NCBI GenBank assembly: GCA_046756565.1
Contig: JBHHWO010000001.1
Coordinates: 18,332 to 82,331, forward strand
Length of the DNA: 64,000 nt
From: Thermoanaerobaculia bacterium
GTDB lineage: Bacteria > Acidobacteriota > Thermoanaerobaculia > Multivoradales > JAHEKO01
Reading direction: 5' to 3'
Made by a program: the position numbers and the translations under genes
In this document: in pieces, positions 1-64,000 of the stretch
Layout of the letters: the number at the start of each line of letters is the position of its first letter
Numbering within the stretch: position 1 is the first letter of the stretch
Notes under the pieces: model-generated
The model's input: the letters and a program-made list of their open reading frames with translations, nothing else
The model's database searches: none
What the model was told of the DNA's origin: nothing

Positions 1-3000
1 ATCAGGTCGTCCTCGGCCGGGTTCTCGGTGGTGTCGACCCCCAGGACCGTCGCCACGACGTTGGAGGTCGTATTGGTGTGCGGACCGGCCTCGGCCGAGC
101 CGGGCACGCTCAGGGTCACGCTGAAGGTACAGATCTGCCCTGGAGTCAGAGTCGCCCCCGAGAAGGTCAGGAAGGTGTCGCCGTCGGTGCCCACCAGCAT
201 GCCGTCGCCGGGCGGACACAGGCCGGTCAGGGGCAGCCCGGTCGCCACCAGACCGGAAATCGCCGGGACCAGGGCATCCAGATCGTCGGTGAAGCCGACG
301 TCGACCGCATCGCCGGGAGCGTTCGGGTCGTGCTCGAGGGTGAACTCGAGAGTCACCGTCCCGCCCGGCTGCACCGGGTCGTCGGTGAATGCCTTGGTCA
401 GCCGCGGCGCTGCCACCAGGTCGAACGAGTCGGATGCAGGCAGTCCCGATACCGTTTCGGCGTCGACCGTGGCGGTGATGACCTCTGTCGTGTTGACGTA
501 GGTGCCCGTCGAAAGGCCGATCGGCAGGGTCAGGGTGACGTCGAAGCTGCACGAGTCCGGCGCCGTACCCAGAACGCCGTCGGTCAGCTCGAGACCCTGA
601 CGATCGGTCCCGAGACTGACGAGGGCGAGCGACGACGTGCCGTTGCACGGCGGATCCGGAACCGGAGGCAGGGTCACCGTCACCGGGAAGGGCAGGAAGG
701 TCGTCAGCTCGTCGACGAATGAGATGTCGGTCGCACCGGAGACCGTGCTGGTGTTGGAGATCGTGAAGCGAATCACCACATCGTCGCCGGGCCCGACCAC
801 CGGGTCGGGCAGCATCGTGGTCGCGTCCAGGAACTCCTTGGTCAGGACCGGCGCCGCCACGATCTTGAGAACGTCCTCCGCAGGATCTCCGGTCTCGGTG
901 ACCCCGTCGATCGTCGCCATGATCGAGCTGGTGGTGTTGGTGAAGCTGCCGTCCGTCACCGCGGGCAACTGGAGCGTGACGCTGAAGGTGCACGAGCCTT
1001 CGGCCGGCAGGCTCCCGCCCGAGAACATCAGAACGCCGCCGCTTTCGGCAAGAGTGCCGCCGCACTCGGCCCTGGGTAGGGCGTCGATCACCGTCACCCC
1101 GGTGAGACCACCCATGGGATCGATCGTGTCGGTGAACTCGATATCCGTCGCCGGAAAGTCACGGCTCGGGTTGTTGATCTCGAACTCGAGGGTCACCATA
1201 GTTCCCGGGGCCACCGGATCGTCGGTGAACGACTTGATCAGGAAATCTTTCTGGGCATCGAGAACGGCGGTGGCAAAGCCGGCCGAGAGGAACGTGGAGA
1301 TGTCCGGGTCGAGGTCGAGCTCGCCGCTGACGTTCTCGTAGAGCCCCTCCACCGCTGCGGTCACGTCGACCGTCACCGTACAGGTCGCTCCGCCGTCCAA
1401 CGCCGGGAAGGCGGGCAGGAGGCCCGCCGCAACAAGAGTGATGACCCCGGTTCCGGGATTCGCGGTCACGGTCGGCGGAATCGTCGCGGTCCCGCAATCG
1501 CTCAGCGCGTTCGGAAGCGTCGCGACCACCAGGCCGGCCGGCAGGTTATCGGTGAATCCCAGGAATAGAAGATCGGCCGCGTTGGCCGTGTTGTCGATGG
1601 TGAAGGTGAGCGTGCTGGTGCCGCCGGGCGGAATCACCGCTGGCGCAAAGCTCTTCGAGAATCCCGGCTTCGCGGCGTCCACCGTCAGGGTGGCCGCGGC
1701 GGTTCCACCGCTTCCTACGCTGGAGGTCAGCTCTCCGCTCAGGTTGTCGTAGGTCCCGGCCGTGGCCGCGGTCACGTTGACCGTGACCGTGCAGGTCGTG
1801 CCCAGACCGAGCCGGGCGCCGGAAAGGCTGATCGTCGTGCCGCCGTCTGGAGCGGACAGGAAGCCGTCGGTGCAGTCGGTCAAGGCGCTCGAGGGCGTGG
1901 CGATCACGACCCCGGCGGGCAGAACATCGGTGAAAGCGACTTCCTCGGCCAGAACGATCGAGTCGATGTTGGTGATCGTGAACTCGAGCTGGGTGGTGCT
2001 CCCGGGACCGATGGTGTCGGGCAGGAACACCTTCGAGAACTCGAGAGGCCCGGTGACGACCAGATCGGCGGTCGCCGGAGGGGCCACCGCGAGGCCGTTT
2101 TCGGTGAGGTCACTGGTGGTGTTGACGTGTGTGGCCACCGGCACTCCGGGCTGCACCAGGACGTCGACGTCGAACGAGCAGGTGCCGCCGCTTCCAGCCA
2201 GCTGGCCGCCGGTGAAGGTCAAGAACGATGTTCCATCGATTTGCGACCCGGTGCCGCAGACGTCGCTCTTCGGGAGCCCGGTCGCCACCAGACCAGGAGC
2301 GACCGCGTCGAGATCGTCGAAGAAGGCGAGATTGATCACCGAGATCGCGCCCGGATTGGTGATCGTGAAGGTCAAGACCGCCGTTTCGCCGACCTCGACC
2401 GGACCGTCGAAGGACTTGCTGAAAGCCAGCAGGTCGAAGACCGTCAGCTCGTCGCTCGCGGCATCGCCGTCAACCGCCAAGCTGTCGATCGTCCCGGTCA
2501 CGGCGCTGGTGGTGTTGGTGTAGATGTTGGCCGCGGCCCCTCCGGGAACGGTAAGCGAAACCCGGATCGTGCAGGAGCCACCGGCCGCGAGCGAGGCGTC
2601 GTCGACCGTGATCATGTCGGTTCCGGTGCCGGACACCGTCGCGCCGCAGTCTTGCGAAAGCACGCTGTCGAAGGTCAGGCCGGTGAGCGCCGCACCCAAA
2701 TCATCGGTGAAGTCGATGGCGGAGGCCGCTCGAGCCGGGTCGAGATTGGTGAGGGTGAACTCGAGAGTGACCGGGTCACCGGCAGCGACCGGGTCGTCGG
2801 TGAACTCCTTGGAGAGCTCGATCAGATTCGAGTCGACCGTCAGGACGTCGGTCGCGGGATCGACGGCAACCGCGCCGCCCTGGCTGGCAGACAGGTTGCT
2901 GGTCGTGTTGATGTAGGTGCCGTCGGCCGCTCCCGGAGGCACCAGGACTTCGACCTCGATCGTGCACATCTCTCCGGAGAGGACGCCGCCGCCGACGTAG

Positions 3001-6000
3001 ATCAGGAACGTAGTCCCGCTGAGAGAGCCGCCGCAGTCGTTCACCGACGGCGCACCCGTGGCGGCGAGGCCGGTAAGCGCGGCGCTCAGGTTGTCGGTGA
3101 AGAAGGTGATCGTGGCATCCAGGGTCGGATGGACGTTCTCGATCGTGAAGCGCAGGGTCACGGTGTCACCCGCGATCACCGGGTCGCCGAGGAATTCCTT
3201 GCTGAACCTGAGGCCGCTGACGTCGAGGTCGTCCTCGGCCGGAAGCGAGGTCGCCGCGAGACCGCCGACCGTCGCGCCGACGTCGCTGGTCGTATTGGTA
3301 TAGCTGCCCGCGGCCGCGCCGGCGGGCACGTCCAGGGTCACGCTGAAGGTGCAGCTCTCCCCGGGCGAAAGGCTCCCACCCATGAATGTGAGCATCGTGG
3401 TGCCCGAAAGCGTTCCGGTGCCGGGATCGCCGCCGGGCCCGTCCGGGTCGCAGGCTTCGGTCAACGGTAGACCGGTCGCCGTCAGACCGGCGAGCACCGG
3501 GACCAGGTTGTCGGTGAAGCTGATCGCCGTGGCATCGGCGGACTGGTCCGGCGCGTGGCTCAAGGTGAACTCGAGCGTCACCGTGCCGCCGGGCGCCACC
3601 GGATCGCCGATGAAGGCCTTGGTCAGGCTGGGCGCGGCGATCACCTCGAGCGTGTCGCTCGCGGGATCGCCGGTCCGGGTCGCGCCGTCGACGGTCGCCG
3701 TCGGCTCCTCGGTAGTATTGAGATAGATCCCGGGCGGCAGACTCGCCGGGATCGTCAGAGTGACCTCGAAGGTGCACGAGCTCCCCGCCCCGGGGGCCGG
3801 GTCCAGGGTGCCGCCGGTGAGCGACAGCCCTTGCCGGCCGGTTCCCAGGCTGATCAGGTTCAGGGTCGAGCCGACCCCACAGGGCGGATTCGGAACCGGC
3901 GGCAGCGTCACCGACACCGGGAAAGGCAGGAAGCCGCCGGTCGGCCCACCGCCGACGAGAGTGCCTTCGGTCAGCTCGTCGACGAAGGCAACCAAAGTCG
4001 CTGCCGAGGTCGTGCTGGTGTTGGTGACCGTGAACCGCAGGATGACGTCGTCGCCCGCGTTGACGACCGGGTCCGCCGCCATGGTCGTCGCGTCCCGGAA
4101 CTCCTTGGTCAGAATCGGCACCGGTGCGACGAAGAGGTCGTCTTCGGCCATGTTGCCGGTGACCATCATTCCGTCCACGGTGCCGGTGACCGCGCCGGTG
4201 GTGTTGGTGTAGGCGCCCGGAGTCGTGCCGCCGGGCACCGACAGGCTGACCCTGAGGGTGCACGAGCTTTCCGGCGCAACCGTGGCGCCGCTCAGTCCGA
4301 TCGTGGTGCCGCCGACACCGGAGACCGAGCCACCGCAGTCGTTCGCCAGCACGCTCGAGAAGGTCAGGCCGGAGAGCGCGGGTACCAGGGTCGTCAAGTC
4401 ATCGCTGAACGCCACGCCGGTCGCGGCGAAGAGACGGTCGAAGTTGGTGATCGTGAACTCGAGGGTCACCGAGCTTCCCGGAGGCACCGGATCGTCGGTG
4501 AATTCCTTGGTCAGGTGAAGCGGGTCGGTGGTTACCTCAAGGGTGGCGCTGGCCTTACCGGCGGGAACGAAGTCCGCGAGAAGATCCTCGCTCACGTTTC
4601 CGAGCAGACCGGTGCCGGTGGCTACGACGTCGACCGTGACCGTGCAGGTCGCTCCGGCCGCGAGCGCCGGGAAAATGCCAATGCCATCGGCGTCCAGGAC
4701 GATGGTGCTGGTACCCGCAATCGCGGTAAGGCTGGGTGGCAGAACAACCGTGCCGCAATCCGTCGAGGCGTTGGCCGGATCGGCGATCTCCATCCCCAGC
4801 GGGAGATTGTCGGTGAAGTCGAGATTCAGGATGTTGGAGCCATTGGCCGAGTTGTCGATCGTGAAGGTCAGCGTGCTTCTACCACCCAAAGCCACGGTCG
4901 ACGGCGCGAAGCTCTTGGAGAAGCCCGGAAGGGTCGTCACAACCATCAGGTCGTCGGTCGCGAGCGTCGGCGTGGCGGTACCGCCGGCGATGCCGTCGGT
5001 CGAAGTCAGCTCGTTGGAGGTGTTGGCGTGAACGCCCGCTGTCGCCGAGGTCACGTCGACGGTCACTTCGCAGCTGCCGAACCCGGCCACGCTGCCGCCA
5101 AAGAAGCTGACGCTCGAGCCTCCGGCGGTCGCCTCGACCGTACCGCCACAGGTCGAAGTGGGATTCGGGAAATCGGCCACTGTGATGGCCGCCGGCAGAT
5201 CGTCGCTGAAGGTCAGAAGGCCGGCCGGAATGCCGTCGGGGTTGGTGATCGTGAAGGTCAGGGTCGTCGAGCTCCCCGGCCCGATCGTGTCCGGGTCGAA
5301 GAGCTTGGTGAATCCGAGGTTGGATTCGACCGTGGTCCGGTTGACGAAGGTGCAGGTGATCTCCTCGCCCGCCGACAGGTCGATGTCGTCCGGAAAGCCT
5401 TCCGAGCAAGTCTCCGAGACCAATTCCCAGCCGCTCGGCACGGTCTCGACCACCTCGTAGATCGCTGGGAGAAGGAACCTCATGTAGGGCGGGTCCTCGT
5501 CGGTGAGACCGAAGGAGTCGACCGGCGCGACCTCGACGATGTTGAGGTCGAAGTCGAAGCTGGTCGGATCTCCTCGAGGCTCGGTGACCTTGTCGACGAT
5601 GATCTTGCCGGCCAACGAGTTTTCGAAGGTACAGGTTACGGTTTCCGCACCGTCGACGACGATGGTGGCGGTTCCGCTCCCGAGCTCCACGGACGAGTTG
5701 CCGTCGTCGCAGTCGATGTCGGTCAGGATCCAGCCGGGGACCGGGGCTTCGGTCACAGTGTAGGTGCCGGCCGGGACGCTGAAGGTCATCATGCTGGGTA
5801 GTGTGATGTCGGCGTCGTCATCCAGATCGAAATCGCCGATCGGAGCGGAGCCGCTGAAGCTGAAATCCTGAGCGTTTGGAGAGGGGATCGCATCCTTGAC
5901 GATGACGACGGCGGGGCCCACCACGCCCGCGAAAGCCGCCGGCGTGCCCGCGGCCGCCAGGATCGTCACGAGCAGCAGAGATAGAAGACCCTCGGAGCGG

Positions 6001-6035
6001 GAACCGCGGCGTTGAATGCGTCTATCGAAACCCAT
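1..6035 (-). CDS. Giant repetitive secreted/cell-surface protein, 3' end cut by the window edge (at least 2011 aa visible). Built from tandem ~130-aa DUF11-like (conserved repeat domain, Ig-like) units.
   Basis: ATG at 6035..6033 with GGGAGAAG upstream. I hand-translated three spots in this one frame. N-terminus: MGFDRRIQRRGSRSEGLLSLLLVTILAAAGTPAAFAGVVGPAVVIVKD (signal peptide). Positions 3561-3650: LEVIAAPSLTKAFIGDPVAPGGTVTLEFTL. Positions 3-59: VVATVLGVDTTENPAEDDL. No listed minus-strand ORF occupies this frame over 6 kb, consistent with one open-ended ORF. The motif LTK.F..DPV.PG..VTLEFT recurs about every 400 bp, at least 11 times judged from antisense VNSRVT-like strings. Confidence 0.8.
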   Translation of the reverse strand, partial: MGFDRRIQRRGSRSEGLLSLLLVTILAAAGTPAAFAGVVGPAVVIVKDAIPSPNAQDFSFSGSAPIGDFDLDDDADITLPSMMTFSVPAGTYTVTEAPVPGWILTDIDCDDGNSSVELGSGTATIVVDGAETVTCTFENSLAGKIIVDKVTEPRGDPTSFDFDLNIVEVAPVDSFGLTDEDPPYMRFLLPAIYEVVETVPSGWELVSETCSEGFPDDIDLSAGEEITCTFVNRTTVESNLGFTKLFDPDTIGPGSSTTLTFTITNPDGIPAGLLTFSDDLPAAITVADFPNPTSTCGGTVEATAGGSSVSFFGGSVAGFGSCEVTVDVTSATAGVHANTSNELTSTDGIAGGTATPTLATDDLMVVTTLPGFSKSFAPSTVALGGRSTLTFTIDNSANGSNILNLDFTDNLPLGMEIADPANASTDCGTVVLPPSLTAIAGTSTIVLDADGIGIFPALAAGATCTVTVDVVATGTGLLGNVSEDLLADFVPAGKASATLEVTTDPLHLTKEFTDDPVPPGSSVTLEFTITNFDRLFAATGVAFSDDLTTLVPALSGLTFSSVLANDCGGSVSGVGGTTIGLSGATVAPESSCTLRVSLSVPGGTTPGAYTNTTGAVTGTVDGMMVTGNMAEDDLFVAPVPILTKEFRDATTMAADPVVNAGDDVILRFTVTNTSTTSAATLVAFVDELTEGTLVGGGPTGGFLPFPVSVTLPPVPNPPCGVGSTLNLISLGTGRQGLSLTGGTLDPAPGAGSSCTFEVTLTIPASLPPGIYLNTTEEPTATVDGATRTGDPASDTLEVIAAPSLTKAFIGDPVAPGGTVTLEFTLSHAPDQSADATAISFTDNLVPVLAGLTATGLPLTEACDPDGPGGDPGTGTLSGTTMLTFMGGSLSPGESCTFSVTLDVPAGAAAGSYTNTTSDVGATVGGLAATSLPAEDDLDVSGLRFSKEFLGDPVIAGDTVTLRFTIENVHPTLDATITFFTDNLSAALTGLAATGAPSVNDCGGSLSGTTFLIYVGGGVLSGEMCTIEVEVLVPPGAADGTYINTTSNLSASQGGAVAVDPATDVLTVDSNLIELSKEFTDDPVAAGDPVTLEFTLTNLDPARAASAIDFTDDLGAALTGLTFDSVLSQDCGATVSGTGTDMITVDDASLAAGGSCTIRVSLTVPGGAAANIYTNTTSAVTGTIDSLAVDGDAASDELTVFDLLAFSKSFDGPVEVGETAVLTFTITNPGAISVINLAFFDDLDAVAPGLVATGLPKSDVCGTGSQIDGTSFLTFTGGQLAGSGGTCSFDVDVLVQPGVPVATHVNTTSDLTENGLAVAPPATADLVVTGPLEFSKVFLPDTIGPGSTTQLEFTITNIDSIVLAEEVAFTDVLPAGVVIATPSSALTDCTDGFLSAPDGGTTISLSGARLGLGTTCTVTVNVTAATAGTYDNLSGELTSSVGSGGTAAATLTVDAAKPGFSKSFAPAVIPPGGTSTLTFTIDNTANAADLLFLGFTDNLPAGLVVATLPNALSDCGTATIPPTVTANPGTGVITLVAAGLLPAFPALDGGATCTVTVDVTAAVEGLYENVSGELDLDPDISTFLSAGFATAVLDAQKDFLIKSFTDDPVAPGTMVTLEFEINNPSRDFPATDIEFTDTIDPMGGLTGVTVIDALPRAECGGTLAESGGVLMFSGGSLPAEGSCTFSVTLQLPAVTDGSFTNTTSSIMATIDGVTETGDPAEDVLKIVAAPVLTKEFLDATTMLPDPVVGPGDDVVIRFTISNTSTVSGATDISFVDELTTFLPFPVTVTLPPVPDPPCNGTSSLALVSLGTDRQGLELTDGVLGTAPDSCSFDVTLTLPIGLSTGTYVNTTEVITATVDAETVSGLPASDSFDLVAAPRLTKAFTDDPVQPGGTVTLEFTLEHDPNAPGDAVDVGFTDDLDALVPAISGLVATGLPLTGLCPPGDGMLVGTDGDTFLTFSGATLTPGQICTFSVTLSVPGSAEAGPHTNTTSNVVATVLGVDTTENPAEDDL

Positions 6036-6230
6036 GGCTTCTTCTCCCTCGACCGCTGGCGAAACAGAGACTGTCGGCATTTCCCCCAAGACCGCCAGCT
6101 CATTCAAAAAGGTCCCGGTAGTCTAGCGCAGCCAACCGGATCGCATGACACTTCAGAGCGAGATTGCAGCGGAAAGTTTTTCCACACACATAGCCGGTCT
6201 TCGATGAGTTCCAGGTCCGCGCTCTGAACC

Positions 6231-8504
6231 TCAGGGGCTCGCGCTCTGTTCAGGCACGATCTCCACCCTGAAGCCGTTTCCCGTCGTGACCGAGAGCCCG
6301 TTGTGCAAGGCAATCAACTGCCCGGCGCGAAAGATCACCTCCGACGCCACCTCGAACCCGGCTCCGGCCGAAAGCGACTCGCAGGCGTGGAAGACCGTCG
6401 GCGTCTCGACTGTCTGAGGCCCTAGAGCAACATCGCCCTGGCAGGTCTCGAAGACCGCGGTGAGATCGCGGTTGCCGCCGATTGCGAAGTCCAGCACCAG
6501 ATCGAGGCTCACCCGAACCGCGCCCTCCTCCCAGCGCACGAACGCCGAGCCCGGAGCGGTCGTGGCGGCAAGCTCGAGAGCAATGCCGTCGGTGAAGATC
6601 TCGGCGCAATCACCGGCACAGTCGATACCGGCCGGATCGCTCGTGACCTGGCCCGCACCCGAGCCGGCGAGCGCCACCTCGATCTCGGAGACGGGAATCA
6701 AGGTCGCCGGCGCCACCGCCGTCGGAGTCAGAGCCATCGGTGAACCCGTCTCGAGCACGCCGAGGGTCAGCTGCAGATCGCCCGGCGCCGCGTTGGCATC
6801 GAAGGCGAAGTTGTACATGATGCCCCAGTCGAGCTCATTGCCGGCCGGCGCCGAAAAGGTGATACCTCCAGCATTGACGGTGGCCGCCCAATCGTTGCCG
6901 GTGACTCCGTCCTGATCTCCGAACCAGGCGTTCCAGACTGTCGCTCCCGGCGGTAACGGCACCGTGAACGAGTCGATTTGCCGATCGAAATCGAAGTTCA
7001 TGAGCGCATACTCGTAGTGGGTCAGGCCGGAGGGCAGCTGGGTCGCGATCACGGCCACCTTGAGCTCGCCTTCGTCCGGGTTGGTGGTGACGGTCACGTT
7101 AGCCGCGTTCGGCGGCGGCGCGACCGGATCCAACCAGGTGTCGAGCGCCGATCCGTTGGTGAGCGAGACATCGTCGAACGGAAATGTCCATGGACCGGGT
7201 GGATCGGGAGGGGGCGGAGGAACCGGAGGCGTAGGCAGCACGGCCCGGTGCCCCATGCTGTTGAAGATGTCGATGTCCTCCTGCACGACGTACCAGGCTT
7301 CGACGCGATACGAAGCACCCGGTATCGTGAGGTCCGCCACCGGGGCGGTGAGCCGATGCTCGAAACCGTCCGCATGGTCACCGTCGTCGTGACCGCGCAA
7401 ATCGTCCGGCGGCGGCCCGTCGAAGTGCGAGCCGGTCTTGTTCCAGGTGGTCGCCCAGTCCGTGCTGGACGCGGTGACCTCCTCGCGCGGCGCGAGATAC
7501 CTGCGGTTGGAGTTGGTTCCCGCTCCGTAGAGATCCGTGCAGTCGTTGAAGAGAACCTGATCCCACTGGCAGTCGCACGGCGGGGTGTTGGCCGAGAAGA
7601 AAGCGTGCTTGACGTCCGAGCGCCCGATCTGCTCGATCCTGCCGTTGAAGGTTCGATAAAGGTGCATGACCAGAAACGGATGTTGCCCGACCACGTTGAG
7701 TGGCGCGGTACCGTCCGGCGCGATCGAGCGAAACCACTTCACGTCGGCCGTCCCGACGTTTTGAAGGCGCACAGCGGGCGCCAGCGCCACCCGCGTCGCG
7801 TCGCAGTGCGCCTCGTCGACCGAGGTCATGCTCTCGAGCAGCACATCCACCGGTCCGCCGTAGTCGGGAACGCACGTCCCCCCCGCCCTGCTGATGCCTG
7901 GGGCCGAAGATCCGTCAATCTCCCGGTTCGTCACGCCCGCCCGAATGTGCGCCTCTCCTAGAGCCAGTCCCTCGAGCTCGGGCCGGCCGAGCCGTTCGGC
8001 AAGCTGCCCGGAGAGCCGCAGATCCATGTTCTGGAACAGGACCTCTTTTCCGTCCGCGCTCTGCTGGATATGCGGATTGTCGAGAACGAAGACCAGACTG
8101 CCGTCGACGGCCCGCATCTCGAACGCATTCGGCGGCAAGCCGGGATGAAGCTCGAAACCCACGAGTGAGATGCGATCCGGTGCCCAGAAGAGCTCAAAGC
8201 CTCCTTCGTGCGCGAGGCGGCCGGAGAGCGGGCCACGGTAGGAGCTCGAAGGCGAAGCGAGTCCGAGAATCGAAGACTCCGAGATCGTGAACGCCATGAA
8301 GCCGTCTCGAGTCTCGGGCGTAGCCGTCACCGCCCCAACGGAGATCGCCAGATCCGAGATCAGGTGATCGTTGAACCGAATCCGCGTCGTGCCTCCGGAG
8401 AGCTCGATCGATGGAGCGGCGATGCCCTGAGCCGGCAGACCGACCCCCAAGGCGATCCAGACCACACCAGCCAGGCGGAATTGCCACTGCATGGAGCCAT
8501 TCAT
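6231..8504 (-). CDS. Secreted hypothetical protein (~757 aa) with a proline-rich linker, an InlB B-repeat-like module and a C-terminal RAGQ..L.NG.SV..G.GF motif
   Basis: The track ORF is 6231..8864. The likely start is the internal ATG at 8504 (or 8492), giving MNGSMQWQFRLAGVVWIALGVGLPAQGIAAP (signal peptide). Contains PTPPVPPPPPDPPGP and GSGAGQVTSDPAGIDCAGDCAEIFTDGIALELAATTAPGSAFVRWEEG, which is Listeria-Bacteroides / InlB B-repeat-like. Confidence 0.7.
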   Translation of the reverse strand: MNGSMQWQFRLAGVVWIALGVGLPAQGIAAPSIELSGGTTRIRFNDHLISDLAISVGAVTATPETRDGFMAFTISESSILGLASPSSSYRGPLSGRLAHEGGFELFWAPDRISLVGFELHPGLPPNAFEMRAVDGSLVFVLDNPHIQQSADGKEVLFQNMDLRLSGQLAERLGRPELEGLALGEAHIRAGVTNREIDGSSAPGISRAGGTCVPDYGGPVDVLLESMTSVDEAHCDATRVALAPAVRLQNVGTADVKWFRSIAPDGTAPLNVVGQHPFLVMHLYRTFNGRIEQIGRSDVKHAFFSANTPPCDCQWDQVLFNDCTDLYGAGTNSNRRYLAPREEVTASSTDWATTWNKTGSHFDGPPPDDLRGHDDGDHADGFEHRLTAPVADLTIPGASYRVEAWYVVQEDIDIFNSMGHRAVLPTPPVPPPPPDPPGPWTFPFDDVSLTNGSALDTWLDPVAPPPNAANVTVTTNPDEGELKVAVIATQLPSGLTHYEYALMNFDFDRQIDSFTVPLPPGATVWNAWFGDQDGVTGNDWAATVNAGGITFSAPAGNELDWGIMYNFAFDANAAPGDLQLTLGVLETGSPMALTPTAVAPATLIPVSEIEVALAGSGAGQVTSDPAGIDCAGDCAEIFTDGIALELAATTAPGSAFVRWEEGAVRVSLDLVLDFAIGGNRDLTAVFETCQGDVALGPQTVETPTVFHACESLSAGAGFEVASEVIFRAGQLIALHNGLSVTTGNGFRVEIVPEQSASP

Positions 8505-8522
8505 ACTAGCGGTTCCTGTGAA

Positions 8523-9986
8523 ATGATTCGCCCCACGATGTTCTTCAGCGTTTCGTGGAGGGCGCTCCGCCGCGGGCGCCTCGGACCGTTGATCTGCCTC
8601 GCCGTCCTCGGCTGCCAGCCGGCTCCCGAAGAAGCTGTCGCACCGGCCGGCCAGGCGAGCGTCGGACTGCTGGTTTCGGGCGGAACGGTGGTCACGATGG
8701 ATGCCGCGGGGACCGTGGTCTCCGACGGCGCCGTAGCGATCGAAGACGGCGAGATCCTGGCGGTCGGCGGCCGCGCCGAGCTGGAATCCGAATACGGGAG
8801 ATTCCGTCGCGTGCCAGCCGGCGGCGGCGTCATCCTGCCCGGCCTGATCAACGCGCACACTCACGTACCGATGGTCTTGTTTCGCGGACTAGCCGACGAT
8901 CTCGAGCTCATGGATTGGCTGGAGAATCACATCTTTCCGGCCGAGGCCGAGCACGTCGACGAGGAGTTCGTGCGCGTCGGCACCCGGCTCGCCTGCCTCG
9001 AGATGCTCCTCGGTGGGATCACCACCTTCGTGGACGGCTATTACTTCGAGGATGCGATCGCGGAAGAGGCCGAAGCCTGCGGGATGCGCGCGGTCCTGGG
9101 CTCGACCTTGATCGACTTTCCGGCACCCGACAACAAGACCTGGGACGACGCGGTCGACTACGCGCGAGCTTTCGTCGGGAAGTGGCGCGGACACCCCACG
9201 ATCACAGCGGCCCTGGGGCCTCACTCGCCATACACCGTGTCGGCTGAGCACCTCAAGGAGGCCCATGCTGTGGCGACCGAGCTCGGTGCGCCGCTTCTGA
9301 TCCACCTGGCCGAGGATCGCGGTGAGATCGAGCGAGTGACGCGGGCGACCGGCATGACCTCGGTCGACTACCTCGACAGCTTGGGGCTTCTCGACAGCCG
9401 GATGCTCGCGGCGCACATGGTGTGGCCGACTCCGAGCGAGATTCAGCTTCTCGCTGAGCGCGGCGTCAGCGTAGCGCACTGCCCGCAGTCGAACATGAAA
9501 GTCGCCGCCGGCGTGGCGCCGGTACCCGCCATGCTCGCGGCCGGCGTCGCGGTCGGTATCGGAACCGATGGAGCCGCCTCCAACAACGACCTCAATCTCT
9601 GGGAAGAGATCGACAGCGCCGCCAAGCTGGCGAAGGTCACCGCCGCCGACCCGACCGTGGTCAGCGCTCGCGAGGCCATGGCGCTGGCGACGATCGGCGG
9701 CGCGCGCGCCCTCGATATGGAGCACCTGATCGGCTCGCTCGAGACCGGCAAGCGGGCCGATCTGATCGTGGTCTCCGCCGCGGGAGTCCATCAGCAGCCC
9801 CAGCCCACCGGCGAGAACCCCTACTCGCTTCTGACCTACGCGACCAAGGCTTCCGACGTCCAAACCGTGATCATCGAAGGGCGCTTGGTGGTCGAGAACC
9901 GCGAGGTTCTGACCCTGGATGCAGGCACGGTGTTGGCGGACGCCGCGAGGGTGCGGCGCCGGATGACGGAGGGGCCCCAGGGCTAA
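8523..9986 (+). CDS. Amidohydrolase of the MtaD / TRZ-ATZ deaminase family with a lipoprotein-type signal peptide
   Basis: Metal-binding motif GLINAHTHVPMVLFRGLADD, plus HLAED, GIGTDGAASNN and CPQSNMK. The N-terminus from the ATG at 8523 is MIRPTMFFSVSWRALRRGRLGPLICLAVLGCQ (lipobox LGC). The upstream part of track ORF 8208..9986 overlaps the divergent gene and is not protein-like. Confidence 0.85.
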   Translation: MIRPTMFFSVSWRALRRGRLGPLICLAVLGCQPAPEEAVAPAGQASVGLLVSGGTVVTMDAAGTVVSDGAVAIEDGEILAVGGRAELESEYGRFRRVPAGGGVILPGLINAHTHVPMVLFRGLADDLELMDWLENHIFPAEAEHVDEEFVRVGTRLACLEMLLGGITTFVDGYYFEDAIAEEAEACGMRAVLGSTLIDFPAPDNKTWDDAVDYARAFVGKWRGHPTITAALGPHSPYTVSAEHLKEAHAVATELGAPLLIHLAEDRGEIERVTRATGMTSVDYLDSLGLLDSRMLAAHMVWPTPSEIQLLAERGVSVAHCPQSNMKVAAGVAPVPAMLAAGVAVGIGTDGAASNNDLNLWEEIDSAAKLAKVTAADPTVVSAREAMALATIGGARALDMEHLIGSLETGKRADLIVVSAAGVHQQPQPTGENPYSLLTYATKASDVQTVIIEGRLVVENREVLTLDAGTVLADAARVRRRMTEGPQG

Positions 9987-9996
9987 GCATCTACCG

Positions 9997-10734
9997 ATGC
10001 CCGCGGTTGACCGCCTTCGCTTGCTCTTGCTTCAGATCCGGGAGCCGGACGATCCTGTGATCGAGGAGGAGCGGGCCTCGTTCGCGGACAAGGCGGGAAT
10101 CGCGGTCGAGCAGATTCTGCTTCACAATCTGCTCGACGGTCCACCGACCCATGCCGAGATAGGGGCCTGCGACGGCTTGCTGGTGGGCGGGAGCGGCGAC
10201 TACTACGTCTCCAAAGGGCACATGCCCGGCTTCGACGAGCTCATGCGGTTCTTCGTCCAGGTCGCCGAGCGCGGCTACCCGACTTTTGCCTCCTGCTTCG
10301 GCTTCCAGCTCATGGTGAAGGCTCTAGGGGGCCACATCGTCCACGATCCCGCCAACACCGAGCTGGGGACCCTCGAGCTGGCCCTGACCGACGCGGGCGC
10401 CAACGACCCGCTCATGAGAGGACTGCCGGCGCGCTTCAACGCCCAGCTCGGCCACAAGGATCGCGCTGACCGATTGCCCCCCGGATTCCAGAACCTCGCG
10501 ACCGGGCCACTATGCCACTACCAAGCCTTTCGAGTCCCGGACAAACCGATCTGGGCGACCCAGTTCCACCCGGAGCTCGACGGTCACACCAATCGAGGAC
10601 GGTACCTTCGGTACCTCGAGGGCTACGCTCAGCACCTCACCGAAGAGGAGCAGCAAAAAGCTCTCGAGAACTACCGCGACAGCCCCGAGACCGAACACCT
10701 GCTCAAGCGCTTCATCGAGCTGGTTTTCAACTGA
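9997..10734 (+). CDS. Class I (type 1) glutamine amidotransferase-like protein
   Basis: Nucleophile-elbow motif ASCFGFQLMVKALGG and downstream ATQFHPE, typical of the GATase1 / GMP-synthase-like amidotransferase domain. Confidence 0.85.
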   Translation: MPAVDRLRLLLLQIREPDDPVIEEERASFADKAGIAVEQILLHNLLDGPPTHAEIGACDGLLVGGSGDYYVSKGHMPGFDELMRFFVQVAERGYPTFASCFGFQLMVKALGGHIVHDPANTELGTLELALTDAGANDPLMRGLPARFNAQLGHKDRADRLPPGFQNLATGPLCHYQAFRVPDKPIWATQFHPELDGHTNRGRYLRYLEGYAQHLTEEEQQKALENYRDSPETEHLLKRFIELVFN

Positions 10735-10764
10735 ACCGAGCAGGTTACACAGGAGTACCTCAAA

Positions 10765-11355
10765 ATGGCCCACGTGGAACCCCTTCCCGCCGATGCGAAT
10801 CCCGAGCTGGCCGACGCTTTCGAGACCTTCGAGCGGATCCTGGGCTTCGTGCCCAACAGCCTGCTCACCATGCAGCGCTGCCCCGAAATCGTCGAGGGCT
10901 TCGGTGCGCTGACCCGCTCGATCATGCACGACGCCGGTGGAGTCGATCTGGGCTTCCTGCGCCTCGCGGCTCATATCGCGAGCCGGGCGGCGGGCTGCCG
11001 GTATTGCGAGGCCCATTCGCTGGTGGCAGCACAGATCCACGGCGTGAGCAAGGAGAAGGTCGACGCGATCTGGGACTACCGGACTTCGCCGCGCTACACC
11101 GAGGCCGAGCGCGCGGCCCTCGATTTCGCCGCCGCGGCCGGCGCCGTGCCCAACGCGGTGGATGACGACATCATGGCCAACCTCAAGGTCCACTGGAGCG
11201 AAGAGCAGATCGTAAGGATCCTGGCAGCGGTGAGCCTCTACGGCTTCCTCAACCGCTGGAACGACTCGATGGCGACGACTCTCGAATCGGCGCCCAAGGA
11301 AGTCGCCGACCGGGCGTTGACGCCGCGCGGTTGGGACGAAGGCAAACACGGATAG
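10765..11355 (+). CDS. Carboxymuconolactone decarboxylase / AhpD-like peroxidase-related protein
   Basis: CxxC-His motif AAGCRYCEAHS, a second-half TEAERAALDFA helix pattern, and a ~195-aa size typical of the CMD/AhpD-like family. Confidence 0.8.
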   Translation: MAHVEPLPADANPELADAFETFERILGFVPNSLLTMQRCPEIVEGFGALTRSIMHDAGGVDLGFLRLAAHIASRAAGCRYCEAHSLVAAQIHGVSKEKVDAIWDYRTSPRYTEAERAALDFAAAAGAVPNAVDDDIMANLKVHWSEEQIVRILAAVSLYGFLNRWNDSMATTLESAPKEVADRALTPRGWDEGKHG

Positions 11356-11812
11356 CCCGAGGTGAGTTCCGTCTGTTGTCGGCGCATCGGCAGCGATCGA
11401 CAATAGCATTGGCAGCGCGTCCCTCGCTCCGCACTCGGCGGAGTCGATCCGCCTGGGCCTCATTCGTCGCGGCCTCGGACGGCGCGACACGGTCATCAGA
11501 GCATGGCGCCTTCGGCTCGACCCTGCGGGTGGGTGCTCGCCGTGAAAGGCACCTCGGCCCAACGCCGGGCACAGAGGCCCGACGCTACTCCTTCTGAATG
11601 GATGCCTCGCCTCCGGCCTCGAATCACTCCGCTCCCCGACGGCCTCCGGACGCTGGTGCCGTATCCACTGCAGTTCCGGAGCACGCCAGGTAGCGCAGCC
11701 ACCTGTGGGCGGCGCTCGAAGGTACCTCTAGCGTGTAGCGGCCACCAAGAAATGGGGCTCCTGATCCTGCTAAACTTCGGCCTCCCCGCGACTTACCCGT
11801 CCCCGAGGTCCA

Positions 11813-13666
11813 ATGCTCCGCGTAGTCCAACAGAATACCCACACCAGGGAACTCCCCTTCTTCATCCAGACCACCCGCCCGGTGACCTTCGCCGCCGGGT
11901 TCCATGCGGAGGAGGGAGTCGGTCTCGACGCCTTCACTTGGATGTCTGAGAGCGGAGTCATCGAGTTCGAGGCCGAGGCGGTGGCGCGATTTCTCGAGTT
12001 CGAGGTCTTCTGCGAGTTCTATGACTTGTCGCAGCACCTGACCACCAGCAATGCGGACGAAGCGCAAGAGCTCGAGCTGGTGCGGGGCTGGAACCGGGCC
12101 TCGGTCGCGGTCGCCCCCGGGAGCACGAGCGTGGCGGTCGAAGCCAGCAAGCTCTACCCGCTCGAGTACTACCCCGGGGATCCCCGTGCGCTGGCCGTGC
12201 GCTTCCGGATGCCACGTCTTCACCAGGACGCCGAGCGGCATCGCCACGTCACCCACCAGCACGCCAACACGGTGCTCAACCGCCGGGAGATGCTCGACGG
12301 CAAGCACTTCTTGACCTCGACGGCTCCGGCGCTCGGCATCGACATGTACGGCGTCTGCAACGTCAAGCCGGCCTGCGTCTACTGCGAGTGGGATTTCTCC
12401 AAGGCCCAGGAGGGCGACTACGTCGACGCTCCGTTCGACGCCAGCCTGCTCGAAGAATGGGGCGACTTCTTCGATAACTCGAAGGACCTCATCAACTGCT
12501 CGATCGGCGAGCCGTTCATGATGAAGAACTTCGACGAGCTCATGGACATCTTCGGCGACCGCGGAAAGTTCCTCGAGATCACGACCAACGGCCAGATCCT
12601 GACTGACAAGAACATCGAAAAGCTCCTCGGCCGAAACATCGATCTCTACATCTCGCTCGACGCAGGCACGCCCGAGACCTATGCCAAGGTCCGCAATGAC
12701 CGGTTCGACGACATCCTGGTCAATCTAAGACGCCTGATTCGAGCCAAGGGTGGATCCGGCCAGCTCCCCCGGATCAACCTGGTGTTCATGCCGATGAAAG
12801 TCAACGTCCACGAGCTCGAGGACTTCGTCAAAATCTGCGCCGATCTGGACGTCGACCGCATGATCTTGCGGCCACTCAACTACAGCGAGATCACCAATCT
12901 CGACTGGGAGCGGGGCGGCTATCACTTCAGCTACCGCAAGGAGCTCCTGCCCTTCGATGTCCTGGCCCGGACGAGCGCTCTGGCCGCCCATCTGGCACGC
13001 AAGTACGGCGTCGAGATCTCGGATCAGATGGATTTCGGCAGCGCCGAGGCCGAGGCCTTTGCGCACGAATTCGCCGCCGAGGAATACCAAGAGGCGCCGG
13101 AGGGCGCAAAAGCCGCCGCGAGCGAGGTGCCGACGCCGGCGACTCCGATCTCCGGCAATCCGATCGCGATGACCGCAATGGAAGTCGCGGATGCCGAGCC
13201 GGAATCCGAGCTTCCCCCCCTGGGAGAGGACAAGGTGCCCATGTGTACCGAGCCCTGGAAGAGCCTCTACATCCTGCGGCGCGGGGTGCTGCCCTGTTGC
13301 TATGGATCGGCTCGCGCCGGCCAGATGGACGAGTACCGCGACGCCTGGAATTCCCAGTTGTTCCAGGATCTTCGCCGCGAGCTCTCAGCCGGCCGCTTCC
13401 ACTACTACTGCCTGGATTCCCAGGCCTGCCCGCTGGTGCGCAAGGCCGAGGCTGCCGGCGAGCTGCCGAAAGCCCAGATCGCCTTCATGCGCTTCTGGAC
13501 CAAGTGGTACTGGCTGGACCGCCGCCTCTGGGGCCTACCCGGCAAGTACCTCTTCACGCCCGCCAAGTACGTCGCCATTCGAATCTTGAGGGTCGTGAGC
13601 GAAGAGGGCTACACCAAGCGGGTTCTCGGTAGGTACTGGCGACGTCTGCGCGGCGCCGAGGGGTAG
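11813..13666 (+). CDS. Radical SAM enzyme with an unknown N-terminal domain, an acidic linker and a Cys-rich SPASM/twitch-like C-terminal region
   Basis: Cluster motif GVCNVKPACVYCEW (CX5CX2C rather than CX3CX2C). Downstream GEPFMMKNF, EITTNGQIL and YISLDAG are typical radical-SAM core strands. The C-terminal region has CTEPWKSLYILRRGVLPCCYG ... YYCLDSQACPLV. Confidence 0.75.
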   Translation: MLRVVQQNTHTRELPFFIQTTRPVTFAAGFHAEEGVGLDAFTWMSESGVIEFEAEAVARFLEFEVFCEFYDLSQHLTTSNADEAQELELVRGWNRASVAVAPGSTSVAVEASKLYPLEYYPGDPRALAVRFRMPRLHQDAERHRHVTHQHANTVLNRREMLDGKHFLTSTAPALGIDMYGVCNVKPACVYCEWDFSKAQEGDYVDAPFDASLLEEWGDFFDNSKDLINCSIGEPFMMKNFDELMDIFGDRGKFLEITTNGQILTDKNIEKLLGRNIDLYISLDAGTPETYAKVRNDRFDDILVNLRRLIRAKGGSGQLPRINLVFMPMKVNVHELEDFVKICADLDVDRMILRPLNYSEITNLDWERGGYHFSYRKELLPFDVLARTSALAAHLARKYGVEISDQMDFGSAEAEAFAHEFAAEEYQEAPEGAKAAASEVPTPATPISGNPIAMTAMEVADAEPESELPPLGEDKVPMCTEPWKSLYILRRGVLPCCYGSARAGQMDEYRDAWNSQLFQDLRRELSAGRFHYYCLDSQACPLVRKAEAAGELPKAQIAFMRFWTKWYWLDRRLWGLPGKYLFTPAKYVAIRILRVVSEEGYTKRVLGRYWRRLRGAEG

Positions 13667-13695
13667 AGAGCCCGGGCGTCTCAAGATCCCACGGT

Positions 13696-13771
13696 GTCAT
13701 CCTGAGCGCAGCGAAGGATCTCGGAGAAGAGGGCTCTTCCCCCCGGGATTCCTCGCTGCGCTCCGAATGAC
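13696..13771. repeat. REP-like imperfect palindrome between convergent genes; probable bidirectional terminator hairpin
   Basis: Left arm gtcatcctgagcgcagcgaaggatc (13696-13720). The reverse complement of the right arm (13747-13771) is gtcattcggagcgcagcgaggaatc. 21 of 25 positions match, with a 26-nt spacer. It sits between the radical SAM stop (13666) and the malic enzyme stop (13803). Confidence 0.5.
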
Positions 13772-13802
13772 GTGGCGAGAACGACCTCTCGGAGGCTACC
13801 GG

Positions 13803-15506
13803 TCAGACCGGCACCAGATCCGGGTATTCTGGCTCCCACATGAAGGCGTCGACCGCAGCCGCAGGATCTTCCAAGTTCCCCTCCCGACCGACACCATCGG
13901 CAGCGGCCTGGACGGCTACGGCAACCGCCACGTCTCGGGTGACCTCGCGCAGTCGCGACACCGCCGGGTAGAGCGAGAACGAAGCCAGCTCGTCCTCGGA
14001 CACCGCAGCGGCCAGCGCATCGGCCGCAGCCGTGAACATGGCGTCGGTGATCTCGCGAGCCTCCGCCGCCAGAGCCCCCAGGCCGACCCCCGGGAAGATG
14101 AAGGCGTTGTTGCCCTGACCCACCCGATGCTCGTGCCCCTCGTGCGCGACGGGGTCGAACGGGCTACCGGTGGCGATGAGGGCCCTACCGTCGGTCCATC
14201 GAACCACGTCGGCGGGCTCGGCCTCCGACAGGCGGTTGGGATTCGAGAACGGAAACACCAGCGGACGCTCGGTATTCGAGGCCATAGTCCGGACGACGTC
14301 CTCCGAGAACATTCCCGCCTGACCCGAAGTACCGATGAGGATCGTCGGCCGGTAGTTGCGTACGACGTCGAAGAGCGAATCGCCGGCGGCGAGACCCATG
14401 CTCGCGGCCAACTCCGCGGGCCAGGCCAGGAGTGGCTTGATTCCAGTCAGGCCCTCCCGGCCGGCGATCAGAGGGCCACGAGAGTCCAGGACGGCGACGG
14501 ACTGGACCAGATCGTCGCCGGCCAGGCCGGCGTCGGCCAGAGCGGCCTTGAGCTGATGGGCGATTCCGCCGCCTGCAGCGCCGGCGCCTACGATCAGCAC
14601 GCGGTGATCGGCGAGTGCATCGCCAGTAATCCGCCCCGCGGCCAGTATTCCGGCCAGCGCCGTAGCGCCGGTGCCCTGAACGTCGTCGTTGAAGGACAGA
14701 ACCCGCGAGCGATATCGCTCCAGAAGCTCGTGTGCGTTCTCGTTGCGAAAGTCCTCCCACTGGATCAGAGCCCCGGGGAAGCGCTTGGTCACCTCCTCGA
14801 CGAACTCGTTCACCAAGTCGAAGTACTCGTCGCCTTCGAGCCGCGGCTTGCGCCATCCGAGATAGAGCTCGTCTTCAAGGAGGTCTTGGTTGTTGGTGCC
14901 GACGTCGAGCGAGACCGGCAACGTCATCGCCGGATGGATGCCCGCGGCGGCGCAGTAGATCGCGAGCTTCCCGACCGGAATCACCATGCCACCGGCGCCC
15001 TGATCGCCGATCCCGAGGATCGCCTGGTTATCGGTCACCACAATCAGCCGCACGTCGGGAAACGGCGCGTTGGCGAGGACCTCTTCGAGCCGACCACGGT
15101 GGTCGGGGGTGATCCACATGCCGCGCGCTCGTCTGAAGATGCGGCTGAACTCCCTCGACGCCTGACCCACGGTGGGCGTGTAGACGACCGGCAGGAACTC
15201 CTCGAGGTTGTCGAGCAGAACCCTGTAGAACAGATGCTCGTTTCGATCCTGTAGCGCCGCCAGTCCGATGTACTGCTCGATCGGCTCGGTCTTGCGGACG
15301 ATATTGCCGTGGACCCGGCGGGCCTGGAGAGCCATCGAGCTGACCGCCTGCGGCAAGAGGCCCTCGAGCTCGAAAAGCCGGCGCTCCTCGGGCGAGAAGG
15401 CCGAGCTCTTGTTGTACATGGGCTGCTCGATCAGCTCGGCGCCGCGATGCGGCACCTCGAACTTGTAGCGCCCGTCTTCGCCGCGATTGTCGAAAAAGCT
15501 AGACAC
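13803..15506 (-). CDS. maeA: NAD(P)-dependent malic enzyme (oxaloacetate-decarboxylating)
   Basis: 567 aa. Contains YNKSSAFSPEERRLFELEGLLP, VYTPTVG, FNDDVQGTGA, LIVGAGAAGGGIA and FPFSNP, all hallmark malic enzyme blocks. Confidence 0.93.
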   Translation of the reverse strand: MSSFFDNRGEDGRYKFEVPHRGAELIEQPMYNKSSAFSPEERRLFELEGLLPQAVSSMALQARRVHGNIVRKTEPIEQYIGLAALQDRNEHLFYRVLLDNLEEFLPVVYTPTVGQASREFSRIFRRARGMWITPDHRGRLEEVLANAPFPDVRLIVVTDNQAILGIGDQGAGGMVIPVGKLAIYCAAAGIHPAMTLPVSLDVGTNNQDLLEDELYLGWRKPRLEGDEYFDLVNEFVEEVTKRFPGALIQWEDFRNENAHELLERYRSRVLSFNDDVQGTGATALAGILAAGRITGDALADHRVLIVGAGAAGGGIAHQLKAALADAGLAGDDLVQSVAVLDSRGPLIAGREGLTGIKPLLAWPAELAASMGLAAGDSLFDVVRNYRPTILIGTSGQAGMFSEDVVRTMASNTERPLVFPFSNPNRLSEAEPADVVRWTDGRALIATGSPFDPVAHEGHEHRVGQGNNAFIFPGVGLGALAAEAREITDAMFTAAADALAAAVSEDELASFSLYPAVSRLREVTRDVAVAVAVQAAADGVGREGNLEDPAAAVDAFMWEPEYPDLVPV

Positions 15507-15551
15507 GGCTGGTCACGGAGAAAGCTTGGCCTCGAGGCGGCCCGATAACGA

Positions 15552-16337
15552 TCAGGACCCGCCTTCGCTCGGAGCCTCCGGTGGCACCGTGAGCTCCTGG
15601 ATCTGCTGCTTCACCCGCTCGTTATCGGGGTCGAACTCGAGAATCCTCTCGAGCGCCGAAACCGCTGCATCGGTATTGCCACGCCGCATCTCGATACCGG
15701 CGAGCGTGCCCAGGGCCCAGCTCGACTCCGGGGTGTGAGTGAGGCTCTCATCCAAGAGCGCAATCGCTCCGTCGGCATTCTGCCCGGCCAAGGCCTCGGC
15801 CGCCTGAATCAACGTGGTCTCCGAGAAATCGTACGATCCGGCCCCGTAGTGCTCGCCACGCAGCTCACGGTACTTGGCCACCGCCGCTTCGGCGCCTTCC
15901 GACCCGCCGACCTCGACCAGAATGTCGCGCAGCTGCTCGGGCCTGGCCACGCCTCTGTGGCAGGTCACGCATTGAACCCGCAGGGCGGCACCGGCCTCCG
16001 AGTCGAACTGGCTCAGGTGCCCGGCGTTGATGTCGTCCATCATCTTGAGCATCAGCCGAGCCTTCTTCTTGGTGTCTTTTTCGTCGGAGGCAAAATCGAA
16101 TGTCGCGAGCGGTTGGCCTTCTTCGCCGACGTGGCAGTGCTGGCATCTCACACCGAGACCCATTGCGAATCCCCGCATGGTCCCCATGAGCTCGCGAAAG
16201 TCGGTGTCCTCGGGGAAGTGTTGAAGGTTCTTGACCTCGGGCGGCCACTGGGCCGCGGCTGGCGTCCCGGCGCCCAGACACGGCAGGCAAATCAGGGCGA
16301 CTAGCGCCGCCCGCATCGAGAATCGCATCACTGGCAT
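15552..16337 (-). CDS. Secreted dihaem c-type cytochrome (reaction-centre cytochrome c subunit-like fold) with a C-terminal TPR segment
   Basis: Signal peptide MPVMRFSMRAALVALICLPCLGAGTPAAAQ. Two CxxCH motifs (CQHCH, CVTCH). The C-terminal AEALAGQNADGAIALLDESL...GNTDAAVSALERILEFDPDN is TPR-like. Confidence 0.8.
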   Translation of the reverse strand: MPVMRFSMRAALVALICLPCLGAGTPAAAQWPPEVKNLQHFPEDTDFRELMGTMRGFAMGLGVRCQHCHVGEEGQPLATFDFASDEKDTKKKARLMLKMMDDINAGHLSQFDSEAGAALRVQCVTCHRGVARPEQLRDILVEVGGSEGAEAAVAKYRELRGEHYGAGSYDFSETTLIQAAEALAGQNADGAIALLDESLTHTPESSWALGTLAGIEMRRGNTDAAVSALERILEFDPDNERVKQQIQELTVPPEAPSEGGS

Positions 16338-16424
16338 AGGGACCTCCTGTTCGAGTTCTTGGTTCCGCAGAGTATCAACGGACCGAGCCGCCTTTGAAAG
16401 TCTGCTACCAGTTACGTACGCAAC

Positions 16425-16459
16425 GGAAACAAAAAAGGTCCTCTCCGAAGAGAGGACCT
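16425..16459 (-). terminator. Rho-independent terminator of the RRM protein gene
   Basis: The minus strand reads aggtcctctc-ttcg-gagaggacct followed by tttttgtttcc. This is a 10-bp perfect stem with a tetraloop and a T-tract, about 50 nt after the stop at 16512. Confidence 0.85.
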
Positions 16460-16511
16460 ATCAGGTCGATCGCCGAGCCGAGATCCCGAGATCTCCCGGC
16501 CCGCAGCTCGA

Positions 16512-16808
16512 CTACCAGCCGCCGCGATTGCCGCGACCGCCGAAGCCGCCGCCGCCACCGCCTTCGCGGCGCGGACGCGCTTCGTTGACGCGCAGGCTTC
16601 TGCCGCCCATGTCCTTGCCGTCCAGAGCGGAGATCGCAGCGACGGCGCCGTCGTCATCCATCTCGACGAAACCGAAGCCGCGGGGGCGGCCGGTCTCACG
16701 ATCTGTGATGAGGTTGACGCTCTCGACGCTACCGTGCTCGCCGAACAGGTCTCGGACTTCGCCGTCAGTTGCGCTATAGGGCAGATTGCCCACGTAGATC
16801 TTTTTCAT
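16512..16808 (-). CDS. RRM-type (RNP-1) RNA-binding protein with a Gly/Arg-rich tail
   Basis: MKKIYVGNLPYSATDGEVRDLFGEHG (RNP-2), RPRGFGFVEM (RNP-1), and a C-terminal REGGGGGGFGGRGNRGGW. Confidence 0.93.
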   Translation of the reverse strand: MKKIYVGNLPYSATDGEVRDLFGEHGSVESVNLITDRETGRPRGFGFVEMDDDGAVAAISALDGKDMGGRSLRVNEARPRREGGGGGGFGGRGNRGGW

Positions 16809-17088
16809 TTTCTTCTAGCTCACAATCCTTCGAATGAGTGCGCTCGGGCAGATGCTTGTCGGCGCACAGTTACTGAAACTGGTTCCGCACGTCGGAACCC
16901 TCGACGGGAGCCTCGCCTAATGGGAGTTTGGGAAAGCGATTACTTCTGAAAAGGACTCGGGTTTCTCAGGGTTCGCGCGCCCCGGACGGGGCACCCTGCT
17001 CTCGTGGATCACCAGCATAGGGGAGATGGACCGTTTTGTCCAGGCACATTCGCCGGAGGCCGCCAATCGATAAGTCCCGATCTGACGC

Positions 17089-18900
<1,812 letters not shown>

Positions 18901-18908
18901 GGCGGGGC

Positions 18909-18941
18909 AATCAAAAGGGACACCCTCCTCGAGGGTGTCCC
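18909..18941 (-). terminator. Terminator-like hairpin plus T-tract ending ~9 nt upstream of the typA start codon
   Basis: The minus strand reads gggacaccctc-gag-gagggtgtccc followed by ttttgatt, then gccccgcc and ATG. The stem is 11 bp. It lies at the end of a 466-bp non-coding gap. Confidence 0.45.
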
Positions 18942-19366
18942 GCGGGGCGCGCAGAGTACCACGGTGATGGTGAGCCGACGCGCTTGTCGCTCGTCCGAGT
19001 CAGCACGCCAGGCTGGCCTGCTTGACCAAGCGTGACGCTCCGATAGCGAGGCCGACAACTCGAGCCGTCTCCCGCGCCGTTCGCCATGTTCAAACGCTCG
19101 AGGTGAGGCCTCGCGGTCTGGACCTGGGCTCGCGCGGTTGGCGTTGAGGCCTGCCTTCGGTTGCGCTCGAGTTAGGCTCCATGCAAACGCCGGTGCTGTG
19201 CCTGAACGGCCGGCCGCGTGCCTCTTACTCGCGAGCGTTTACCCGAGTCTTCGAGGGGCGAGCGAGAAGACGGCACCGGCGGCCTTCAATCGGCACGAGC
19301 AACCGCAGAGATCCGCTTGAAGACCAGTCGGGAGGGGACACCAGGAATAGTGCCCCGAGAAAACGC

Positions 19367-20656
19367 CTAGGACGCCCCTCGGGACCTCCTCCCACCGGTG
19401 ATCAGCCGCGCGGTCCGGCCGTGCGTGAAGTAGCTGTAGGCCCACTGAACGAGAACCAGGACCCGGTTCTCGAAACCGACCAGATACATGATGTGGATTG
19501 AGAGCCATAGGAGCCAGGCGAAAAACCCCGTAAAGCGCAGAAAACCGACATCGGCGACCGCGGCGGCTCGCCCGATCACCGCCAGGCTGCCACGATCCCG
19601 GTACCGGAACTCAGGAGTAGGTCTACCGGACAGCCGCCGCCCGATGAGCCGCGCAGCGAAGCGACCCTGCTGCATCGCTACGGGAGCGACTCCGGGCAGG
19701 GCTTCCCCGTCCGGCCCGGTGAAATGACAGATGTCCCCGATCGCCAGAAGCTCGGGATGGCCGGAAAGGGTGCAGTCAGGCTCGACGATGAGCCGCCCGC
19801 ACCGGTCGAGCTCAGCTCCGGTTCGCTCAGCCAGCCGGCCGGCCAGCGACGACGCCTTGACGCCGGCCGCCCAGAGGACGGTCCGCGCGGCCAATTCCGA
19901 GGTGCCGGCTTTCGAGCGCAGCGTCACGTAGCCGTCGCCGACGTCCTCGAGCAGGGTCTGCGACCGTACTTCGACACCGAGCCTCGCCAGGGACTTCTCC
20001 GCCGCGGCAGAGAGCGCCCTTCGATAGGGCGGCAGAACGCGATCCGCTCCTTCTATCAGGATGATTCGCGCCGACGCCGAGTCGATGTTCCGGAAGTCGC
20101 GCTTCAAGGTGTGCCTGGCAAGCTCCGCAATGGCTCCCACGAGCTCGACGCCGGTCGCCCCACCTCCCACCACGACGAAAGTCAAGAGTGCCTCTCGCTC
20201 GGCCTGGTTTCGGCTTCGCTCGGCGTCCTCGAAGGCCTTCAGGATCCGGCCACGGATCTCGGTGGCGTCGTCGACCGTCTTCAGCCCCGGCGCCAGCTCT
20301 TCCCACTCGGGACGTCCAAAATAGTGGTGACGCACACCGGTCGCGATGACCAGCGTGTCGTAGGGAAGGTCCCCGCTCTCGAACGACACTCGCCTGTCCC
20401 CGACGTCTATGTCGACCACCCTCTCCATGACGACCGTCACGTTTCCCTGTCGGTGGAGAATCGCGCGAATCGGCGCGCTGATGTCAGCGGGCGAGAGCCC
20501 TCCGGTCGCCACCTGGTAGAGCAACGGCTGAAAAAGATGGTAATTGCGCCGATCGACGAGCGTGACCTCGACCGGCGCGCGCTTGAGGCCCTTGGCGGCG
20601 GCAAGCCCAGCAAAACCGCCCCCGACGATGACGACCCTGTGACGATTCGGCCGCAT
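19367..20656 (-). CDS. ndh: Type II NADH:quinone oxidoreductase (NDH-2), FAD-dependent
   Basis: VVIVGGGFAGLAAAK and VVVGGGATGVELVG dinucleotide folds, GDICH, and a C-terminal amphipathic/membrane segment FFAWLLWLSIHIMYLVGFENR. Confidence 0.9.
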   Translation of the reverse strand: MRPNRHRVVIVGGGFAGLAAAKGLKRAPVEVTLVDRRNYHLFQPLLYQVATGGLSPADISAPIRAILHRQGNVTVVMERVVDIDVGDRRVSFESGDLPYDTLVIATGVRHHYFGRPEWEELAPGLKTVDDATEIRGRILKAFEDAERSRNQAEREALLTFVVVGGGATGVELVGAIAELARHTLKRDFRNIDSASARIILIEGADRVLPPYRRALSAAAEKSLARLGVEVRSQTLLEDVGDGYVTLRSKAGTSELAARTVLWAAGVKASSLAGRLAERTGAELDRCGRLIVEPDCTLSGHPELLAIGDICHFTGPDGEALPGVAPVAMQQGRFAARLIGRRLSGRPTPEFRYRDRGSLAVIGRAAAVADVGFLRFTGFFAWLLWLSIHIMYLVGFENRVLVLVQWAYSYFTHGRTARLITGGRRSRGAS

Positions 20657-20689
20657 GAGCCGATCCTATGGGCTTGCCGCCTCGACGAA

Positions 20690-20728
20690 GTCGAAAAAAG
20701 GGCCCCCGATTCTGAAATCGGCGGGGCA
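20690..20728 (-). terminator. Rho-independent terminator closing the sigma/anti-sigma/CHAT/small-ORF transcription unit
   Basis: The minus strand reads gccccgccgatt-tcag-aatcgggggc followed by ccttttttcg. The stem is 10 bp with a 2-nt bulge. It sits between the stop at 20755 and the ndh start at 20656. Confidence 0.65.
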
Positions 20729-20754
20729 TCGTGCACACGACCTGGTCGGGCCGA

Positions 20755-21093
20755 TCAGTCCATGAGGACCTTCGCCAGGCTCTGGCCCTGGTCCTTCTTG
20801 CGCTTCACCGCGACGCCGAAGATGTAGAGACCGGCTTTCCAGGTCTCCTTGCGGATCGGAACCACGCGGAGAATGTAGAAGCCGTCGAGCCGGACCTTGC
20901 TGACGCTGGTGATGTTCACCAGGGCGCCGCCGGGGCCAACGATGATCGAGTCGACTGCGAAGTTCCGCTTGGTCAGGCCCGTGACTGGTTTTCCGTCTTC
21001 GTCAGTCACCGAAACAACAATGTAGTTGGGCTTCCGGTTTCCCGGGGCCGCAATGGTGTCTTCCGAACGTGCTACGACTATCAATCTCGACAA
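20755..21093 (-). CDS. Hypothetical 112-aa protein (beta-rich, no signal peptide seen), last gene of the CHAT operon
   Basis: Clean ORF MSRLIVVARSEDTIAAPGNRKPNYIVVSVTDEDGKPVTGL... with protein-like composition. It starts 79 nt downstream of the CHAT gene and is followed by a terminator. No family recognised. Confidence 0.55.
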   Translation of the reverse strand: MSRLIVVARSEDTIAAPGNRKPNYIVVSVTDEDGKPVTGLTKRNFAVDSIIVGPGGALVNITSVSKVRLDGFYILRVVPIRKETWKAGLYIFGVAVKRKKDQGQSLAKVLMD

Positions 21094-21172
21094 CTTACGA
21101 CTCCTTCCTCTGGTCTGGAGAATTGCCGCACCATGCGGCAGTCAGTAAGACGAATCTGCGACCGAGAATCTC

Positions 21173-23920
21173 TCAACCGGACTTGCGCCGGAATCGAAGT
21201 CCGATGAGCACGAGCAGCCCGAGCCCGGCCAGCGCAACGACGACATGCACGGGCGAAACCGCGCGAATCCCGCCCGGCATTGGAACGAGATTTCCGTTTC
21301 CGAGCACCACGATGCCGCTCCAGGCCGACGCCGGACGACCCTCGGCGATCCACTGCCTCTGGGTCTCGGCCACGGCCTGACTCACTGTCTGTCCACGCGC
21401 GAGATTCCGGTAGAAGTCCTCGAAAAACGCCGCTGCCTGACGATCGTCCAGTCGCCACAGGCTCCCGACCACGGCGTGGGCGCCCGCCTCGAAGAAGGCC
21501 CGGGCGAGACTCAGAACACCCTCGCCCCGCAGCACGCTTCCCGACGCGCTGCTACAGGCCGACAGAACCACGAGCTTCCCGTCGAGCCCGTCGAGGCGCG
21601 CGATCTCGGCGGGACGCAAGAACCCGTCCTCCGATGGGTCGCCCGCCGCCAGCAGAATCGCCGAGCGCTGCGGCCGCTCCCAATCGGTCACCGCGTGCGC
21701 TGCGAAGTGGAGGACGTCGAACTCGTCCAGACTCTCCTCCTTGAGAGAGGACTCGCTCGCTCGCTCCCGGGAGAGGAGCCGGGTCGAAGAGCCGAAGTGA
21801 CGCGCCACACGTTTGCCCTCGCGCTCGGCAAAGGGAAGCGGCCCCAGGTCGGCGCCCGAGTCCAGAGCCCAGGCCCGCTGGGCGGCCGAGTCCGCTGTGT
21901 TCGGCAGCGTCGGATTGGCGAACACCAGCGCGGCGGCCGAACGCTCCCGGTCTGCGGTTTCCTCGCGCCCACGCCAACGCAGCCAGAGCTGAGCCGAAGG
22001 CGTCAGCGTGAGCTCGAAGCGATCGGCCAGCGGAGGAGACTCGACCTCGGGTCGGAGGGTGGCGAACGGCAACAGGTGAAGCAAACCATCGGGTACCAGA
22101 ACGAGTTTCCGAATCCCCGGCTCCAGACCGGCCAACGCCTTCTCGACCGTCTCCTGGAAGAGCCGCACGGCAGGCCGGCCCTCGGGCTCCGGAAGTCCCA
22201 GGAACGCCTTGATCCAGGGCTCGAGCGAAGCCCGGTCGGCACCCAGTGCATGCAGCCGCCTACCCGACCGGGTCACGACCAGGAGCCAGGACCCGCCGAG
22301 GAACCGCCCATCCCAGCCGCGCCAGAGGCCGACTTGAAACGACAAGAGCGCTTCGTCCGGAGCCAGAGCCTCGGCAACGCGGTCCAGAAGGTCGGGACCC
22401 GGAGTGTCGAAGCCGGGGGATGAGGAGCTGGCGACGGCCAGCCGGCTTTGGAGCTCCGCTTCGCGCGCCTCCAGAGCGGCAAGGCTCTCGAGCGCGGAAC
22501 GACGGTCTTCGGCGGCCAATCCCGGATCGAGAAGTCTGCGGTAGCTCTGGACGAGCTCCAGATCGAGCTGTCTGAGGCTGCCGACCAGATCTGCCGGCAA
22601 CTCCCTCTCGGCGCCCCGCTCTTGACCCAGGACCTCTCGCAGCTCCTGCGACCTCAAGCGCTCAATCACCGCAAACGCTCGCCGAATCTCCTCGGGCGAC
22701 GGCGAGTCGGACAGCAGGCGGCCCGCCTGCCAGTAGTAGGCGTCGGCCCAGGCCGAGAGCAACCGATTCGAGGCGGCGCCGACCTGGGCTCGGCGCAGAG
22801 TCTCGATCGCGCCCAAGACGACGTCGGCTCCGGCGAGTGCCTGCTCCCTGGATTCGGTTTCCCAGAGGACGCGCAAGTGGTCAGCCCAGCCGTAGAAGAG
22901 GGCCCAGGGGCCCGGATTGGCGAGACCCGCCGCATAGGCTTGGTCCAAGAGCAGGCGTGCCTCGCCAGGATCTTCGGCAAGGCGCAAGCTGGCGAGCGAG
23001 AGAAGACATCGGCGCTCGAGGTCGGTGTCCCGAATCGACCGAGCGAGCTCGCGGCAACGCAGCAGGTGGTCGCCAGCTTCGGGTCCGGCGGAGAACTCGG
23101 CAACCAATCGACGGGCCTGGGCCTCGACCTCCGCGTGCCCCACGCTCTGGGCCAGCTCGAGCAGGCCGTTGAGCTCGCAGAGAACGCGTCGCCGGCTCTC
23201 GTCATCGGGCAGCTCGGTTCTGAGCGTCCCGTAGACCGCGTTGTAGCCGGCCGACACCCGATCCCGCGACGTGCCGTTGGCCTCGGCCAGACGCTTGGCC
23301 TCTTGAGCGTACTGGTGGGACTCCGACTGAAGTCCCAGATCCAGCGACACCGTGACCAGAGATCGCAGACACTCGAGCATGACGAGATACGAGGTCGAGT
23401 CCGCGGCAGACAGAGTCTCGTGGGCCGTCCTGAGGCGGCGCCGGGCCCGCTCGAGGTCCTCCCCTTTGAGCATCAGATAGTGAGCCTCGGCGATCAGGAC
23501 CCGGGCACGGTCCTCGGGAGCCAGTCGCTCGCCGGCCAGACTCCGGGCGGCGGCCAGCTGTAGGGCGGCACCCTCGAAATCACGGCCAAAGCCCAGAAAG
23601 GTCACCAGACTGGTCCGAGCGTGGATCTCGCCCGAGGCATCGCCGGTTCGCGAAAACTCCTCGGCCGCTCCGATCAGCAGCTCTAGGACCGCCGGATCGG
23701 AAAACCGCAGCAGCCGCGCCCGGAAGTAGCTCAGCCAGGCGGACTCCGGGTGAGCCTCGGCCAGACTCGCGAGCTCTTCGGCGCCCTCGCGCCTGCGGTT
23801 TTCCTGCCGAGCCCGGCGATAGACACAGTCTGCTACACGCCGATCGGTCTCGCCGACTCGGATCTCCTCCCGGCATACCGGGAAGAGATTCTGCGCTCGG
23901 CCGGGCACGGCCGCGACCAA
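21173..23920 (-). CDS. TPR-repeat / CHAT (caspase-like clan CD) protease domain protein with a C-terminal transmembrane anchor
   Basis: The N-terminal ~550 aa are helical and TPR-like. The CHAT core has the His motif VLHFAAHAV and the Cys motif LVVLSACSSASG. The C-terminal VVVALAGLGLLVLIGLRFRRKSG is a TM helix. The listed start is a TTG, and the true start is uncertain (see findings). Confidence 0.85.
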   Translation of the reverse strand: MVAAVPGRAQNLFPVCREEIRVGETDRRVADCVYRRARQENRRREGAEELASLAEAHPESAWLSYFRARLLRFSDPAVLELLIGAAEEFSRTGDASGEIHARTSLVTFLGFGRDFEGAALQLAAARSLAGERLAPEDRARVLIAEAHYLMLKGEDLERARRRLRTAHETLSAADSTSYLVMLECLRSLVTVSLDLGLQSESHQYAQEAKRLAEANGTSRDRVSAGYNAVYGTLRTELPDDESRRRVLCELNGLLELAQSVGHAEVEAQARRLVAEFSAGPEAGDHLLRCRELARSIRDTDLERRCLLSLASLRLAEDPGEARLLLDQAYAAGLANPGPWALFYGWADHLRVLWETESREQALAGADVVLGAIETLRRAQVGAASNRLLSAWADAYYWQAGRLLSDSPSPEEIRRAFAVIERLRSQELREVLGQERGAERELPADLVGSLRQLDLELVQSYRRLLDPGLAAEDRRSALESLAALEAREAELQSRLAVASSSSPGFDTPGPDLLDRVAEALAPDEALLSFQVGLWRGWDGRFLGGSWLLVVTRSGRRLHALGADRASLEPWIKAFLGLPEPEGRPAVRLFQETVEKALAGLEPGIRKLVLVPDGLLHLLPFATLRPEVESPPLADRFELTLTPSAQLWLRWRGREETADRERSAAALVFANPTLPNTADSAAQRAWALDSGADLGPLPFAEREGKRVARHFGSSTRLLSRERASESSLKEESLDEFDVLHFAAHAVTDWERPQRSAILLAAGDPSEDGFLRPAEIARLDGLDGKLVVLSACSSASGSVLRGEGVLSLARAFFEAGAHAVVGSLWRLDDRQAAAFFEDFYRNLARGQTVSQAVAETQRQWIAEGRPASAWSGIVVLGNGNLVPMPGGIRAVSPVHVVVALAGLGLLVLIGLRFRRKSG

Positions 23921-23965
23921 AAGGGCGAGAATGGCCGGCGCGACTCTCAGGTCGTCAATCTTCCG

Positions 23966-24643
23966 CTATCGAACACTGAACGGAAAGGTACCGCTGGCTA
24001 TCGTGCCCTCCCCGGGCCGCTGGACTTCGATGTAGGCGAGCAGACGCTCGATCGAGCGGTCGGCGGGCAGGAGCTCGGCCGGCACGAGGTACTCCGGCCG
24101 GTCCAGATCAACGGCTTTCGACACCGCATCCAGATCCTCCGTCGAGACGATGACCTCGTATCTGGCGTCCTCGTAGGCCGTCCAGCGAAGGAGACACTTG
24201 TCGCGCGGTAGGGGCTCGCTGCCGATCTCGAGTTTCACACCCGCCACGCCGGCCGAGCGGGTAACGGGCTCGGGTCCTTGCAACGGCTGGCCGATCACCA
24301 GCCCGATGACGACCACCAGAGCCGCCGCGGCGAGGACCGACGCGGCTTTTTGCCACCCGAGGGACACCGAGCGTGAAGCTCTCGCATCGGCGGGCTCGCT
24401 CTTCTCGACCTCTTCGGCCAACCGCCAGGCTTCCGTGCAAGCGCCGCACGACGCCACATGCCCGAGGACCCGACGCAGAGCGCTAGGATCGAGCTCGTCT
24501 CGGACGGCGTCCATGATCTCGCCGGCCGGCGGACAGTCCTGTGAGGGAATGTCCTGAGCTCCGAATTGCATGAACGCCTCGCGCATACGCTCGACTTCCT
24601 CCGAAGTCACCGTCACGGCGTCAGCTCCATGCCGCGGAGACAT
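23966..24643 (-). CDS. Anti-sigma factor (zf-HC2 type), single-pass membrane protein
   Basis: N-terminal H-x3-C-x2-C motif (LGHVASCGACTEAW), TM helix AASVLAAAALVVVIGLVIG, and a ~110-aa extracytoplasmic domain. It overlaps the 3' end of the sigma gene. Confidence 0.8.
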   Translation of the reverse strand: MSPRHGADAVTVTSEEVERMREAFMQFGAQDIPSQDCPPAGEIMDAVRDELDPSALRRVLGHVASCGACTEAWRLAEEVEKSEPADARASRSVSLGWQKAASVLAAAALVVVIGLVIGQPLQGPEPVTRSAGVAGVKLEIGSEPLPRDKCLLRWTAYEDARYEVIVSTEDLDAVSKAVDLDRPEYLVPAELLPADRSIERLLAYIEVQRPGEGTIASGTFPFSVR

Positions 24644-25155
24644 TCCCTCAGGCCCTCGAGGCCGCGGTATACCAGGTTACTTGCGCGTTTCGTGTTCCAA
24701 CCCATCTTTTGAGCGATCTGCGGCACCTTGTACCCCAGCAAATGGAGAGTTACCGCCAGTTTTCGGGGTTCTACCAGCTGCTCAAGACATTTCCTGATTC
24801 CCGCCGAGATCTCTCGACCGAACGACTCCCGCTCTGGACTCGGCCGGGTCTCGGGCACTGGCATTTCCTCTCCTGTCGTCGTTTCTAGTGGAATCTCCTT
24901 ACGGCTTCGCTGTCTGCGGATTTCATCGACCAGGGCCGAATACGCCACCTTCCGTAGATAAGACGCAGGAAACTCCCTATCTGTCTCTCTTTTCTCGGCG
25001 ATTCGCATAAGCGCCATCATTCCCGCCTGGACGAGATCGTCTTCTCGGTCGCGCAGCCAGGCCGGGCAAACGCTGCGCACCGCCGCCAAGAGTTTTTTTC
25101 GAATACGAGAGTACTCGTCGCCACCAGTCAATGGTTCTCCTGTGCAATGATCCAA
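24613..25155 (-). CDS. ECF-type RNA polymerase sigma-70 family factor
   Basis: Region 2 (DDLVQAGMMALMRIAEKRE...YLRKVAYSALVDEIRRQ) and region 4 HTH (LLGYKVPQIAQKMGWNTKRASNLVYRGLEGLR). The listed start is a TTG at 25155. A TTG at 25131 preceded by AGGAGA is a better candidate start. Confidence 0.85.
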   Translation of the reverse strand: MDHCTGEPLTGGDEYSRIRKKLLAAVRSVCPAWLRDREDDLVQAGMMALMRIAEKRETDREFPASYLRKVAYSALVDEIRRQRSRKEIPLETTTGEEMPVPETRPSPERESFGREISAGIRKCLEQLVEPRKLAVTLHLLGYKVPQIAQKMGWNTKRASNLVYRGLEGLRECLRGMELTP

Positions 25156-25262
25156 TCAATATTGTAACCCTCATGTGAGACAAGAGGCTGCCGCGCTACG
25201 TCGCATAGACAGCCACGGGGTTGTGAGCAGTTGACGAGATGGGATCTCTAAAGGAGGACGGC

Positions 25263-25901
25263 ATGAAGAGAAACTCTGGTTGGCGAACAGGGGGCGCCGC
25301 TGTGCTTGGACTCGCACTCGCAGCCGGCGCCGCACAAGCACAGACCACGCGCTGGTGGGACTGGGCGCTCTCGCCGCAACTGGGATCGGCGGAGCTGTCT
25401 CTCGAGAAACGCCTCTACGAGCCCGCCAAGGACGAGGTCGCCTGCATGCGCTGCAAGCACTACGCGGAGCTGCGCGTGGGCATCGATGAGCAGGACTTCC
25501 AGGGGGCCGACTTCGACGTCACTCACTTCATCGCGGGCTACCGGTACTACGCTTACGTCCAATTGAAGGACGGACCCCGAGGGCACAAGGTCGACGGCGG
25601 CTGGGCGGCCTATCTCGGCGCCGGCCTCGGTCGCTATGAGCTCGATCCAGGCGAGCCGGTTTCAGGATGGAATGCCCGGTTCGGTGTCGACAAGAAAGTA
25701 ACCGAGACCTGCAAAGGCGGAAAACCCCGAAAATGGGCCCTGGACTGGGAGGTCAGCGCGACCTATCACAACCTGTCGGTCCCGGGGGCCGATTTCGACT
25801 ACTGGAACTTCCAGACCGGCCCCCGCTTCCTCTTTCCCAGCTCCCGAGACACAGAGCGCGCGGAGTACTTGAAGATCTGCGAGCTCGAAGGCGAACAGTG
25901 A
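25263..25901 (+). CDS. Secreted hypothetical protein, possibly a small outer-membrane beta-barrel
   Basis: ATG at 25263 preceded by AAGGAGGA. Signal peptide MKRNSGWRTGGAAVLGLALAAGAAQAQ. Alternating aromatic/polar strands (YRYYAYVQL, WALDWEVSATYHNL, NFQTGPRFLF). Confidence 0.55.
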   Translation: MKRNSGWRTGGAAVLGLALAAGAAQAQTTRWWDWALSPQLGSAELSLEKRLYEPAKDEVACMRCKHYAELRVGIDEQDFQGADFDVTHFIAGYRYYAYVQLKDGPRGHKVDGGWAAYLGAGLGRYELDPGEPVSGWNARFGVDKKVTETCKGGKPRKWALDWEVSATYHNLSVPGADFDYWNFQTGPRFLFPSSRDTERAEYLKICELEGEQ

Positions 25902-25905
25902 CTCT

Positions 25906-25936
25906 GGCGGGGGCGAGCGTGCCGCTCGCCCCCGCC
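25906..25936. terminator. GC-rich hairpin between convergent genes (putative bidirectional terminator)
   Basis: ggcgggggcgagcg-tgc-cgctcgcccccgcc, a 14-bp perfect stem. There is no strong T-tract on either side. Confidence 0.5.
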
Positions 25937-25975
25937 CTTCCCGACCGCTCCCGGAGCGCGCTCCCGGAGCGAGGT

Positions 25976-26887
25976 CTAGAGGTCGGCTACCAGGGAGACC
26001 GTCAGGATCGAGTCCAGGCTGTCCAGCTCTGCCAGGATTCGCTCGCCGGTGACGAAATCGCCCTGAACAACGAGCACTTCGCCAAGCGCTGGAAGATTGT
26101 CGTAGAGGAGCTGGAGACTTACTTTCAGAGCCAGACGCTCGCTCAAGGTCGCTGATATGGAGTTAACGATATCGGCGCGGTAGTCCGACGTTTCGTCGAT
26201 GTTGCCATCGAAGATGAGAGCGCTCTCGAACGAAGTCGAGGGGTTCAGTCGGCGCCAGTAGTCGTACGAAAGCCGCAAGCCACCAAAGCTGTCGTTTTCT
26301 CCGGAGACATCTGCCTGATCGGTAACGGTGGCGCCGTAGTCAGTTCGGAGTCGCGTCGTCTTCGACTCCTGCCACACGTGGCCGACACCGCCAAAGGCTG
26401 CCGTCCGGCTGTTGATTCCGGCGAATTCGTTCCGGTCCCATCCCAGTCCTGCGAACCAAAACAGCTTCTTGGACAGCTCCCGATCGTAGCGGCTCCTGAG
26501 AAAGTAGTTCTCGGCGGTGAGCATCGACTCGCTGGACTCCCGAATCACGAAATCGGACGCCGTTCCGACCGCCACTCTCGAGGTCGTGGTGGTCTCCGCG
26601 CGCACCGCACCCGCCGCTATCTCGAGAGAGGCACCCTGCCACCTGCGGGTGGCCGTATTGCGCAGCGAGATCGTCTGGACTTCGGCGTTTCCCTCGCTCG
26701 CGAACAGAGCGAGCTCGGCGGTGTCGAACCAGCCGATCGGCGGAGCCTCTTCGTCCTGGGCCGAGAGGGCGCCTGCCGACACGAGCACACAGCCAACTGC
26801 GCCGACGGCCAGAAGACGAGCTCGACCCGAAATACAAGAACACATGGTGGAGAAGCTCGGAAGAGAGTCCTTGGAAGCGGGAAGCAC
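25976..26887 (-). CDS. DUF481 family outer-membrane protein (YdiY-like)
   Basis: Signal-like ARLLAVGAVGCVLVSAGALSAQ and beta-strand repeats ending in ...LALKVSLQLLYDNLPALGEV, the characteristic DUF481 C-terminal block. The start may be an internal Met. Confidence 0.8.
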   Translation of the reverse strand: MLPASKDSLPSFSTMCSCISGRARLLAVGAVGCVLVSAGALSAQDEEAPPIGWFDTAELALFASEGNAEVQTISLRNTATRRWQGASLEIAAGAVRAETTTTSRVAVGTASDFVIRESSESMLTAENYFLRSRYDRELSKKLFWFAGLGWDRNEFAGINSRTAAFGGVGHVWQESKTTRLRTDYGATVTDQADVSGENDSFGGLRLSYDYWRRLNPSTSFESALIFDGNIDETSDYRADIVNSISATLSERLALKVSLQLLYDNLPALGEVLVVQGDFVTGERILAELDSLDSILTVSLVADL

Positions 26888-26945
26888 TAGGCTTCGCAGC
26901 CGTACGCTCGATCTACGGAGATACGCGCGGCCAGAACGGCGACGG

Positions 26946-27377
26946 TCAGCTGGCCGGAGAGATGGTCAAGGTGTATTCGATGATCGTTTCATCCGGCAGG
27001 AAACCGGTATCGAAAACCAAAAAGCAATAGTCGGCCTGGTTGAGGCCCAGAACCACGAGATCGCCGACCCGGGCCGAGACCGAGTAGGTGGGCGAGCACT
27101 GATCTTCGGCTGGACGACCCACGCCGACCCCCAGCACCCACTCGGTGTCCGCCGGCTCCACGCCTTCGACCGGCTTCTCGTCGAGGCGGGTGAATTGGAC
27201 GTGGACCGTGCCGCTGTCCGAGAGCACGACGGGATGGATGTTCCTGCCGTCGGCACCGATCTCCGACTCGAAGACGAGAGGATCCTGAATCGGAGATGTC
27301 GAGCTGTCGCAAGCGAGCCCGAGACTCGCGACGACGAGCAACAGAAGCAAGTTTCGAGCTGGTGAGCGTCTCATCAT
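26946..27377 (-). CDS. Hypothetical lipoprotein (143 aa)
   Basis: MMRRSPARNLLLLLVVASLGLACDSS (lipobox LGLAC). Lies upstream of, and is co-oriented with, the DUF481 gene. Confidence 0.6.
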   Translation of the reverse strand: MMRRSPARNLLLLLVVASLGLACDSSTSPIQDPLVFESEIGADGRNIHPVVLSDSGTVHVQFTRLDEKPVEGVEPADTEWVLGVGVGRPAEDQCSPTYSVSARVGDLVVLGLNQADYCFLVFDTGFLPDETIIEYTLTISPAS

Positions 27378-27606
27378 GTTCTCCGCCGGGAGGCGCCCAT
27401 TTCGGGGCGGCCCTAAGACTATGGGTCTTCGCCCGGTCTATGCAAATTCAGTGCTCGATTCCGAGCCAGGTCCTTTTCCCAGCCGCCCTTTCGGGTGGGC
27501 GGGCGCCACCTCCTCGGGTGTGGTGACCGACGCACCCCTCCTGAAAATCTTTCTCGAGCCCGCGCTCTGCCTATCGCAGTGAGCCAAAAAAAGGAGGGCT
27601 TCCAAT

Positions 27607-29718
27607 ATGCCCGAACGAGACGAGCTCAGAACCGGCTGGTCGACGAAACTCACGCGGATCACTCTCGCGGCACTTCTGTTTCTTCTGCTGAGCGGACTGC
27701 TGGTTACGCTCGCTCCGTTTCACGCGGCGGTCCAGTGGAGCGTGCTGCTCCATACTGTGGTCGGTTTGCTCCTGTTGGTTCCCATCCTCTGGTACTCCTG
27801 GAGCCACTGGCTCGACTACCGTCAATACGACCTCACCGACGTCGTACTGCTGGGCTACCTCGCGCTGGCCGCTCTCGCCGTGTGCCTGGTTTCCGGTGTC
27901 GTAGTCACCTACCAGGGGCTCTTTGCTCTGCGAATGTCCCCCCTTTGGCGCAACCTCCACCTCTATTCCACGATCGCACTGCTGGTGCTCTCGCTGCCAC
28001 ACGCCGTCCTGGTCTTCGTGCGTGTTCGCAAGAAGATCGGGGGCCATTTCGCGCGCCCTCTGACCTCTCAAGCGACCCTGGTCACGATCGTAGGCCTGGC
28101 TGCTGCCGCTGTGCTCGGATGGTGGTACTCAGGCCCCACGTACGACAACCGCTTTCCCGATGACTACAACTTCCTCTATGGCGAGGATCGGCCGTTCGCT
28201 CCCAGCCTCGCCCAGACCACGACCGGCGGCGCTTTCGATCCCGAATCGCTCGCCGGCTCCGAAACCTGCGGCTCGGCCGGATGCCACAGCCAGATTCTGG
28301 AGGAGTGGACGCCGAGTGCTCATCGCTACTCGGCCATGGATCCTCTCTTCCAGAAGGTGCAGAGCGTCATGGCGGAGCAAAACGGTCCGGAATCGACCCG
28401 CTACTGCGGTGGATGTCACGATCCGATCTCGTTGTTCTCCGGAACCAAGAACGTCTTCGCCGAGAATCTCACCGGCTTACATGGCTACAACGAGGGGATC
28501 TCGTGTCTGTCGTGTCACGGAGTTCGCGAGACCGACCTCCAGGGCAACGCCAACTACGTCATGACTCAGCCGGCTACCTACCTGTGGCAGTGGCAAGAGG
28601 CGGGCGCCGGCAAGTTCCTCAGCGACTTTCTGATCCGAACCTATCCGGACAAGCACAACGAGCTCAGCAAGCGCATGTTCAAGGCTCCCGAGTACTGCGC
28701 CGCGTGCCACAAGCAATTCATCGATCAGGAGGTCAATCGAGTCGGCTGGGTCCAGCTCCAGAATCAATACGACAACTGGAAGGCGAGCCACTGGTTCACG
28801 GAGGGCGACCCGGAAAAGACCGTCGAATGCCGCGAATGCCACATGCCGCTGGTGGAGTCGACCGATCCGGCAAGCGGAGACTCCGTCGACTACAACCGGT
28901 CTGAGCAAGACGGCATGCACAGGAGTCACCGGTTCATCGCCGCCAACACGCTGGTCCCTGCCATGCTCGAGCTCGATGGCTGGCAGGAGCACATTGGCCT
29001 GACCGAAGAGTGGCTCAGGGGCAGCTTCGAGATTCCGGAGATCGCCGACAAGTGGCGGGATGGCCCGGTCGTCGAGCTGGCTCTCGAGACGCCGGCCGCA
29101 ATCGCTCGCGGCGGCAAGCTCCCGATCCGCGTCGTCATGACCGCCAACAAGGTCGGGCACGACTTCCCGACCGGACCCCTGGACATTATTCAGAGCTGGC
29201 TGGAGATCCGAGTTGCCGACGAGTCGGGCAATGAGATCTTCTCCTCGGGCACCCGCGACGAAAAGAACTTCATCGAGCCGGGCAGCTTTCTATTCAAGGC
29301 GGAGCCCGTCGATCAGTACGGCAATCTGATCGACCGGCACAATCTGTGGGAAATGGTCGGTGTTCGCTATCGGCGTGCGTTGTTTCCAGGGTACTCGGAC
29401 ACCGTTGATTACCTGGTCGACTGTCCGACCACGGTGGCGCCAGGCCAGCAGCGGGATCTCGCGCGGACCGGCCGGGAGGAACGGTCGTTCGAGATCGAAG
29501 CCCCCGATCGGCTCGACACCTACCAGGTCACCGCGTCGCTCATGTATCGCAAGGTCGATCAGTTCCTGATCAACTTCCTGCTCGGGGAAGACTCCGGCCT
29601 GACCGCGCCCGTGATCGAGATGACCCGTGCCTCGGCAACCGTCGAAGTCCGGGAGAGAATCTCGGACGCGGGTCCGCCGGAAGCCGACCCCGAGGCCCAA
29701 CTCGGCGTCGGCGGCTAA
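27607..29718 (+). CDS. Membrane-anchored multihaem c-type cytochrome: an N-terminal polytopic His-containing membrane domain fused to a periplasmic c554-like multihaem domain
   Basis: SD AAGGAGGG before the ATG. About 5 TM helices in aa 15-185 with conserved His (LLHTVVG, SLPHAVL). Haem motifs are CGSAGCH (CX4CH), CGGCH, CLSCH, CAACH and CRECH. CH...W.PSAH is typical of the cytochrome c554/c-prime-like family. Confidence 0.85.
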   Translation: MPERDELRTGWSTKLTRITLAALLFLLLSGLLVTLAPFHAAVQWSVLLHTVVGLLLLVPILWYSWSHWLDYRQYDLTDVVLLGYLALAALAVCLVSGVVVTYQGLFALRMSPLWRNLHLYSTIALLVLSLPHAVLVFVRVRKKIGGHFARPLTSQATLVTIVGLAAAAVLGWWYSGPTYDNRFPDDYNFLYGEDRPFAPSLAQTTTGGAFDPESLAGSETCGSAGCHSQILEEWTPSAHRYSAMDPLFQKVQSVMAEQNGPESTRYCGGCHDPISLFSGTKNVFAENLTGLHGYNEGISCLSCHGVRETDLQGNANYVMTQPATYLWQWQEAGAGKFLSDFLIRTYPDKHNELSKRMFKAPEYCAACHKQFIDQEVNRVGWVQLQNQYDNWKASHWFTEGDPEKTVECRECHMPLVESTDPASGDSVDYNRSEQDGMHRSHRFIAANTLVPAMLELDGWQEHIGLTEEWLRGSFEIPEIADKWRDGPVVELALETPAAIARGGKLPIRVVMTANKVGHDFPTGPLDIIQSWLEIRVADESGNEIFSSGTRDEKNFIEPGSFLFKAEPVDQYGNLIDRHNLWEMVGVRYRRALFPGYSDTVDYLVDCPTTVAPGQQRDLARTGREERSFEIEAPDRLDTYQVTASLMYRKVDQFLINFLLGEDSGLTAPVIEMTRASATVEVRERISDAGPPEADPEAQLGVGG

Positions 29719-29770
29719 CGAAACCGCTCACCCGGGCAACGTGAGCGACTCCGCCAAACCGCGGGCTCCG

Positions 29771-32335
29771 ATGCTCAGCCGCCGCAAGCACAAGTTGCGG
29801 CGATTGAGCCGCTGGCTGCTCGGAGCGGTGTTGTTGAGCGGTATCGCGGGGTTTCTGGTCTATCGCGCCACTCGACCCGAGGTTCGTCGGCCCGGTGAGA
29901 TCCTCCCCGACATCACCGAGACGCTCTCAGCCGACCTGCCCGCCGACGCGCCGTACCCACACTTCGCCGACGTCACCGTGGCCGCGGGCCTCGGGGGTTT
30001 CACCACATTCTCCGGCACCCGCTCGTCTCAGCTTCCCGAAGACATGGGCTCCGGAGCGGCCTGGGGCGACTACGACAATGACGGCGACGACGACCTCTTC
30101 GTGGTCGGCGCCGGCGGCACCCTGACCGCGTCTTCCGAGTTCTGGGCCGAATCGGCGCTGTTCGACAATTTGGGCGGCACCTTCGTACGGGCGGCCGGAT
30201 TCCCGGAGACTCGCATCATGGGAATGGGCGCCGCCTGGGGCGACTACGACAACGACGGCTGGCTGGACCTCGCTGTGAGCGGCTACAACAGCCTGCAGCT
30301 CTTTCGGAATGTCGAAGCAAGGCAAGCCGGATCGGCGAACGGCCGGCGCCTGGTCGCCAGCGACGCCATCCCGAGCCTTCCCGGCTACTGGGCGGGTGTG
30401 TCCTGGGCCGATTTCGACACCGACGGTGATCTCGACCTCTACGTCTGCGGCTATGTGCAGTACGAAGAGGACGCTTCCGCCTCCGGCCGAAGCTCGAGCC
30501 AATCGGGCACCACGGTCCCCTACACGCTCAACCCGGCCTCGTACGAGCCCGAGAGGAATCTGCTGTTTCGCAACCAGGGCGACGGGAGGTTCACCGAAGT
30601 GGCCCTGCTCTACGGACTCTCGAATCCGGAGGGCCGCAGCCTTTCGGCGCTCTGGCACGACTTCAACCGCGACGGCCGGCTCGACGTCTATGTCGCCAAC
30701 GACATCTCCGACAACGCTCTGCTCCTCAATCGGGGCGAAACCTTCGAAGATGTCAGCCTGGCTGCCTGGGTCGCAGACTACCGGGGAGCCATGGGCCTCG
30801 CCGCCGGTGACTGGAACCGGGACGGCGACGACGATCTCTTCGTCACTCACTGGGTGGCGCAGGAAAACGCCTTGTACGACTCGCGACTCGCCGAAACCGC
30901 CGCCGCCGGCAATCCCATGCTCGCCTTCAGCGATCTCGCGGCGCCTCTCGGCCTGGGACAGATCGCGCTCCACGCCGTCGGCTGGGGAACGGAATTCGCC
31001 GACTTCGATGCCGATGGCTGGCTGGATCTCGTGGTCGCCAACGGCAGCACCCTGGAGACACGCGAGTCGCCCAAGTGGCTCAAGACCCAGCCCGCGATGC
31101 TTCTCTGGAACCGGCGCGGCGAGTACTTCCACGATCTGGCGCCGGCCAGTGAGCTGTTGGCTACTCCGCGGCTGGGCCGCGGCCTCGCGCTCTCGGACTA
31201 CGATCTCGACGGCGACCTGGACGTCCTGATGGTCGAGCTCTATGCCGGGGTGCGGCTCCTGCGCAACGACATGCCACAAGGGCATTGGCTCGAGCTGGCG
31301 CTGCGATCGAGCGCGAGCGGCCGGGGAGAAGGCTCGACGGTCATCGTCAAAGCCGGCGACCTCGCGCTCAGGCGAACCTCCGGCGAGACCACCTACCTGT
31401 CGCAGAGCAGCGCTCTTCTTCACATCGGGCTTGGAGACATCGACCAAGTCGACTCCGTCGAAGTTCAATGGCTGGGTGGAGACAACCAGAGCTTCTCCGG
31501 CCTCGAGGTCGACTCGAGGTGGGAACTCGTCCAGCACGACACCGAGCCACGGCGGTTGGAACGGCCTGCCGCGCTAGCGCCTTCGGGTGAGTCCTCCGTT
31601 TCCGTGCCCGCAGGCGACCGTGAACGCACGCTCGAATTCTGGAAGACTCAGCGCGCCGCCATGGACGCCATGAAGCGCGACGGCGACCTGGACCGGGCAA
31701 CGGACCTGTTTACCAAAGCCCTCGAGCTGAATCCGGAGCACGGCGATTCCCGCTACTACCTTGCCAATCTGCTCTGGACGCGTGGTGATCGGAAGCGCGC
31801 TCTCGACGAGCTCGACACCCTGCGCCATCGAGATCCGCTCAGCCACCGCGCAGCAAAGCAATGGGGTGTTCTGCGCGCGTTGAGCGCTCGCTCGCCGGCC
31901 GATCTTGACGCCGCTTCGCAAGCTCTGGAACGCGCCGTCGAGATCAACTCGGAAGAGACCGGCGGCCTCCTCGCCCTGGGCGAGGTCTCGCTCCTGCGTG
32001 GCGAAACAGAGGAGGCGCGCCAGCAACTGGAATGGGCCTGCCGATCCAATCCGCGCGCCGTGGGCGGTTTCTTCCTGCGCGCCTTCATCGCGAATCGCAA
32101 TGGTGACCCAGAGCTCAGCGCCGAGCTTCTGCGAGCGGCACAGACCGCCAGAGGTCCGGAGTGGAAGCCGGAGGGCGCGGCGGCCGAAGGCGACGTGCGC
32201 CGGCGGATGTACGTCGAAACCAGCCCGCTCGCCCGTTTCTGGCAGGACTGGGACGGCGGGTCCGATCCGGCCTCCGCTTTTCACGATTTGGAGGACCACC
32301 TGAGCGACTGGCCGAAGAGCCAGGCAAAGAGATAA
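29771..32335 (+). CDS. CRTAC1-family protein: TM anchor, FG-GAP/VCBS repeats, an ASPIC/UnbV domain and C-terminal TPR repeats
   Basis: ATG at 29771 gives MLSRRKHKLRRLSRWLLGAVLLSGIAGFLVY. Repeated WGDYDNDGDDDLFV / WADFDTDGDLDLYV / AGDWNRDGDDDLFV (FG-GAP/VCBS). VEVQWLGGDNQSFSGLEVDSRWELVQ is UnbV_ASPIC-like. The TPR tail includes YYLANLLWTRGDRKRALDE. Confidence 0.85.
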   Translation: MLSRRKHKLRRLSRWLLGAVLLSGIAGFLVYRATRPEVRRPGEILPDITETLSADLPADAPYPHFADVTVAAGLGGFTTFSGTRSSQLPEDMGSGAAWGDYDNDGDDDLFVVGAGGTLTASSEFWAESALFDNLGGTFVRAAGFPETRIMGMGAAWGDYDNDGWLDLAVSGYNSLQLFRNVEARQAGSANGRRLVASDAIPSLPGYWAGVSWADFDTDGDLDLYVCGYVQYEEDASASGRSSSQSGTTVPYTLNPASYEPERNLLFRNQGDGRFTEVALLYGLSNPEGRSLSALWHDFNRDGRLDVYVANDISDNALLLNRGETFEDVSLAAWVADYRGAMGLAAGDWNRDGDDDLFVTHWVAQENALYDSRLAETAAAGNPMLAFSDLAAPLGLGQIALHAVGWGTEFADFDADGWLDLVVANGSTLETRESPKWLKTQPAMLLWNRRGEYFHDLAPASELLATPRLGRGLALSDYDLDGDLDVLMVELYAGVRLLRNDMPQGHWLELALRSSASGRGEGSTVIVKAGDLALRRTSGETTYLSQSSALLHIGLGDIDQVDSVEVQWLGGDNQSFSGLEVDSRWELVQHDTEPRRLERPAALAPSGESSVSVPAGDRERTLEFWKTQRAAMDAMKRDGDLDRATDLFTKALELNPEHGDSRYYLANLLWTRGDRKRALDELDTLRHRDPLSHRAAKQWGVLRALSARSPADLDAASQALERAVEINSEETGGLLALGEVSLLRGETEEARQQLEWACRSNPRAVGGFFLRAFIANRNGDPELSAELLRAAQTARGPEWKPEGAAAEGDVRRRMYVETSPLARFWQDWDGGSDPASAFHDLEDHLSDWPKSQAKR

Positions 32336-32344
32336 TCTTCCCGC

Positions 32345-32800
32345 ATGCGGAGATTCCTGACGCTGGTGGTCCTGGCGGTCATCGCCTACTACGGGTATAC
32401 AGAACTCCTGCCCAGATACCAGGCCTATCAGGACCGCCAGGAGGCCGAAGAGCGAGCCGACGACCAGGCCGGCGAAGCACGCATCTGCGTTGCAGCCGCC
32501 GACTCTTTGAATCAGGACCTGGGCCGAGGGCTGCGCCAGTTTTCGCGACCGCCGGTCGACACCGGAAGCTGGTCGACGTTCATGATCCAGATGGCCAGCC
32601 AGCTTTCGAGCGCAGACTCCGCGTGCAACTGCCCAGCCGAAGCCTGCAGGAGCGCCGCCGCCGCGGTTCTCGAAATGCGCCGGCTGCTCAACCGGTTCGA
32701 TGCGATGGCGCGCGGAAGAACCGCCGGGATCTCGAATCCGGCCACAGCCCAGGAGCGTATCGAACGGCTCCTGGCCCGAGCGCGCAACGAGGCCGGATAA
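32345..32800 (+). CDS. Hypothetical membrane-anchored protein (151 aa)
   Basis: Starts 9 nt after the CRTAC1 stop. N-terminal TM MRRFLTLVVLAVIAYYGY, then a helical region. No family recognised. Confidence 0.5.
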   Translation: MRRFLTLVVLAVIAYYGYTELLPRYQAYQDRQEAEERADDQAGEARICVAAADSLNQDLGRGLRQFSRPPVDTGSWSTFMIQMASQLSSADSACNCPAEACRSAAAAVLEMRRLLNRFDAMARGRTAGISNPATAQERIERLLARARNEAG

Positions 32801-32885
32801 CCCGCCAAGCCGCCCCGTCTGGACGCCCCGGCCGACTAGTGCTAGGCTCCGGGCCACGGCGTGAGCTTCGGCTCGCCTCTCCCCG

Positions 32886-35800
32886 GTGCCGAGTCACCGG
32901 CCACGGCGAGTCGCCTTGCCAGCAGCCTGGTTCAGAGCCGCGCCTGTTTCCCTCCCGCGGGAGATTCCTGAATACAGCGGGACGAAAGGAAAACCTGGAG
33001 GCGCCTTGCTACCACCCGATGAACCAGCCGAAGCTCTGAAGGAAGAGCACGCCGCACGTCCGCGACGGCGTCGTTCCCGCAAGGGCAAGGCCTCGGCCGG
33101 TCCCGTACCACTACACAAGAGAAGCAGCTCCCACTTCCAGCCCAGCGAACGGGACCGTGGCGCCGACGCCTTCAACGAGGGCCGGGTCAAGGTCGAAGTC
33201 GACGGCAGCCGGGCCAGGGCTCAGGTGGAGGACAGCGAGCGCGAGCCCTTCCGGGTCGGCATCGACTGGTCGAGAGTCGGTGCTCGCCGGCTTCATACCT
33301 TCTGCGAATGCTCGCGGTTCGCCGGTGGCGAGCTCTGTCGCCATATCTGGGCGGTCCTGCTGGCCCTGGCCGAGACCGGTCCCGAGAACCAACCCGCCGG
33401 CAAGGATCGCCTGGGCCTGCGCAAAGACCGGGCGGCCAACTGGGAAGACCTCGGTGTGTCGGGCGACCGCAACGAGGTGCGTGCGATTCACGGCGTCGAC
33501 CTGGCACGGGCAGCCACGACCCCGGCCAAGGCCCGCTCTTCCCGGGAACGTTCGAGCAGCCGTCGACGAAACGCCGCCACTTCCTGGCGATCCCAACTCT
33601 CGTCGGTGCGCGACGAGGTCGGCACCGCGTCGTTGCCGTCCGCCGCAATCTCGGCGCTGCCTGTTCGTCCGACACCGATTCCCCACTTCTTCATCAATAC
33701 CGCCGCGAGCAACAATTCCAGCAGCCTGGTGCTCGACATCTTCGCTCGCAGCGTCAGCAACTCGGGCAAGACCGGCAAGATGAAGCGGACCGGTCTCGAG
33801 CCTCACAAGCTCGAGTCGCTGCTTCTGCCTCGAAGCTCGAACAACGGATCCTCTGACGAGCCCGATCCGTCGCTGGCACTGGTTACCGAGCTTTCAGCCG
33901 ACGCCCCCCGAAGAAAAACCAAGAACCGGCGGCGAGCCAAGGCGCAGACCGGTATCCGGCGCCTGCGTCTGCCGCAGCAGCTCTACGACACCGTTCTTCC
34001 GCACCTTTGCAGCCAAGGCACACTCGGCTGGTGGGACGGCCGCGTGCAGAGCAACCTCCACCCACTCTGGTGGGACGCAGGCACAGCCTGGCGGCTGGCT
34101 CTCTACCTGGACATGCACAAGGACGGCGGCGCGCGCCTGCGTGGTCGCCTGGAGAGGGACAGCGAGACCGTACCCCTGAGCGACCCGGTCCTGGTTCTGG
34201 CCCCCGGCGGGCAGAACTCGAACGGCATCCACCGCTCGGCCGGCCACGGTCCGGCGCTGGTGGTCTTTGCCGAGTCCATCGGACGGCTGGATTTGAACCC
34301 CGCCCGCGACCTGCCGTGGCTGAGCCTCTTGCGCGATGCCGGCGAGATCGTGATTCCGATGAAGGACGTCGAGGAGGCGCTCACAGATCTGATGGCGATG
34401 CCGGCGCTACCGCGGCTCGACATACCGGACGAGCTCGATCTCGCCGAAGAAGCTTCGCCTCCCCAACCCCATCTGGTCCTCGAGCCGGCCGTCGGCTCGG
34501 CTCGAATCAACCCGCCGCTCGAAGCGGAGCTTTCGTTCGAGTACGGAGTCCTGCAGGTGAGCGCGGAAGACTCCCGCTCCTCGGTGGTCGACTGGGAAGA
34601 GAAGACTCTCCTGCGGCGCGATCTCGATGCCGAGCACGCCGCTCTGGTCCGGTTGCTCGAGCTGGGATTTCAGCCGGTAAAGGCGGCCCAGGGCAATGTG
34701 CAAGCGCTCGAGCTCGAGCCGCGCGAGCTACCCGCTGTGATCGAGCCGCTTCTGACCGAGGGGTGGGCCGTAGAGGTCCAAGGACGCTCGGTGTCGCCTC
34801 CGAGCCCGCCGGCCCTACGGGTCGAAAGCGGTATTGATTGGTTCGATTTGAGCGGACAGGTCGACTTTGCCGGCGATCAACTCGAGCTCAACACGGTGCT
34901 GGAAGCGGTTTCGAGGGGAGATCGATTCATCGAGCTCAAGGATGGCTCCCAGGGCCTTCTGCCGGAATCCTGGATGGAGACCTACGGCTCGCTCGCGGAT
35001 CTCGCTTCGAGCCCGACCGAGGACGGTCTCCGGTTTCTGCCGTCCCAGGCGCTGATCGTCGACGCCCTCCTGACCGCGATGCCCCCTGCCGACGTCGACG
35101 GGGCGTTCAGCCGGCTGCGCGAGAAGCTGGCTTCGTTCGAGAAGATCAAATCCAAGAAGGAAGCGCGCGGCTTCGGCGGCACGCTGCGCGGATACCAGCG
35201 TGACGGACTGGGCTGGCTTCACTTTCTCCGCGAGTTCGGCCTGGGTGGCGTTCTCGCCGACGACATGGGACTTGGCAAGACCGTCCAAGTGCTGGCGTTG
35301 ATGCAGACCCACCGGACGCCCTCGAAGACCACCAAGCTGCCCTTTCTGGTCGTCGCTCCGCGCAGCGTTGTCTACAACTGGATCGACGAGGCCTCTCGAT
35401 TCACGCCCAAGCTCAAGGTGGTCGAATACCGCGGGCCCGATCGCGAGAAACTCCAGGGCAAGTTCGGCGAACTCGACGTGGTGGTCACGACCTATGGCAC
35501 GCTTCGCCGCGACATCGGCTTTCTCGCCACCGTCGAGTTCGACACGGTGATTCTCGACGAGGCGCAGGCTATCAAGAACCCGGGGTCCCAGACCGCCAAG
35601 GCCAGCCGGCTGCTCAACGCCCGGCACCGCCTGGCGCTCACCGGCACGCCGATCGAAAACCACCTGGGCGAGCTGGGCTCGCTGTTTACCTTCTTGAACC
35701 CGGGCCTTCTGGGGCGGCTTCCGCGGCTCGAGGCACTGAACGGTGGGCGCGCGCCCAGCAAGCTCGAGCTCGAGCACATTGCCCAGGACACGCGGCCGTT

Positions 35801-36566
35801 CATCTTGCGGCGCACCAAAGCGCAGGTACTCCCCGACCTTCCGCCCAAGACCGAGCAGACACTGCTCTGCACCCTCCATCCCGAGCAACGCGACCTCTAC
35901 GACAAGGTGCGGGCCAGCTATCAAATCAACCTGCTCGAGCAGGTCGAGGCCAAAGGGGTGGCCGGCTCGGCGATTCAGGTCCTGGCCGCTCTCCTGCGGC
36001 TCCGCCAGATCGCCTGTCACCCGGCGCTGGTCGATCCAGCGTGGGAAGAGGCCGGCAGCGCCAAGCTGGATGCACTCTTCGAGCAGGTTTCCGAAGTGCT
36101 CGACGAGGGCCACAAGGTCCTGGTCTTCTCGCAGTTCGTGAAGCTCCTCGGGCTGGTCAAGAAGCGCCTGGATGCAGACGGCGTCACCTACGCCTACCTC
36201 GATGGCCAGACCCGCAACCGGGGCGAGATCGTCGAGCGCTTCCAGACCGAACCCGACTGCAACTTGTTTCTCGTCAGTCTCAAGGCGGGCGGCACCGGCC
36301 TGAACCTGACCGCCGCCGGTTACGTCTTCCTGCTCGATCCGTGGTGGAACCCCGCGGTCGAGGCGCAGGCGATCGATCGGACCCATCGGATCGGCCAGAG
36401 CCAGCCGGTCTTCGCGTACCGGATGATCGCCGAGGATACGGTCGAAGAGAAGATCCTCGAGCTTCAGGGCTCCAAGAGGAAGCTCGCCGACGCCATCCTG
36501 GAAGGCGGCGAAGGCCAGTCACTCAAGGACCTTACGGCCGACGATCTCAAGATGCTCCTGAGCTAG
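32886..36566 (+). CDS. SNF2-family ATP-dependent helicase with an N-terminal SWIM zinc finger
   Basis: SWIM motif CECSRFAGGELCRHIWAVLLAL. SNF2 motifs are LADDMGLGKTVQ (I), ILDEAQAIKN (II), LTGTPIEN (III), SLKAGGTGLNL (V) and QAIDRTHRIGQ (VI). The listed start is a GTG, so the true start is uncertain. Confidence 0.9.
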   Translation: MPSHRPRRVALPAAWFRAAPVSLPREIPEYSGTKGKPGGALLPPDEPAEALKEEHAARPRRRRSRKGKASAGPVPLHKRSSSHFQPSERDRGADAFNEGRVKVEVDGSRARAQVEDSEREPFRVGIDWSRVGARRLHTFCECSRFAGGELCRHIWAVLLALAETGPENQPAGKDRLGLRKDRAANWEDLGVSGDRNEVRAIHGVDLARAATTPAKARSSRERSSSRRRNAATSWRSQLSSVRDEVGTASLPSAAISALPVRPTPIPHFFINTAASNNSSSLVLDIFARSVSNSGKTGKMKRTGLEPHKLESLLLPRSSNNGSSDEPDPSLALVTELSADAPRRKTKNRRRAKAQTGIRRLRLPQQLYDTVLPHLCSQGTLGWWDGRVQSNLHPLWWDAGTAWRLALYLDMHKDGGARLRGRLERDSETVPLSDPVLVLAPGGQNSNGIHRSAGHGPALVVFAESIGRLDLNPARDLPWLSLLRDAGEIVIPMKDVEEALTDLMAMPALPRLDIPDELDLAEEASPPQPHLVLEPAVGSARINPPLEAELSFEYGVLQVSAEDSRSSVVDWEEKTLLRRDLDAEHAALVRLLELGFQPVKAAQGNVQALELEPRELPAVIEPLLTEGWAVEVQGRSVSPPSPPALRVESGIDWFDLSGQVDFAGDQLELNTVLEAVSRGDRFIELKDGSQGLLPESWMETYGSLADLASSPTEDGLRFLPSQALIVDALLTAMPPADVDGAFSRLREKLASFEKIKSKKEARGFGGTLRGYQRDGLGWLHFLREFGLGGVLADDMGLGKTVQVLALMQTHRTPSKTTKLPFLVVAPRSVVYNWIDEASRFTPKLKVVEYRGPDREKLQGKFGELDVVVTTYGTLRRDIGFLATVEFDTVILDEAQAIKNPGSQTAKASRLLNARHRLALTGTPIENHLGELGSLFTFLNPGLLGRLPRLEALNGGRAPSKLELEHIAQDTRPFILRRTKAQVLPDLPPKTEQTLLCTLHPEQRDLYDKVRASYQINLLEQVEAKGVAGSAIQVLAALLRLRQIACHPALVDPAWEEAGSAKLDALFEQVSEVLDEGHKVLVFSQFVKLLGLVKKRLDADGVTYAYLDGQTRNRGEIVERFQTEPDCNLFLVSLKAGGTGLNLTAAGYVFLLDPWWNPAVEAQAIDRTHRIGQSQPVFAYRMIAEDTVEEKILELQGSKRKLADAILEGGEGQSLKDLTADDLKMLLS

Positions 36567-36730
36567 TGTCCTGTCCCAGTGGTTCGGTGCATAAGGCTCG
36601 AGGTCATGGTGTGCGCTGCCAAGGCGCCCACGACGCAAGCATAGCTGGGCCTATGTTGAGGAGTGGCAACGCCGGCAGCGTGCAGAAAGGCCCGAGATTT
36701 GTGTAGCGAATCACTGGGACAGGACACTAG
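36563..36730. repeat. Perfect 19-bp inverted repeat (extendable to ~24 bp with a G-U pair) flanking ~130 bp; MITE-like element or long structured RNA
   Basis: ctagtgtcctgtcccagtg (36563-36581) is the exact reverse complement of cactgggacaggacactag (36712-36730). The left arm contains the SNF2 stop codon TAG. The element fills most of the gap between the convergent SNF2 and feoA genes. Confidence 0.6.
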
Positions 36731-36774
36731 GAGTGCCGTGGAGCACGGCCCACACGGAGGTCGGCCGCCTTGCT

Positions 36775-37215
36775 TCACATCCCCCGCTCGACGAAGATCC
36801 CGCCGGCGATCTTGGCCTCGAGCGCGAGCTGGGTCTCGCCCACCTGGACAACATAGGTCGGAGCGCGCTGGAGTAGCGTGACTTCCGAACCCGGCACCAG
36901 CCCGAAGACGGCCAGGGCGCCCGGCCGCTTCGTGCCGGCCAGGGACACCACGCGCGCGCTCTCACCCCCGTCGAGCTCGGTTAGCGGCCGGCAGGTCTCA
37001 CAAAGAGCGTCCTCGGCCTCCGGTCCCCCGCCGAACAGGCTCCGGAACCACGACAGCCCGGCGGGCCGCTCCGGGAACTCGTAGTCGCAGCTCGGACAAC
37101 GCACCAGGCCGCACGCGGTGCGCATCGGACACCCGTGCTGGCACAGCGTGTCCACCGCCTCGAACTCGAAGCCGCAGAGCGGGCACACCAGATGTTGGCG
37201 GGCGGCCTTGTCCAT
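36775..37215 (-). CDS. feoA: FeoA-domain protein with an N-terminal Cys-rich (zinc-ribbon-like) extension
   Basis: The internal ATG at 37215 overlaps the feoB stop (TGATG). The protein is MDKAARQHLVCPLCGFEFEAVDTLCQHGCPMRTACGLVRCPSCDYEF... followed by the FeoA SH3-like core LTELDGGESARVVSLAG...LAVFGLVPGSEVTLLQRAPTYVVQVGETQLALE. The upstream part of the track ORF lies inside feoB. Confidence 0.75.
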   Translation of the reverse strand: MDKAARQHLVCPLCGFEFEAVDTLCQHGCPMRTACGLVRCPSCDYEFPERPAGLSWFRSLFGGGPEAEDALCETCRPLTELDGGESARVVSLAGTKRPGALAVFGLVPGSEVTLLQRAPTYVVQVGETQLALEAKIAGGIFVERGM

Positions 37216-39203
37216 CAGAAGACACTCCCCAGGCGGTGGACCAGACCGCCCACCAGAAAGGCGAACGGAAAGATGAACGCGACCATCGACCAGGCCACCT
37301 TCTGGCCGTGCTCCTTGGCGATCATCAGGAAGTTCGCAAAGCACGGCATGAAGAGCGTGATCGTGATCATGGCGACAAAGATCTGGTGTGGCGTCAGTAG
37401 CGGCACCGGCGCGGTCACGGCGTCCAGAATGTAGACCGCTCCGAAGTCGCGGCGCATGAACCCGAGTAGAAACGCGTTGGCCATCTCGGGCGGCAGACCC
37501 AGCCATCCCGAGACCACCGGCTCACCCCACCGGGATAGCCGGTCGAGAACACCGGCGCGATCGAGAACGAACAACACCGCGGTGCCGATCACGAACAGGG
37601 GGATGACTTCCTTCAGGTACCAGTTGATCCGGCTTACCGTCTTGACCAGGATGTTCGACAGATGCGGCCGGCGCATGGGCGGAATCTCGAGCACGAACTC
37701 GCCGCTCTCGCCTCCGAAGAAGCGCGAGCTCAACCAGCCGACAAACAGCAGCACGCCGAGCATGATCGAGACCCAGGCGATCGCACCCGCCGGTGACAGA
37801 CTCGCCATCATCGCCAGAAGAACGCCGAGCTGAGCCGAGCACGGGATCGCCAGAGCCAGTAGGAGAGTCGTCACCATCCGCTCCTTGCGGGTCTCGAGAA
37901 TGCGAGTGGTCATCGTGGCCATGGTGTCGCAGCCGAGGCCCAGCACCATGGGCAGAACGGCCTTGCCGTTCAGACCCATGACCCGGAAGACGCGATTGAC
38001 CATGATCGCGAGCCGGGGCAGGTAGCCCGAGTCCTCGAGCAGGCTGAACAGGAGAAAAAAGGTGGCCACGATCGGCAGGATGATCGCGAAGGCATAGGAG
38101 AGCGCCATGGTAACCGCGCCGAACTCGCCGACCAGGAAGTCGTGCACGAACCGGAAGGCGCCCTGCGACCACGACAACTCCGCACCCGGAGTGAGCTCGT
38201 AGTCCGCCGTTACCACGCGGCGCTCGAGCTCGCCCAGCGGAATCTCGTGGACCGGCGTTACCGGGACGGCGAGTGCCAGCTCCACCGGCTCTACCGGGTG
38301 CGTGTGAGGAAACGGCAGCACCGCATCGGCCGCCCGAATCGCCCAGGGGCTCAACCGCTGCTCGAACAGGCCCACCTCGAGCAAATCGACCAGGGTTCCT
38401 GCGCCCAGGAGACCCACGAACCAGAACACGGTCACCAGAGCGGCCAGGAGAAAGAAGATACCCTTGACCGGGTGCATGGCCCAGAAGCCCAACCGTACCC
38501 CCAGCGAAGCCCGCGCGGGCTGAGCGATCGAGTAGGTCTCCGCCATGATCTCCCGGATCTCGGCCAGGAGCGCGCGGTTGTTCTCGTAGTCGTCGAATTC
38601 AGGGGCGGCTCCGGCTCTTTGGGGCAGCCGCTCGCGACACGGCACCGCTGCCGCCGACAGCGCATCGATCAGCTCGCCAGTGCCGAGTGAGCGCGTCGCC
38701 ACCGAGCGCACCACCGGAACGCCGAGACATTCGCTCAGTCGATCGATGTCGATCGATCCTCCCCGCGCCTCGAGCTCGTCGTACATGTTGAGGACGAGAA
38801 TCAGAGGTACGCTGAGCTCGGCGAGCTGAAGGGTCAACAGCAGCGCCCGCCGGAGATTCTTGGCGTCCGCCACCTGAACCACCGTCGGCGCCTCATCGGC
38901 GGCGAGGAGCTCCCTCGTGACCCGCGCTTCGTCGCTGCGTGGCGCCAGGTCGTTGACCCCGGGCGTGTCGATCACTCGCCAGGAGCCGCCATTGAGGCGC
39001 GCCCGCGTTTCGACCAGCTCGACCGTCGTTCCCGGGAAGTTGGATACCGTGACGTAGCGGTCGGTCAAGTTGCCGAAGAGAACGCTCTTGCCGACGTTGG
39101 GGTTGCCCACCAGAACCGCCGTGCGAGCCGGTCCCGCGCGACGAGCGGCGCCGGAGAACGGCATGAGGTTGTTCGCGGTCTGGCTCATCGGTTTTTCAGT
39201 CAC
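37215..39203 (-). CDS. feoB: Ferrous iron transporter FeoB (G-domain plus polytopic membrane domain)
   Basis: VLVGNPNVGKSVLFGNLT (G1), DTPG (G3), VLNMYD (G4), then a multi-TM permease region. 662 aa. Confidence 0.95.
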   Translation of the reverse strand: MTEKPMSQTANNLMPFSGAARRAGPARTAVLVGNPNVGKSVLFGNLTDRYVTVSNFPGTTVELVETRARLNGGSWRVIDTPGVNDLAPRSDEARVTRELLAADEAPTVVQVADAKNLRRALLLTLQLAELSVPLILVLNMYDELEARGGSIDIDRLSECLGVPVVRSVATRSLGTGELIDALSAAAVPCRERLPQRAGAAPEFDDYENNRALLAEIREIMAETYSIAQPARASLGVRLGFWAMHPVKGIFFLLAALVTVFWFVGLLGAGTLVDLLEVGLFEQRLSPWAIRAADAVLPFPHTHPVEPVELALAVPVTPVHEIPLGELERRVVTADYELTPGAELSWSQGAFRFVHDFLVGEFGAVTMALSYAFAIILPIVATFFLLFSLLEDSGYLPRLAIMVNRVFRVMGLNGKAVLPMVLGLGCDTMATMTTRILETRKERMVTTLLLALAIPCSAQLGVLLAMMASLSPAGAIAWVSIMLGVLLFVGWLSSRFFGGESGEFVLEIPPMRRPHLSNILVKTVSRINWYLKEVIPLFVIGTAVLFVLDRAGVLDRLSRWGEPVVSGWLGLPPEMANAFLLGFMRRDFGAVYILDAVTAPVPLLTPHQIFVAMITITLFMPCFANFLMIAKEHGQKVAWSMVAFIFPFAFLVGGLVHRLGSVF

Positions 39204-39415
39204 GAGTGCGGTGGGCTGCCGTCAGCGTACGTGGTGAAGCTCAACCGAGCGACACCCCTAGGGGTAGGAGCCGCCTGGCTCAGGGTGACCGGACTAGCTG
39301 CCGGGATGTCCGTACTCGGGGCGCTCCAGGTTCCGGATGCGATCCCAACCCCCCGGGTCAGAAAAACCGATATCCTCTGCCGCAGTATCCCTTTGCAACC
39401 GGCAAGGAGCAGGAC

Positions 39416-39706
39416 ATGCTGAATGAGCTGACGCACTCGGATTTCGAGGACCTGGAAGACAAGTCGTTCGAGATCGACTTCGGCGAGGCCGGCAGGCTCA
39501 CGGCGACACTCGAGAAGACCGCCCGCTTCGACCTGGAGCCGGAAGAGGGCAAACGCGAGCCCTTTTCGATCTTCCTGCGTTGTCCGGCGCCACCGGTTCA
39601 GCGGACCTACCCGGCGACGAACAGCAAGCTCGGGACGCTCGAGCTCTTTCTGGTGCCAATCGACGAAAACGAGGACGGAATCCTCTTCGAGGCGGTGTTC
39701 ACGTAG
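39416..39706 (+). CDS. Small conserved hypothetical protein (96 aa), reminiscent of the DUF6916 family
   Basis: ATG at 39416 preceded by AAGGAG with a 6-nt spacer. The protein is MLNELTHSDFEDLEDKSFEIDFGEAGRLTATLEKTARF...EPFSIFLRCPAPPVQRTYPATNSKLGTLELFLVPIDENEDGILFEAVFT. The family assignment is from memory only. Confidence 0.5.
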   Translation: MLNELTHSDFEDLEDKSFEIDFGEAGRLTATLEKTARFDLEPEEGKREPFSIFLRCPAPPVQRTYPATNSKLGTLELFLVPIDENEDGILFEAVFT

Positions 39707-39764
39707 GACGGTACGGTCTCCGCCTGCCGTCGAGCAAAGCGAAGCTGCCCCACGTCCGAAAGAC

Positions 39765-39804
39765 TTGACGCGCCCGTCGTCTTGACGTATCATGATATGT
39801 CAAG
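39765..39804 (+). promoter_or_regulatory. Sigma-70-like promoter (TTGACG-17 nt-TATCAT) overlapping a 24-bp near-perfect palindrome; probable autoregulatory operator of the RHH-Doc operon
   Basis: -35 TTGACG at 39765-39770, a 17-nt spacer, and -10 TATCAT at 39788-39793. The palindrome cttgacgtatcatgatatgtcaag (39781-39804) is 22/24 self-complementary and sits 12 nt before the antitoxin ATG. Confidence 0.5.
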
Positions 39805-39815
39805 ACAGGAGCGCT

Positions 39816-40028
39816 ATGGCTGCCATCAAGATCAGTTCAAAAGTAGAGGAAGAAGTCTGGGAAGAGCTCCGAAAGCTGGCTGACGAGTCCCATCAGAGCA
39901 TTTCGGGTCTCTTGACCGATGCAATCCGAGACTACGTGCGACGACGTCGTGTTCGCCCTGAGGTCCTGGAGCATCTAGAGTCGTCGATGACCGAGAACGA
40001 CGAACTGGGTCGCCTCCTTGCCCGCTGA
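39816..40028 (+). CDS. Ribbon-helix-helix (CopG/Phd-type) antitoxin
   Basis: ATG at 39816 with AGGAG 4 nt upstream. MAAIKISSKVEEEVWEELRKLADESHQSISGLLTDAIRDYV follows the RHH pattern (beta strand then two helices). Its 3' end overlaps the start of the Doc gene. Confidence 0.75.
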   Translation: MAAIKISSKVEEEVWEELRKLADESHQSISGLLTDAIRDYVRRRRVRPEVLEHLESSMTENDELGRLLAR

Positions 40029-40404
40029 CCCGGTCCAGTTCCTCACGGTCGATGAGGTGCTGACCATCCACGAGCGGTTGATCGAGCGGTTCGGGGGAGG
40101 CGCCGGAGTTCGCGACCTGGGCCTGCTCGAGAGCGCTCTCTACCGACCGCGAACCGGCTATTACCGAGACCTCGCTGAGATGGCAGCAGCCCTGTTCGAG
40201 TCGCTCCTCAACAACCATCCGTTCGTGGACGGGAACAAGAGGGTCGCGTTCTTTGCCACGGACGTGTTCTTGCGCCTCAACGGCTGGAAGCTCCAAGTCG
40301 AAGCGGAGTCGGCCAACGAGCGGCTGATCGGGCTCCTGGAGGCCCGTAACGCCAACTTCGACCATCTCCTCGCCTGGCTTCGAGAGCACCTGGTGAGTCT
40401 GTAG
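40018..40404 (+). CDS. doc: Doc (death-on-curing) Fic-fold toxin
   Basis: Fic/Doc motif HPFVDGNKRVAF (H.F.DGNKR). 128 aa, with a TTG start overlapping the antitoxin by 11 nt. Confidence 0.88.
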   Translation: MPADPVQFLTVDEVLTIHERLIERFGGGAGVRDLGLLESALYRPRTGYYRDLAEMAAALFESLLNNHPFVDGNKRVAFFATDVFLRLNGWKLQVEAESANERLIGLLEARNANFDHLLAWLREHLVSL

Positions 40405-40411
40405 CGGTCGT

Positions 40412-40882
40412 CTACGGCCGCCATTCCATCAGCCAGTAGACGCCCTGGTCCTCGATCTTCTCGAAGCCCAGGCGCTTATAGAGCCGCATCGCCGGGTTGT
40501 TCTGCTCGACGTGAATGCGCACGAGCTTGCCGGCTTGCCGAACTTCGTCGAGCACGCCACGCATGAGCCTTCCACCGATCCCTTTGCCGCGGAACTCGGG
40601 CAGGAGGGCGATGTCGATCAACCGGTGCTCATCCTCCCGGCGATCGATGTAGAGCCGGCCGATCGGCTCGCCGTTCACCTCGAGGATCGAGAACTCGGCG
40701 TCGGGGAAGATCTCTTGGTAGTACTTGTGCTGGGCTTCGAACTGGATCTTCAGGAAGGCGGCCTTCTCGGGCTCGGTCCACGGCACGACGGCCATCTCGT
40801 CGGCCCGCGTCGAGGCATAGATCCGGCGCAGAAGCGGTTCGTCCGTGTCTGTGATCGGACGCGATGTGATGGCCTCAGCCAT
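40412..40882 (-). CDS. GNAT family N-acetyltransferase
   Basis: Acetyl-CoA binding block LPEFRGKGIGGRLMRGVLDEV and RLYKRLGFEK. 156 aa. Confidence 0.9.
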   Translation of the reverse strand: MAEAITSRPITDTDEPLLRRIYASTRADEMAVVPWTEPEKAAFLKIQFEAQHKYYQEIFPDAEFSILEVNGEPIGRLYIDRREDEHRLIDIALLPEFRGKGIGGRLMRGVLDEVRQAGKLVRIHVEQNNPAMRLYKRLGFEKIEDQGVYWLMEWRP

Positions 40883-40892
40883 GAGTGCGTGG

Positions 40893-41429
40893 CTACTTTC
40901 TCTTTCGCACCGCTTGCTTGCCGACCGCCTTTGAAGACTTCGTTTTCCTCTTGGCCAGACTCTTCTTGGCCGCTCGCTTCTTCCTCGCCCGCTTCTTCGC
41001 CGGCGTCAGCTTGGCGGGCCGGACCACGGTGTGAAACTCGGCCTCTGCCGATTGGCCCCAGATCTCCCCTCGCAGAAGGCATCGAGACGGTCCCTCCAGG
41101 AGAGAGGCCGCGTCGATTCGGACCTTGCGAGTCTCATGACACTCCTGCCCGGGAGCCAGAGTGAGAGACCGGAACTTGAGGGGCTTATCGGGAGGCTTCT
41201 CGCCGCCCTTTCCACGGCCGCGTTCCCGGTCGATCTCGCGGCCGTCTTCGTCGAAAACGTGCCAGAAGTGCTCGTGGTCCCGAGATGGAGAGTGGAGCAC
41301 GAAGGTCTCGTCCGACGTGTTCAGCAGGGTGGTCCGGATCACCAGCCGGACGGTCTTCTGGCCCGGCTTGATCTCGACGACGTCGGGAGCGTCGATGCGC
41401 GCCTCGATCGCTTCTATGGGCATCACCAT
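40893..41429 (-). CDS. Hypothetical protein: a beta-sandwich-like domain (weakly BsuPI-like) with a ~45-aa Lys/Arg/Ala-rich histone-H1-like C-terminal tail
   Basis: Probable start MVMPIEAIE at 41429. The core is VRLVIRTTLLNTSDETFVLHSPSRDHEHFWHVFDEDGREI...LTLAPGQE. The tail is PAKLTPAKKRARKKRAAKKSLAKRKTKSSKAVGKQAVRKRK. It ends 10 nt before the GNAT start. Confidence 0.6.
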   Translation of the reverse strand: MVMPIEAIEARIDAPDVVEIKPGQKTVRLVIRTTLLNTSDETFVLHSPSRDHEHFWHVFDEDGREIDRERGRGKGGEKPPDKPLKFRSLTLAPGQECHETRKVRIDAASLLEGPSRCLLRGEIWGQSAEAEFHTVVRPAKLTPAKKRARKKRAAKKSLAKRKTKSSKAVGKQAVRKRK

Positions 41430-41624
41430 GATCCTTGAAACTCCTTTCTGTGGATCGAGGAACGCAGCAGAGCCGCCCTGGCTTCCGCGACCGCCCAATG
41501 GCCTAGCCCGTCGCTAGCGCCGGTTCCCAAGCGCTCTGTCCGGCTCTTGAGCCGCAGCCTAGCACCCTCGTCTCCGACTCGCTCCGTCTTCCGGTCGGTC
41601 TGCGTTGCACTCCCCAGCGGATCT

Positions 41625-41653
41625 TTGACAACTTCCTTCCGTTGACCTACGAT
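41625..41653 (+). promoter_or_regulatory. Sigma-70-like promoter of the tail-collar triplet
   Basis: TTGACA (41625-41630), a 17-nt spacer, and TACGAT (41648-41653), about 85 nt upstream of the first gene. Confidence 0.45.
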
Positions 41654-41738
41654 CCCAGGACCAATTCAGTCGGCAACCACAGGTTTCTGCCTTCACTCTC
41701 GGGGAATGGAGAAGGTTGAGCCAGACAAGGAGGTGCAC

Positions 41739-42266
41739 GTGTCAGAACCGTTTCTTGCCGAAGTCAGGATCGTCGGATTCAATTTCGCACCGCGTGGGTG
41801 GGCTTTCTGCGACGGGCAGATCCTGCCCATCAACCAGAACCAGTCGCTGTACTCGCTCTTGGGAACCACCTACGGCGGTGACGGGCGCACGTCATTTGCG
41901 CTTCCCGATCTGCGCGGCCGAACGCCGCTCCACGTCGGCTCCTCGAACGGCACGGGTCACCTCTTGGGAGGCAAGGGCGGCGAGGAAACGCATACGCTCT
42001 CGGCGGCGGAGATGGCCCAGCACACTCACACACTCAGGGCTTCCAATGCCAGCGCCACCCAGGTGTCAGCCGGTGGCAACGTTCTGGCCCGCGCATCGGC
42101 CACCGTCGGCACGATCTACGCCGCGACCGATGCCACCCTCAACACCAACATGGCCAGCACCGCGATCGCGAACGCCGGCGGCGGCCAGGGCCACGAGAAC
42201 ATGCAACCCTACATCGCAGTCAACTTCTGCATCGCGCTGCGGGGCCTGTTCCCTTCGCGGAACTAG
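41739..42266 (+). CDS. Phage tail collar domain protein (MdpB-like), paralog 1
   Basis: GTG at 41739 preceded by AAGGAGG with a 5-nt spacer gives VSEPFLAEVRIVGFNFAPRGWAFCDGQILPINQNQSLYSLLGTTYGGDGRTSFALPDLRGRTP. The C-terminus is GGGQGHENMQPYIAVNFCIALRGLFPSRN. The start was chosen by alignment with paralogs 2 and 3 (MSEPF...). Confidence 0.85.
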   Translation: MSEPFLAEVRIVGFNFAPRGWAFCDGQILPINQNQSLYSLLGTTYGGDGRTSFALPDLRGRTPLHVGSSNGTGHLLGGKGGEETHTLSAAEMAQHTHTLRASNASATQVSAGGNVLARASATVGTIYAATDATLNTNMASTAIANAGGGQGHENMQPYIAVNFCIALRGLFPSRN

Positions 42267-42279
42267 AGGAGGGAAGAGA

Positions 42280-42792
42280 ATGTCAGAACCATTTGTCGGA
42301 GAAATCCGTATGTTCGCTGGCAATTTCGCCCCGCGTGGCTGGGCCTTCTGTGACGGCCAACTGCTCGCCGTTTCGCAAAACGACGCCCTGTTCTCACTGC
42401 TCGGAACCATCTACGGCGGCGACGGCCGGACCACCTACGGCCTGCCCGACATGCGCGGGAGCATTCCGATCCACGCCGGGAGCGGCCCCGGCCTATCGCC
42501 GCGCAAGCTGGGGGCCAAGGGGGGCGCCGAGAAGGTCACCGTGACGACCAACCAGCTTCCCTCGCACAGCCACGACTTCAAGGCATCGACCACCAACGGC
42601 GTCAACGACTCACCGGAAGGAACGGTCTTCGGATCCGGTATCGCGGACGTTTTCCACGCCACGCCCTCGACGGACATGCGAGCAGCCATGGTCCAGGCCA
42701 CGGGTGGCAGCCGGAGTCACACCAACCTCATGCCTTTCCTGTGCATCCATTTCATCATCGCCCTCTTCGGCATCTACCCGTCGCAGCACTAG
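42280..42792 (+). CDS. Phage tail collar domain protein (MdpB-like), paralog 2
   Basis: ATG at 42280 after GAGGAGGG. MSEPFVGEIRMFAGNFAPRGWAFCDGQLLAVSQNDALFSLLGTIYGGDGRTTYGLPDMRGS ... GGSRSHTNLMPFLCIHFIIALFGIYPSQH. The listed ORF 41716..42792 is this gene plus an open upstream frame. Confidence 0.88.
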   Translation: MSEPFVGEIRMFAGNFAPRGWAFCDGQLLAVSQNDALFSLLGTIYGGDGRTTYGLPDMRGSIPIHAGSGPGLSPRKLGAKGGAEKVTVTTNQLPSHSHDFKASTTNGVNDSPEGTVFGSGIADVFHATPSTDMRAAMVQATGGSRSHTNLMPFLCIHFIIALFGIYPSQH

Positions 42793-42804
42793 AGGAAACA
42801 CGGA

Positions 42805-43329
42805 ATGTCAGAACCTTTTACAGCGGAAATCCGCATTTTCGCCGGTAACTTCGCGCCCCGCGGCTGGGCGTTCTGCAACGGCCAACTGCTCCCGGTTTCC
42901 CAGAACACGGCCCTCTTCTCTCTGATCGGCACCATCTATGGCGGCGATGGCAGAACCACAACAGCCCTACCCAACCTCAAAGGACGTGCGCCGATGCACC
43001 CCGGCAGAGGTCCGGGACTCACGAGTCGGCGGCTCGGCCAGAGGGGTGGCGTCGAGAGCGTCACGCTCACCGAAGCTCAGATTCCGAACCACACGCATAC
43101 GCCACGTGGGTCGGATACCGCGGCCAACTCCAACAGCCCGACCAACACGGCGACGTCGCGTCCCTCCGGTCGAGGAGCGGGTTGGTACATCAACAACGAT
43201 GGCAACGTCAACATGCGTAGCGGCGCCCTCGCTAACACTGGCGGGGGCCAGGCCCACAACAACATGCAGCCATTCCTGGCGATGAACTTCATCATCGCTC
43301 TGGTCGGCCTGTATCCCAGCCGGAGCTAG
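42805..43329 (+). CDS. Phage tail collar domain protein (MdpB-like), paralog 3
   Basis: MSEPFTAEIRIFAGNFAPRGWAFCNGQLLPVSQNTALFSLIGTIYGGDGRTTTALPNLKGRAP ... GGGQAHNNMQPFLAMNFIIALVGLYPSRS. Confidence 0.88.
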   Translation: MSEPFTAEIRIFAGNFAPRGWAFCNGQLLPVSQNTALFSLIGTIYGGDGRTTTALPNLKGRAPMHPGRGPGLTSRRLGQRGGVESVTLTEAQIPNHTHTPRGSDTAANSNSPTNTATSRPSGRGAGWYINNDGNVNMRSGALANTGGGQAHNNMQPFLAMNFIIALVGLYPSRS

Positions 43330-43353
43330 GCCGAGTCTCAACAACGCGGTTCC

Positions 43354-43396
43354 CACGGCGGCTTCCCCGCGACCGGGGAAGCCGCCGTGACTTTCT
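43354..43396 (+). terminator. Terminator hairpin after the tail-collar triplet
   Basis: cacggcggcttccccg-cgac-cggggaagccgccgtg, a 16-bp perfect stem followed by actttct. It begins 24 nt after the stop at 43329. Confidence 0.6.
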
Positions 43397-43418
43397 AAAG
43401 GAACACCGTCACGCCATC

Positions 43419-44033
43419 ATGCCCGACGACCATCTGACATACCTGAAATCCGACGTGCCAGCGGGCACGTCGGGAGAATGGACGATCGAGACCTTCGAGG
43501 TCAGGAAGCAACCCGGCGTCGACCGGCGACCCGAGTGCTTCCGGTCGCCGCCCGGCCGATACACGCGTCTCCGCCAGGGCGGCACGGTGTTCATGACGGA
43601 CCTCTACGACGAGTGGTACACGCAGCTCGATGGGATCAGAGAGGCGCGCCGACGAGGGGGTGAGATCCTGGTGACCGGCCTCGGCCTGGGCGTCGTCGCC
43701 GAATCGATCCTCGCCGGTCACGACTCGAAGGTCGAGCTCGTCACGGTCGTCGAGTACTCAGCGGACGTGATCCGGCTGGTCGCTCCGCATCTTCGCGAGA
43801 AGCTCGGACCCAGGCTCGAAATCGTCCAAGCCGGCGCCTATGAATGGCTGCCGCCCGCAGGCTCCCACTACACGGTCGGCTGGCACGATATCTGGGACAA
43901 CCCGCTCGATCCGGATTGCCTCGCAGAAATGGACGCGTTGGAATCACGATACAGCCCCTTCTGCGACTGGCAGAGCTCCTGGCCGCGCAGCTTCCAACGG
44001 GAAGCCGGCCACACGCCGGCACCGCCCGGGTAG
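43419..44033 (+). CDS. Hypothetical protein with a class I SAM-methyltransferase / spermidine-synthase-like fold
   Basis: Motif I-like ILVTGLGLGVVAE, acidic beta-2 end VELVTVVEYSADVI, and later HYTVGWHDIWD. The assignment is weak. Confidence 0.45.
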   Translation: MPDDHLTYLKSDVPAGTSGEWTIETFEVRKQPGVDRRPECFRSPPGRYTRLRQGGTVFMTDLYDEWYTQLDGIREARRRGGEILVTGLGLGVVAESILAGHDSKVELVTVVEYSADVIRLVAPHLREKLGPRLEIVQAGAYEWLPPAGSHYTVGWHDIWDNPLDPDCLAEMDALESRYSPFCDWQSSWPRSFQREAGHTPAPPG

Positions 44034-44138
44034 GAGCCTACCGGCCCCTCACTGTAGGCCGACGATCCACGTCTCGCCCAACGAGTTCCGAGCGGAGATG
44101 TCCGTCTCCCAACCCGAGGGGTGGGAGAAGGAGAATGA

Positions 44139-47100
44139 TCAGAAGATCCCGCCACTCGGCTTGGCGCAAGCCGTGCCGGTGATCGGGATCGACCCCCCAT
44201 CCACGTCGACGAAGGGCGGATTGAGCGTTGCGCTCGGCGTGCCGGTACCAGCGTCTCTCGTGTTTGGACCGCCTCGCACGCCGTCGTCGGCCAACTCGGC
44301 CTCGCAGTCTCCGGTGGAGCCGCCCGTACAGGGACCGGACGCCGCGTTGTTGACCGTGCCCTGGTACAGCACGATGGACCCTACGCCCGCCTCTTCCTCG
44401 AACTCGAAGCCGTCGGGTGAGACCGCGGTGTCGAGCGCCACGCATATCGTGCCGCCGCCACCCACGTTCGACGACTCGAATTCGACCGTCTCGGTCGTTG
44501 AAAAGAAGGCCTGGTCGTGGAACACCATCGTCTCGTTCTCGATCGACAGGTCGAGGTTGCCGCCGTTCCTCACCCGGTTTCGTGTCGGGATACCCGGCAC
44601 GGTAAAGGTGCCGAAGAACGGGTCCGGGCTGAAGAAGTCGTCTCGCCCGCGATGGCTGTTGCCGGTGATGAGCACCGCCGCCGAGGCGTTCCGATCGCCT
44701 CGGAGGAGGTAGGGCGAATTGATCGGACCGTTGAACACGTTGTCGTTGACTCGCACCTGGGCGTCGCCGTTGACCGAGCCACCACCGCCGCCGACGTCGT
44801 TCTCGAAGATGAGTGAGAGAGCTCCGTCGCCGCCAGCGGCCGTCATGATCTCGTCGGTCGTGCTGCCCATCCGATCGTCCGGTCCGACAGCCACGCCGAA
44901 CTGGTTGTACTCGACGATGCCGTCCAGTGTGCCGCCGCGCATGCGCAGCGCCAAGCCGCCCTGAGGGAAGTTACCGAACGTCGAGAGCGTGCTCGAGTGG
45001 TCGGTGACCCGGAAGGTATTGTTGGCGACTATGGCGTCGAGGTCGCCGGAAGCGCTGGCCTGGTGGGCGATCAGGACAGAGGCGAACTTGCAGTTGATGA
45101 ACTCGTTGCCGTCGTCGCCGTCCACGTGACCCGCAGTGGTATCCGTCTGATCACCGATCGTGACAGTCGTAGTGGTCGAGCCCTCGGAGGACACGGAGAT
45201 GCAGAACCTGCCGAGCGAAGCGATGGTGCCGCTGGTGAACTCTTTGTAGGCGTCGGTGAAGTCGCTGTCGGTGACCGTGACCGCGAGCGAGCCCGAGGAA
45301 GCGGAGAACAGCTCCAAAAGGGCGGCTCCCCGCCTGAACAAGCTGCCCGTCACGCTGGCTGTGCCGTCGATGCCGACAATTCGAATTGCTCCCTCGTCCT
45401 GATTGTCGGCGAGCCCGGCGACATGGAACCGGTTGGTGTCCTCGAGCAGGCTGTCGACCACGGTGAGGCCGGTCCAAGTGGTCGCCGAGACGCCGTTCGT
45501 GAAGAGAGCGCCGTTGACCGCCTGGTCGCTGATTCGCCGGATGATCGTATTGTCGAGAGTCAGGCCACCGCCAACGGCCTCGCCGTGAATGGCGTCGTCC
45601 TGGCTGCGGTCATCGATCACTCCGGCCGTGGTGCCAATGTCCTCGAAGAGCATGTTCTCGAAAGTCACCCGGCCGCCGGTGGTGTCGAGTGTGACCGCAT
45701 CGCCGTCGATGTTTTCGATCGTGCCGCCGTCACAGTCGAGTGTCATCGCGGTGTTGCCGCACGGACCGTCGATCCCGGTCACCGAGAACGTGCCGGCCCC
45801 GGTGGTGTCGAGGTTGATGGCAGGGTTGGTGCTCGTGCCGCCGCCGTCGACGTCGATCGACTGGAAGGTGACGCCGGCGCCACCGATCGTGACCGAGTCA
45901 ATGTCGACCGCTGTGCCCGAGACCGCCGTCGTGGCACCGACGGTGTTGACCACCGGCGTTCCGCCACCGGCTCCGCAGTTGGTGTCGGCGCAGACGTTGA
46001 CCGTGCCGCTGGTGCTCGCGTTGAAGGCGGTGCTGCCACCGGTGTCGAGGGTCATGCCGCCGGAGAAGGTCACCGTACCGGCACCGTTGCCGCTCAGATT
46101 GATGCCGGTGCCGTCTTCGTCGATGGAACCGCTGAAGAGAGCGGTGCCGCCGGTGCGTCCGGTTACTTCCACCGCGCGCGCGGTCGAGTTGGAGATCGTC
46201 GCGGCCACGGTGACGTTGCCGCTGCCGGCGTTGACGTCGACGGCGTTGCCGGCAGGATCGTTGCTCGACCCGATCGAGCCGCCGTTGATGTTGACCGCGT
46301 TGGTGTTGGTCCCGACGTCGATGCCAGCACCCGTCGTCCCGTCGATGTCGACGGTCGAAAAGGTCACCGTGCCGTTGGCACCCAGCAGATTGATGCCGGC
46401 GTCGGCTGTGGCGTCGATCGTCGCCGAGGTGAAGTTGAACGCCGCGCTCGACGAGACGATCGAGATGCCGTCGGCCGTGCCACCGGTGCCGTTGATGTCG
46501 ACAGCGCCGCCGTTGAAGGTGCCCGCATTGGTGGTGTTGATGACGCTGATACCGGCAGTGCTGCCACCGGTACCGGTTTTGTTGATGGTGTTCCAGTTGA
46601 TATCACCTGCACCGATCGCGACGCCCGAAAGATTGACGGTGGTTCCGTCGACCACGTCGATCGTGTTGACAACACCGGTACCTCCGCCGGCCTCGCAGTT
46701 GGTATCGGCGCAGACCTCGACCGTGCCGCTGGTCGTGGCGCTGAAGCCCGTGTTGCTCCCGCTGACGTCGATGTCGATCCCGCCGGAGAAAGACACGATC
46801 CCGGCGCCGTTCGAATCCAGCCCGATCCCGGCGCTGTTCTCGTCGACGGCCCCGGTGATTGCCACTTCGGTACCCATGTAGCCGGTGACTTCGACCGTAC
46901 GACCCATGCTGTTGGACAAGCTCGCACCGATCGTCACGTTGCCGCTGCCGCCGTTGACGTCGAGGCTGCGGTTGGCCGTGCCCTGAATCGTTCCTCCGCT
47001 CACTGTGAACGAACCGGTCGCCGCGCTGTTGAGCAGAATCCCGTTCGCACCGCCGTTCTTGTTGACGGTATCGAACGTGACTCCGATCCCACCGATCGTG

Positions 47101-50100
47101 GTGGTGTCGATGTCGACGGCGGTGCCGGTCGTCGTGTCGATTGTCGTGCTGACCGCCGTCGAATCCACGTTCACCGTGCCTCCGAGGGTGGCCGTGAAGG
47201 CGGCCCCGGAAGTCGTGTCGATATCGAGGCCGCCCGTGAAGTTGACGATGGCACCCGCGTTACTCGCCATGGATACGCCGCCGCCGACCGTAGATACCGT
47301 GGCGTTGTCCACGGTGGTCGCACCGGAGAACGTCGCCACGAGCGGCACGGTCTGGCCGTTGTTGTTCTTGATGTCGATCGCGGCCGAGGCGGTTTCGCGA
47401 ATGTCGATGGTGCCGTCCACGGTGACCGCGCCCTCGACGTCGTCGAGGACGATTCCCTGGCTGCCGCCAGCACCGTTGGCGTCCACGGTGACGTTGTTGA
47501 AAAAGGCGTTCACGGTCACCGGATCGAGGTCGATTCCGGTGCCGCCGATCGTATTGACGTCGGCGCTCGCGGCATTGCCAGCGTCGACGTTCAAGGTGAA
47601 GGTGTTGGCTTTCGAGTTCTGAATCGAGAGCCCCGTGCCGCCGCTGTTGGCGACTTCTAGATCGTCGAAGGTCAGCGTGCCGCTGACGCCGTCCAGAGCC
47701 AGGCCGGCGCCGTTGACCCGCGCCGCGACCGTTCCGATGACGCCGTTGCCTCCGGGAGCCGCCGAGCCGCCGCCGGAGTCAAAGGTGGCCGAGGTCACCG
47801 AGATCCCCGAACCGGTGCCGGCGCCGCCGGTCACCGTCAGCGTGTCGAAGTTCGCGATCGTGGTCGTGCCACCGGCCGAGCCGTTGACATCCAGGGCCGC
47901 CGAGCCGGTGGCCGATTGGAGCGTCAGGGTGTCGAAATCCAGGGTGGTGGCGCCCGCCGTCGTATCGATATCGATACCCGAAGCAGCGCCCGCAACGCCG
48001 CTGTTCTGGACCGTCAAGCTGGTCACGTCGGCGCCCGAGATCCCGTCGCCGGCGCCCCCGTTGCCGATCTCGACCCCGTCGATGGTAGCCGCGGCCGACG
48101 ACGCCACGGTTACCGTGTCTGTGGCGGCGGCGGTCGTGGTCAGAAGCGGCGCACCCGACGTCGGATTCGGGTTGTCGATCGTAGCGGCCGGGATGCCGGT
48201 GACCAGGAGATTCGCCGGAGCGCCCCCGGAGACCGCGAACGAGTCCTGAGCCGCGAAGCTCAGGAGCGACTGGCCGTCGGCCAGATCGAAGCTCCCGGTC
48301 ATGCCCTGGGCCGCCGAGTTGGCGTCGATCACGTCCTGGCCCGCGCCGGCCTGGTCTAGCAGCACGATGAACTGGGCGCCGCTCGCCTCCGCCCCCGCCA
48401 GGTTGCCGGGGCTCGCCGATGTACCGGTTCCCGTACCGACGGCATCGACGAAGTAGGCGTCGACCGAGAGGTTCGAGATCGCGCTGTTGCCGAAGTCGAC
48501 GTCCTCGAAGTCATAGGTGCCGTTGGTGCCGTTCATGCCCGCGATGACGATGGCGAAGCCGCCGTTCTCGGTGTCGATCGAGCTGTCGAGCGGCGTGTCG
48601 TTGCCGTCGCCGAACTGCACCAGTGCCGTGTTATTGGCGTTGGTGAGGTCGACGCCCACGTCGACGCCCTGGATGTCACTCGGGTTCGTGGTCGTGACGT
48701 CCTTGGTGTTGGTGGTCCCGGTGAGATCGATCCCGACGCTGCCCGCAGGCGGCGTGCCGACCGTTCCGGTGACGTCGAGGGTGTTGAAGGCGACCTTGGT
48801 GTTGCCGACGTTCGAGAGATCCAGACCGGTCACGCTCGCCCCGACGCCGGTGATGTCGACGTCGGCGAAAGTGACGTCGCCGTTCGAGCCCTGGATGTCG
48901 ATCCCGGCAGTGCCCGGGGTTCCGATCGTCGTCGCGCCGGTGAAGGTCATCGTGGCCGGGCTGTCCGAGATCAGGATGCCGTCGGCGGTGGTGTTCGAGA
49001 TGTCGGTCGTGCCGGTGACCTGGAAGGTGCCGGAGACCTCGTCGATCTCGATGCCGTTGGTGCCGCCCGAGGCCGTGACCGAGGTGAGCGTCATGGCCGT
49101 CGTCAGCGGATCCAGGAACATGGCCGGTCCGCCGCTGGTGTTGATCGTGCCCGAACCTGCCGCCAGATTGAAGTTGGTCGCGGCGCCCTTGGTGTTGACC
49201 TCGAGACCGGTACCGGCGTTGTTGAAGATGCTGAGCGTCGAGAAGTTGACGTCGCCAGTCGGGTCGAGGAATGAGAGACCGTCGCCCTGGACTCGCTGCG
49301 CCGCCATGGCTCCCTGGCCGATGTTCGTGGTCCCGCCGACTACCTGCTGGTTGCCCGCGAGGCCGAGATTGCTGTCGAAGCCGACCTTGTCGAAGAGCAT
49401 GCCGCCGCCCGTGCCGTTGGCGGTGACGGTCTGACCGGTTCCGGCGGTGCTCAAGGCGGTCACGACGATCGTGCTGTTGTTCGCGTTGATGTTCTGCCCG
49501 GTGACCTTCACGGCCTCGCCCCCGCCACCGTTCTCCCAGGTGTTGGAGCCGAGGTTGAGTCGCACCGTGTTCGCCGCGGGCGAGCCGCTGCCCTCGTTGA
49601 TCCGCAGCGGGAAGGAGGCGGTGCGCAGGTTGTTGCCGGAGACGTTGGCAGTCAGAATCCCGGTGCCGCTCGAGTTGATGTCGATGCCTCGCGCGCCGAT
49701 CGGCGGCATGCCTACAGTCGCGGTGTTGTTCTGCAGAGTCATCGTCCGCGCTGTGGCGTCGCTGTTGGTGATCGAGATGCCATCGTTGACAATCGAGGCA
49801 GTGGCGCCGAGCGTCACGCCGATGACCGAAAGGCTCGTGTTGATGACCAGGATCCCGTTGCTGGCGTTGTCGACACCGCCGCCGTTCACCGCCACCGAGC
49901 CGGAAGCGTTCGCTCGCAGCCCATCTCCGACCGACTGATTGATGTCGAGGTTCGCGAAGGTCACCGAGCCGGGGCTCGAATCCACGTTCACAGCGCGGCC
50001 GGTGCCGTTGGTGATCGCGGTCGTTCCGTCGAAGGTGAAGGTCCCGGCGGAGCCGGCCAGGATGTCGATGCCGGCATCGCCGCCGTTCAGGGTAACGTTG

Positions 50101-53100
50101 CCATTGAAGTCGTACGAGGACCCGTCGGCGTTGTTGAACTGAAGGCCGTCGCCGTTCGTAGCATCGAGGGTGCCGTCGGCAGTTATCGCACCAGTGTGGC
50201 CATTCGTCACACTGAGCGCCGATGCGTTCTGGCTCTGGCCAACCGAGCTCGATGCGCCGAAGTTGACGATCGAGGAGCCACCGTTGACGTCGATCCCGGC
50301 CGCGGCGGCGCCGGGGACGATGTCTGTGTCGGCGAACGTGAACGTCCCTGAGCCGCCGTCGATGTCGATGCCCTCGGAGCCCGTCAGCTCGGCGTCAGCG
50401 GTCAGGTTCGCATTCTGACCGACCGAGCTCAGGAAGATCCCCGTTCCCGCGCCGGAGTCCTGGAGGGCGTCGGCGGCGGCTGAGTCGAAGGTGATGGTGT
50501 TAGCGCCGGCGGCCGTGTTATTGATTTCGATCAGATCCCCTGCGTTGTTGGTGATGGCCCCGGCGTAGGTCACCGACGGGTTGTTGGTGCCGTCGCCGGT
50601 GACGTTGAAGGCGTCGCCGGTCGGGTTGGTGATCGAGGTGGTTCCGGCGAAGGTGAACGTCCCGTCGCTGTTGCCGAGGATGTCGATCCCGGCGTCGCCG
50701 CCGTTCAGGGTCGTTGTGCCGTCGAAGCCGTAGGTGCCGTCGGCATTGTCGAACTGGAGGCCGTCGCCATCGGTGGCGTTGATGCTGCCGTCGAAATCGA
50801 TCCCTCCGCTGTTGTGACCGTTGCCGACGTTGACCACGGTCTGGGTGCCGTTCTGCCCGAACGTGCTGGCCGCGCCGAAGTCGACCTGCGCGGTGCCGCC
50901 GTCGATGTCGAGGGCGGTGCCGGTGGGATTGGTGATGTCGGTGTCGGCGAACGTGAAGGTCCCGGAGCCGCCGTCGATGTCGATGCCCTCGCTGCCAGTG
51001 AGGGTCGCCGTGCCGGTGAAGTCGACATCCTGGGCCACGTTATTCAAGAAGACGCCGGTGCCGCTGTCGACGATGGCGCCGGTTTGGAACGTGATCGTGT
51101 TAGCCCCTGCCGCGGTGTTGTTGACCTGGATGACGTTCCCGGCGTTGTTGGTGATCGTCCCCGAGTAGATGACCAACGGGTTGTTGGCGCCGTCGCCAGT
51201 GACGTTGAAGGCGTCACCGCTCGGGCTGGTGATCGAGGTGGTTCCGGCGAAGGTGAACGTCCCGTCGCTGTTGCCGAGGATGTCGATCCCGGCGTCGCCA
51301 CCGTTGAGAGTCGTCGTGCCGTTGAAGTCGTAGGTGCCGTCGGCGTCGGCGAACTGAAGGCCGTCGCCGTTGGTTGTGTTGATCGTCGAGGCGGCGTCGA
51401 AGGTGATCGACCCGCTCACGCCGTTCACGTCGAGCGTCGTGTTGCCGATGCCCTGAGTGATCGAACCGTCGTTGAAGTCGAAATCGGGACTTCCACCGGT
51501 GATCCGAATCGGGATACCTATGCCGGTGGTACTCGTGATGTCGACGTTGGTGAATAACCACGACCCGGTGCCGTTGGTGATGTCCACCGCGATCGGCGCT
51601 GCCGCCACCAGATCCAGCTGGACCAGCTCGACCTGGATCGGGCCGGCGATGTTGGTCCCATCGATGCCGTCGCCGTTGACGGCATCCAAGTCGAGGCCGC
51701 GGATGACGACTGTGTCGGCCAAGCTAATCACCGGGGCCAGAGGCGCCGCCAGGCCATCGCTGATCAACGGCGCGTTCCCCGCCGCCACGATCGTCCCGAA
51801 CGGCGCGACGGTGAGACCCACCAGCTCACCCAGGAGCTCCTGACCGGCCTTCAGCATGATCCCCTGGTTCTGGCTGCTGTCGGTGCCGTTCCCCTCGAAC
51901 ACGAAGATCGTGTCGCCAGCCCCGGAAGCCGCTTCCGCGTCCTTGAGCACCTTGAACGGATCGGTGGAGGTTCCGGTGCCCGGACCGGCGACCGAGTTGT
52001 CGACGAACCAGATCAGATCCGAGATGTTGATAGTGACCGTTCCAACGTCGCCGCCCTCGTTGTCGCTGACTGTGTAGTTGAAGGTATCGGTCGGGCCCGC
52101 GAAACCGGGCGGCGGCGAGTAGGTGAACGTGCCGTCGGCCGCCATGTTGACGGTCGCTCCCGAGCCCAGCACCGTCGGGTTGCCGACGTTGCCCGCGACC
52201 CCTTCGACCGCGGAGACGACCAGCGGCGGTGGCGGCCCGTCCGGATCGACGTCGTCGTCGAGCACCGAGCCGGCGGCCAGAATCTGCGCCGGCGTCACCG
52301 GCTGGGAGTCGCCGGAGTTGTCCACCCGCAGCCCGGTGTTGCCGAGCGTGTCGTACATGTCGTCGGTCGCGGTCGGCGGTGTATCGTCAGTCACCTCGAC
52401 CGTGATGTCCTGGCTGTCGGTCAAGGTCGCCGAGTCGGTCACGGTGGCCGTGACCTCGTACTTGTTGTCGCCGTTCAGATCGGTTGGATTCTCGAAATCG
52501 GGAGCCATCACGAACGCCAGGATTCCGAAAGCGTCGATGGTGAGCTTGGCCGCGTCGTCGCCCGAGAGCGAGTAGACCAAGCCACCACCACCCTCGGTGT
52601 CGCCTTCGGCGTCGGTGGCGTCGACGTCGGTCACAGCGGTCGTGTTCTCGGGAACCGACACCATGGCCGCATCGCCGCCGCCGTTCGACGTGATCACCGG
52701 CGGCTGGTTCAGGCTCGGGTCGATGATCGCCGTGAAGCCGGCGCTGCCTTCGACCGAAAAGCCGTTGAAGAGCACGATCTTCTGACCGGCCCGGTACGTT
52801 ACACGGCCGCGCGGGATGATCTGAGTGTTCTCCGAGGTCACCATGTTGCAGGCGACAAACTCGGCAAAGACCGAGATCACCATGTTGTCGACGGCGAGGT
52901 TGGGAGTGCAGGCGGGCGGGGCGCTCAGCGGCTCGGGCTCCTCGCCGAGGAGGTCCGCAGGAGCCGAGCCGGAGAACTCGGCAGGTAGAGCGACGGGACC
53001 GCCACCCGGATCGGGCCGTTGGTTGCGTTCCGGCTCGCCGCCGCACGAGTCGATCACCTCGATTCGGTCGGAGGGCACCAGATCCGAACCGGTCAGGTTC

Positions 53101-54014
53101 ACTCCCTCGCAGGCCCTTAGGCGAAATGCGTCGGGCGCGTCCGAAGCCGCGCTGACCGAGCCGCGCCCGTAGCGCCAGCTCATGCCCCCGAGCTCGGAGG
53201 CCACCGAGATCCGGTCGTCCGCTCCGCCGCTGGCTCGAAGCTCGGCTCCGTCGAGAAGAACCGAATCCTGGGCGACCACAGTGATCTCGGCGCGCTCGCC
53301 CCCTTGCGCTTCGACGCGGCCGCGCCTGGGCCCGGTCCCGCGAGCCAGGTCCCGGCCGTCGATCGAAAGGTCTTGACAGGAGTCCATCACGACGCTTGCT
53401 CCGGGACCGTCTCCGATCGCGGCCACGAAGCCGAAGACATCAATGCCGCAGCCGGCGATGTTCACCTGCCCGCCCAGGCCGTCGCCGCCCGTAGCGAGTA
53501 CGGTCCCCGAAGTCCCGACCCGTACACCCTCGCCTGGGCCACCCAGAGACCCGATCGCCACTCTCGCCGGCTTACCGCCCGCACCGATCGCGGAAACCAG
53601 GCCGTCGATCTCGACGCGGCCTCGCGCGGAGAGCAGAACTTCGCCCCGATTCGCCACGGCGAAAGCGCCCTGGCGAACCAGAAGATCGCCCGCGGCTTCG
53701 ATCGACAGGCTCCCGCGCGCTCCGATCCCGGCTCCGGGGAGAATCGCCAGATCGCCCCGCACCGCGATCCGCATGTCGCAGGGCCCGGTCTCCTCGTCCT
53801 CGCCGCAGCTCAGCCGGCCCTCGAGCACCATGCTGTGCGGCACGGTCCAGACGCCGTCGGCCGCGCCATCCAGGTCCTCGATCGAGCCGTCGAGGCTCGA
53901 GAACGCGAGATCACCGGCCACTTCCGGCGTCCGGTCAGCCGAAGGCGCCGACACCGACAGGATCAGTGTCAGCGGGACAAAAAGCCTGAGCAAGCGCGCG
54001 CGTGCAGAGGACAT
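44139..54014 (-). CDS. Giant (3291 aa) secreted protein: signal peptide, cadherin-like domain, and several kb of degenerate parallel beta-helix-type repeats
   Basis: AAGGAG SD 6 nt before the ATG at 54014. Signal peptide MSSARARLLRLFVPLTLILSVSAPSA. The cadherin-like module is PVITSNGGGDAAMVSVPENTTAVTDVDATDAEGD...YEVTATVTDSATLTDSQDITVEVTDD. It is followed by long Gly/Thr/Asn/Asp-rich repeats (GDGLQF.NADGTY.F.GTTTLNGGDAGIDILGNSDGTFTF...). All + strand ORFs in this span are antisense shadows. Confidence 0.85.
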   Translation of the reverse strand: MSSARARLLRLFVPLTLILSVSAPSADRTPEVAGDLAFSSLDGSIEDLDGAADGVWTVPHSMVLEGRLSCGEDEETGPCDMRIAVRGDLAILPGAGIGARGSLSIEAAGDLLVRQGAFAVANRGEVLLSARGRVEIDGLVSAIGAGGKPARVAIGSLGGPGEGVRVGTSGTVLATGGDGLGGQVNIAGCGIDVFGFVAAIGDGPGASVVMDSCQDLSIDGRDLARGTGPRRGRVEAQGGERAEITVVAQDSVLLDGAELRASGGADDRISVASELGGMSWRYGRGSVSAASDAPDAFRLRACEGVNLTGSDLVPSDRIEVIDSCGGEPERNQRPDPGGGPVALPAEFSGSAPADLLGEEPEPLSAPPACTPNLAVDNMVISVFAEFVACNMVTSENTQIIPRGRVTYRAGQKIVLFNGFSVEGSAGFTAIIDPSLNQPPVITSNGGGDAAMVSVPENTTAVTDVDATDAEGDTEGGGGLVYSLSGDDAAKLTIDAFGILAFVMAPDFENPTDLNGDNKYEVTATVTDSATLTDSQDITVEVTDDTPPTATDDMYDTLGNTGLRVDNSGDSQPVTPAQILAAGSVLDDDVDPDGPPPPLVVSAVEGVAGNVGNPTVLGSGATVNMAADGTFTYSPPPGFAGPTDTFNYTVSDNEGGDVGTVTINISDLIWFVDNSVAGPGTGTSTDPFKVLKDAEAASGAGDTIFVFEGNGTDSSQNQGIMLKAGQELLGELVGLTVAPFGTIVAAGNAPLISDGLAAPLAPVISLADTVVIRGLDLDAVNGDGIDGTNIAGPIQVELVQLDLVAAAPIAVDITNGTGSWLFTNVDITSTTGIGIPIRITGGSPDFDFNDGSITQGIGNTTLDVNGVSGSITFDAASTINTTNGDGLQFADADGTYDFNGTTTLNGGDAGIDILGNSDGTFTFAGTTSITSPSGDAFNVTGDGANNPLVIYSGTITNNAGNVIQVNNTAAGANTITFQTGAIVDSGTGVFLNNVAQDVDFTGTATLTGSEGIDIDGGSGTFTFADTDITNPTGTALDIDGGTAQVDFGAASTFGQNGTQTVVNVGNGHNSGGIDFDGSINATDGDGLQFDNADGTYGFDGTTTLNGGDAGIDILGNSDGTFTFAGTTSITNPTGDAFNVTGDGTNNPSVTYAGAITNNAGDLIEINNTAAGANTITFDSAAADALQDSGAGTGIFLSSVGQNANLTADAELTGSEGIDIDGGSGTFTFADTDIVPGAAAAGIDVNGGSSIVNFGASSSVGQSQNASALSVTNGHTGAITADGTLDATNGDGLQFNNADGSSYDFNGNVTLNGGDAGIDILAGSAGTFTFDGTTAITNGTGRAVNVDSSPGSVTFANLDINQSVGDGLRANASGSVAVNGGGVDNASNGILVINTSLSVIGVTLGATASIVNDGISITNSDATARTMTLQNNTATVGMPPIGARGIDINSSGTGILTANVSGNNLRTASFPLRINEGSGSPAANTVRLNLGSNTWENGGGGEAVKVTGQNINANNSTIVVTALSTAGTGQTVTANGTGGGMLFDKVGFDSNLGLAGNQQVVGGTTNIGQGAMAAQRVQGDGLSFLDPTGDVNFSTLSIFNNAGTGLEVNTKGAATNFNLAAGSGTINTSGGPAMFLDPLTTAMTLTSVTASGGTNGIEIDEVSGTFQVTGTTDISNTTADGILISDSPATMTFTGATTIGTPGTAGIDIQGSNGDVTFADVDITGVGASVTGLDLSNVGNTKVAFNTLDVTGTVGTPPAGSVGIDLTGTTNTKDVTTTNPSDIQGVDVGVDLTNANNTALVQFGDGNDTPLDSSIDTENGGFAIVIAGMNGTNGTYDFEDVDFGNSAISNLSVDAYFVDAVGTGTGTSASPGNLAGAEASGAQFIVLLDQAGAGQDVIDANSAAQGMTGSFDLADGQSLLSFAAQDSFAVSGGAPANLLVTGIPAATIDNPNPTSGAPLLTTTAAATDTVTVASSAAATIDGVEIGNGGAGDGISGADVTSLTVQNSGVAGAASGIDIDTTAGATTLDFDTLTLQSATGSAALDVNGSAGGTTTIANFDTLTVTGGAGTGSGISVTSATFDSGGGSAAPGGNGVIGTVAARVNGAGLALDGVSGTLTFDDLEVANSGGTGLSIQNSKANTFTLNVDAGNAASADVNTIGGTGIDLDPVTVNAFFNNVTVDANGAGGSQGIVLDDVEGAVTVDGTIDIRETASAAIDIKNNNGQTVPLVATFSGATTVDNATVSTVGGGVSMASNAGAIVNFTGGLDIDTTSGAAFTATLGGTVNVDSTAVSTTIDTTTGTAVDIDTTTIGGIGVTFDTVNKNGGANGILLNSAATGSFTVSGGTIQGTANRSLDVNGGSGNVTIGASLSNSMGRTVEVTGYMGTEVAITGAVDENSAGIGLDSNGAGIVSFSGGIDIDVSGSNTGFSATTSGTVEVCADTNCEAGGGTGVVNTIDVVDGTTVNLSGVAIGAGDINWNTINKTGTGGSTAGISVINTTNAGTFNGGAVDINGTGGTADGISIVSSSAAFNFTSATIDATADAGINLLGANGTVTFSTVDIDGTTGAGIDVGTNTNAVNINGGSIGSSNDPAGNAVDVNAGSGNVTVAATISNSTARAVEVTGRTGGTALFSGSIDEDGTGINLSGNGAGTVTFSGGMTLDTGGSTAFNASTSGTVNVCADTNCGAGGGTPVVNTVGATTAVSGTAVDIDSVTIGGAGVTFQSIDVDGGGTSTNPAINLDTTGAGTFSVTGIDGPCGNTAMTLDCDGGTIENIDGDAVTLDTTGGRVTFENMLFEDIGTTAGVIDDRSQDDAIHGEAVGGGLTLDNTIIRRISDQAVNGALFTNGVSATTWTGLTVVDSLLEDTNRFHVAGLADNQDEGAIRIVGIDGTASVTGSLFRRGAALLELFSASSGSLAVTVTDSDFTDAYKEFTSGTIASLGRFCISVSSEGSTTTTVTIGDQTDTTAGHVDGDDGNEFINCKFASVLIAHQASASGDLDAIVANNTFRVTDHSSTLSTFGNFPQGGLALRMRGGTLDGIVEYNQFGVAVGPDDRMGSTTDEIMTAAGGDGALSLIFENDVGGGGGSVNGDAQVRVNDNVFNGPINSPYLLRGDRNASAAVLITGNSHRGRDDFFSPDPFFGTFTVPGIPTRNRVRNGGNLDLSIENETMVFHDQAFFSTTETVEFESSNVGGGGTICVALDTAVSPDGFEFEEEAGVGSIVLYQGTVNNAASGPCTGGSTGDCEAELADDGVRGGPNTRDAGTGTPSATLNPPFVDVDGGSIPITGTACAKPSGGIF
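49990..51420 (-). repeat. Intragenic tandem repeat with a 600-bp (200-aa) period inside the giant gene, 2 close copies plus 1 diverged
   Basis: An exact 600-bp offset. 50641-50700 vs 51241-51300 match at 59/60 positions, 50581-50640 vs 51181-51240 at 55/60, and 50701-50760 vs 51301-51360 at 51/60 (counted by eye). A third, weaker copy lies near 50000-50160. Confidence 0.75.
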
Positions 54015-54030
54015 AGACGGCTCCTTTGAG

Positions 54031-54561
54031 CTAACAGGCCGCGACGATGTCGAGTGTGGCCGAGCAGAACGCCATGCCGAAGGCGGCCTGGTCGTCGAAG
54101 GTCACGTTCAGGGTGAAGGTCTCGCCGATCCCAAGCGGAGGAAAGGGGACATTCCCGGTCAGATCGAAGGGAAAGAACATCACCTGGCCGGCGGCGTCGG
54201 TCGGCAGAAAGTCATCCGGCAGCAGACTGGTGTTTCCCGGGTCGGTTGTCGTCGGCGTGCAGCGCAACACGGTCCCCACAGGCGGAATCGGGCTTACGGT
54301 CGCGATGATGTTCGAGATCACCGCATTCTGGCAGGCGACGCCCGGAACCGGCGGGTTCGGCAGGGACACCTCGAACGAGCAGCTGATCGTGTAGACGATC
54401 GAGGGCTGGGCGTAGGCCGCTCGAACGCCAAAGAAGCTCTTGACGCCCGGTTTGACGTAGGGCGCGCTCCCGAGCGCGAAGGCCCCTCCCGCGAGCATCG
54501 TAGATTTGAGGAGCTTGCGCCGAACGACGTCGACACTCCCAGCGTCGGTACTCTTCCTCAT
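54031..54561 (-). CDS. Small secreted protein with a twin-arginine-like signal, immediately upstream of the giant gene
   Basis: ATG at 54561 preceded by AGGAGG with a 6-nt spacer. MRKSTDAGSVDVVRRKLLKSTMLAGGAFALGSAPYV is Tat-like (RRKLL plus an h-region). The mature part is Cys-containing and beta-rich. It ends 16 nt before the giant gene start. Confidence 0.6.
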   Translation of the reverse strand: MRKSTDAGSVDVVRRKLLKSTMLAGGAFALGSAPYVKPGVKSFFGVRAAYAQPSIVYTISCSFEVSLPNPPVPGVACQNAVISNIIATVSPIPPVGTVLRCTPTTTDPGNTSLLPDDFLPTDAAGQVMFFPFDLTGNVPFPPLGIGETFTLNVTFDDQAAFGMAFCSATLDIVAAC

Positions 54562-54656
54562 CCCGAACCTCCTGGGGGCAGGCCCCACTGACAGACGGTG
54601 TTACGCCGGCAGAGTCTATACCAGATAATTACGAGCGCGGAAAAAGCTCCGTCGGC

Positions 54657-56045
54657 TCAGTCGACATAGCCGAGAGCGCGCAGAACGTCGAGATCGAGGC
54701 CTGTCGCCGCCTCGGTCTCGATGCTGGAACCGTCCAGTGCCAGCGTGCGCTCGAGAGCTTGCGAAAGTGCCGCCGCCTTTTCGGGCTCGGAGACCGCCAG
54801 ATCCACGAGCTCAGCTGGATCCGCCTCGAGGTCGAAGAGCAACCGCTCGTCGGCGCGCCCCGAGTAGTCGCTTTCGATCTCGATCAGCTTGTAGCTGCCC
54901 AGCCGGACCGCAGTGGCCACTGCCCGGCGCTTCCAGCGGGTATCGGCCACGATCGGCCGTCCTCGAAAGCCCGGAGCCGAACCGTCCTCCAGAAGCGGCG
55001 CGAGGCTCAGGCCATCGAGGCCCTCGAGAGCCGGTAGGCCGGCGGCATCGAGAATCGTGGGCATCAGATCGATCAGCGACACCGGTGCGTCCACCACCGA
55101 GCCTTCGCGCTGGCCCGGCAGCTTGATCCAGAGCGGAATCCGGACCACTTCTTCAAACAGGGAGTAGGCATGACCGAAGCCGCCATGCTCGAAAAGCTCC
55201 TCACCGTGATCGGAGGTCACAATGACGAGCGCGTCGTCGTAGATGCCCTCCTTCTTCAAGGTTGCCAACAGAGCGGCGACCGCATCCATGCTGTAGCGCA
55301 CCGCCGTGTCGTACTGATCGGTCAGGCTCTCCAGATACTCCGGGGTCACCCGATCGCGGGCCTCGATGTCGCCGTCCTTGAGAATCGCGGTCATCACCGA
55401 GTCGTTGTAGTCGAAGGTGCGGTCCGGGTCGTAGCCGAGGAGATCCTTACGATGCTCGGCCGGAACCCGGTAGGGCCCGTGGCAGTTCATCGGCTGGAAG
55501 TAGAGAAACACCGGCCGGCCATGATCCCAAACGTCCGCCTGCCAGAAATCGACCTTGGCGATCATGTCGGCGATATCGGGATAGACCAGCACCTTGCCAC
55601 CGTGGCCCTGGAAGTGCTCGAAGCCGCGGTCGAAAGCGGTCTTCTCGCCGATGAAGAGGTTGCCGCTGAAGCCGGCTGTCTGCCAGCCGGCTTCCGACAA
55701 GGTCGACGGGAGACTGGCGAGCTCGGCAGGTAACTTGGTGCTCTGCTTGACCACGCCGTGCCGCGAAGGCAGCAGCCCGGTCAGGAGCGAACTCACTGCC
55801 GGTTGGGTCCACGAGGACGTCGAATAGGCGTTTGAGAAGCGGGTCGCGGCCGATGAAAACTCGGCCAACGCGGAGCTTGTCTCGCGCCCGTAGCCGTACT
55901 GCGTCAAATGATCGGCCCTCAGGGTGTCGACGACGATCAGGACCACGTCGGGGGGGCCGGAGCCGCCGAAACCCGTGCACGAGCCGGCCAGGGCCCCTGC
56001 CAGGAGTGCAACACCGGTACCCTTCCTGAGAGATCCGAAAGTCAT
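54657..56045 (-). CDS. Sulfatase-like (alkaline phosphatase superfamily) lipoprotein lacking the formylglycine CxPxR motif
   Basis: Start at the ATG at 56045: MTFGSLRKGTGVALLAGALAGSCTG (lipobox). Metal site VLIVVDTLRADHL. The position that is C-x-P-x-R-x-x-L-L-T-G in true sulfatases reads T-Q-P-A-V-S-S-L-L-T-G. Also contains TSDHGEE. Confidence 0.85.
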   Translation of the reverse strand: MTFGSLRKGTGVALLAGALAGSCTGFGGSGPPDVVLIVVDTLRADHLTQYGYGRETSSALAEFSSAATRFSNAYSTSSWTQPAVSSLLTGLLPSRHGVVKQSTKLPAELASLPSTLSEAGWQTAGFSGNLFIGEKTAFDRGFEHFQGHGGKVLVYPDIADMIAKVDFWQADVWDHGRPVFLYFQPMNCHGPYRVPAEHRKDLLGYDPDRTFDYNDSVMTAILKDGDIEARDRVTPEYLESLTDQYDTAVRYSMDAVAALLATLKKEGIYDDALVIVTSDHGEELFEHGGFGHAYSLFEEVVRIPLWIKLPGQREGSVVDAPVSLIDLMPTILDAAGLPALEGLDGLSLAPLLEDGSAPGFRGRPIVADTRWKRRAVATAVRLGSYKLIEIESDYSGRADERLLFDLEADPAELVDLAVSEPEKAAALSQALERTLALDGSSIETEAATGLDLDVLRALGYVD

Positions 56046-56094
56046 GCGGCGGTGCTCGGCATTTCCGATTTCGGTAGAGTACCCGAATGGCGCA

Positions 56095-57567
56095 ATGGCT
56101 CTGACACGACGCCAGTTTCTGATCGACAGCAGTCTCGTCCTCGGAGCCTCGGCCACGGGCGTACTGGGCGGCTGCAAGACCAGCGGACCACCCGCTGGGC
56201 GCTACGACGTGTGCATCATCGGCTCGGGCTTCGCCGGGACATTCCTCGGCCTGTCGGCCATCGACCAGGGCCTCCATACCGTCATTGTCGAAGCCGGAAT
56301 GAAACCCAGGCGCGAGGGCACGGTCGGAACACTGGCCGAGGCATTCAAGTTTCGGAGCACGGGCGAGGTGCGCTATCCCGTCAACGGGACCCGAGCCATC
56401 ACGGTCGGCGGCGCCAGCGTTCACTGGGGCGGCGTCACCACCCGGCTCTGGCCGGAGGACTTCAGAATGCGCTCCGAGTTCGGTCGGCTGGTCGACTGGC
56501 CGATCTCCGAAAAGGACCTCGCCGAGTACTACTGCCAGTCCGAGACCCTGTTGCATGCCAAGGGACACGCTCCAATCCCGGGTGCCGAGCCTGAGCGCAC
56601 GTGCGCCTATCCGCAAACCAAAGACGAGCCCTATCGGGATCCGAAGCTCGCGATCGAAGGCCGCGAGGTGGCGTACTTTCCGCTGGCCCATTCGCGCCGC
56701 GGCGGCAACTTCGCCACCCGGCTGCTGGACCAGGAGATCCCGAGCTTCGAGGAGTCCGAGCTCGGCACCCTGGTCGAGGACCGCCAGGTGATCCGGTTGG
56801 CGACCCTCGACGGCGAGACCATCGACCACGTTGAGGTCGGTGCTTCCGACGGCACCCGCGAGACGATCCACGCGCGTGTTTTCGTCGTTGCCGCTGGAGT
56901 TGTCGAAAGCACGAGACTGCTGCTGGCTTCGACCTCGTCGTGGTTCCCGGAGGGCCTCGGCAACAACCGCGGACTGGTCGGTCACTATTTCAACGTCCAC
57001 CCCAGCCTGCAGACGAAATTCGAGCTGCGGCCGGAGCTCGATCTGCCGCGCGGACACCACCGGACCTGTGGCCTGAACACCCTCTACCGGCGCCAAGGAG
57101 TGAACGCCTGCCAGTACCAGCTCGACGTTCTCGCCGACGGCACCGCTCGCTGGAAGGCGCAGCCCGAGATCGAGCCGGTCTACGAGAGCTACCTTGGCCT
57201 GAGCGCATCGGAAACCGACGCCTTCGGAGTGCCGCTGCCCGAGCTGCACTTCGGCTACTCGGATCGGGACCAACGAACACTCGAGCGCAACCATCGCTCA
57301 CTCAAAGAGGTCAAGCGCGCACTCGCGGCTCCCGGCGAAGAGATACGCGACCACGACCGCTGGCGAGCCCACCCGGCCGGGACCTGCCGCATGGGCTTCG
57401 ACGAGACCAACGGTGTCGTCGATTCGAACGGCCGGGTTTTCGGCCTCGACAATCTGTTCGTCTCCGGAGCCTCGACGTTTCCGACATCGGGCACGGCCAA
57501 CCCGACCAACACGGTGGTTGCCCTGACTCTGCGCTTGGCCGATCACCTCGCCGATGCGCTCGCCTGA
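56095..57567 (+). CDS. GMC family FAD-dependent oxidoreductase with a Tat/lipoprotein signal
   Basis: ATG at 56095: MALTRRQFLIDSSLVLGASATGVLGGC (twin-Arg plus lipobox). Contains YDVCIIGSGFAGTF (FAD fold), HPAGTCRMG, and C-terminal SGASTFPTSGTANPTNT. Confidence 0.88.
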   Translation: MALTRRQFLIDSSLVLGASATGVLGGCKTSGPPAGRYDVCIIGSGFAGTFLGLSAIDQGLHTVIVEAGMKPRREGTVGTLAEAFKFRSTGEVRYPVNGTRAITVGGASVHWGGVTTRLWPEDFRMRSEFGRLVDWPISEKDLAEYYCQSETLLHAKGHAPIPGAEPERTCAYPQTKDEPYRDPKLAIEGREVAYFPLAHSRRGGNFATRLLDQEIPSFEESELGTLVEDRQVIRLATLDGETIDHVEVGASDGTRETIHARVFVVAAGVVESTRLLLASTSSWFPEGLGNNRGLVGHYFNVHPSLQTKFELRPELDLPRGHHRTCGLNTLYRRQGVNACQYQLDVLADGTARWKAQPEIEPVYESYLGLSASETDAFGVPLPELHFGYSDRDQRTLERNHRSLKEVKRALAAPGEEIRDHDRWRAHPAGTCRMGFDETNGVVDSNGRVFGLDNLFVSGASTFPTSGTANPTNTVVALTLRLADHLADALA

Positions 57568-57619
57568 CGCCCGGAACGCCGGCGCTGCAAGACGGCGCCG
57601 AACCCCGTAACATCGCAGA

Positions 57620-58429
57620 GTGGGAGAGTCCGGCATCCAGGCGAACACGAACGACATCGCGCCGCCGTCGAAGCTTCTCCTGCTTCTGGAAGGCCGCGCG
57701 ATGGGCGAGCTGGCCACGTCTTTGCTGCTACGGCCCCTGCTCCGGCGACTCGAAGGCGGCGACGGCCATCCGGTGCTCCTGCTCCCGGGCTTCATGGCGA
57801 GCGACCTGTCCACGCGCCCGCTGCGGCGGTTTCTGCGCGACCTCGGCTATTCGGCCCATCGCTGGACTCTCGGCCGCAACTACGGGCCTCAGGGTGACCT
57901 CGAGGAGCGCATGGACGAACGCCTCGCGGAGCTGCACGAGCGGCACGGCCGCCGTGTGAGCCTGGTCGGATGGAGTCTGGGCGGAGTCTACGCCCGCGTG
58001 CTCGCCAACCGCCGGCCCGAGCGCGTGCGCTCGGTGGTCACCCTCGGCGCTCCGATCAACGGCGACGGCGAATCAACCAACAGTGCTCGCCTCTACGAGA
58101 TCGTGACCCGGGAGCGGCTGCGCAACATCGCTCCCGAGAGGCTCGCGGAGGTTCGAAAGACCCCATCGGTTCCGACGACGTCGGTCTTCAGCCGCAGCGA
58201 CGGAGTCACGGCATGGCAGAGCTCGGTCGAGCCCGAGGGACCCCGGGCCGAGAGCATCGAGGTGCCAGGCAGTCATCTGGGGCTCGGTTTCAACCCCTTG
58301 GTGCTGTGCGTGCTCGCGGATCGGCTGGCGCAACCGGAAGACGGCTGGCGGCCCTTCTTTCGCCCGGGTGCGGTTCATCCTCCAGGCCTCAAGCGACCGC
58401 CCGAAGCCCGACGCTCCGGCGGAGCGTGA
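57620..58429 (+). CDS. Alpha/beta hydrolase (lipase/esterase-like)
   Basis: Nucleophile elbow VSLVGWSLGGVYA (GxSxG), HPVLLLPGF and later PGSHLGL. The start is a GTG, or an internal ATG at 57701. Confidence 0.8.
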   Translation: MGESGIQANTNDIAPPSKLLLLLEGRAMGELATSLLLRPLLRRLEGGDGHPVLLLPGFMASDLSTRPLRRFLRDLGYSAHRWTLGRNYGPQGDLEERMDERLAELHERHGRRVSLVGWSLGGVYARVLANRRPERVRSVVTLGAPINGDGESTNSARLYEIVTRERLRNIAPERLAEVRKTPSVPTTSVFSRSDGVTAWQSSVEPEGPRAESIEVPGSHLGLGFNPLVLCVLADRLAQPEDGWRPFFRPGAVHPPGLKRPPEARRSGGA

Positions 58430-58452
58430 AGGTAAAAGGAGCCCGGCCGATC

Positions 58453-59853
58453 GTGCGCCAGCTTTCAGGCCTCGACGCCGGGTTTCTATCGCTCGAGACC
58501 GAGACCGCGCCGATGCTGATCGGCTCGGTGTCGATTCTGGACCCCTCGACCTCCGAGGAGCCGCTCGGCGTCGACGGCTTCCGGGCTCTCCTTCACAGCC
58601 GGCTGGCCGAGACCGTGGCTCTCAGGCGGCAATTGGCCACAGTGCCTCTGGACCTCACCCGACCCTACTGGGTCGAGGTGTCGCCGGACGAGGTCGACCT
58701 CGGACACCATGTCGAGCGCACGCGACTGCCCGAGCCCGGAGGCTGGCACGAGCTGTCCGAGCTGATGGCGTTCGAGCTCAGCCGACCGCTGGACCGGAGC
58801 CTTCCGCTCTGGCAGATTCTTTTCGTCGAAGGTGTCGACTCGGTGCCCGGCGTTCCGGCCGGATCGGTGGCACTGATCGGCCGTGTGCACCACGCCGCCA
58901 TCGACGGCGTCTCCGGCACGCAGATCCTGGGAGCGCTCTTCGACCGGCCGGAGGGTCTTTCGCCACCACCCGCGAACCGAGCGATGCGAGAGCCCCGGGC
59001 GATCGAGATGCTGGCCCGCGCGGGGCAAGACCTCTCCTCGGCCCCACGCGCCGTCTCCGGAGCGGTGGGAAGCTCGCTTCTCGGACTCGCCGGCAGCACC
59101 TGGTCCCGAATCCGTGGCGCCGAGTCCCCGCCGCGGCTTTTTTCCGGTCCCCGGACGAGCCTCAACCGGCCGATCGGCGCCGCTCGATCCTGGGCGCCGG
59201 CGATCTTCGATCTCGAGCGCGTAAAGGCCGTAAAGAACGCAGCGGAGGCCACCGTCAACGACGTCGTCCTGGCCGTATGCGCCGGCGCACTGCGCGCCTG
59301 GCTGGCGGAGCGGAACGAGCTGCCCGATGACTCCCTGGTCGCCATGGTGCCGGTCTCCGTGCGCTCGGAAACCGAGACGTTCGACGCCGGCAACCTCGTC
59401 TCGGCGATGCTGGTCTCGCTGGCTACCGACGTGCCGGACTCCGGCGACCGGTTGCGAGCGATCCGAGATGCCGCCCGATCCTCCAAGAAGGCGCTCCGCG
59501 CCGTTGGAGCGCGCACCCTGGTCCGTTCCGCCGAGCTGTTTCCATTCGCGCTGTCCGGCCTCGGCGTACGGCTCTACTCGAGGCTCCACCTCGCCGAGCG
59601 CCATAAGCCAATGTTCAATCTGGTGATCACCAACGTCCCGGGTCCGCCGCGGCCGTTGACGATTGGCGGAGCCCGCATGCTCGCACACGTCGGCGCGGCA
59701 CCGCTGTTCGACGGACTCGGCCTGATTCTGCCGGTATTCAGCTACGCGGGCTCGATCTCGATCGGGGTCACGGCGGACCGCAAGATCCTTCCGGATGCGG
59801 CCGAGTTCGCACGTTTGCTGACCGCCAGCCTCGACGAGCTCCCGGGCTCCTGA
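58453..59853 (+). CDS. Wax ester synthase / diacylglycerol acyltransferase (WS/DGAT)
   Basis: GTG at 58453 gives VRQLSGLDAGFLSLETETAPMLIGSV. Catalytic motif HHAAIDGVSG (HHxxxDG). C-terminal NVPGP block (ITNVPGPPRPL). Confidence 0.88.
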   Translation: MRQLSGLDAGFLSLETETAPMLIGSVSILDPSTSEEPLGVDGFRALLHSRLAETVALRRQLATVPLDLTRPYWVEVSPDEVDLGHHVERTRLPEPGGWHELSELMAFELSRPLDRSLPLWQILFVEGVDSVPGVPAGSVALIGRVHHAAIDGVSGTQILGALFDRPEGLSPPPANRAMREPRAIEMLARAGQDLSSAPRAVSGAVGSSLLGLAGSTWSRIRGAESPPRLFSGPRTSLNRPIGAARSWAPAIFDLERVKAVKNAAEATVNDVVLAVCAGALRAWLAERNELPDDSLVAMVPVSVRSETETFDAGNLVSAMLVSLATDVPDSGDRLRAIRDAARSSKKALRAVGARTLVRSAELFPFALSGLGVRLYSRLHLAERHKPMFNLVITNVPGPPRPLTIGGARMLAHVGAAPLFDGLGLILPVFSYAGSISIGVTADRKILPDAAEFARLLTASLDELPGS

Positions 59854-59898
59854 GCGGAGCCCGCCGAAGCCCGCGGGCTTTGCCGATATCCTCCGGTC

Positions 59899-61620
59899 GT
59901 GAATAACAAGTCGGCCTCACCGGCTGGAGGAGCAGGTCTCGCAACCGGTGCGAGCGGCTTCGTTGCCGTGCTCCTGACGCCGTTCCTGGTCGACCTGCCG
60001 TTCGATTTGCTGCGCGGCGGAGGAGCCTTGGTCGCGATCGCGGGCGCCGCTCTCATCGTCGCGGGCAGACGCCGCCGACGCTCGACGGCGCCCGGCGCGG
60101 CCCTGCTTACGATCGGGCTCGCCTCGATGCTGGCGCCGGCCCTCGAGGCGATGCCGTCCGACGCCCGCGCCACGCTGGCGGTGACGGTGCTGATGGCGAG
60201 CTGGTGGATCTCGCTGGCAATCCCGATCCCGGCCACCTCGCTCCTGCCCCTGGTTCTCTTTCCGGCACTCGGAATCATGTCAAGCGGCGGCACCGCCGCG
60301 AGTTACGCCAACAACAACATCTTCCTGTTCATGGGCGGCTTCATCCTGGCGCTGGGAGTGCAGCGGTGGGGGCTTCACCGGCGAATCGCCCTACACATCG
60401 TCCGCGCGATAGGCACCAACCCCTCGCGCATGGTGCTCGGATTCATGCTGGCCACGGCGTTTCTGTCGATGTGGATCTCGAACACGGCCACGGCCTTGAT
60501 GATGCTGCCGATCGCGCTGGCGGTGATCGCTTCGCTGGGGGCGGTCGGCGGCGATACCCCGGCCGGCGGATTCGCCCCGGCTCTGCTCCTCGGCGTCGCC
60601 TACTCGGCCTCGATCGGCGGGCTTGCGACGCCGATCGGCACGCCGCCGAACATCTCCTTTCTCCGGATCCAGGAGATCATCTACCCAGCGGCGCCGACCA
60701 TACCGTTCGGCCGCTGGACGCTCGCCATGCTGCCGCTGGTGGCGCTGTTTCTGCCGCTCGCCTGGCTGGTGCTGACCCGCGTCACCCACCGGTTGGAGCA
60801 GCACGACGTCGGCTCGGGTGCCAGTGTGATCCGCGAGAACCTGGCGAGCCTCGGATCCATGGGCACAGGAGAGCGGCGGATACTGTGGATCTTCTCGACC
60901 ACCGCCGTGCTCTGGATCACACGCGCCGATCTGACGATTGGAGCCGTCAGGGTGCCCGGGTGGGCGGGAATCGTCGAGCGGTGGGTTGGAGAGCCGTTCG
61001 CCGCGGCCAATCTCCACGATGCGACCGTCGCGATGGCGATGGCGCTCCTGACCTTCCTGATCGCCGCCGAACCGGACTCCACGGGCAAGCGCCAAGCTCT
61101 GATGGACTGGGAGACCGCGGTCAAGCTGCCCTGGGGAATCCTGCTCCTGTTCGGCGGTGGCTTCGCCCTGGCCGGCGCGTTTCAGGAGACCGGGCTTTCA
61201 CGCTACCTGGGAGAGGTCTTCGCGGCCCGCGTGTCCGAGGCTCACCCACTGGTACTGGTCGCCGCGATCTGCCTGCTCCTGACCTTCCTGACCGAGGTGA
61301 CGTCGAACACGGCGACCACCGAGGTCATGCTGCCGGTGCTCGCCGGCGCTGCCGGTGGCATGAGCGTCCATCCGTTGCTTCTGATGCTGCCGGCGACACT
61401 CTCCGCCAGCTGCGCCTTCATGTTGCCGATCGCGACCCCACCCAACGCCATCATCTTCGGTTCGGGTCAGATCGAGATGCGCCAGATGGTGCGCGCGGGC
61501 GCCCTACTCAATCTGATCGGCGCGCTTCTGATCTCGATCTTCTTCTACTTCGTCTCGGCGCGACTTCTCGGGCTCGACCTCGGCAGCGTGCCCACGTGGG
61601 CCGCCCAGACGGGTTCCTGA
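59899..61620 (+). CDS. DASS/SLC13 family anion:sodium symporter (sulfate/di-tricarboxylate type)
   Basis: Two SNT hairpin motifs (WISNTATALMMLPIA and EVTSNTATTEVMLPV), polytopic membrane profile, 573 aa with a GTG start. Confidence 0.88.
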   Translation: MNNKSASPAGGAGLATGASGFVAVLLTPFLVDLPFDLLRGGGALVAIAGAALIVAGRRRRRSTAPGAALLTIGLASMLAPALEAMPSDARATLAVTVLMASWWISLAIPIPATSLLPLVLFPALGIMSSGGTAASYANNNIFLFMGGFILALGVQRWGLHRRIALHIVRAIGTNPSRMVLGFMLATAFLSMWISNTATALMMLPIALAVIASLGAVGGDTPAGGFAPALLLGVAYSASIGGLATPIGTPPNISFLRIQEIIYPAAPTIPFGRWTLAMLPLVALFLPLAWLVLTRVTHRLEQHDVGSGASVIRENLASLGSMGTGERRILWIFSTTAVLWITRADLTIGAVRVPGWAGIVERWVGEPFAAANLHDATVAMAMALLTFLIAAEPDSTGKRQALMDWETAVKLPWGILLLFGGGFALAGAFQETGLSRYLGEVFAARVSEAHPLVLVAAICLLLTFLTEVTSNTATTEVMLPVLAGAAGGMSVHPLLLMLPATLSASCAFMLPIATPPNAIIFGSGQIEMRQMVRAGALLNLIGALLISIFFYFVSARLLGLDLGSVPTWAAQTGS

Positions 61621-61624
61621 CCGG

Positions 61625-63019
61625 TCAGCGTTGCCGGCTCGCCCTCTGGGGCCGGCGGCTCCCCAACTGCTTGAGCTTCTGGTGCAATCGCGTGCGGTGA
61701 ACGCCGAGGAGCCGCGCGGCTTCACTGACGTTCCATCCCGTCTTCTCGAGTACGGCTTCGATGTACTGCTTCTCGCACTGGCTCCGGAAGTCTCGTAGCT
61801 CGACGACCTGATCGGCACCTTTCACATCGAAAATCGGATCCGGCGCCGGCGCGCCGCTCCGGTAGGGCTCGGGCAGCTGCTCGAGATCCACCGGATCACC
61901 GGCCAGGACCGTCAGTCGTTCGGCGAGGCTGCGTAGCTCGCGGACGTTGCCCGGCCAGGTCCAGCTCATCAGCCGATCCAGCACCGCCGGTTCGACCAGC
62001 GGCCGGCGACGCCGATTCCGATCGCAGTAGACCGCGAGAAAGTGCTCAAACAGAAGCCTGATGTCGTCACCGCGTTCACGAAGCGGCGGTACCTCGATGG
62101 GCAAGTGGGCCAAACGGTAGTAGAGATCCTGGCGAAATCTCTGCTCCTCCACCGCGGTCTCGAGATCCGCGTGCGTCGCGGCGATCACCCGGACGTCCAC
62201 ATGCCGATCTTGCTGGCTGCCGAGTCGCCGGACACAGCCGTCCTCCAGGACTCTCAGCAGCCGGCTCTGGACCTCGAGGCTCATGTCGCCGATCTCGTCC
62301 AGAAACAGCGTGCCGCCATCGGCTTCCTCGAATAACCCGGGCTTGTCGTCGCGAGCATCGGTAAACGCGCCGCGAACGTGCCCGAAGAGCTCGTCTTCGA
62401 CCAGATGAGCCGGAATCGCCGCGCAGTTGATCTTGACGAACGGTCGGTCGCTGCGGCTCCCGGCCTCCTGAAGAGCGTCCGCCACCAGCTCCTTGCCGCT
62501 GCCGCTTTCCCCGCGAATCAGCACCCGTGCGTCCGTCTGAGCCACCTGAGCGATCAGCTCCCGGAGCTCCCGGATCAACTCCGACTGCCCCAGGATTGGC
62601 TTTGAAACTCCGAGCTCGGTTTCTAGCCGCGCGACCCGCCGGCGCAGGTCCGAGTGCTCGAGGGTGTTGCGAATCGAGCGCAGCAGCCGTTCGCGATGGA
62701 ACGGCTTCTCCAGAAAATCGTGAACGCCCAGCTGGAGAGCTTCGACGGCCTCACTGATCGAGGCCTCGCCGGAGATCACGATCGTCGGAGGCAACCGCTC
62801 GGCGTCGACCAGCCGGCGAACCAGCTCGACACCCGACTGTCCGGGCAGGCGCACGTCGACCAACAAGAGATCCGGAAGCAACGCTTCGTCCGGAGCCACC
62901 CGGTCGAAAGCCTCTTCGGCGCTCGGCACGGCCTTGACCTCGAAACCCTCGTCCCGCAGTTGAAGTCCGAGCTCGGCGCGCAGCCTGGCGTCGTCTTCGA
63001 CGATGAGTACGGAGGTCAT
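61625..63019 (-). CDS. Sigma-54-dependent response regulator (NtrC family): REC, AAA+ and Fis-type HTH domains
   Basis: REC domain (ILIVEDD...LLLVDVRLPGQSG), Walker A GESGSGKE, GAFTDA loop, Walker B LFLDEIG, and C-terminal HTH NVSEAARLLGVHRTRLHQKLK. Confidence 0.93.
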   Translation of the reverse strand: MTSVLIVEDDARLRAELGLQLRDEGFEVKAVPSAEEAFDRVAPDEALLPDLLLVDVRLPGQSGVELVRRLVDAERLPPTIVISGEASISEAVEALQLGVHDFLEKPFHRERLLRSIRNTLEHSDLRRRVARLETELGVSKPILGQSELIRELRELIAQVAQTDARVLIRGESGSGKELVADALQEAGSRSDRPFVKINCAAIPAHLVEDELFGHVRGAFTDARDDKPGLFEEADGGTLFLDEIGDMSLEVQSRLLRVLEDGCVRRLGSQQDRHVDVRVIAATHADLETAVEEQRFRQDLYYRLAHLPIEVPPLRERGDDIRLLFEHFLAVYCDRNRRRRPLVEPAVLDRLMSWTWPGNVRELRSLAERLTVLAGDPVDLEQLPEPYRSGAPAPDPIFDVKGADQVVELRDFRSQCEKQYIEAVLEKTGWNVSEAARLLGVHRTRLHQKLKQLGSRRPQRASRQR

Positions 63020-64000
63020 GAATCGCGGGCGATCGGCAGAGACAGCCCGAAGGCAGTGCCCGCCTCCGAGGAATCTAGCAGCTCGAGATCGCCGCCGTGA
63101 TCGAGCAGGATCTTGAGCGAGATCGCCAGTCCCAGACCCATGCCCTCGCCCGCGGCGCGAGTCGACGTGTACGGTTCGAACAGGCGTTCCCGAATAGCAG
63201 GCGCGATGCCGGGCCCATTGTCGAACACCGACAGGCGGGCCTCCTGCTCCCGGGGTTCCAACTCGATGTGAACGACTCCGGATTCGACTCCGAGCGCCTT
63301 CGAGCTGTTGTCACAGAGGTTGGCCAGAACCTGGCGAATCATGTCGCGATCGGCCGCGACCCAGACCTTGCCGCCGGAGTCGAACTCGAGCCTCAAATTG
63401 GGCCACGCCCCCTGATACGCCTCGACGAACTCACTCACCAGGGCGCCGAGGTCTTCGCGCTCCAGGTCCGGTGGGCGGAGACGCGCAAACGACGCGAACT
63501 CTTCGGTGAAACGACCCAGCCGCTCGAGCTCGAAACCGAGGCCGTCGACGGCTGCTTCGAGGTCTCTTCGCAGATCCGGATTCGCTTTCGCAGCCACCCC
63601 CCGGATACGATCCAGGGTCAGGCGCGCTCCATTCAACGGCGTGCGCATTTCGTGAGCGTGCCGCTTGGCCGCTTCCTGCCAGCGCGACAGGTTTCTCAGA
63701 GCCCGCAACCGGCGGCGATCGCGAGCGATTCCGAGGGACGTCGACTCGATCATTCGTGAGATCCGGCCCACGGGATCTCGGCCCTGGTCGCCGATCGCAA
63801 CCGGACTGGGACCTACTGCCAGGTCCGCCAGCGCGGATTGGATTCGGGCCAAACGGGGCGCATAGCGCGAGTGCCGCACCGCGAGGTAGACGGTAGCGAG
63901 CGCGACGCTCGCCGCCAGTAGCCCGAGGAGCACGAGCTCATAGCGACGAACCAGGCGCTCGCGGTTGTGCTCGAGAATCCGCAACCGCCCGACTGTCGTC
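63016..64000 (-). CDS. Sensor histidine kinase (HisKA plus HATPase_c), 5' end probably beyond the window
   Basis: H-box HAHEMRTPLNG, N-box LANLCDNSSKA, and G-boxes DNGPGI and GMGLGLAI. The stop overlaps the regulator start (ATGA). The frame stays open from the listed TTG (63984) to the window edge. Confidence 0.85.
   Translation of the reverse strand, partial: TTVGRLRILEHNRERLVRRYELVLLGLLAASVALATVYLAVRHSRYAPRLARIQSALADLAVGPSPVAIGDQGRDPVGRISRMIESTSLGIARDRRRLRALRNLSRWQEAAKRHAHEMRTPLNGARLTLDRIRGVAAKANPDLRRDLEAAVDGLGFELERLGRFTEEFASFARLRPPDLEREDLGALVSEFVEAYQGAWPNLRLEFDSGGKVWVAADRDMIRQVLANLCDNSSKALGVESGVVHIELEPREQEARLSVFDNGPGIAPAIRERLFEPYTSTRAAGEGMGLGLAISLKILLDHGGDLELLDSSEAGTAFGLSLPIARDS

Follow-up and report, generated by a model that had tools for sequence, protein, structure and literature searches.

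The question raised by this locus is whether a caspase-like protease encoded beside an ECF sigma factor and its anti-sigma factor controls that sigma factor by cutting the anti-sigma factor, and which known system such a switch would resemble. The window (the whole 64,000-nucleotide stretch of DNA that was analysed) carries four co-oriented ORFs on the minus strand, all of which were found where they had been predicted. From 5' to 3' they encode an ECF (group IV) sigma factor (24613..25155), a single-pass, ZAS-type zinc anti-sigma factor (23966..24643), a TPR-CHAT caspase-like clan CD protease that is predicted to be exported (21173..23950) and a 112-residue orphan protein (20755..21093). The surrounding genes have housekeeping, respiratory and envelope functions; among them are those for TypA, NDH-2, a multihaem cytochrome and a DUF481 outer-membrane protein. 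Neither the window nor any of four sibling loci gave a match in Rfam.

The identity of the sigma factor was checked with HMM searches, and the assignment held. Sigma70_r2 (29.6 bits, cut-off 24) and Sigma70_r4_2 (27.2 bits, cut-off 25.7) were both matched above the Pfam cut-offs, and TIGR02937 was matched at 70.6 bits (cut-off 42.9, 1e-19). With a length of 172-180 residues the protein belongs to the ECF (group IV) branch of the sigma-70 family. No specific NCBIfam subfamily was reached, the best being TIGR02984 at 40 bits against a cut-off of 183.75. The longest reading of the gene starts with TTG at 25155 and gives 180 residues. The start is more probably the TTG at 25131 (172 residues), which is preceded at 5 nt by an AGGAG Shine-Dalgarno sequence that is kept in the related locus L007, and the N-terminus that follows it is conserved in L007, L001 and L003.

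The anti-sigma ORF begins within the 3' end of the sigma gene. A GTG at 24616 is a possible alternative start, at which the sequence GTGA would join this start to the stop codon of the sigma gene. The protein had been described as a single-pass zf-HC2 anti-sigma factor, and this description stands with the qualification that the zf-HC2 match itself is weak, at 20.2 bits (6.5e-4) and below the Pfam cut-off of 22.2. The C-H-C-C zinc ligands are retained. Residues C37, H62, C66, C69 and R129 are each at least 90% conserved among 144 representatives of the anti-sigma family, and H62, C66 and C69 are invariant in six orthologues. An N-terminal cytoplasmic H62-x3-C66-x2-C69 motif together with C37, in a protein whose gene directly follows that of the sigma factor, identifies it as a ZAS-type factor. 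A hydrophobicity scan located a single transmembrane helix at residues 100-118, followed by a predicted periplasmic sensor domain of ∼105 residues that has invariant residues of its own, including L152 and W154. The family is large, with 991 clusters at E ≤ 1e-30 (nearly 1,000 at 50% identity), and the best 150 of the 991 cluster representatives are all 206-257 residues long.

The third protein was confirmed as a fusion of a TPR-like region and a CHAT domain. PF12770 was matched at 1e-60, and the predicted HFAAHAV and LSACSS motifs are present, with the catalytic dyad at H752 and C799 in the numbering of the 925-residue protein that starts at CTG 23950; C799 corresponds to C789 of the 915-residue ORF that the ORF tool begins at TTG 23920. 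In the longer numbering, a signal-peptide-like segment (1-19) is followed by a solenoid (∼24-510), the CHAT domain (∼530-885), a transmembrane helix (898-916) and a basic tail. The His and the Cys are conserved in all 91 CHAT relatives compared; in a more distant set of 69 TPR-CHAT proteins the Cys (C799) never varies and the His (H752) is at least 90% conserved. The Pfam search of this protein gave no TPR match, and the TPR assignment comes from the AlphaFold2 model (pLDDT 90, pTM 0.89), in which residues 24-510 form an all-helical repeat solenoid. This region was aligned by Foldseek to the TPR domains of LGN/Pins, and the CHAT family profile matches TPR proteins weakly. The protein thus has the TPR-CHAT architecture, with a His-Cys CHAT domain behind an N-terminal TPR-like solenoid.

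The location of the protease depends on where translation starts. The C-terminal transmembrane helix that had been predicted is present and is followed by RFRRKSG, and a C-terminal helix with a basic tail was found in 58 of 68 CHAT relatives under strict criteria. The reading frame is open 5' of TTG 23920 and encodes LRVAPAILALLVAAVPGRAQ, a signal-peptide-like segment; the protein is therefore predicted to be exported. An N-terminal hydrophobic region is present in 73 of 76 CHAT relatives and is preceded by a canonical start codon in 67 of the 76. The window and the two relatives nearest to it have only CTG or ATT as a possible start ahead of the signal peptide; should translation begin at TTG 23920 after all, the protein would remain in the cytoplasm. 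A signal peptide combined with a C-terminal membrane anchor would place the protease on the periplasmic face of the membrane, where the sensor domain of the anti-sigma factor is also predicted to lie. We infer this periplasmic location for the present organism from its sequence.

Gene order was compared across 79 related loci in the genomes of Acidobacteriota and Myxococcaceae, of which 64 could be assessed. The sigma and anti-sigma genes lie directly upstream of the CHAT gene and on the same strand in 46 of these 64. The remaining 18 CHAT genes have no directly upstream pair, and several of them are tandem second copies or rearrangements. Hosts of the linked loci include Thermoanaerobaculia, Holophagae, Vicinamibacteria, Polarisedimenticolia and other Acidobacteriota, as well as Myxococcaceae, and five of six metagenomic orthologue contigs have the same gene order. 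At least 521 CHAT relatives were found in species-representative genomes. Two tandem CHAT genes are present in L004, L009, L010, L012, L018, L056 and L068. The two properties on which the original prediction had staked itself, linkage across genomes and intact catalytic residues in orthologues, were therefore both found to be conserved, the former in two phyla. No conserved flanking output genes were found across the cassette family, and recurrent neighbours (an enolase-superfamily gene, Ser/Thr kinases) are confined to subclades. Adjacency as such cannot separate a regulator from a co-transcribed target.

The conserved unit is a cassette of three genes: sigma factor, anti-sigma factor and CHAT protein. 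Of the four-gene operon originally proposed, the linkage of these three was upheld and the membership of the 112-residue ORF was rejected, since none of 85 related loci has a homologue of it and it stands alone in other phyla. The ORF itself is real, has its own Shine-Dalgarno sequence (GGAAGGAG) and lacks a family assignment. It has 721 homologues. Among the 120 listed, almost all are exactly 112 residues long and identity across phyla is ∼70%; the gene neighbours of the homologues differ between genomes. The AlphaFold2 model is a seven-strand beta-sandwich (pLDDT 86) whose structural matches are only generic Ig-like folds. A terminator had been placed at ∼20.7 kb, 3' of this ORF. When the minus-strand RNA of 20650-20765 was folded, a GC-rich hairpin was obtained at 20694..20727, GCCCCGCCGAUU-UCAG-AAUCGGGGGC, followed by CC and UUUUUU. 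The automatic consensus terminator scan found none in this region, probably because the U-run begins 3 nt past the stem.

The closest studied counterpart of the cassette comes from Myxococcus xanthus: DdvA, a transmembrane anti-sigma factor fused to a periplasmic TPR-CHAT protein, with the ECF partner DdvS (8ROT/8RW5; PMC11506125, PMC6061681). The best PDB match of the CHAT family profile was DdvA (8rot_B, 3.9e-7). A Foldseek search with the CHAT model returned DdvA first (8rw5, 8e-14), then Csx29 and separase, with alignments along the whole protein; global TM-scores were low (0.25-0.4) and DdvA was ahead of the other two only marginally. When the CHAT protein alone was used as a sequence query against the PDB, nothing was found, so that DdvA was reached by family profile and fold only, and sequence similarity to it is limited to ∼125 residues of the CHAT core. 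The two systems share an ECF sigma factor, a single-pass anti-sigma factor with cytoplasmic CHCC-type zinc ligands and a TPR-CHAT protein with a His-Cys dyad, periplasmic in DdvA and predicted to be so here. The authors of the DdvA work propose that a signal induces CHAT to cleave the juxtamembrane linker, after which RseP cuts (PMC11506125), and the same logic, with CHAT as site-1 protease before RseP, is proposed here. DdvA variants H862A and C907A behaved as wild type without signal, and the CHAT activity and the signal of DdvA are unproven to date (PMC11506125).

The cassette differs from DdvA in that the functions are divided between genes: the anti-sigma factor (∼220 residues) has a small periplasmic domain of its own, and the TPR-CHAT protein has its own signal peptide and C-terminal anchor. 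Because the anti-sigma factor and the CHAT protein are separate, cleavage would occur in trans, in contrast to the autoproteolysis proposed within a DdvA dimer. Separate ORFs are found here and in all 46 linked loci, and where the ORFs overlap they do so in different frames. In the window the two ORFs lie in the same frame with one stop codon between them (TAG; TGA in L002 and L007), and in L001, L006 and other loci the frames differ. Read-through of the stop to give a DdvA-like fusion was considered unlikely, given that frames differ elsewhere and that the signal peptide would become a second transmembrane helix and leave CHAT in the cytoplasm. The fused form has been reported only in Myxococcota and one Comamonas (PMC11506125), whereas the split cassette is spread much more widely, across Acidobacteriota and Myxococcaceae, and no CBASS or CRISPR island adjoins it here. 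The cassette is common, has so far not been studied and is a variant of the known DdvA-type kind.

Linkage, an invariant dyad and a shared predicted compartment together make a site-1-protease role plausible for the CHAT protein, as was originally suggested. We put at about an even chance the proposal, drawn by analogy, that the locus is a "split DdvA" signalling cassette in which CHAT acts as site-1 protease in trans. In this proposal the ECF sigma factor would be held at the inner membrane by the single-pass anti-sigma factor, whose cytoplasmic domain would bind zinc through the C-H-C-C ligands. The CHAT protease would be exported by its signal peptide and tethered by the C-terminal transmembrane helix, so placed that the TPR solenoid, as sensor, and the His-Cys site would face the periplasm beside the ∼105-residue domain of the anti-sigma factor. 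CHAT would be activated by a cue in the periplasm, probably through binding of a protein or peptide to the TPR solenoid, and would then cut the anti-sigma factor on its periplasmic side. Arg129, which is near-invariant and situated in the Pro-rich linker next to the membrane, is the candidate for the P1 position; its conservation could instead be structural. The resulting stub would become a substrate of an RseP-type site-2 protease, and the freed sigma factor would turn on a regulon encoded mostly elsewhere in the genome. Cleavage of the anti-sigma factor, the position of the cut and the role of a site-2 protease are all inferred steps of this scheme.

The evidence was also weighed against readings in which the protease is not the switch. 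The TPR-CHAT protein may be an output, a sigma-dependent, co-transcribed periplasmic protease acting on envelope or foreign proteins, with the anti-sigma factor inactivated by, say, a DegS/PrsW-type protease or oxidation of the zinc site. Effector genes often sit 3' of sigma/anti-sigma pairs in ECF operons, Casas-Pastor et al. noted that context alone cannot separate regulators from targets (PMC7826278), the tandem CHAT genes of some loci fit effector expansion, and the ZAS-type zinc site could sense redox state itself. We nevertheless regard the output role as unlikely: a linkage this tight, found in two phyla and shared by no other conserved neighbour, is more what one expects of a signalling partner, the C-terminal anchor confines the protease to the same membrane plane as the anti-sigma factor, and the fused architecture of DdvA is a Rosetta-stone link between the two functions. 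The invariant dyad bears on a further pair of possibilities, which jointly appear distinctly improbable. CHAT could be a non-proteolytic co-sensor that gates another site-1 protease in an RseB/RseA-like manner, or the periplasmic domain of the anti-sigma factor could be a securin-like pseudosubstrate, with the signal passing from anti-sigma factor to protease. A pure scaffold would not maintain a dyad in every relative, which counts against the co-sensor and is compatible with the securin-like version. In favour of these readings are the inhibition of separase by securin in its active site, the resting state of the CHAT domain in DdvA (PMC11506125) and the nature of the periplasmic domain, a conserved folded module of ∼100 residues in which L152 and W154 are invariant.

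Taken literally, the original prediction would mean a CRISPR-independent, Craspase-like defence switch in which CHAT would act, as Csx29 does, on a Csx30-like sigma inhibitor and so set off an anti-phage response; this reading seems highly improbable. Craspase (Cas7-11, Csx29, Csx30, Csx31, CASP-sigma/RpoE; PMC10028731) has in common with the cassette a protease of the TPR-CHAT fold class (8eey_B for Csx29, 2.3e-13) that governs the availability of an ECF-type sigma factor. Defence proteases that release sigma factors are known from Craspase with Csx30 and CASP-sigma, CalpL with CalpT and CalpS, and DdvA-DdvS, and there was a weak domain-level match to BovA, a CHAT-containing PADLOC model. Against this, the Csx29 model NF041237 scored 22.7 bits against a cut-off of 300. 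As had been stated originally, no CRISPR array was found in the 64 kb, and cas genes are likewise absent from the window; membership in the Csx29/Craspase family was rejected. Craspase works in the cytoplasm, where RNA activates it through Cas7-11, whereas the protease here is predicted to be periplasmic; the Craspase substrate Csx30 is unrelated to ZAS anti-sigma factors. PADLOC found no system among five proteins (the four ORFs and the divergent gene product), the neighbouring genes are those of housekeeping, respiration and envelope given above, and no defence gene recurs beside the cassette in other genomes. The suggested defence-type function thus finds no link at the locus, and Craspase proved a weak comparator, with DdvA-DdvS closer.

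Other protease-to-sigma systems are more distant from the split-DdvA model. Canonical regulated intramembrane proteolysis (DegS/RseP with RseA and sigmaE; PrsW/RasP with RsiW and sigmaW) also acts on a single-pass anti-sigma factor, through an extracytoplasmic site-1 cut followed by an intramembrane site-2 cut (PMC11506125). The site-1 enzymes of that pathway, which are serine proteases or metalloproteases, have their genes at other places in the genome, whereas the cassette includes within its operon the gene for a dedicated clan CD cysteine protease. In ECF54, CHAT, subtilase and carboxypeptidase genes occur in a conserved neighbourhood and proteolytic control has been proposed (PMC8999054; PMC7826278). 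That group is actinobacterial and was described without an anti-sigma factor; the present locus does not fit this description, since a conserved ZAS anti-sigma factor is present and the hosts are Acidobacteriota and Myxococcaceae. CalpL-CalpT-CalpS and the SAVED-CHAT/PCaspase with PCc-sigma are likewise co-encoded protease-to-sigma modules (bioRxiv 10.1101/2023.06.23.546230). They differ in being cytoplasmic and activated by cyclic oligoadenylates, in lying in type III CRISPR or CBASS loci and in having other protease or sensor domains.

DdvA is the only studied link between a TPR-CHAT protein and an ECF sigma factor at the membrane, and it combines protease and presumed substrate in a single polypeptide. 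Compared with the fused form the split cassette is far commoner, and its hosts include many Acidobacteriota as well as Myxococcus and Corallococcus species that can be cultivated. Since enzyme and presumed substrate are on separate polypeptides, the site-1 hypothesis can be tested in trans. If it is true, a caspase-like enzyme would join the short list of site-1 proteases, and the function of many abundant bacterial CHAT proteins would be easier to explain. A wider claim can be put forward tentatively, with somewhat less than even confidence: that a dedicated, exported clan CD protease acting in trans is the signal-activated site-1 protease that cuts a ZAS anti-sigma factor at a conserved juxtamembrane Arg, that this defines a large, unrecognised class of ECF pathway in Acidobacteriota and Myxococcota, and that the fused DdvA arose from it as a special case.

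The region 5' of the sigma gene was inspected for signs of its regulation. The divergent intergenic region (25156..25238) contains, on the minus strand, TGTCTCAC at 25175-25182 and GGTTACAAT at 25161-25169. Comparable elements, GTCTCAC and then GGT(T)A(C/G)AAT, precede the sigma gene in L007, L001 and L003. The element TGTCTCAC occurs once in the window; the combined GTCTCAC...GGTTACAAT element of the close relatives has inconsistent spacing and likewise one occurrence in the window. A shared ECF-type promoter was sought with a two-block motif search of 54 sigma-upstream regions and was rejected, nothing being found above shuffled controls. The two elements are a candidate promoter or operator.

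On the far side of this region, on the plus strand, a divergent gene (25239..25901) encodes a 220-residue protein with a signal-peptide-like N-terminus and several Cys residues, which is predicted to be secreted. No match to it was found in Pfam, NCBIfam or the PDB. phmmer found its counterpart in L007 (2e-103) and, with weaker matches (∼1e-18), in L001 and L003, each time in the corresponding position. The gene is kept beside the sigma gene in the closest relatives only, and it may be a member of the sigma regulon.

All four co-oriented minus-strand genes of the original prediction (20690-25155) were recovered as open reading frames. The ECF sigma factor gene (24613-25155) was matched by Sigma70_r2 and Sigma70_r4_2, both scoring higher than their Pfam cut-offs, and by TIGR02937, the ECF superfamily model, at 1e-19, in keeping with its assignment. 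Because an internal TTG at 25131 has an AGGAG Shine-Dalgarno sequence five bases 5′, a layout kept in the closest orthologous locus (L007), the real product is probably 172 aa, matching the orthologues. The anti-sigma reading frame (23966-24643, minus strand) overlaps the 3′ end of the sigma gene, and a GTG at 24616 is a possible start that would give a GTGA start/stop overlap. As predicted for a single-pass zf-HC2 anti-sigma factor, one hydrophobic segment is present (residues 100-118) and conservation of the ligands C37, H62, C66 and C69 reaches at least 90% across 144 diverse representatives of the family and is complete among close orthologues, but the zf-HC2 match itself fell just under the Pfam cut-off. 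The anti-sigma family (991 clusters at 50% identity, E ≤ 1e-30) appears large and uniform; throughout the best 150 of the 991 representatives lengths were 206-257 aa, and none of these 150 was fused to CHAT.

The CHAT gene (21173-23920, minus strand) was matched by PF12770 at 1e-60. The HFAAHAV and LSACSS motifs of the proposed dyad are both present, with the catalytic His and Cys retained in 91/91 family members, and the C-terminus carries the expected anchor, a hydrophobic helix followed by RFRRKSG. The TPR portion was not matched by Pfam but was recovered structurally: the AlphaFold2 model (pLDDT 90, pTM 0.89) comprises an all-helical repeat solenoid (residues 24-510, 925-aa numbering), an alpha/beta CHAT domain (∼530-885) and a terminal helix, and the solenoid was aligned to TPR proteins by Foldseek.

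The CHAT frame stays open 5′ of the TTG chosen by the ORF tool and encodes RKIDDLRVAPAILALLVAAVPGRAQ, a typical signal-peptide core. The only start-like codons upstream are a CTG at 23950, with GGAAG nine bases 5′, and an ATT at 23959. CTG, Lys and a hydrophobic run likewise occur in the two nearest orthologues (67% identity). The signal peptide lies 5′ of every ATG, GTG or TTG in the window (23920-23965, minus strand), L002 (984-1060) and L007 (4932-5010), and the window shares the pattern CTG, Arg or Lys, hydrophobic run with these two closest orthologous loci; gene callers cut these proteins short, to 911 and 899 aa. The start codon in all three is probably non-canonical. In the family as a whole, 73/76 proteins have a hydrophobic N-terminal region, which directly follows a canonical start codon in 67/76, and 58/68 relatives have a C-terminal transmembrane helix with basic tail by strict criteria, the rest being similar by eye. 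Since both ends are conserved, the family appears to be exported, C-terminally anchored and mostly periplasmic; the window protein is very likely exported, and we infer the same localisation in this organism. Where the N-terminus is complete, orthologues share two cysteines soon after the predicted cleavage site, which would fit a disulphide bond in the periplasm.

Scanning a single genome for each species gave at least 521 CHAT relatives. The best 79 of these loci belong to Acidobacteriota (Thermoanaerobaculia, Holophagae, Vicinamibacteria, Polarisedimenticolia, Multivoradales) and Myxococcaceae, including Myxococcus and Corallococcus isolates. The proposed gene-neighbourhood survey was carried out by searching all six-frame ORFs of these loci with one HMM for sigma and one for anti-sigma, each derived from its own alignment. 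In 46 of the 64 CHAT genes whose upstream sequence was long enough to judge, both genes lie directly upstream on the same strand; several of the other 18 are second tandem copies or local rearrangements. Five of six metagenomic orthologue contigs (28-67% identity) showed the order sigma, gene of ∼210-228 aa, CHAT. No flanking gene conserved across the family was found among the neighbours of related loci. The predicted four-gene operon held for these three genes but not for the 112-aa ORF, which has no homologue in any related cassette locus, and the unit appears to be a three-gene cassette.

Variations on this arrangement were also observed. Tandem paralogous TPR-CHAT pairs occur in L004, L009, L010, L012, L018, L056 and L068, in some cases with a single sigma/anti-sigma pair. 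A Thermoanaerobaculia subclade has a 400-600 nt gap between anti-sigma and CHAT, containing an ORF of ∼45-50 aa with C-terminal CC-T-(A/S)-PP-x-TDP-x-P-x-K (L014 4679-4817, L019 4656-4800, L022 ∼4560-4707, L038 4608-4761). A stretch of this gap is conserved at the DNA level, with similarity in all three frames, and the gap region had no match in Rfam. A role for the peptide as ligand or substrate of the protease is conceivable. In Myxococcaceae loci L030 (∼4400-4928), L031, L033, L042 and L076, an extra gene at this position encodes a protein of ∼150 aa that carries a signal peptide and belongs to no Pfam family.

The closest solved relative of the CHAT orthologue profile was Myxococcus xanthus DdvA (8rot_B, E = 3.9e-7 across the catalytic core), with separase and Csx29 far behind. 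In a Foldseek search of the model DdvA was again first (8rw5, 8e-14), with Csx29 and separase close behind; global TM-scores were low, as is to be expected of multi-domain solenoids. The anti-sigma factor DdvA spans the membrane: it binds the ECF sigma factor DdvS through a CHCC zinc domain and carries its TPR-CHAT region in the periplasm (PMC11506125, PMC6061681). Its authors proposed that a signal activates CHAT, the juxtamembrane linker is cut in trans within a dimer, and RseP completes regulated intramembrane proteolysis; their search, limited to fused proteins, recovered these from Myxococcota and one Comamonas (PMC11506125). Anti-sigma and TPR-CHAT form one protein in DdvA, whereas they are separate genes here. 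No description of the split cassette was found in full-text literature pairing CHAT with ECF or sigma factors. By sequence, the cassette appears to be a widespread split variant of the only recently described DdvA-DdvS system. In the window the anti-sigma and CHAT frames are the same, with one stop between them (TAG, 23966-23968, minus strand; TGA in L002 and L007, ∼4929-4931 in the latter); in more distant loci they differ. Read-through to a DdvA-like fusion was considered and judged unlikely on its unfavourable topology, and the shared frame is therefore probably coincidence.

The best-supported reading, to which we give about an even chance, is that CHAT cuts the anti-sigma factor in trans. 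The anti-sigma would keep sigma at the membrane; the tethered periplasmic TPR-CHAT protein would sense a cue through its solenoid and cut the anti-sigma outside the membrane, and a site-2 protease would then free sigma. R129 of the anti-sigma is near-invariant and lies ∼ten residues past the transmembrane helix in a Pro-rich stretch (consensus P-x-Y-R). As separase and several other clan CD enzymes cleave after Arg, it is a speculative candidate P1 residue; the separase site is (S/D/E)xExxR (cited in PMC11506125). With the two genes separate, the cassette would be a cleaner way to test CHAT proteases as site-1 proteases.

The same linkage would also be seen if CHAT were a co-transcribed effector, which we consider unlikely. 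Less probable still is a role as co-sensor, or as a protease restrained by a securin-like domain of the anti-sigma. The original prediction, right in its observations and partly right in interpretation, took Craspase as precedent and proposed a stress or defence-type switch. Its claim of CRISPR independence agrees with the lack of any CRISPR array within the 64 kb window, and PADLOC, applied to the four ORF products and the divergent 220-aa protein, gave just a domain-level match to BovA, a CHAT-containing model. A Craspase-like defence switch is, however, very improbable, because the predicted compartment is the periplasm, the Csx29 family model scored 22.7 bits (cut-off 300), and the neighbours (TypA, NDH-2, a multihaem cytochrome, a DUF481 protein) are non-defence genes; DdvA is the better precedent by profile and fold.

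The 112-aa ORF (20755-21093, minus strand) lies 79 bases 3′ of the CHAT gene and has no family assignment. The protein has 721 homologues; nearly all of the 120 listed are exactly 112 aa, ∼70% identical and gap-free, and come from Cyanobacteria, Dechloromonas, Chitinispirillaceae and Anaerolineales. The listed homologues are spread over distant phyla (Cyanobacteria, Betaproteobacteria, Fibrobacterota, Chloroflexota, Acidobacteriota). In other genomes the gene is solitary, with varying neighbours, at times transposases. AlphaFold2 gave a seven-strand beta-sandwich (pLDDT 86) with generic Ig-like matches only, and no signal peptide was predicted. The gene appears unrelated to the cassette and is curious on its own account. 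For the terminator proposed near 20.7 kb, a consensus scan was blank but RNA folding gave a GC-rich hairpin and, directly after it, CC and U6 (20694-20727, minus strand).

An envelope gene cluster adjoins the cassette (25239-27377). It comprises a secreted 220-aa protein with several Cys (25239-25901, divergent from sigma), conserved beside sigma only in the nearest clade, a DUF481 outer-membrane protein (25976-26887, minus strand) and a 143-aa lipoprotein with lipobox LGLAC (26946-27377, minus strand); a 703-aa multihaem cytochrome follows (27607-29718, plus strand). L001 (2418-6465, minus strand) and L003 (2-2438, minus strand) carry a second operon divergent from the cassette. In L001 it consists, in order, of genes for a homologue of this 220-aa protein, an ECF sigma paralogue (39-41% identity) and a Peptidase_S8 subtilase and then a pair of small ORFs, with no obvious anti-sigma; in the shorter L003 contig the homologue of the 220-aa protein and the paralogous sigma precede an unannotated ORF that runs off the end of the contig. 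This second operon recalls ECF54-type protease contexts, in which CHAT, subtilase and carboxypeptidase genes are noted near sigma factors without an anti-sigma (PMC8999054, PMC7826278). A 3291-aa ORF (44139-54014, minus strand) was left without a Pfam match at a threshold as loose as E ≤ 0.1. Its N-terminus resembles a signal peptide, and its composition is strongly enriched in Gly, Thr, Ala, Asp and Asn. The product is probably a giant secreted protein of beta-helix or adhesin-like type.

What the first reader, a model, noticed from the sequence alone, without database searches (positions are those of the whole stretch)
41625..43396. Orphan operon of three tandem phage-tail-collar (MdpB-like) paralogs with its own promoter and terminator and no phage or tailocin genes nearby
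**Seen in sequence**
- Three ~170-175-aa genes are separated by 13 and 12 nt, each with its own SD.
- They share an almost invariant N-terminus: SEPF..E.R.F.GNFAPRGWAFCDGQLL...QN.ALFSL.GT.YGGDGRT...LP...G.
- They share a C-terminal block (GG.Q.H.N.QP....NF.IAL.G.YPS).
- The ~60-aa middle region differs between them.
- A TTGACA-17-TACGAT promoter and a 16-bp terminator bracket exactly these three genes.
- Nowhere in the 64 kb is there a sheath, tube, baseplate, capsid, terminase, integrase or lysis gene.

**Established knowledge**
- The tail collar domain (PF07484) trimerises in phage fibres such as T4 gp12.
- Free-standing MdpB-type proteins are widespread but functionally unexplained.

**Inference**
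- Three distinct paralogs in one operon fit a 1:1:1 heterotrimeric fibre or lectin-like module.
- The variable middle segments would specify the ligand.
- The module may act on the cell surface or as a receptor-binding or antagonistic factor.
Basis: partly seen in the sequence, partly recalled or inferred. Interest (0 to 1): 0.7.

Follow-up and report, generated by a model that had tools for sequence, protein, structure and literature searches.

The report
Three-part tail-fibre-tip module beside giant adhesin
Three small genes copied long ago from the tip of a phage tail fibre are kept together, always one of each, in bacteria of at least a dozen phyla, next to an acetyltransferase and a giant surface protein, so they most likely form one three-chain binding head used by the cell itself and not by a virus.

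Summary
Three co-oriented Collar-domain genes (A 41739-42266, B 42280-42792, C 42805-43329) lie 13 and 12 nt apart, between a promoter-like site and a 16-bp hairpin. The 64 kb holds no phage genes.

The operon is not orphan. In 80 related loci from about 12 phyla the same A-B-C set recurs: 63 ABC, 4 double, and rare permutations. Orthologues are 60-75% identical; paralogues 44-55%. A GNAT acetyltransferase accompanies it in 76/80 loci, DUF6916 in 54/80, and usually a giant secreted repeat protein. All three partners are in this window, rearranged: 40412-40882, 39416-39706 and 44139-54014.

The heterotrimer idea has indirect support:
- strict 1:1:1 retention with roughly 12-nt gene gaps;
- natural single-chain fusions of exactly three diverged units, some embedded in giant adhesins;
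- hypervariable tips after an invariant HxH motif that diverge in concert;
- a 2025 experiment showing that three consecutive collar proteins of a virophage form a 1:1:1 fibre.

Assembly, export route, ligand and the GNAT's substrate remain untested. I rate it a new variant of a known kind, interest about 0.6.

The parts
41625..41653 (+). sigma-70-like promoter candidate, TTGACA-17-TACGAT
   Evidence: Matches 10 of 12 consensus positions. It is one of 2 sites in 39000-44300, against 0.6 expected from shuffles. This is a consensus match only.
41739..42266 (+). Collar paralogue A (175 aa, GTG start)
   Evidence: Pfam Collar E 1.5e-28 and Gp10_C 27.3 bits. It is the A orthogroup, 56-74% identical to first-position genes of 77 loci.
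42280..42792 (+). Collar paralogue B (170 aa)
   Evidence: Pfam Collar E 3.1e-28. Orthologues are 60-75% identical across about 12 phyla.
42805..43329 (+). Collar paralogue C (174 aa)
   Evidence: Pfam Collar E 2e-27. It is the C orthogroup, 53-74% identical across loci.
42021..42176 (+). HxH motif (42021-42029) and hypervariable tip of A
   Evidence: The two histidines are invariant in all three paralogues. The following 49 aa have a top-residue frequency of 0.35-0.47 among 77 orthologues.
42565..42702 (+). HxH motif (42565-42573) and hypervariable tip of B
   Evidence: The HxH aligns with the SHQH of phage long tail fibre 8kec.
43090..43239 (+). HxH motif (43090-43098) and hypervariable tip of C
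43354..43389 (+). perfect 16-bp GC-rich hairpin after gene C
   Evidence: RNA fold of the 91-nt stretch holding it is -44.6 kcal/mol, z = -5.6. It lacks a U-run and was not called by the terminator scan.
43419..44033 (+). methyltransferase-like gene (204 aa), an accessory neighbour in this lineage
   Evidence: phrog_15480 methyltransferase, E 4e-27. Homologues lie directly after the triplet in L008, L012 and L042.
44139..54014 (-). giant secreted repeat protein (3291 aa, N-terminal signal peptide, G/T/A/D/N-rich)
   Evidence: Segments are homologous to giant ORFs beside the triplet in 32 loci. An ORF of at least 1000 aa lies within 10 kb of the triplet in 53 of 80 loci, most often directly upstream on the same strand. 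It has no Pfam hit at E 1e-3.
40412..40882 (-). GNAT N-acetyltransferase (156 aa), the conserved partner
   Evidence: Pfam Acetyltransf_1/7/10/3. Homologue present in 76 of 80 loci, 61 of them directly downstream on the same strand. It is also beside divergent triplets in Paenibacillus, Deinococcus, Sinorhizobium and Azospirillum.
39416..39706 (+). DUF6916 protein (96 aa), the conserved partner
   Evidence: Pfam PF21880 E 8.7e-20. Homologue in 54 of 80 loci. AF2 model has pLDDT 93.7 and is a small beta-barrel with no significant Foldseek match.
40893..41498 (-). hypothetical protein with a lysine-rich tail (start uncertain), an accessory neighbour
   Evidence: No Pfam hit. Homologues lie beside triplets in L012, L024, L042 and L051.

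Best explanation
**What it most likely is**
- A, B and C are the three subunits of one pseudo-threefold mini-fibre. This is a domesticated phage receptor-binding tip with no shaft.
- Each chain gives a conserved collar (residues 1-98 plus the last ~30) and one HxH pair. The three pairs would clamp a metal ion on the axis, as in T4 gp12 and gp37.
- The hypervariable 43-49 residues after the HxH form the distal head that binds the ligand, probably a surface glycan.
- Tight spacing (12-13 nt) gives roughly equimolar synthesis.

**How it fits in the cell**
- The trimer is part of a non-phage bacterial module with a GNAT acetyltransferase, a DUF6916 beta-barrel protein and a giant secreted repeat protein.
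- I think it works at the cell surface with that giant protein, as its ligand-binding head or accessory lectin.
- I think the GNAT modifies the invariant N-termini (M)SEPF of the three chains.

**Shown and inferred**
- Shown: homology, the three orthogroups, synteny, fusions and tip hypervariability.
- Inferred: hetero-assembly, metal binding, surface location, the ligand, and the roles of the GNAT and DUF6916.
For: **Fold family**
- Collar hits at E about 1e-28 and Gp10_C hits, which reach the curated cutoff only for A.
- PDB sequence hits only to tail fibres 8kec and gp12.
- PHROG tail-protein families match only an internal or C-terminal part of longer phage proteins.

**One of each**
- Of 80 genome loci, 63 are ABC, 4 ABCABC, and 4 BAC, BCA or CBA. 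Nearly all the rest are cut by contig ends.
- Orthologues are 60-75% identical, paralogues 44-55%.
- Median gene gaps are 12 nt.

**Rosetta-stone fusions**
- Among the best 150 representative clusters, 98 have exactly three collar units in one chain. Unit identity within a chain has a median of 42%.
- 23 of the 150 exceed 1000 aa. The four scanned each hold three Collar domains among Big_9, Cadherin, He_PIG, FG-GAP or PATR repeats.

**Tips**
- Tip p-distance is 0.76-0.80, against 0.19 for the scaffold.
- The three tips diverge together: partial Mantel r 0.37-0.47, p <= 0.0005.
- Lengths match within triplets across subfamilies, for example 224/225/224 and 182/182/182.

**Precedent**
- Three consecutive collar proteins of virophage DSLV2 co-purify 1:1:1 as 16-nm fibres (PMC12724248).

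**Neighbourhood**
- GNAT 76/80, DUF6916 54/80, and a giant ORF of at least 1000 aa within 10 kb in 53 of 80 loci.
- The same set occurs in Ruegeria, Paenibacillus, Deinococcus and Sinorhizobium.

**Outside the cytoplasm**
- The Kosakonia homologues carry lipoprotein-type signal peptides and sit after a giant Ig-like protein and TolC/HlyD genes.
- 47 of 77 short triple chains have a hydrophobic leader.
- A Ruegeria pomeroyi collar protein was found in the exoproteome (PMC4949626).

**GNAT**
- Its nearest characterised relatives include N-alpha-acetyltransferases (RimI, Naa50, 6wqb).
- GNAT-linked triplets have no signal peptide, and most of their chains have a small residue after Met1.
Against: - No direct test of assembly was possible. 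The AF2 monomer model of B was unusable (pLDDT 43.5) and no multimer tool was available.
- A, B and C have no signal peptide, so the export route is unknown. A cytoplasmic role is not excluded.
- The giant neighbours differ in domain make-up. One is absent in Azospirillum. Co-location in surface-protein islands could explain part of the association.
- The GNAT's matches are all far below the family cutoffs. Its substrate is a guess.
- DUF6916 gave no informative structural match.
- The partial Mantel test may retain shared phylogeny.
- The top-150 list favours multi-unit proteins, because their scores add up.
- Characterised phage collars (gp12, gp37) are homotrimers.
Confidence: 0.55

Rival explanations
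1. Three independent homotrimers: each gene makes its own gp12-like homotrimeric tip with its own specificity, giving the cell three alternative binding heads.
For: Characterised phage collar proteins (T4 gp12, gp37) are homotrimers (established knowledge; PDB hits). Each gene has its own ribosome-binding site. Some relatives occur as single genes, for example in Pectobacterium and Thalassobaculum.
Against: Independent heads should vary freely in copy number. Instead, exactly one A, one B and one C are kept in 67 complete loci, and doubled loci are ABCABC. Single chains hold three diverged units, rarely other numbers. In the virophage triplet two of the three homotrimers were unstable, though only in simulation, and the three proteins co-purified.
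Confidence: 0.15
2. A secreted antagonistic or protective factor. The hypervariable tips would be in an arms race, acting as receptor-blocking decoys against phages or as the targeting part of a bacteriocin-like agent. The GNAT would be a self-protection enzyme.
For: A fast-evolving tip on a frozen scaffold is typical of conflict systems. GNATs often give immunity or resistance (weak matches to resistance acetyltransferases). Cross-phylum identity of 60-75% suggests horizontal spread.
Against: There is no toxin domain in or beside the triplet. There is no hit to 5027 defence-system models. The recurring partner is an adhesin-like giant protein, and the units are fused into such proteins.
Confidence: 0.1
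3. A cytoplasmic complex unrelated to the cell surface, for example a small-molecule or metal-binding assembly whose link to giant genes is only co-location.
For: There is no signal peptide on A, B, C, the GNAT or DUF6916. The RhiB-type collar protein works beside RhiA, now shown to bind plant metabolites (PMC13490719).
Against: Signal-peptide and lipoprotein versions exist. Triple units are embedded in secreted giant proteins. A Ruegeria pomeroyi collar protein was detected in the exoproteome.
Confidence: 0.1
4. A decaying remnant of a prophage or tailocin tail-fibre locus.
For: The domain is of phage origin, and public annotation calls these genes 'tail fiber protein'.
Against: There are no phage genes in 64 kb. 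All three genes are intact and conserved with the same non-phage partners in about 12 phyla. Phage homologues reach only about 37% identity. A true phage context looks quite different (L109).
Confidence: 0.02

Closest known systems
Tripartite tail proteins of virophage DSLV2 (J Virol 2025, PMC12724248)
   Same: Three consecutive, co-oriented Collar-domain (PF07484) genes, each protein about 19 kDa. They have a conserved collar and a variable head. They were shown to co-purify 1:1:1 as a fibre of about 16 nm that binds Synechococcus cells.
   Different: They are encoded in a virus genome beside capsid genes and serve virion attachment. Here there is no virus, and the partners are a GNAT, DUF6916 and a giant cellular surface protein. 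Sequence relatedness to the DSLV2 proteins was not tested.
T4 short and long tail-fibre tips (gp12, gp37) and baseplate gp10
   Same: Collar domain sequence similarity. The HxH motif is in the position where those fibres bind Zn or Fe on the trimer axis (established knowledge). There is a Gp10_C match, above the curated cutoff only for A.
   Different: Those are homotrimers of long proteins with a shaft, attached to a baseplate and built with phage chaperones. Here there are three different chains of about 170 aa, with no shaft and no phage genes.
RhiB of rhiABC(R) in Rhizobium leguminosarum and MrpB of Microcystis (the 'MdpB' / COG4675 name-givers)
   Same: Free-standing bacterial Collar-domain proteins in small operons outside prophages, with no assigned biochemical function.
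   Different: There is only one collar gene per operon. The partners RhiA/MrpA (metabolite-binding beta-sandwich, PMC13490719) and RhiC have no Collar domain (PMC13133039). rhiABC is under LuxR/LuxI-type quorum-sensing control. None of this is seen here.
Giant repeat adhesin loci with dedicated export genes (Kosakonia, Pectobacterium, Thalassobaculum collar subfamily)
   Same: Collar proteins sit beside a giant Ig-like or DUF4347 surface protein, which shows the adhesin link in a second subfamily.
   Different: Those collar proteins carry signal or lipoprotein peptides, are longer (about 225-237 aa), may be single genes, lack a GNAT, and sit beside TolC/HlyD-type genes that are absent from this window.

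Membership tests
Pfam PF07484 Collar / COG4675 'microcystin-dependent protein' family | Profile match above the curated cutoff | tested here: met
   95-99 bits against a cutoff of 24 for all three. JGI names close homologues 'microcystin-dependent protein'.
T4 gp12/gp37-type trimeric fibre tip | Collar domain plus an HxH metal-site motif | tested here: met
   gp12 chains are hit at E 6e-4 to 5e-3. The HxH aligns with the SHQH of 8kec and is invariant in A, B and C. This is sequence-level evidence only.
T4 gp12/gp37-type trimeric fibre tip | Homotrimer of one gene product | not testable with these tools
   No multimer prediction was available and the monomer model failed. Comparative data point to a hetero-assembly instead.
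T4 gp12/gp37-type trimeric fibre tip | N-terminal shaft and phage structural gene context | tested here: not met
   The proteins begin at the collar. They match only part of the phage tail-protein profiles. There are no phage genes in 64 kb.
Virophage-type tripartite heterotrimeric collar fibre (PMC12724248) | Three consecutive co-oriented Collar genes of similar length | tested here: met
   The same holds in 67 related loci.
Virophage-type tripartite heterotrimeric collar fibre (PMC12724248) | 1:1:1 hetero-assembly | not testable with these tools
   Indirect support only: one-of-each retention, triple-unit single chains and concerted tip divergence.
Virophage-type tripartite heterotrimeric collar fibre (PMC12724248) | Encoded in a viral genome next to capsid genes | tested here: not met
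   The context is chromosomal, with FeoB, BipA, malic enzyme and NDH-2 nearby.
rhiABC / mrpAB operons | RhiA/MrpA-type partner gene | not tested
   No RhiA sequence or profile was at hand. The flanking genes here have other identities.
rhiABC / mrpAB operons | Adjacent LuxR/LuxI quorum-sensing regulators | tested here: not met
   None among the genes scanned around the locus.
Prophage or tailocin tail-fibre locus | Sheath, tube, baseplate, tape-measure or lysis genes nearby | tested here: not met
   Compare the true phage-plasmid locus L109.
Known anti-phage defence systems (PADLOC) | Match to any defence-system protein model | tested here: not met
   No hit for A, B, C, the GNAT or DUF6916.
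Bacterial module defined here: giant protein + A + B + C + GNAT + DUF6916 | All six components within about 15 kb | tested here: met
   In the window: DUF6916 39416-39706, GNAT 40412-40882, A/B/C 41739-43329, giant 44139-54014. Frequencies in 80 loci are.

The most novel reading that the evidence does not exclude
A phage receptor-binding tip was captured by bacteria and turned into an obligate A-B-C heterotrimeric lectin. Its N-termini are modified by a dedicated GNAT. It serves as the exchangeable, fast-evolving binding head of giant surface adhesins. It has spread by horizontal transfer through more than ten phyla. This would be a previously unrecognised class of bacterial adhesion or recognition module.
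Probability: 0.3. Interest if true: 0.8.

Novelty: new variant of a known kind. Interest (0 to 1): 0.6.

Why it matters
- Thousands of bacterial genes are labelled 'tail fiber protein' or 'microcystin-dependent protein' with no known role. The profile search found 58,760 clusters at 50% identity.
- This analysis suggests that many of them are not phage leftovers. They would be one conserved cellular device: three different chains forming one binding head, tied to an acetyltransferase and to giant adhesins.
- If true, it explains a large block of mis-annotated genes.
- It would also be a rare case of an obligate heterotrimeric fibre tip.
- It offers a handle on how giant adhesins choose their targets.
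- It would provide a compact, naturally diversified scaffold for engineering binders.
- Cultured hosts carry the full module, so it is directly testable. Examples are Ruegeria sp. TM1040 (TM1040_RS01845-RS01875), Sinorhizobium meliloti LMB1, Deinococcus ficus and Paenibacillus amylolyticus.

Tried and rejected
- **AF2 model of B.** Built with a 47-sequence alignment, it gave pLDDT 43.5, too poor for fold search. An obligate intertwined trimer is expected to model badly as a monomer.
- **DUF6916.** The model was excellent (pLDDT 93.7). Foldseek against PDB and BFVD gave nothing below E 0.06, only weak PilZ-like and head-tail adaptor-like barrels. No function could be assigned.
- **NCBIfam.** No model for A, B, C, DUF6916 or the two flanking hypotheticals.
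- **PADLOC.** No hit, so I dropped the defence-system idea as the main reading.
- **De novo clustering of flanking ORFs.** It was swamped by low-complexity shadow ORFs of the GC-rich loci. I replaced it with tblastn using the window's own neighbours.
- **Length covariation of the tips.** Pearson r is 0.57-0.70, but this is driven by a few divergent subfamilies. Spearman is 0.13-0.33, so it is only suggestive.
- **rhiABC.** Considered as the explanation and rejected. Only RhiB has a Collar domain. The plasmid hit I fetched hoping for rhiB was a real phage-plasmid tail fibre.
- **GNAT and DUF6916 as a toxin-antitoxin pair.** Rejected, because they are mostly convergent rather than co-transcribed.
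- **Literature.** Eight searches found no paper on the bacterial triplet or on its link to a GNAT.
Full report
**1. The observation**

The + strand carries three genes.
- A is 41739-42266 and 175 aa. It starts at GTG, 5 nt after AAGGAGG. The upstream ATG at 41706 would add 11 residues that no orthologue has.
- B is 42280-42792 and 170 aa.
- C is 42805-43329 and 174 aa.
- The gaps are 13 and 12 nt.

Each protein matches Pfam Collar (PF07484) at E about 1e-28. Each also matches the C-terminal domain of T4 baseplate protein gp10; only A just passes the curated cutoff, and B and C fall below it. Pairwise identity is 44-55%.

Residues 1-98 and the last ~30 residues are shared. A segment of 43-49 residues that follows an invariant HxH motif differs.

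TTGACA-17-TACGAT lies at 41625-41653. A perfect 16-bp hairpin lies at 43354-43389 (z = -5.6). It has no U-run and is not a textbook intrinsic terminator.

Pfam scans of about 40 ORFs show ordinary chromosomal genes and no phage structural, integration or lysis gene. Among them are FeoB, BipA, malic enzyme, NDH-2, a sulfatase and a two-component system.

**2. The triplet is ancient and kept one-of-each**

B has at least 8000 relatives in the 90%-identity protein database. The nearest, from unrelated phyla, are still 72-76% identical.

A scan of one genome per species returned the capped 600 pattern matches. The best 80 loci come from about 12 phyla by record title:
- Alpha-, Beta- and Gammaproteobacteria, Acidobacteriota and Chloroflexota;
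- Rhodothermales, Planctomycetota, Gemmatimonadota and Deinococcota;
- Bacteroidota, Calditrichia, Desulfobacterota, Actinomycetes and Deferribacteres.

Many are metagenome bins, so single assignments may be wrong.

I called collar ORFs with a profile and assigned each to its best window paralogue.
- The result was 63 ABC, 4 ABCABC, 2 BAC, 1 BCA and 1 CBA. Nearly all the remaining loci are cut by contig ends.
- Orthologues are 60-75% identical. Paralogues are 44-55% identical.
- The triplication is therefore older than the spread, and every lineage kept one of each.
- Gene gaps have a median of 12 nt in 67 loci.
- More divergent relatives on plasmids and megaplasmids also nearly always come in threes.

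**3. The operon is not orphan**

I searched the 80 loci with the window's own neighbours.
- **GNAT.** The acetyltransferase at 40412-40882 (- strand) has a homologue in 76 of 80 loci. In 61 it is directly downstream on the same strand.
- **DUF6916.** The small protein at 39416-39706 (Pfam E 8.7e-20) has a homologue in 54 of 80.
- **Giant protein.** Segments of the 3291-aa secreted protein at 44139-54014 match giant ORFs in 32 loci. An ORF of at least 1000 aa lies within 10 kb of the triplet in 53 of 80 loci. In the clearest cases it ends 1-500 nt before gene A on the same strand.

Gene tables confirm the pattern.
- Stappia has a 3732-aa beta-helix protein, then three Collar genes, a PLL-type beta-propeller, a GNAT and DUF6916.
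- Acanthopleuribacter has a 2763-aa cadherin/Big_9 protein, three Collar genes and a GNAT.
- The Ruegeria sp. TM1040 megaplasmid has a 'choice-of-anchor D' giant, three 'tail fiber protein' genes, a hypothetical gene, a GNAT and a 97-aa DUF6916-like protein.
- The more distant triplets of Paenibacillus, Deinococcus and Sinorhizobium each sit beside a large protein of 900-1683 aa and a GNAT. These triplets are 44%, 53% and 44% identical to B.
- Azospirillum has the GNAT and the small protein but no giant gene nearby.

In the window all partners are present but rearranged. The order is:
- DUF6916 (+), then an inserted RHH-Doc toxin-antitoxin pair;
- GNAT (-) and a lysine-tailed hypothetical gene (-);
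- A, B and C (+), then a methyltransferase-like gene (+);
- the giant gene (-).

Proximity kept through rearrangement argues for a functional link. The two hypothetical flanking genes also recur beside triplets in a few related loci.

**4. Evidence for one three-chain assembly**

(a) One-of-each retention and tight spacing, as above.

(b) Natural fusions.
- A profile search of 1.84 billion representatives found 58,760 clusters at E <= 1e-3 and 7,605 at E <= 1e-30.
- Among the best 150, 98 have exactly three collar units in one polypeptide and 48 have two. The rest have 5, 6, 6 and 9.
- Units follow each other almost without a linker. Within a chain they are only 29-63% identical (median 42%), like A, B and C.
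- This list favours multi-unit proteins because scores add up. It shows that such chains are common, not how common.

(c) Lengths match within a triplet even where subfamilies differ. Examples are 224/225/224 in Kosakonia, 182/182/182 in L090 and 166/173/170 in Deinococcus.

(d) Tips.
- Within each orthogroup the scaffold is at least 90% conserved. The 43-49 residues after the HxH have a top-residue frequency of only 0.33-0.47.
- Tip p-distance is 0.76-0.80, against 0.19 for the scaffold.
- The three tips diverge together after scaffold distance is regressed out (partial Mantel r 0.37-0.47, p <= 0.0005). Residual phylogeny may contribute to this.

(e) Precedent. In virophage DSLV2, three consecutive Collar proteins co-purify through one tagged subunit. 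They run as about 55 kDa on native gels, appear as 16-nm fibres and bind Synechococcus cells (PMC12724248).

(f) The HxH aligns with the SHQH of a solved phage long tail fibre. In T4 gp12 and gp37 such histidine pairs from three chains hold Zn or Fe on the axis. That last point is established knowledge, not tested here.

**5. Evidence for a surface role with giant adhesins**

- 23 of the 150 best clusters exceed 1000 aa. The four I scanned each hold exactly three Collar domains.
- Those domains sit among Big_9, Cadherin, He_PIG, FG-GAP, SdrD_B, CARDB, F5/8-type-C or autotransporter passenger repeats. Several of these domain types (Big_9, cadherin-like repeats) also make up the giant neighbours.
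- One short triple chain (P0149) has a clear Sec signal peptide. 47 of 77 short triple chains have a hydrophobic leader by a crude test.
- On a Kosakonia plasmid, a giant Ig-like protein is followed by TolC, three HlyD/RND-adaptor genes and three collar genes.
- The products of those collar genes carry lipoprotein-type signal peptides ending in Cys, just before the conserved EPY(L/V)G start. No GNAT is present.
- Relatives in Pectobacterium and Thalassobaculum are single genes beside DUF4347 giant adhesins.
- A Collar protein of Ruegeria pomeroyi was detected in exoproteomes (PMC4949626). COG4675 proteins turn up in soil metaproteomes (PMC5579227).

Against this, A, B and C here have no signal peptide. 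How they would leave the cell is unknown.

**6. GNAT and DUF6916**

- The GNAT's nearest solved or curated relatives include N-alpha-acetyltransferases (RimI, Naa50, Naa30 and 6wqb). All matches are far below the family cutoffs.
- The N-terminus MSEPF is invariant in A, B and C across phyla. In more distant GNAT-linked triplets most chains have Ser, Gly, Ala, Thr or Asp after Met1.
- The subfamily without a GNAT has a lipidated Cys at the matching position.
- I therefore propose that the GNAT acetylates or acylates the three N-termini. This is inference from a small sample.
- DUF6916 models confidently as a small beta-barrel, but has no significant structural neighbour. An assembly or adaptor role is only a guess.

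**7. Comparison with what is known**

- The proteins are members of the Collar / COG4675 family.
- They work like the tip of gp12 or gp37, but fail that family's context and shaft criteria.
- Their closest functional analogue is the virophage heterotrimer, but they are cellular.
- They are not rhiABC. There only RhiB has the domain (PMC13133039), and RhiA is a metabolite-binding protein (PMC13490719).
- They match no defence-system model.
- Phage homologues reach only about 37% identity. A true phage-plasmid fibre locus looks quite different.
- Eight literature searches found nothing on the bacterial triplet, its GNAT or DUF6916.

**8. Verdict**

'Orphan' is wrong. The heterotrimer and ligand-tip idea is supported indirectly, and the virophage work already anticipates it.
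- This window holds an ordinary member of a very widespread module. That module, giant protein + A/B/C + GNAT + DUF6916, appears to be undescribed.
- Novelty: a new variant of a known kind. Interest: 0.6. Confidence in the combined mechanistic reading: 0.55.
- I rank its parts by confidence:
  - hetero-assembly, most secure;
  - surface role with the giant protein, next;
  - N-terminal modification by the GNAT, least secure.

Noticed in passing
window 1-6107 (- strand, runs off the window start): A second giant ORF of at least 2035 aa, with 13 DUF7933 repeats plus DUF11 and SpaA_4 domains. It is another surface-type giant protein, 35 kb from the triplet. The ORF listing does not show it because it is cut by the window edge.
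   Followed up: no
window 39792-40404 (+), promoter-like site 39765-39793: A ribbon-helix-helix antitoxin and a Fic/Doc toxin gene overlap by 11 nt. They are inserted between DUF6916 and the GNAT, and have their own promoter-like site. The related loci I inspected do not have them there.
   Followed up: partly
window 40893-41498 (- strand): A hypothetical protein whose last ~45 residues are an extremely lysine/arginine/alanine-rich tail. It has no Pfam hit, but homologues lie next to triplets in L012, L024, L042 and L051.
   Followed up: partly
window 43419-44033 (+): A methyltransferase-like gene (phrog_15480, E 4e-27, no Pfam hit) sits 90 nt after gene C, beyond the hairpin. Homologues follow the triplet directly in L008, L012 and L042. 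The operon may therefore sometimes read through.
   Followed up: partly
L015, L028, L032, L076: Four genomes carry two ABC triplets in tandem. The second set is much more diverged (49-66% to the window). In L028, L032 and L076 a GNAT lies between the two sets.
   Followed up: partly
L092-L098 (IMG/VR viral contigs): 'Headless' collar proteins of 78-101 aa match the N-terminal ~60 profile positions, and in six of the seven also the last ~14. They lack the HxH and the whole tip.
   Followed up: no
P0148 (4832 aa), P0221 (2368 aa), P0158 (795 aa): Proteins with many collar stretches: 18, 13 and 9 matched pieces. Counted as N-terminal collar blocks, the multi-unit chains have 5, 6, 6 and 9 units.
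   Followed up: no
L083 11092-12375, and 13 alphaproteobacterial loci: A PLL-type beta-propeller gene (Pfam Beta-prop_PLL, a lectin fold) is inserted between gene C and the GNAT in Stappia, Roseibium, Hoeflea, Tritonibacter and relatives. Deinococcus has a substrate-binding protein in that slot.
   Followed up: partly
window 21173-23920 (-) and 32886-36566 (+): A 915-aa CHAT-domain protein, and a 1226-aa SNF2 helicase with a SWIM zinc finger. Neither appears related to the finding.
   Followed up: no
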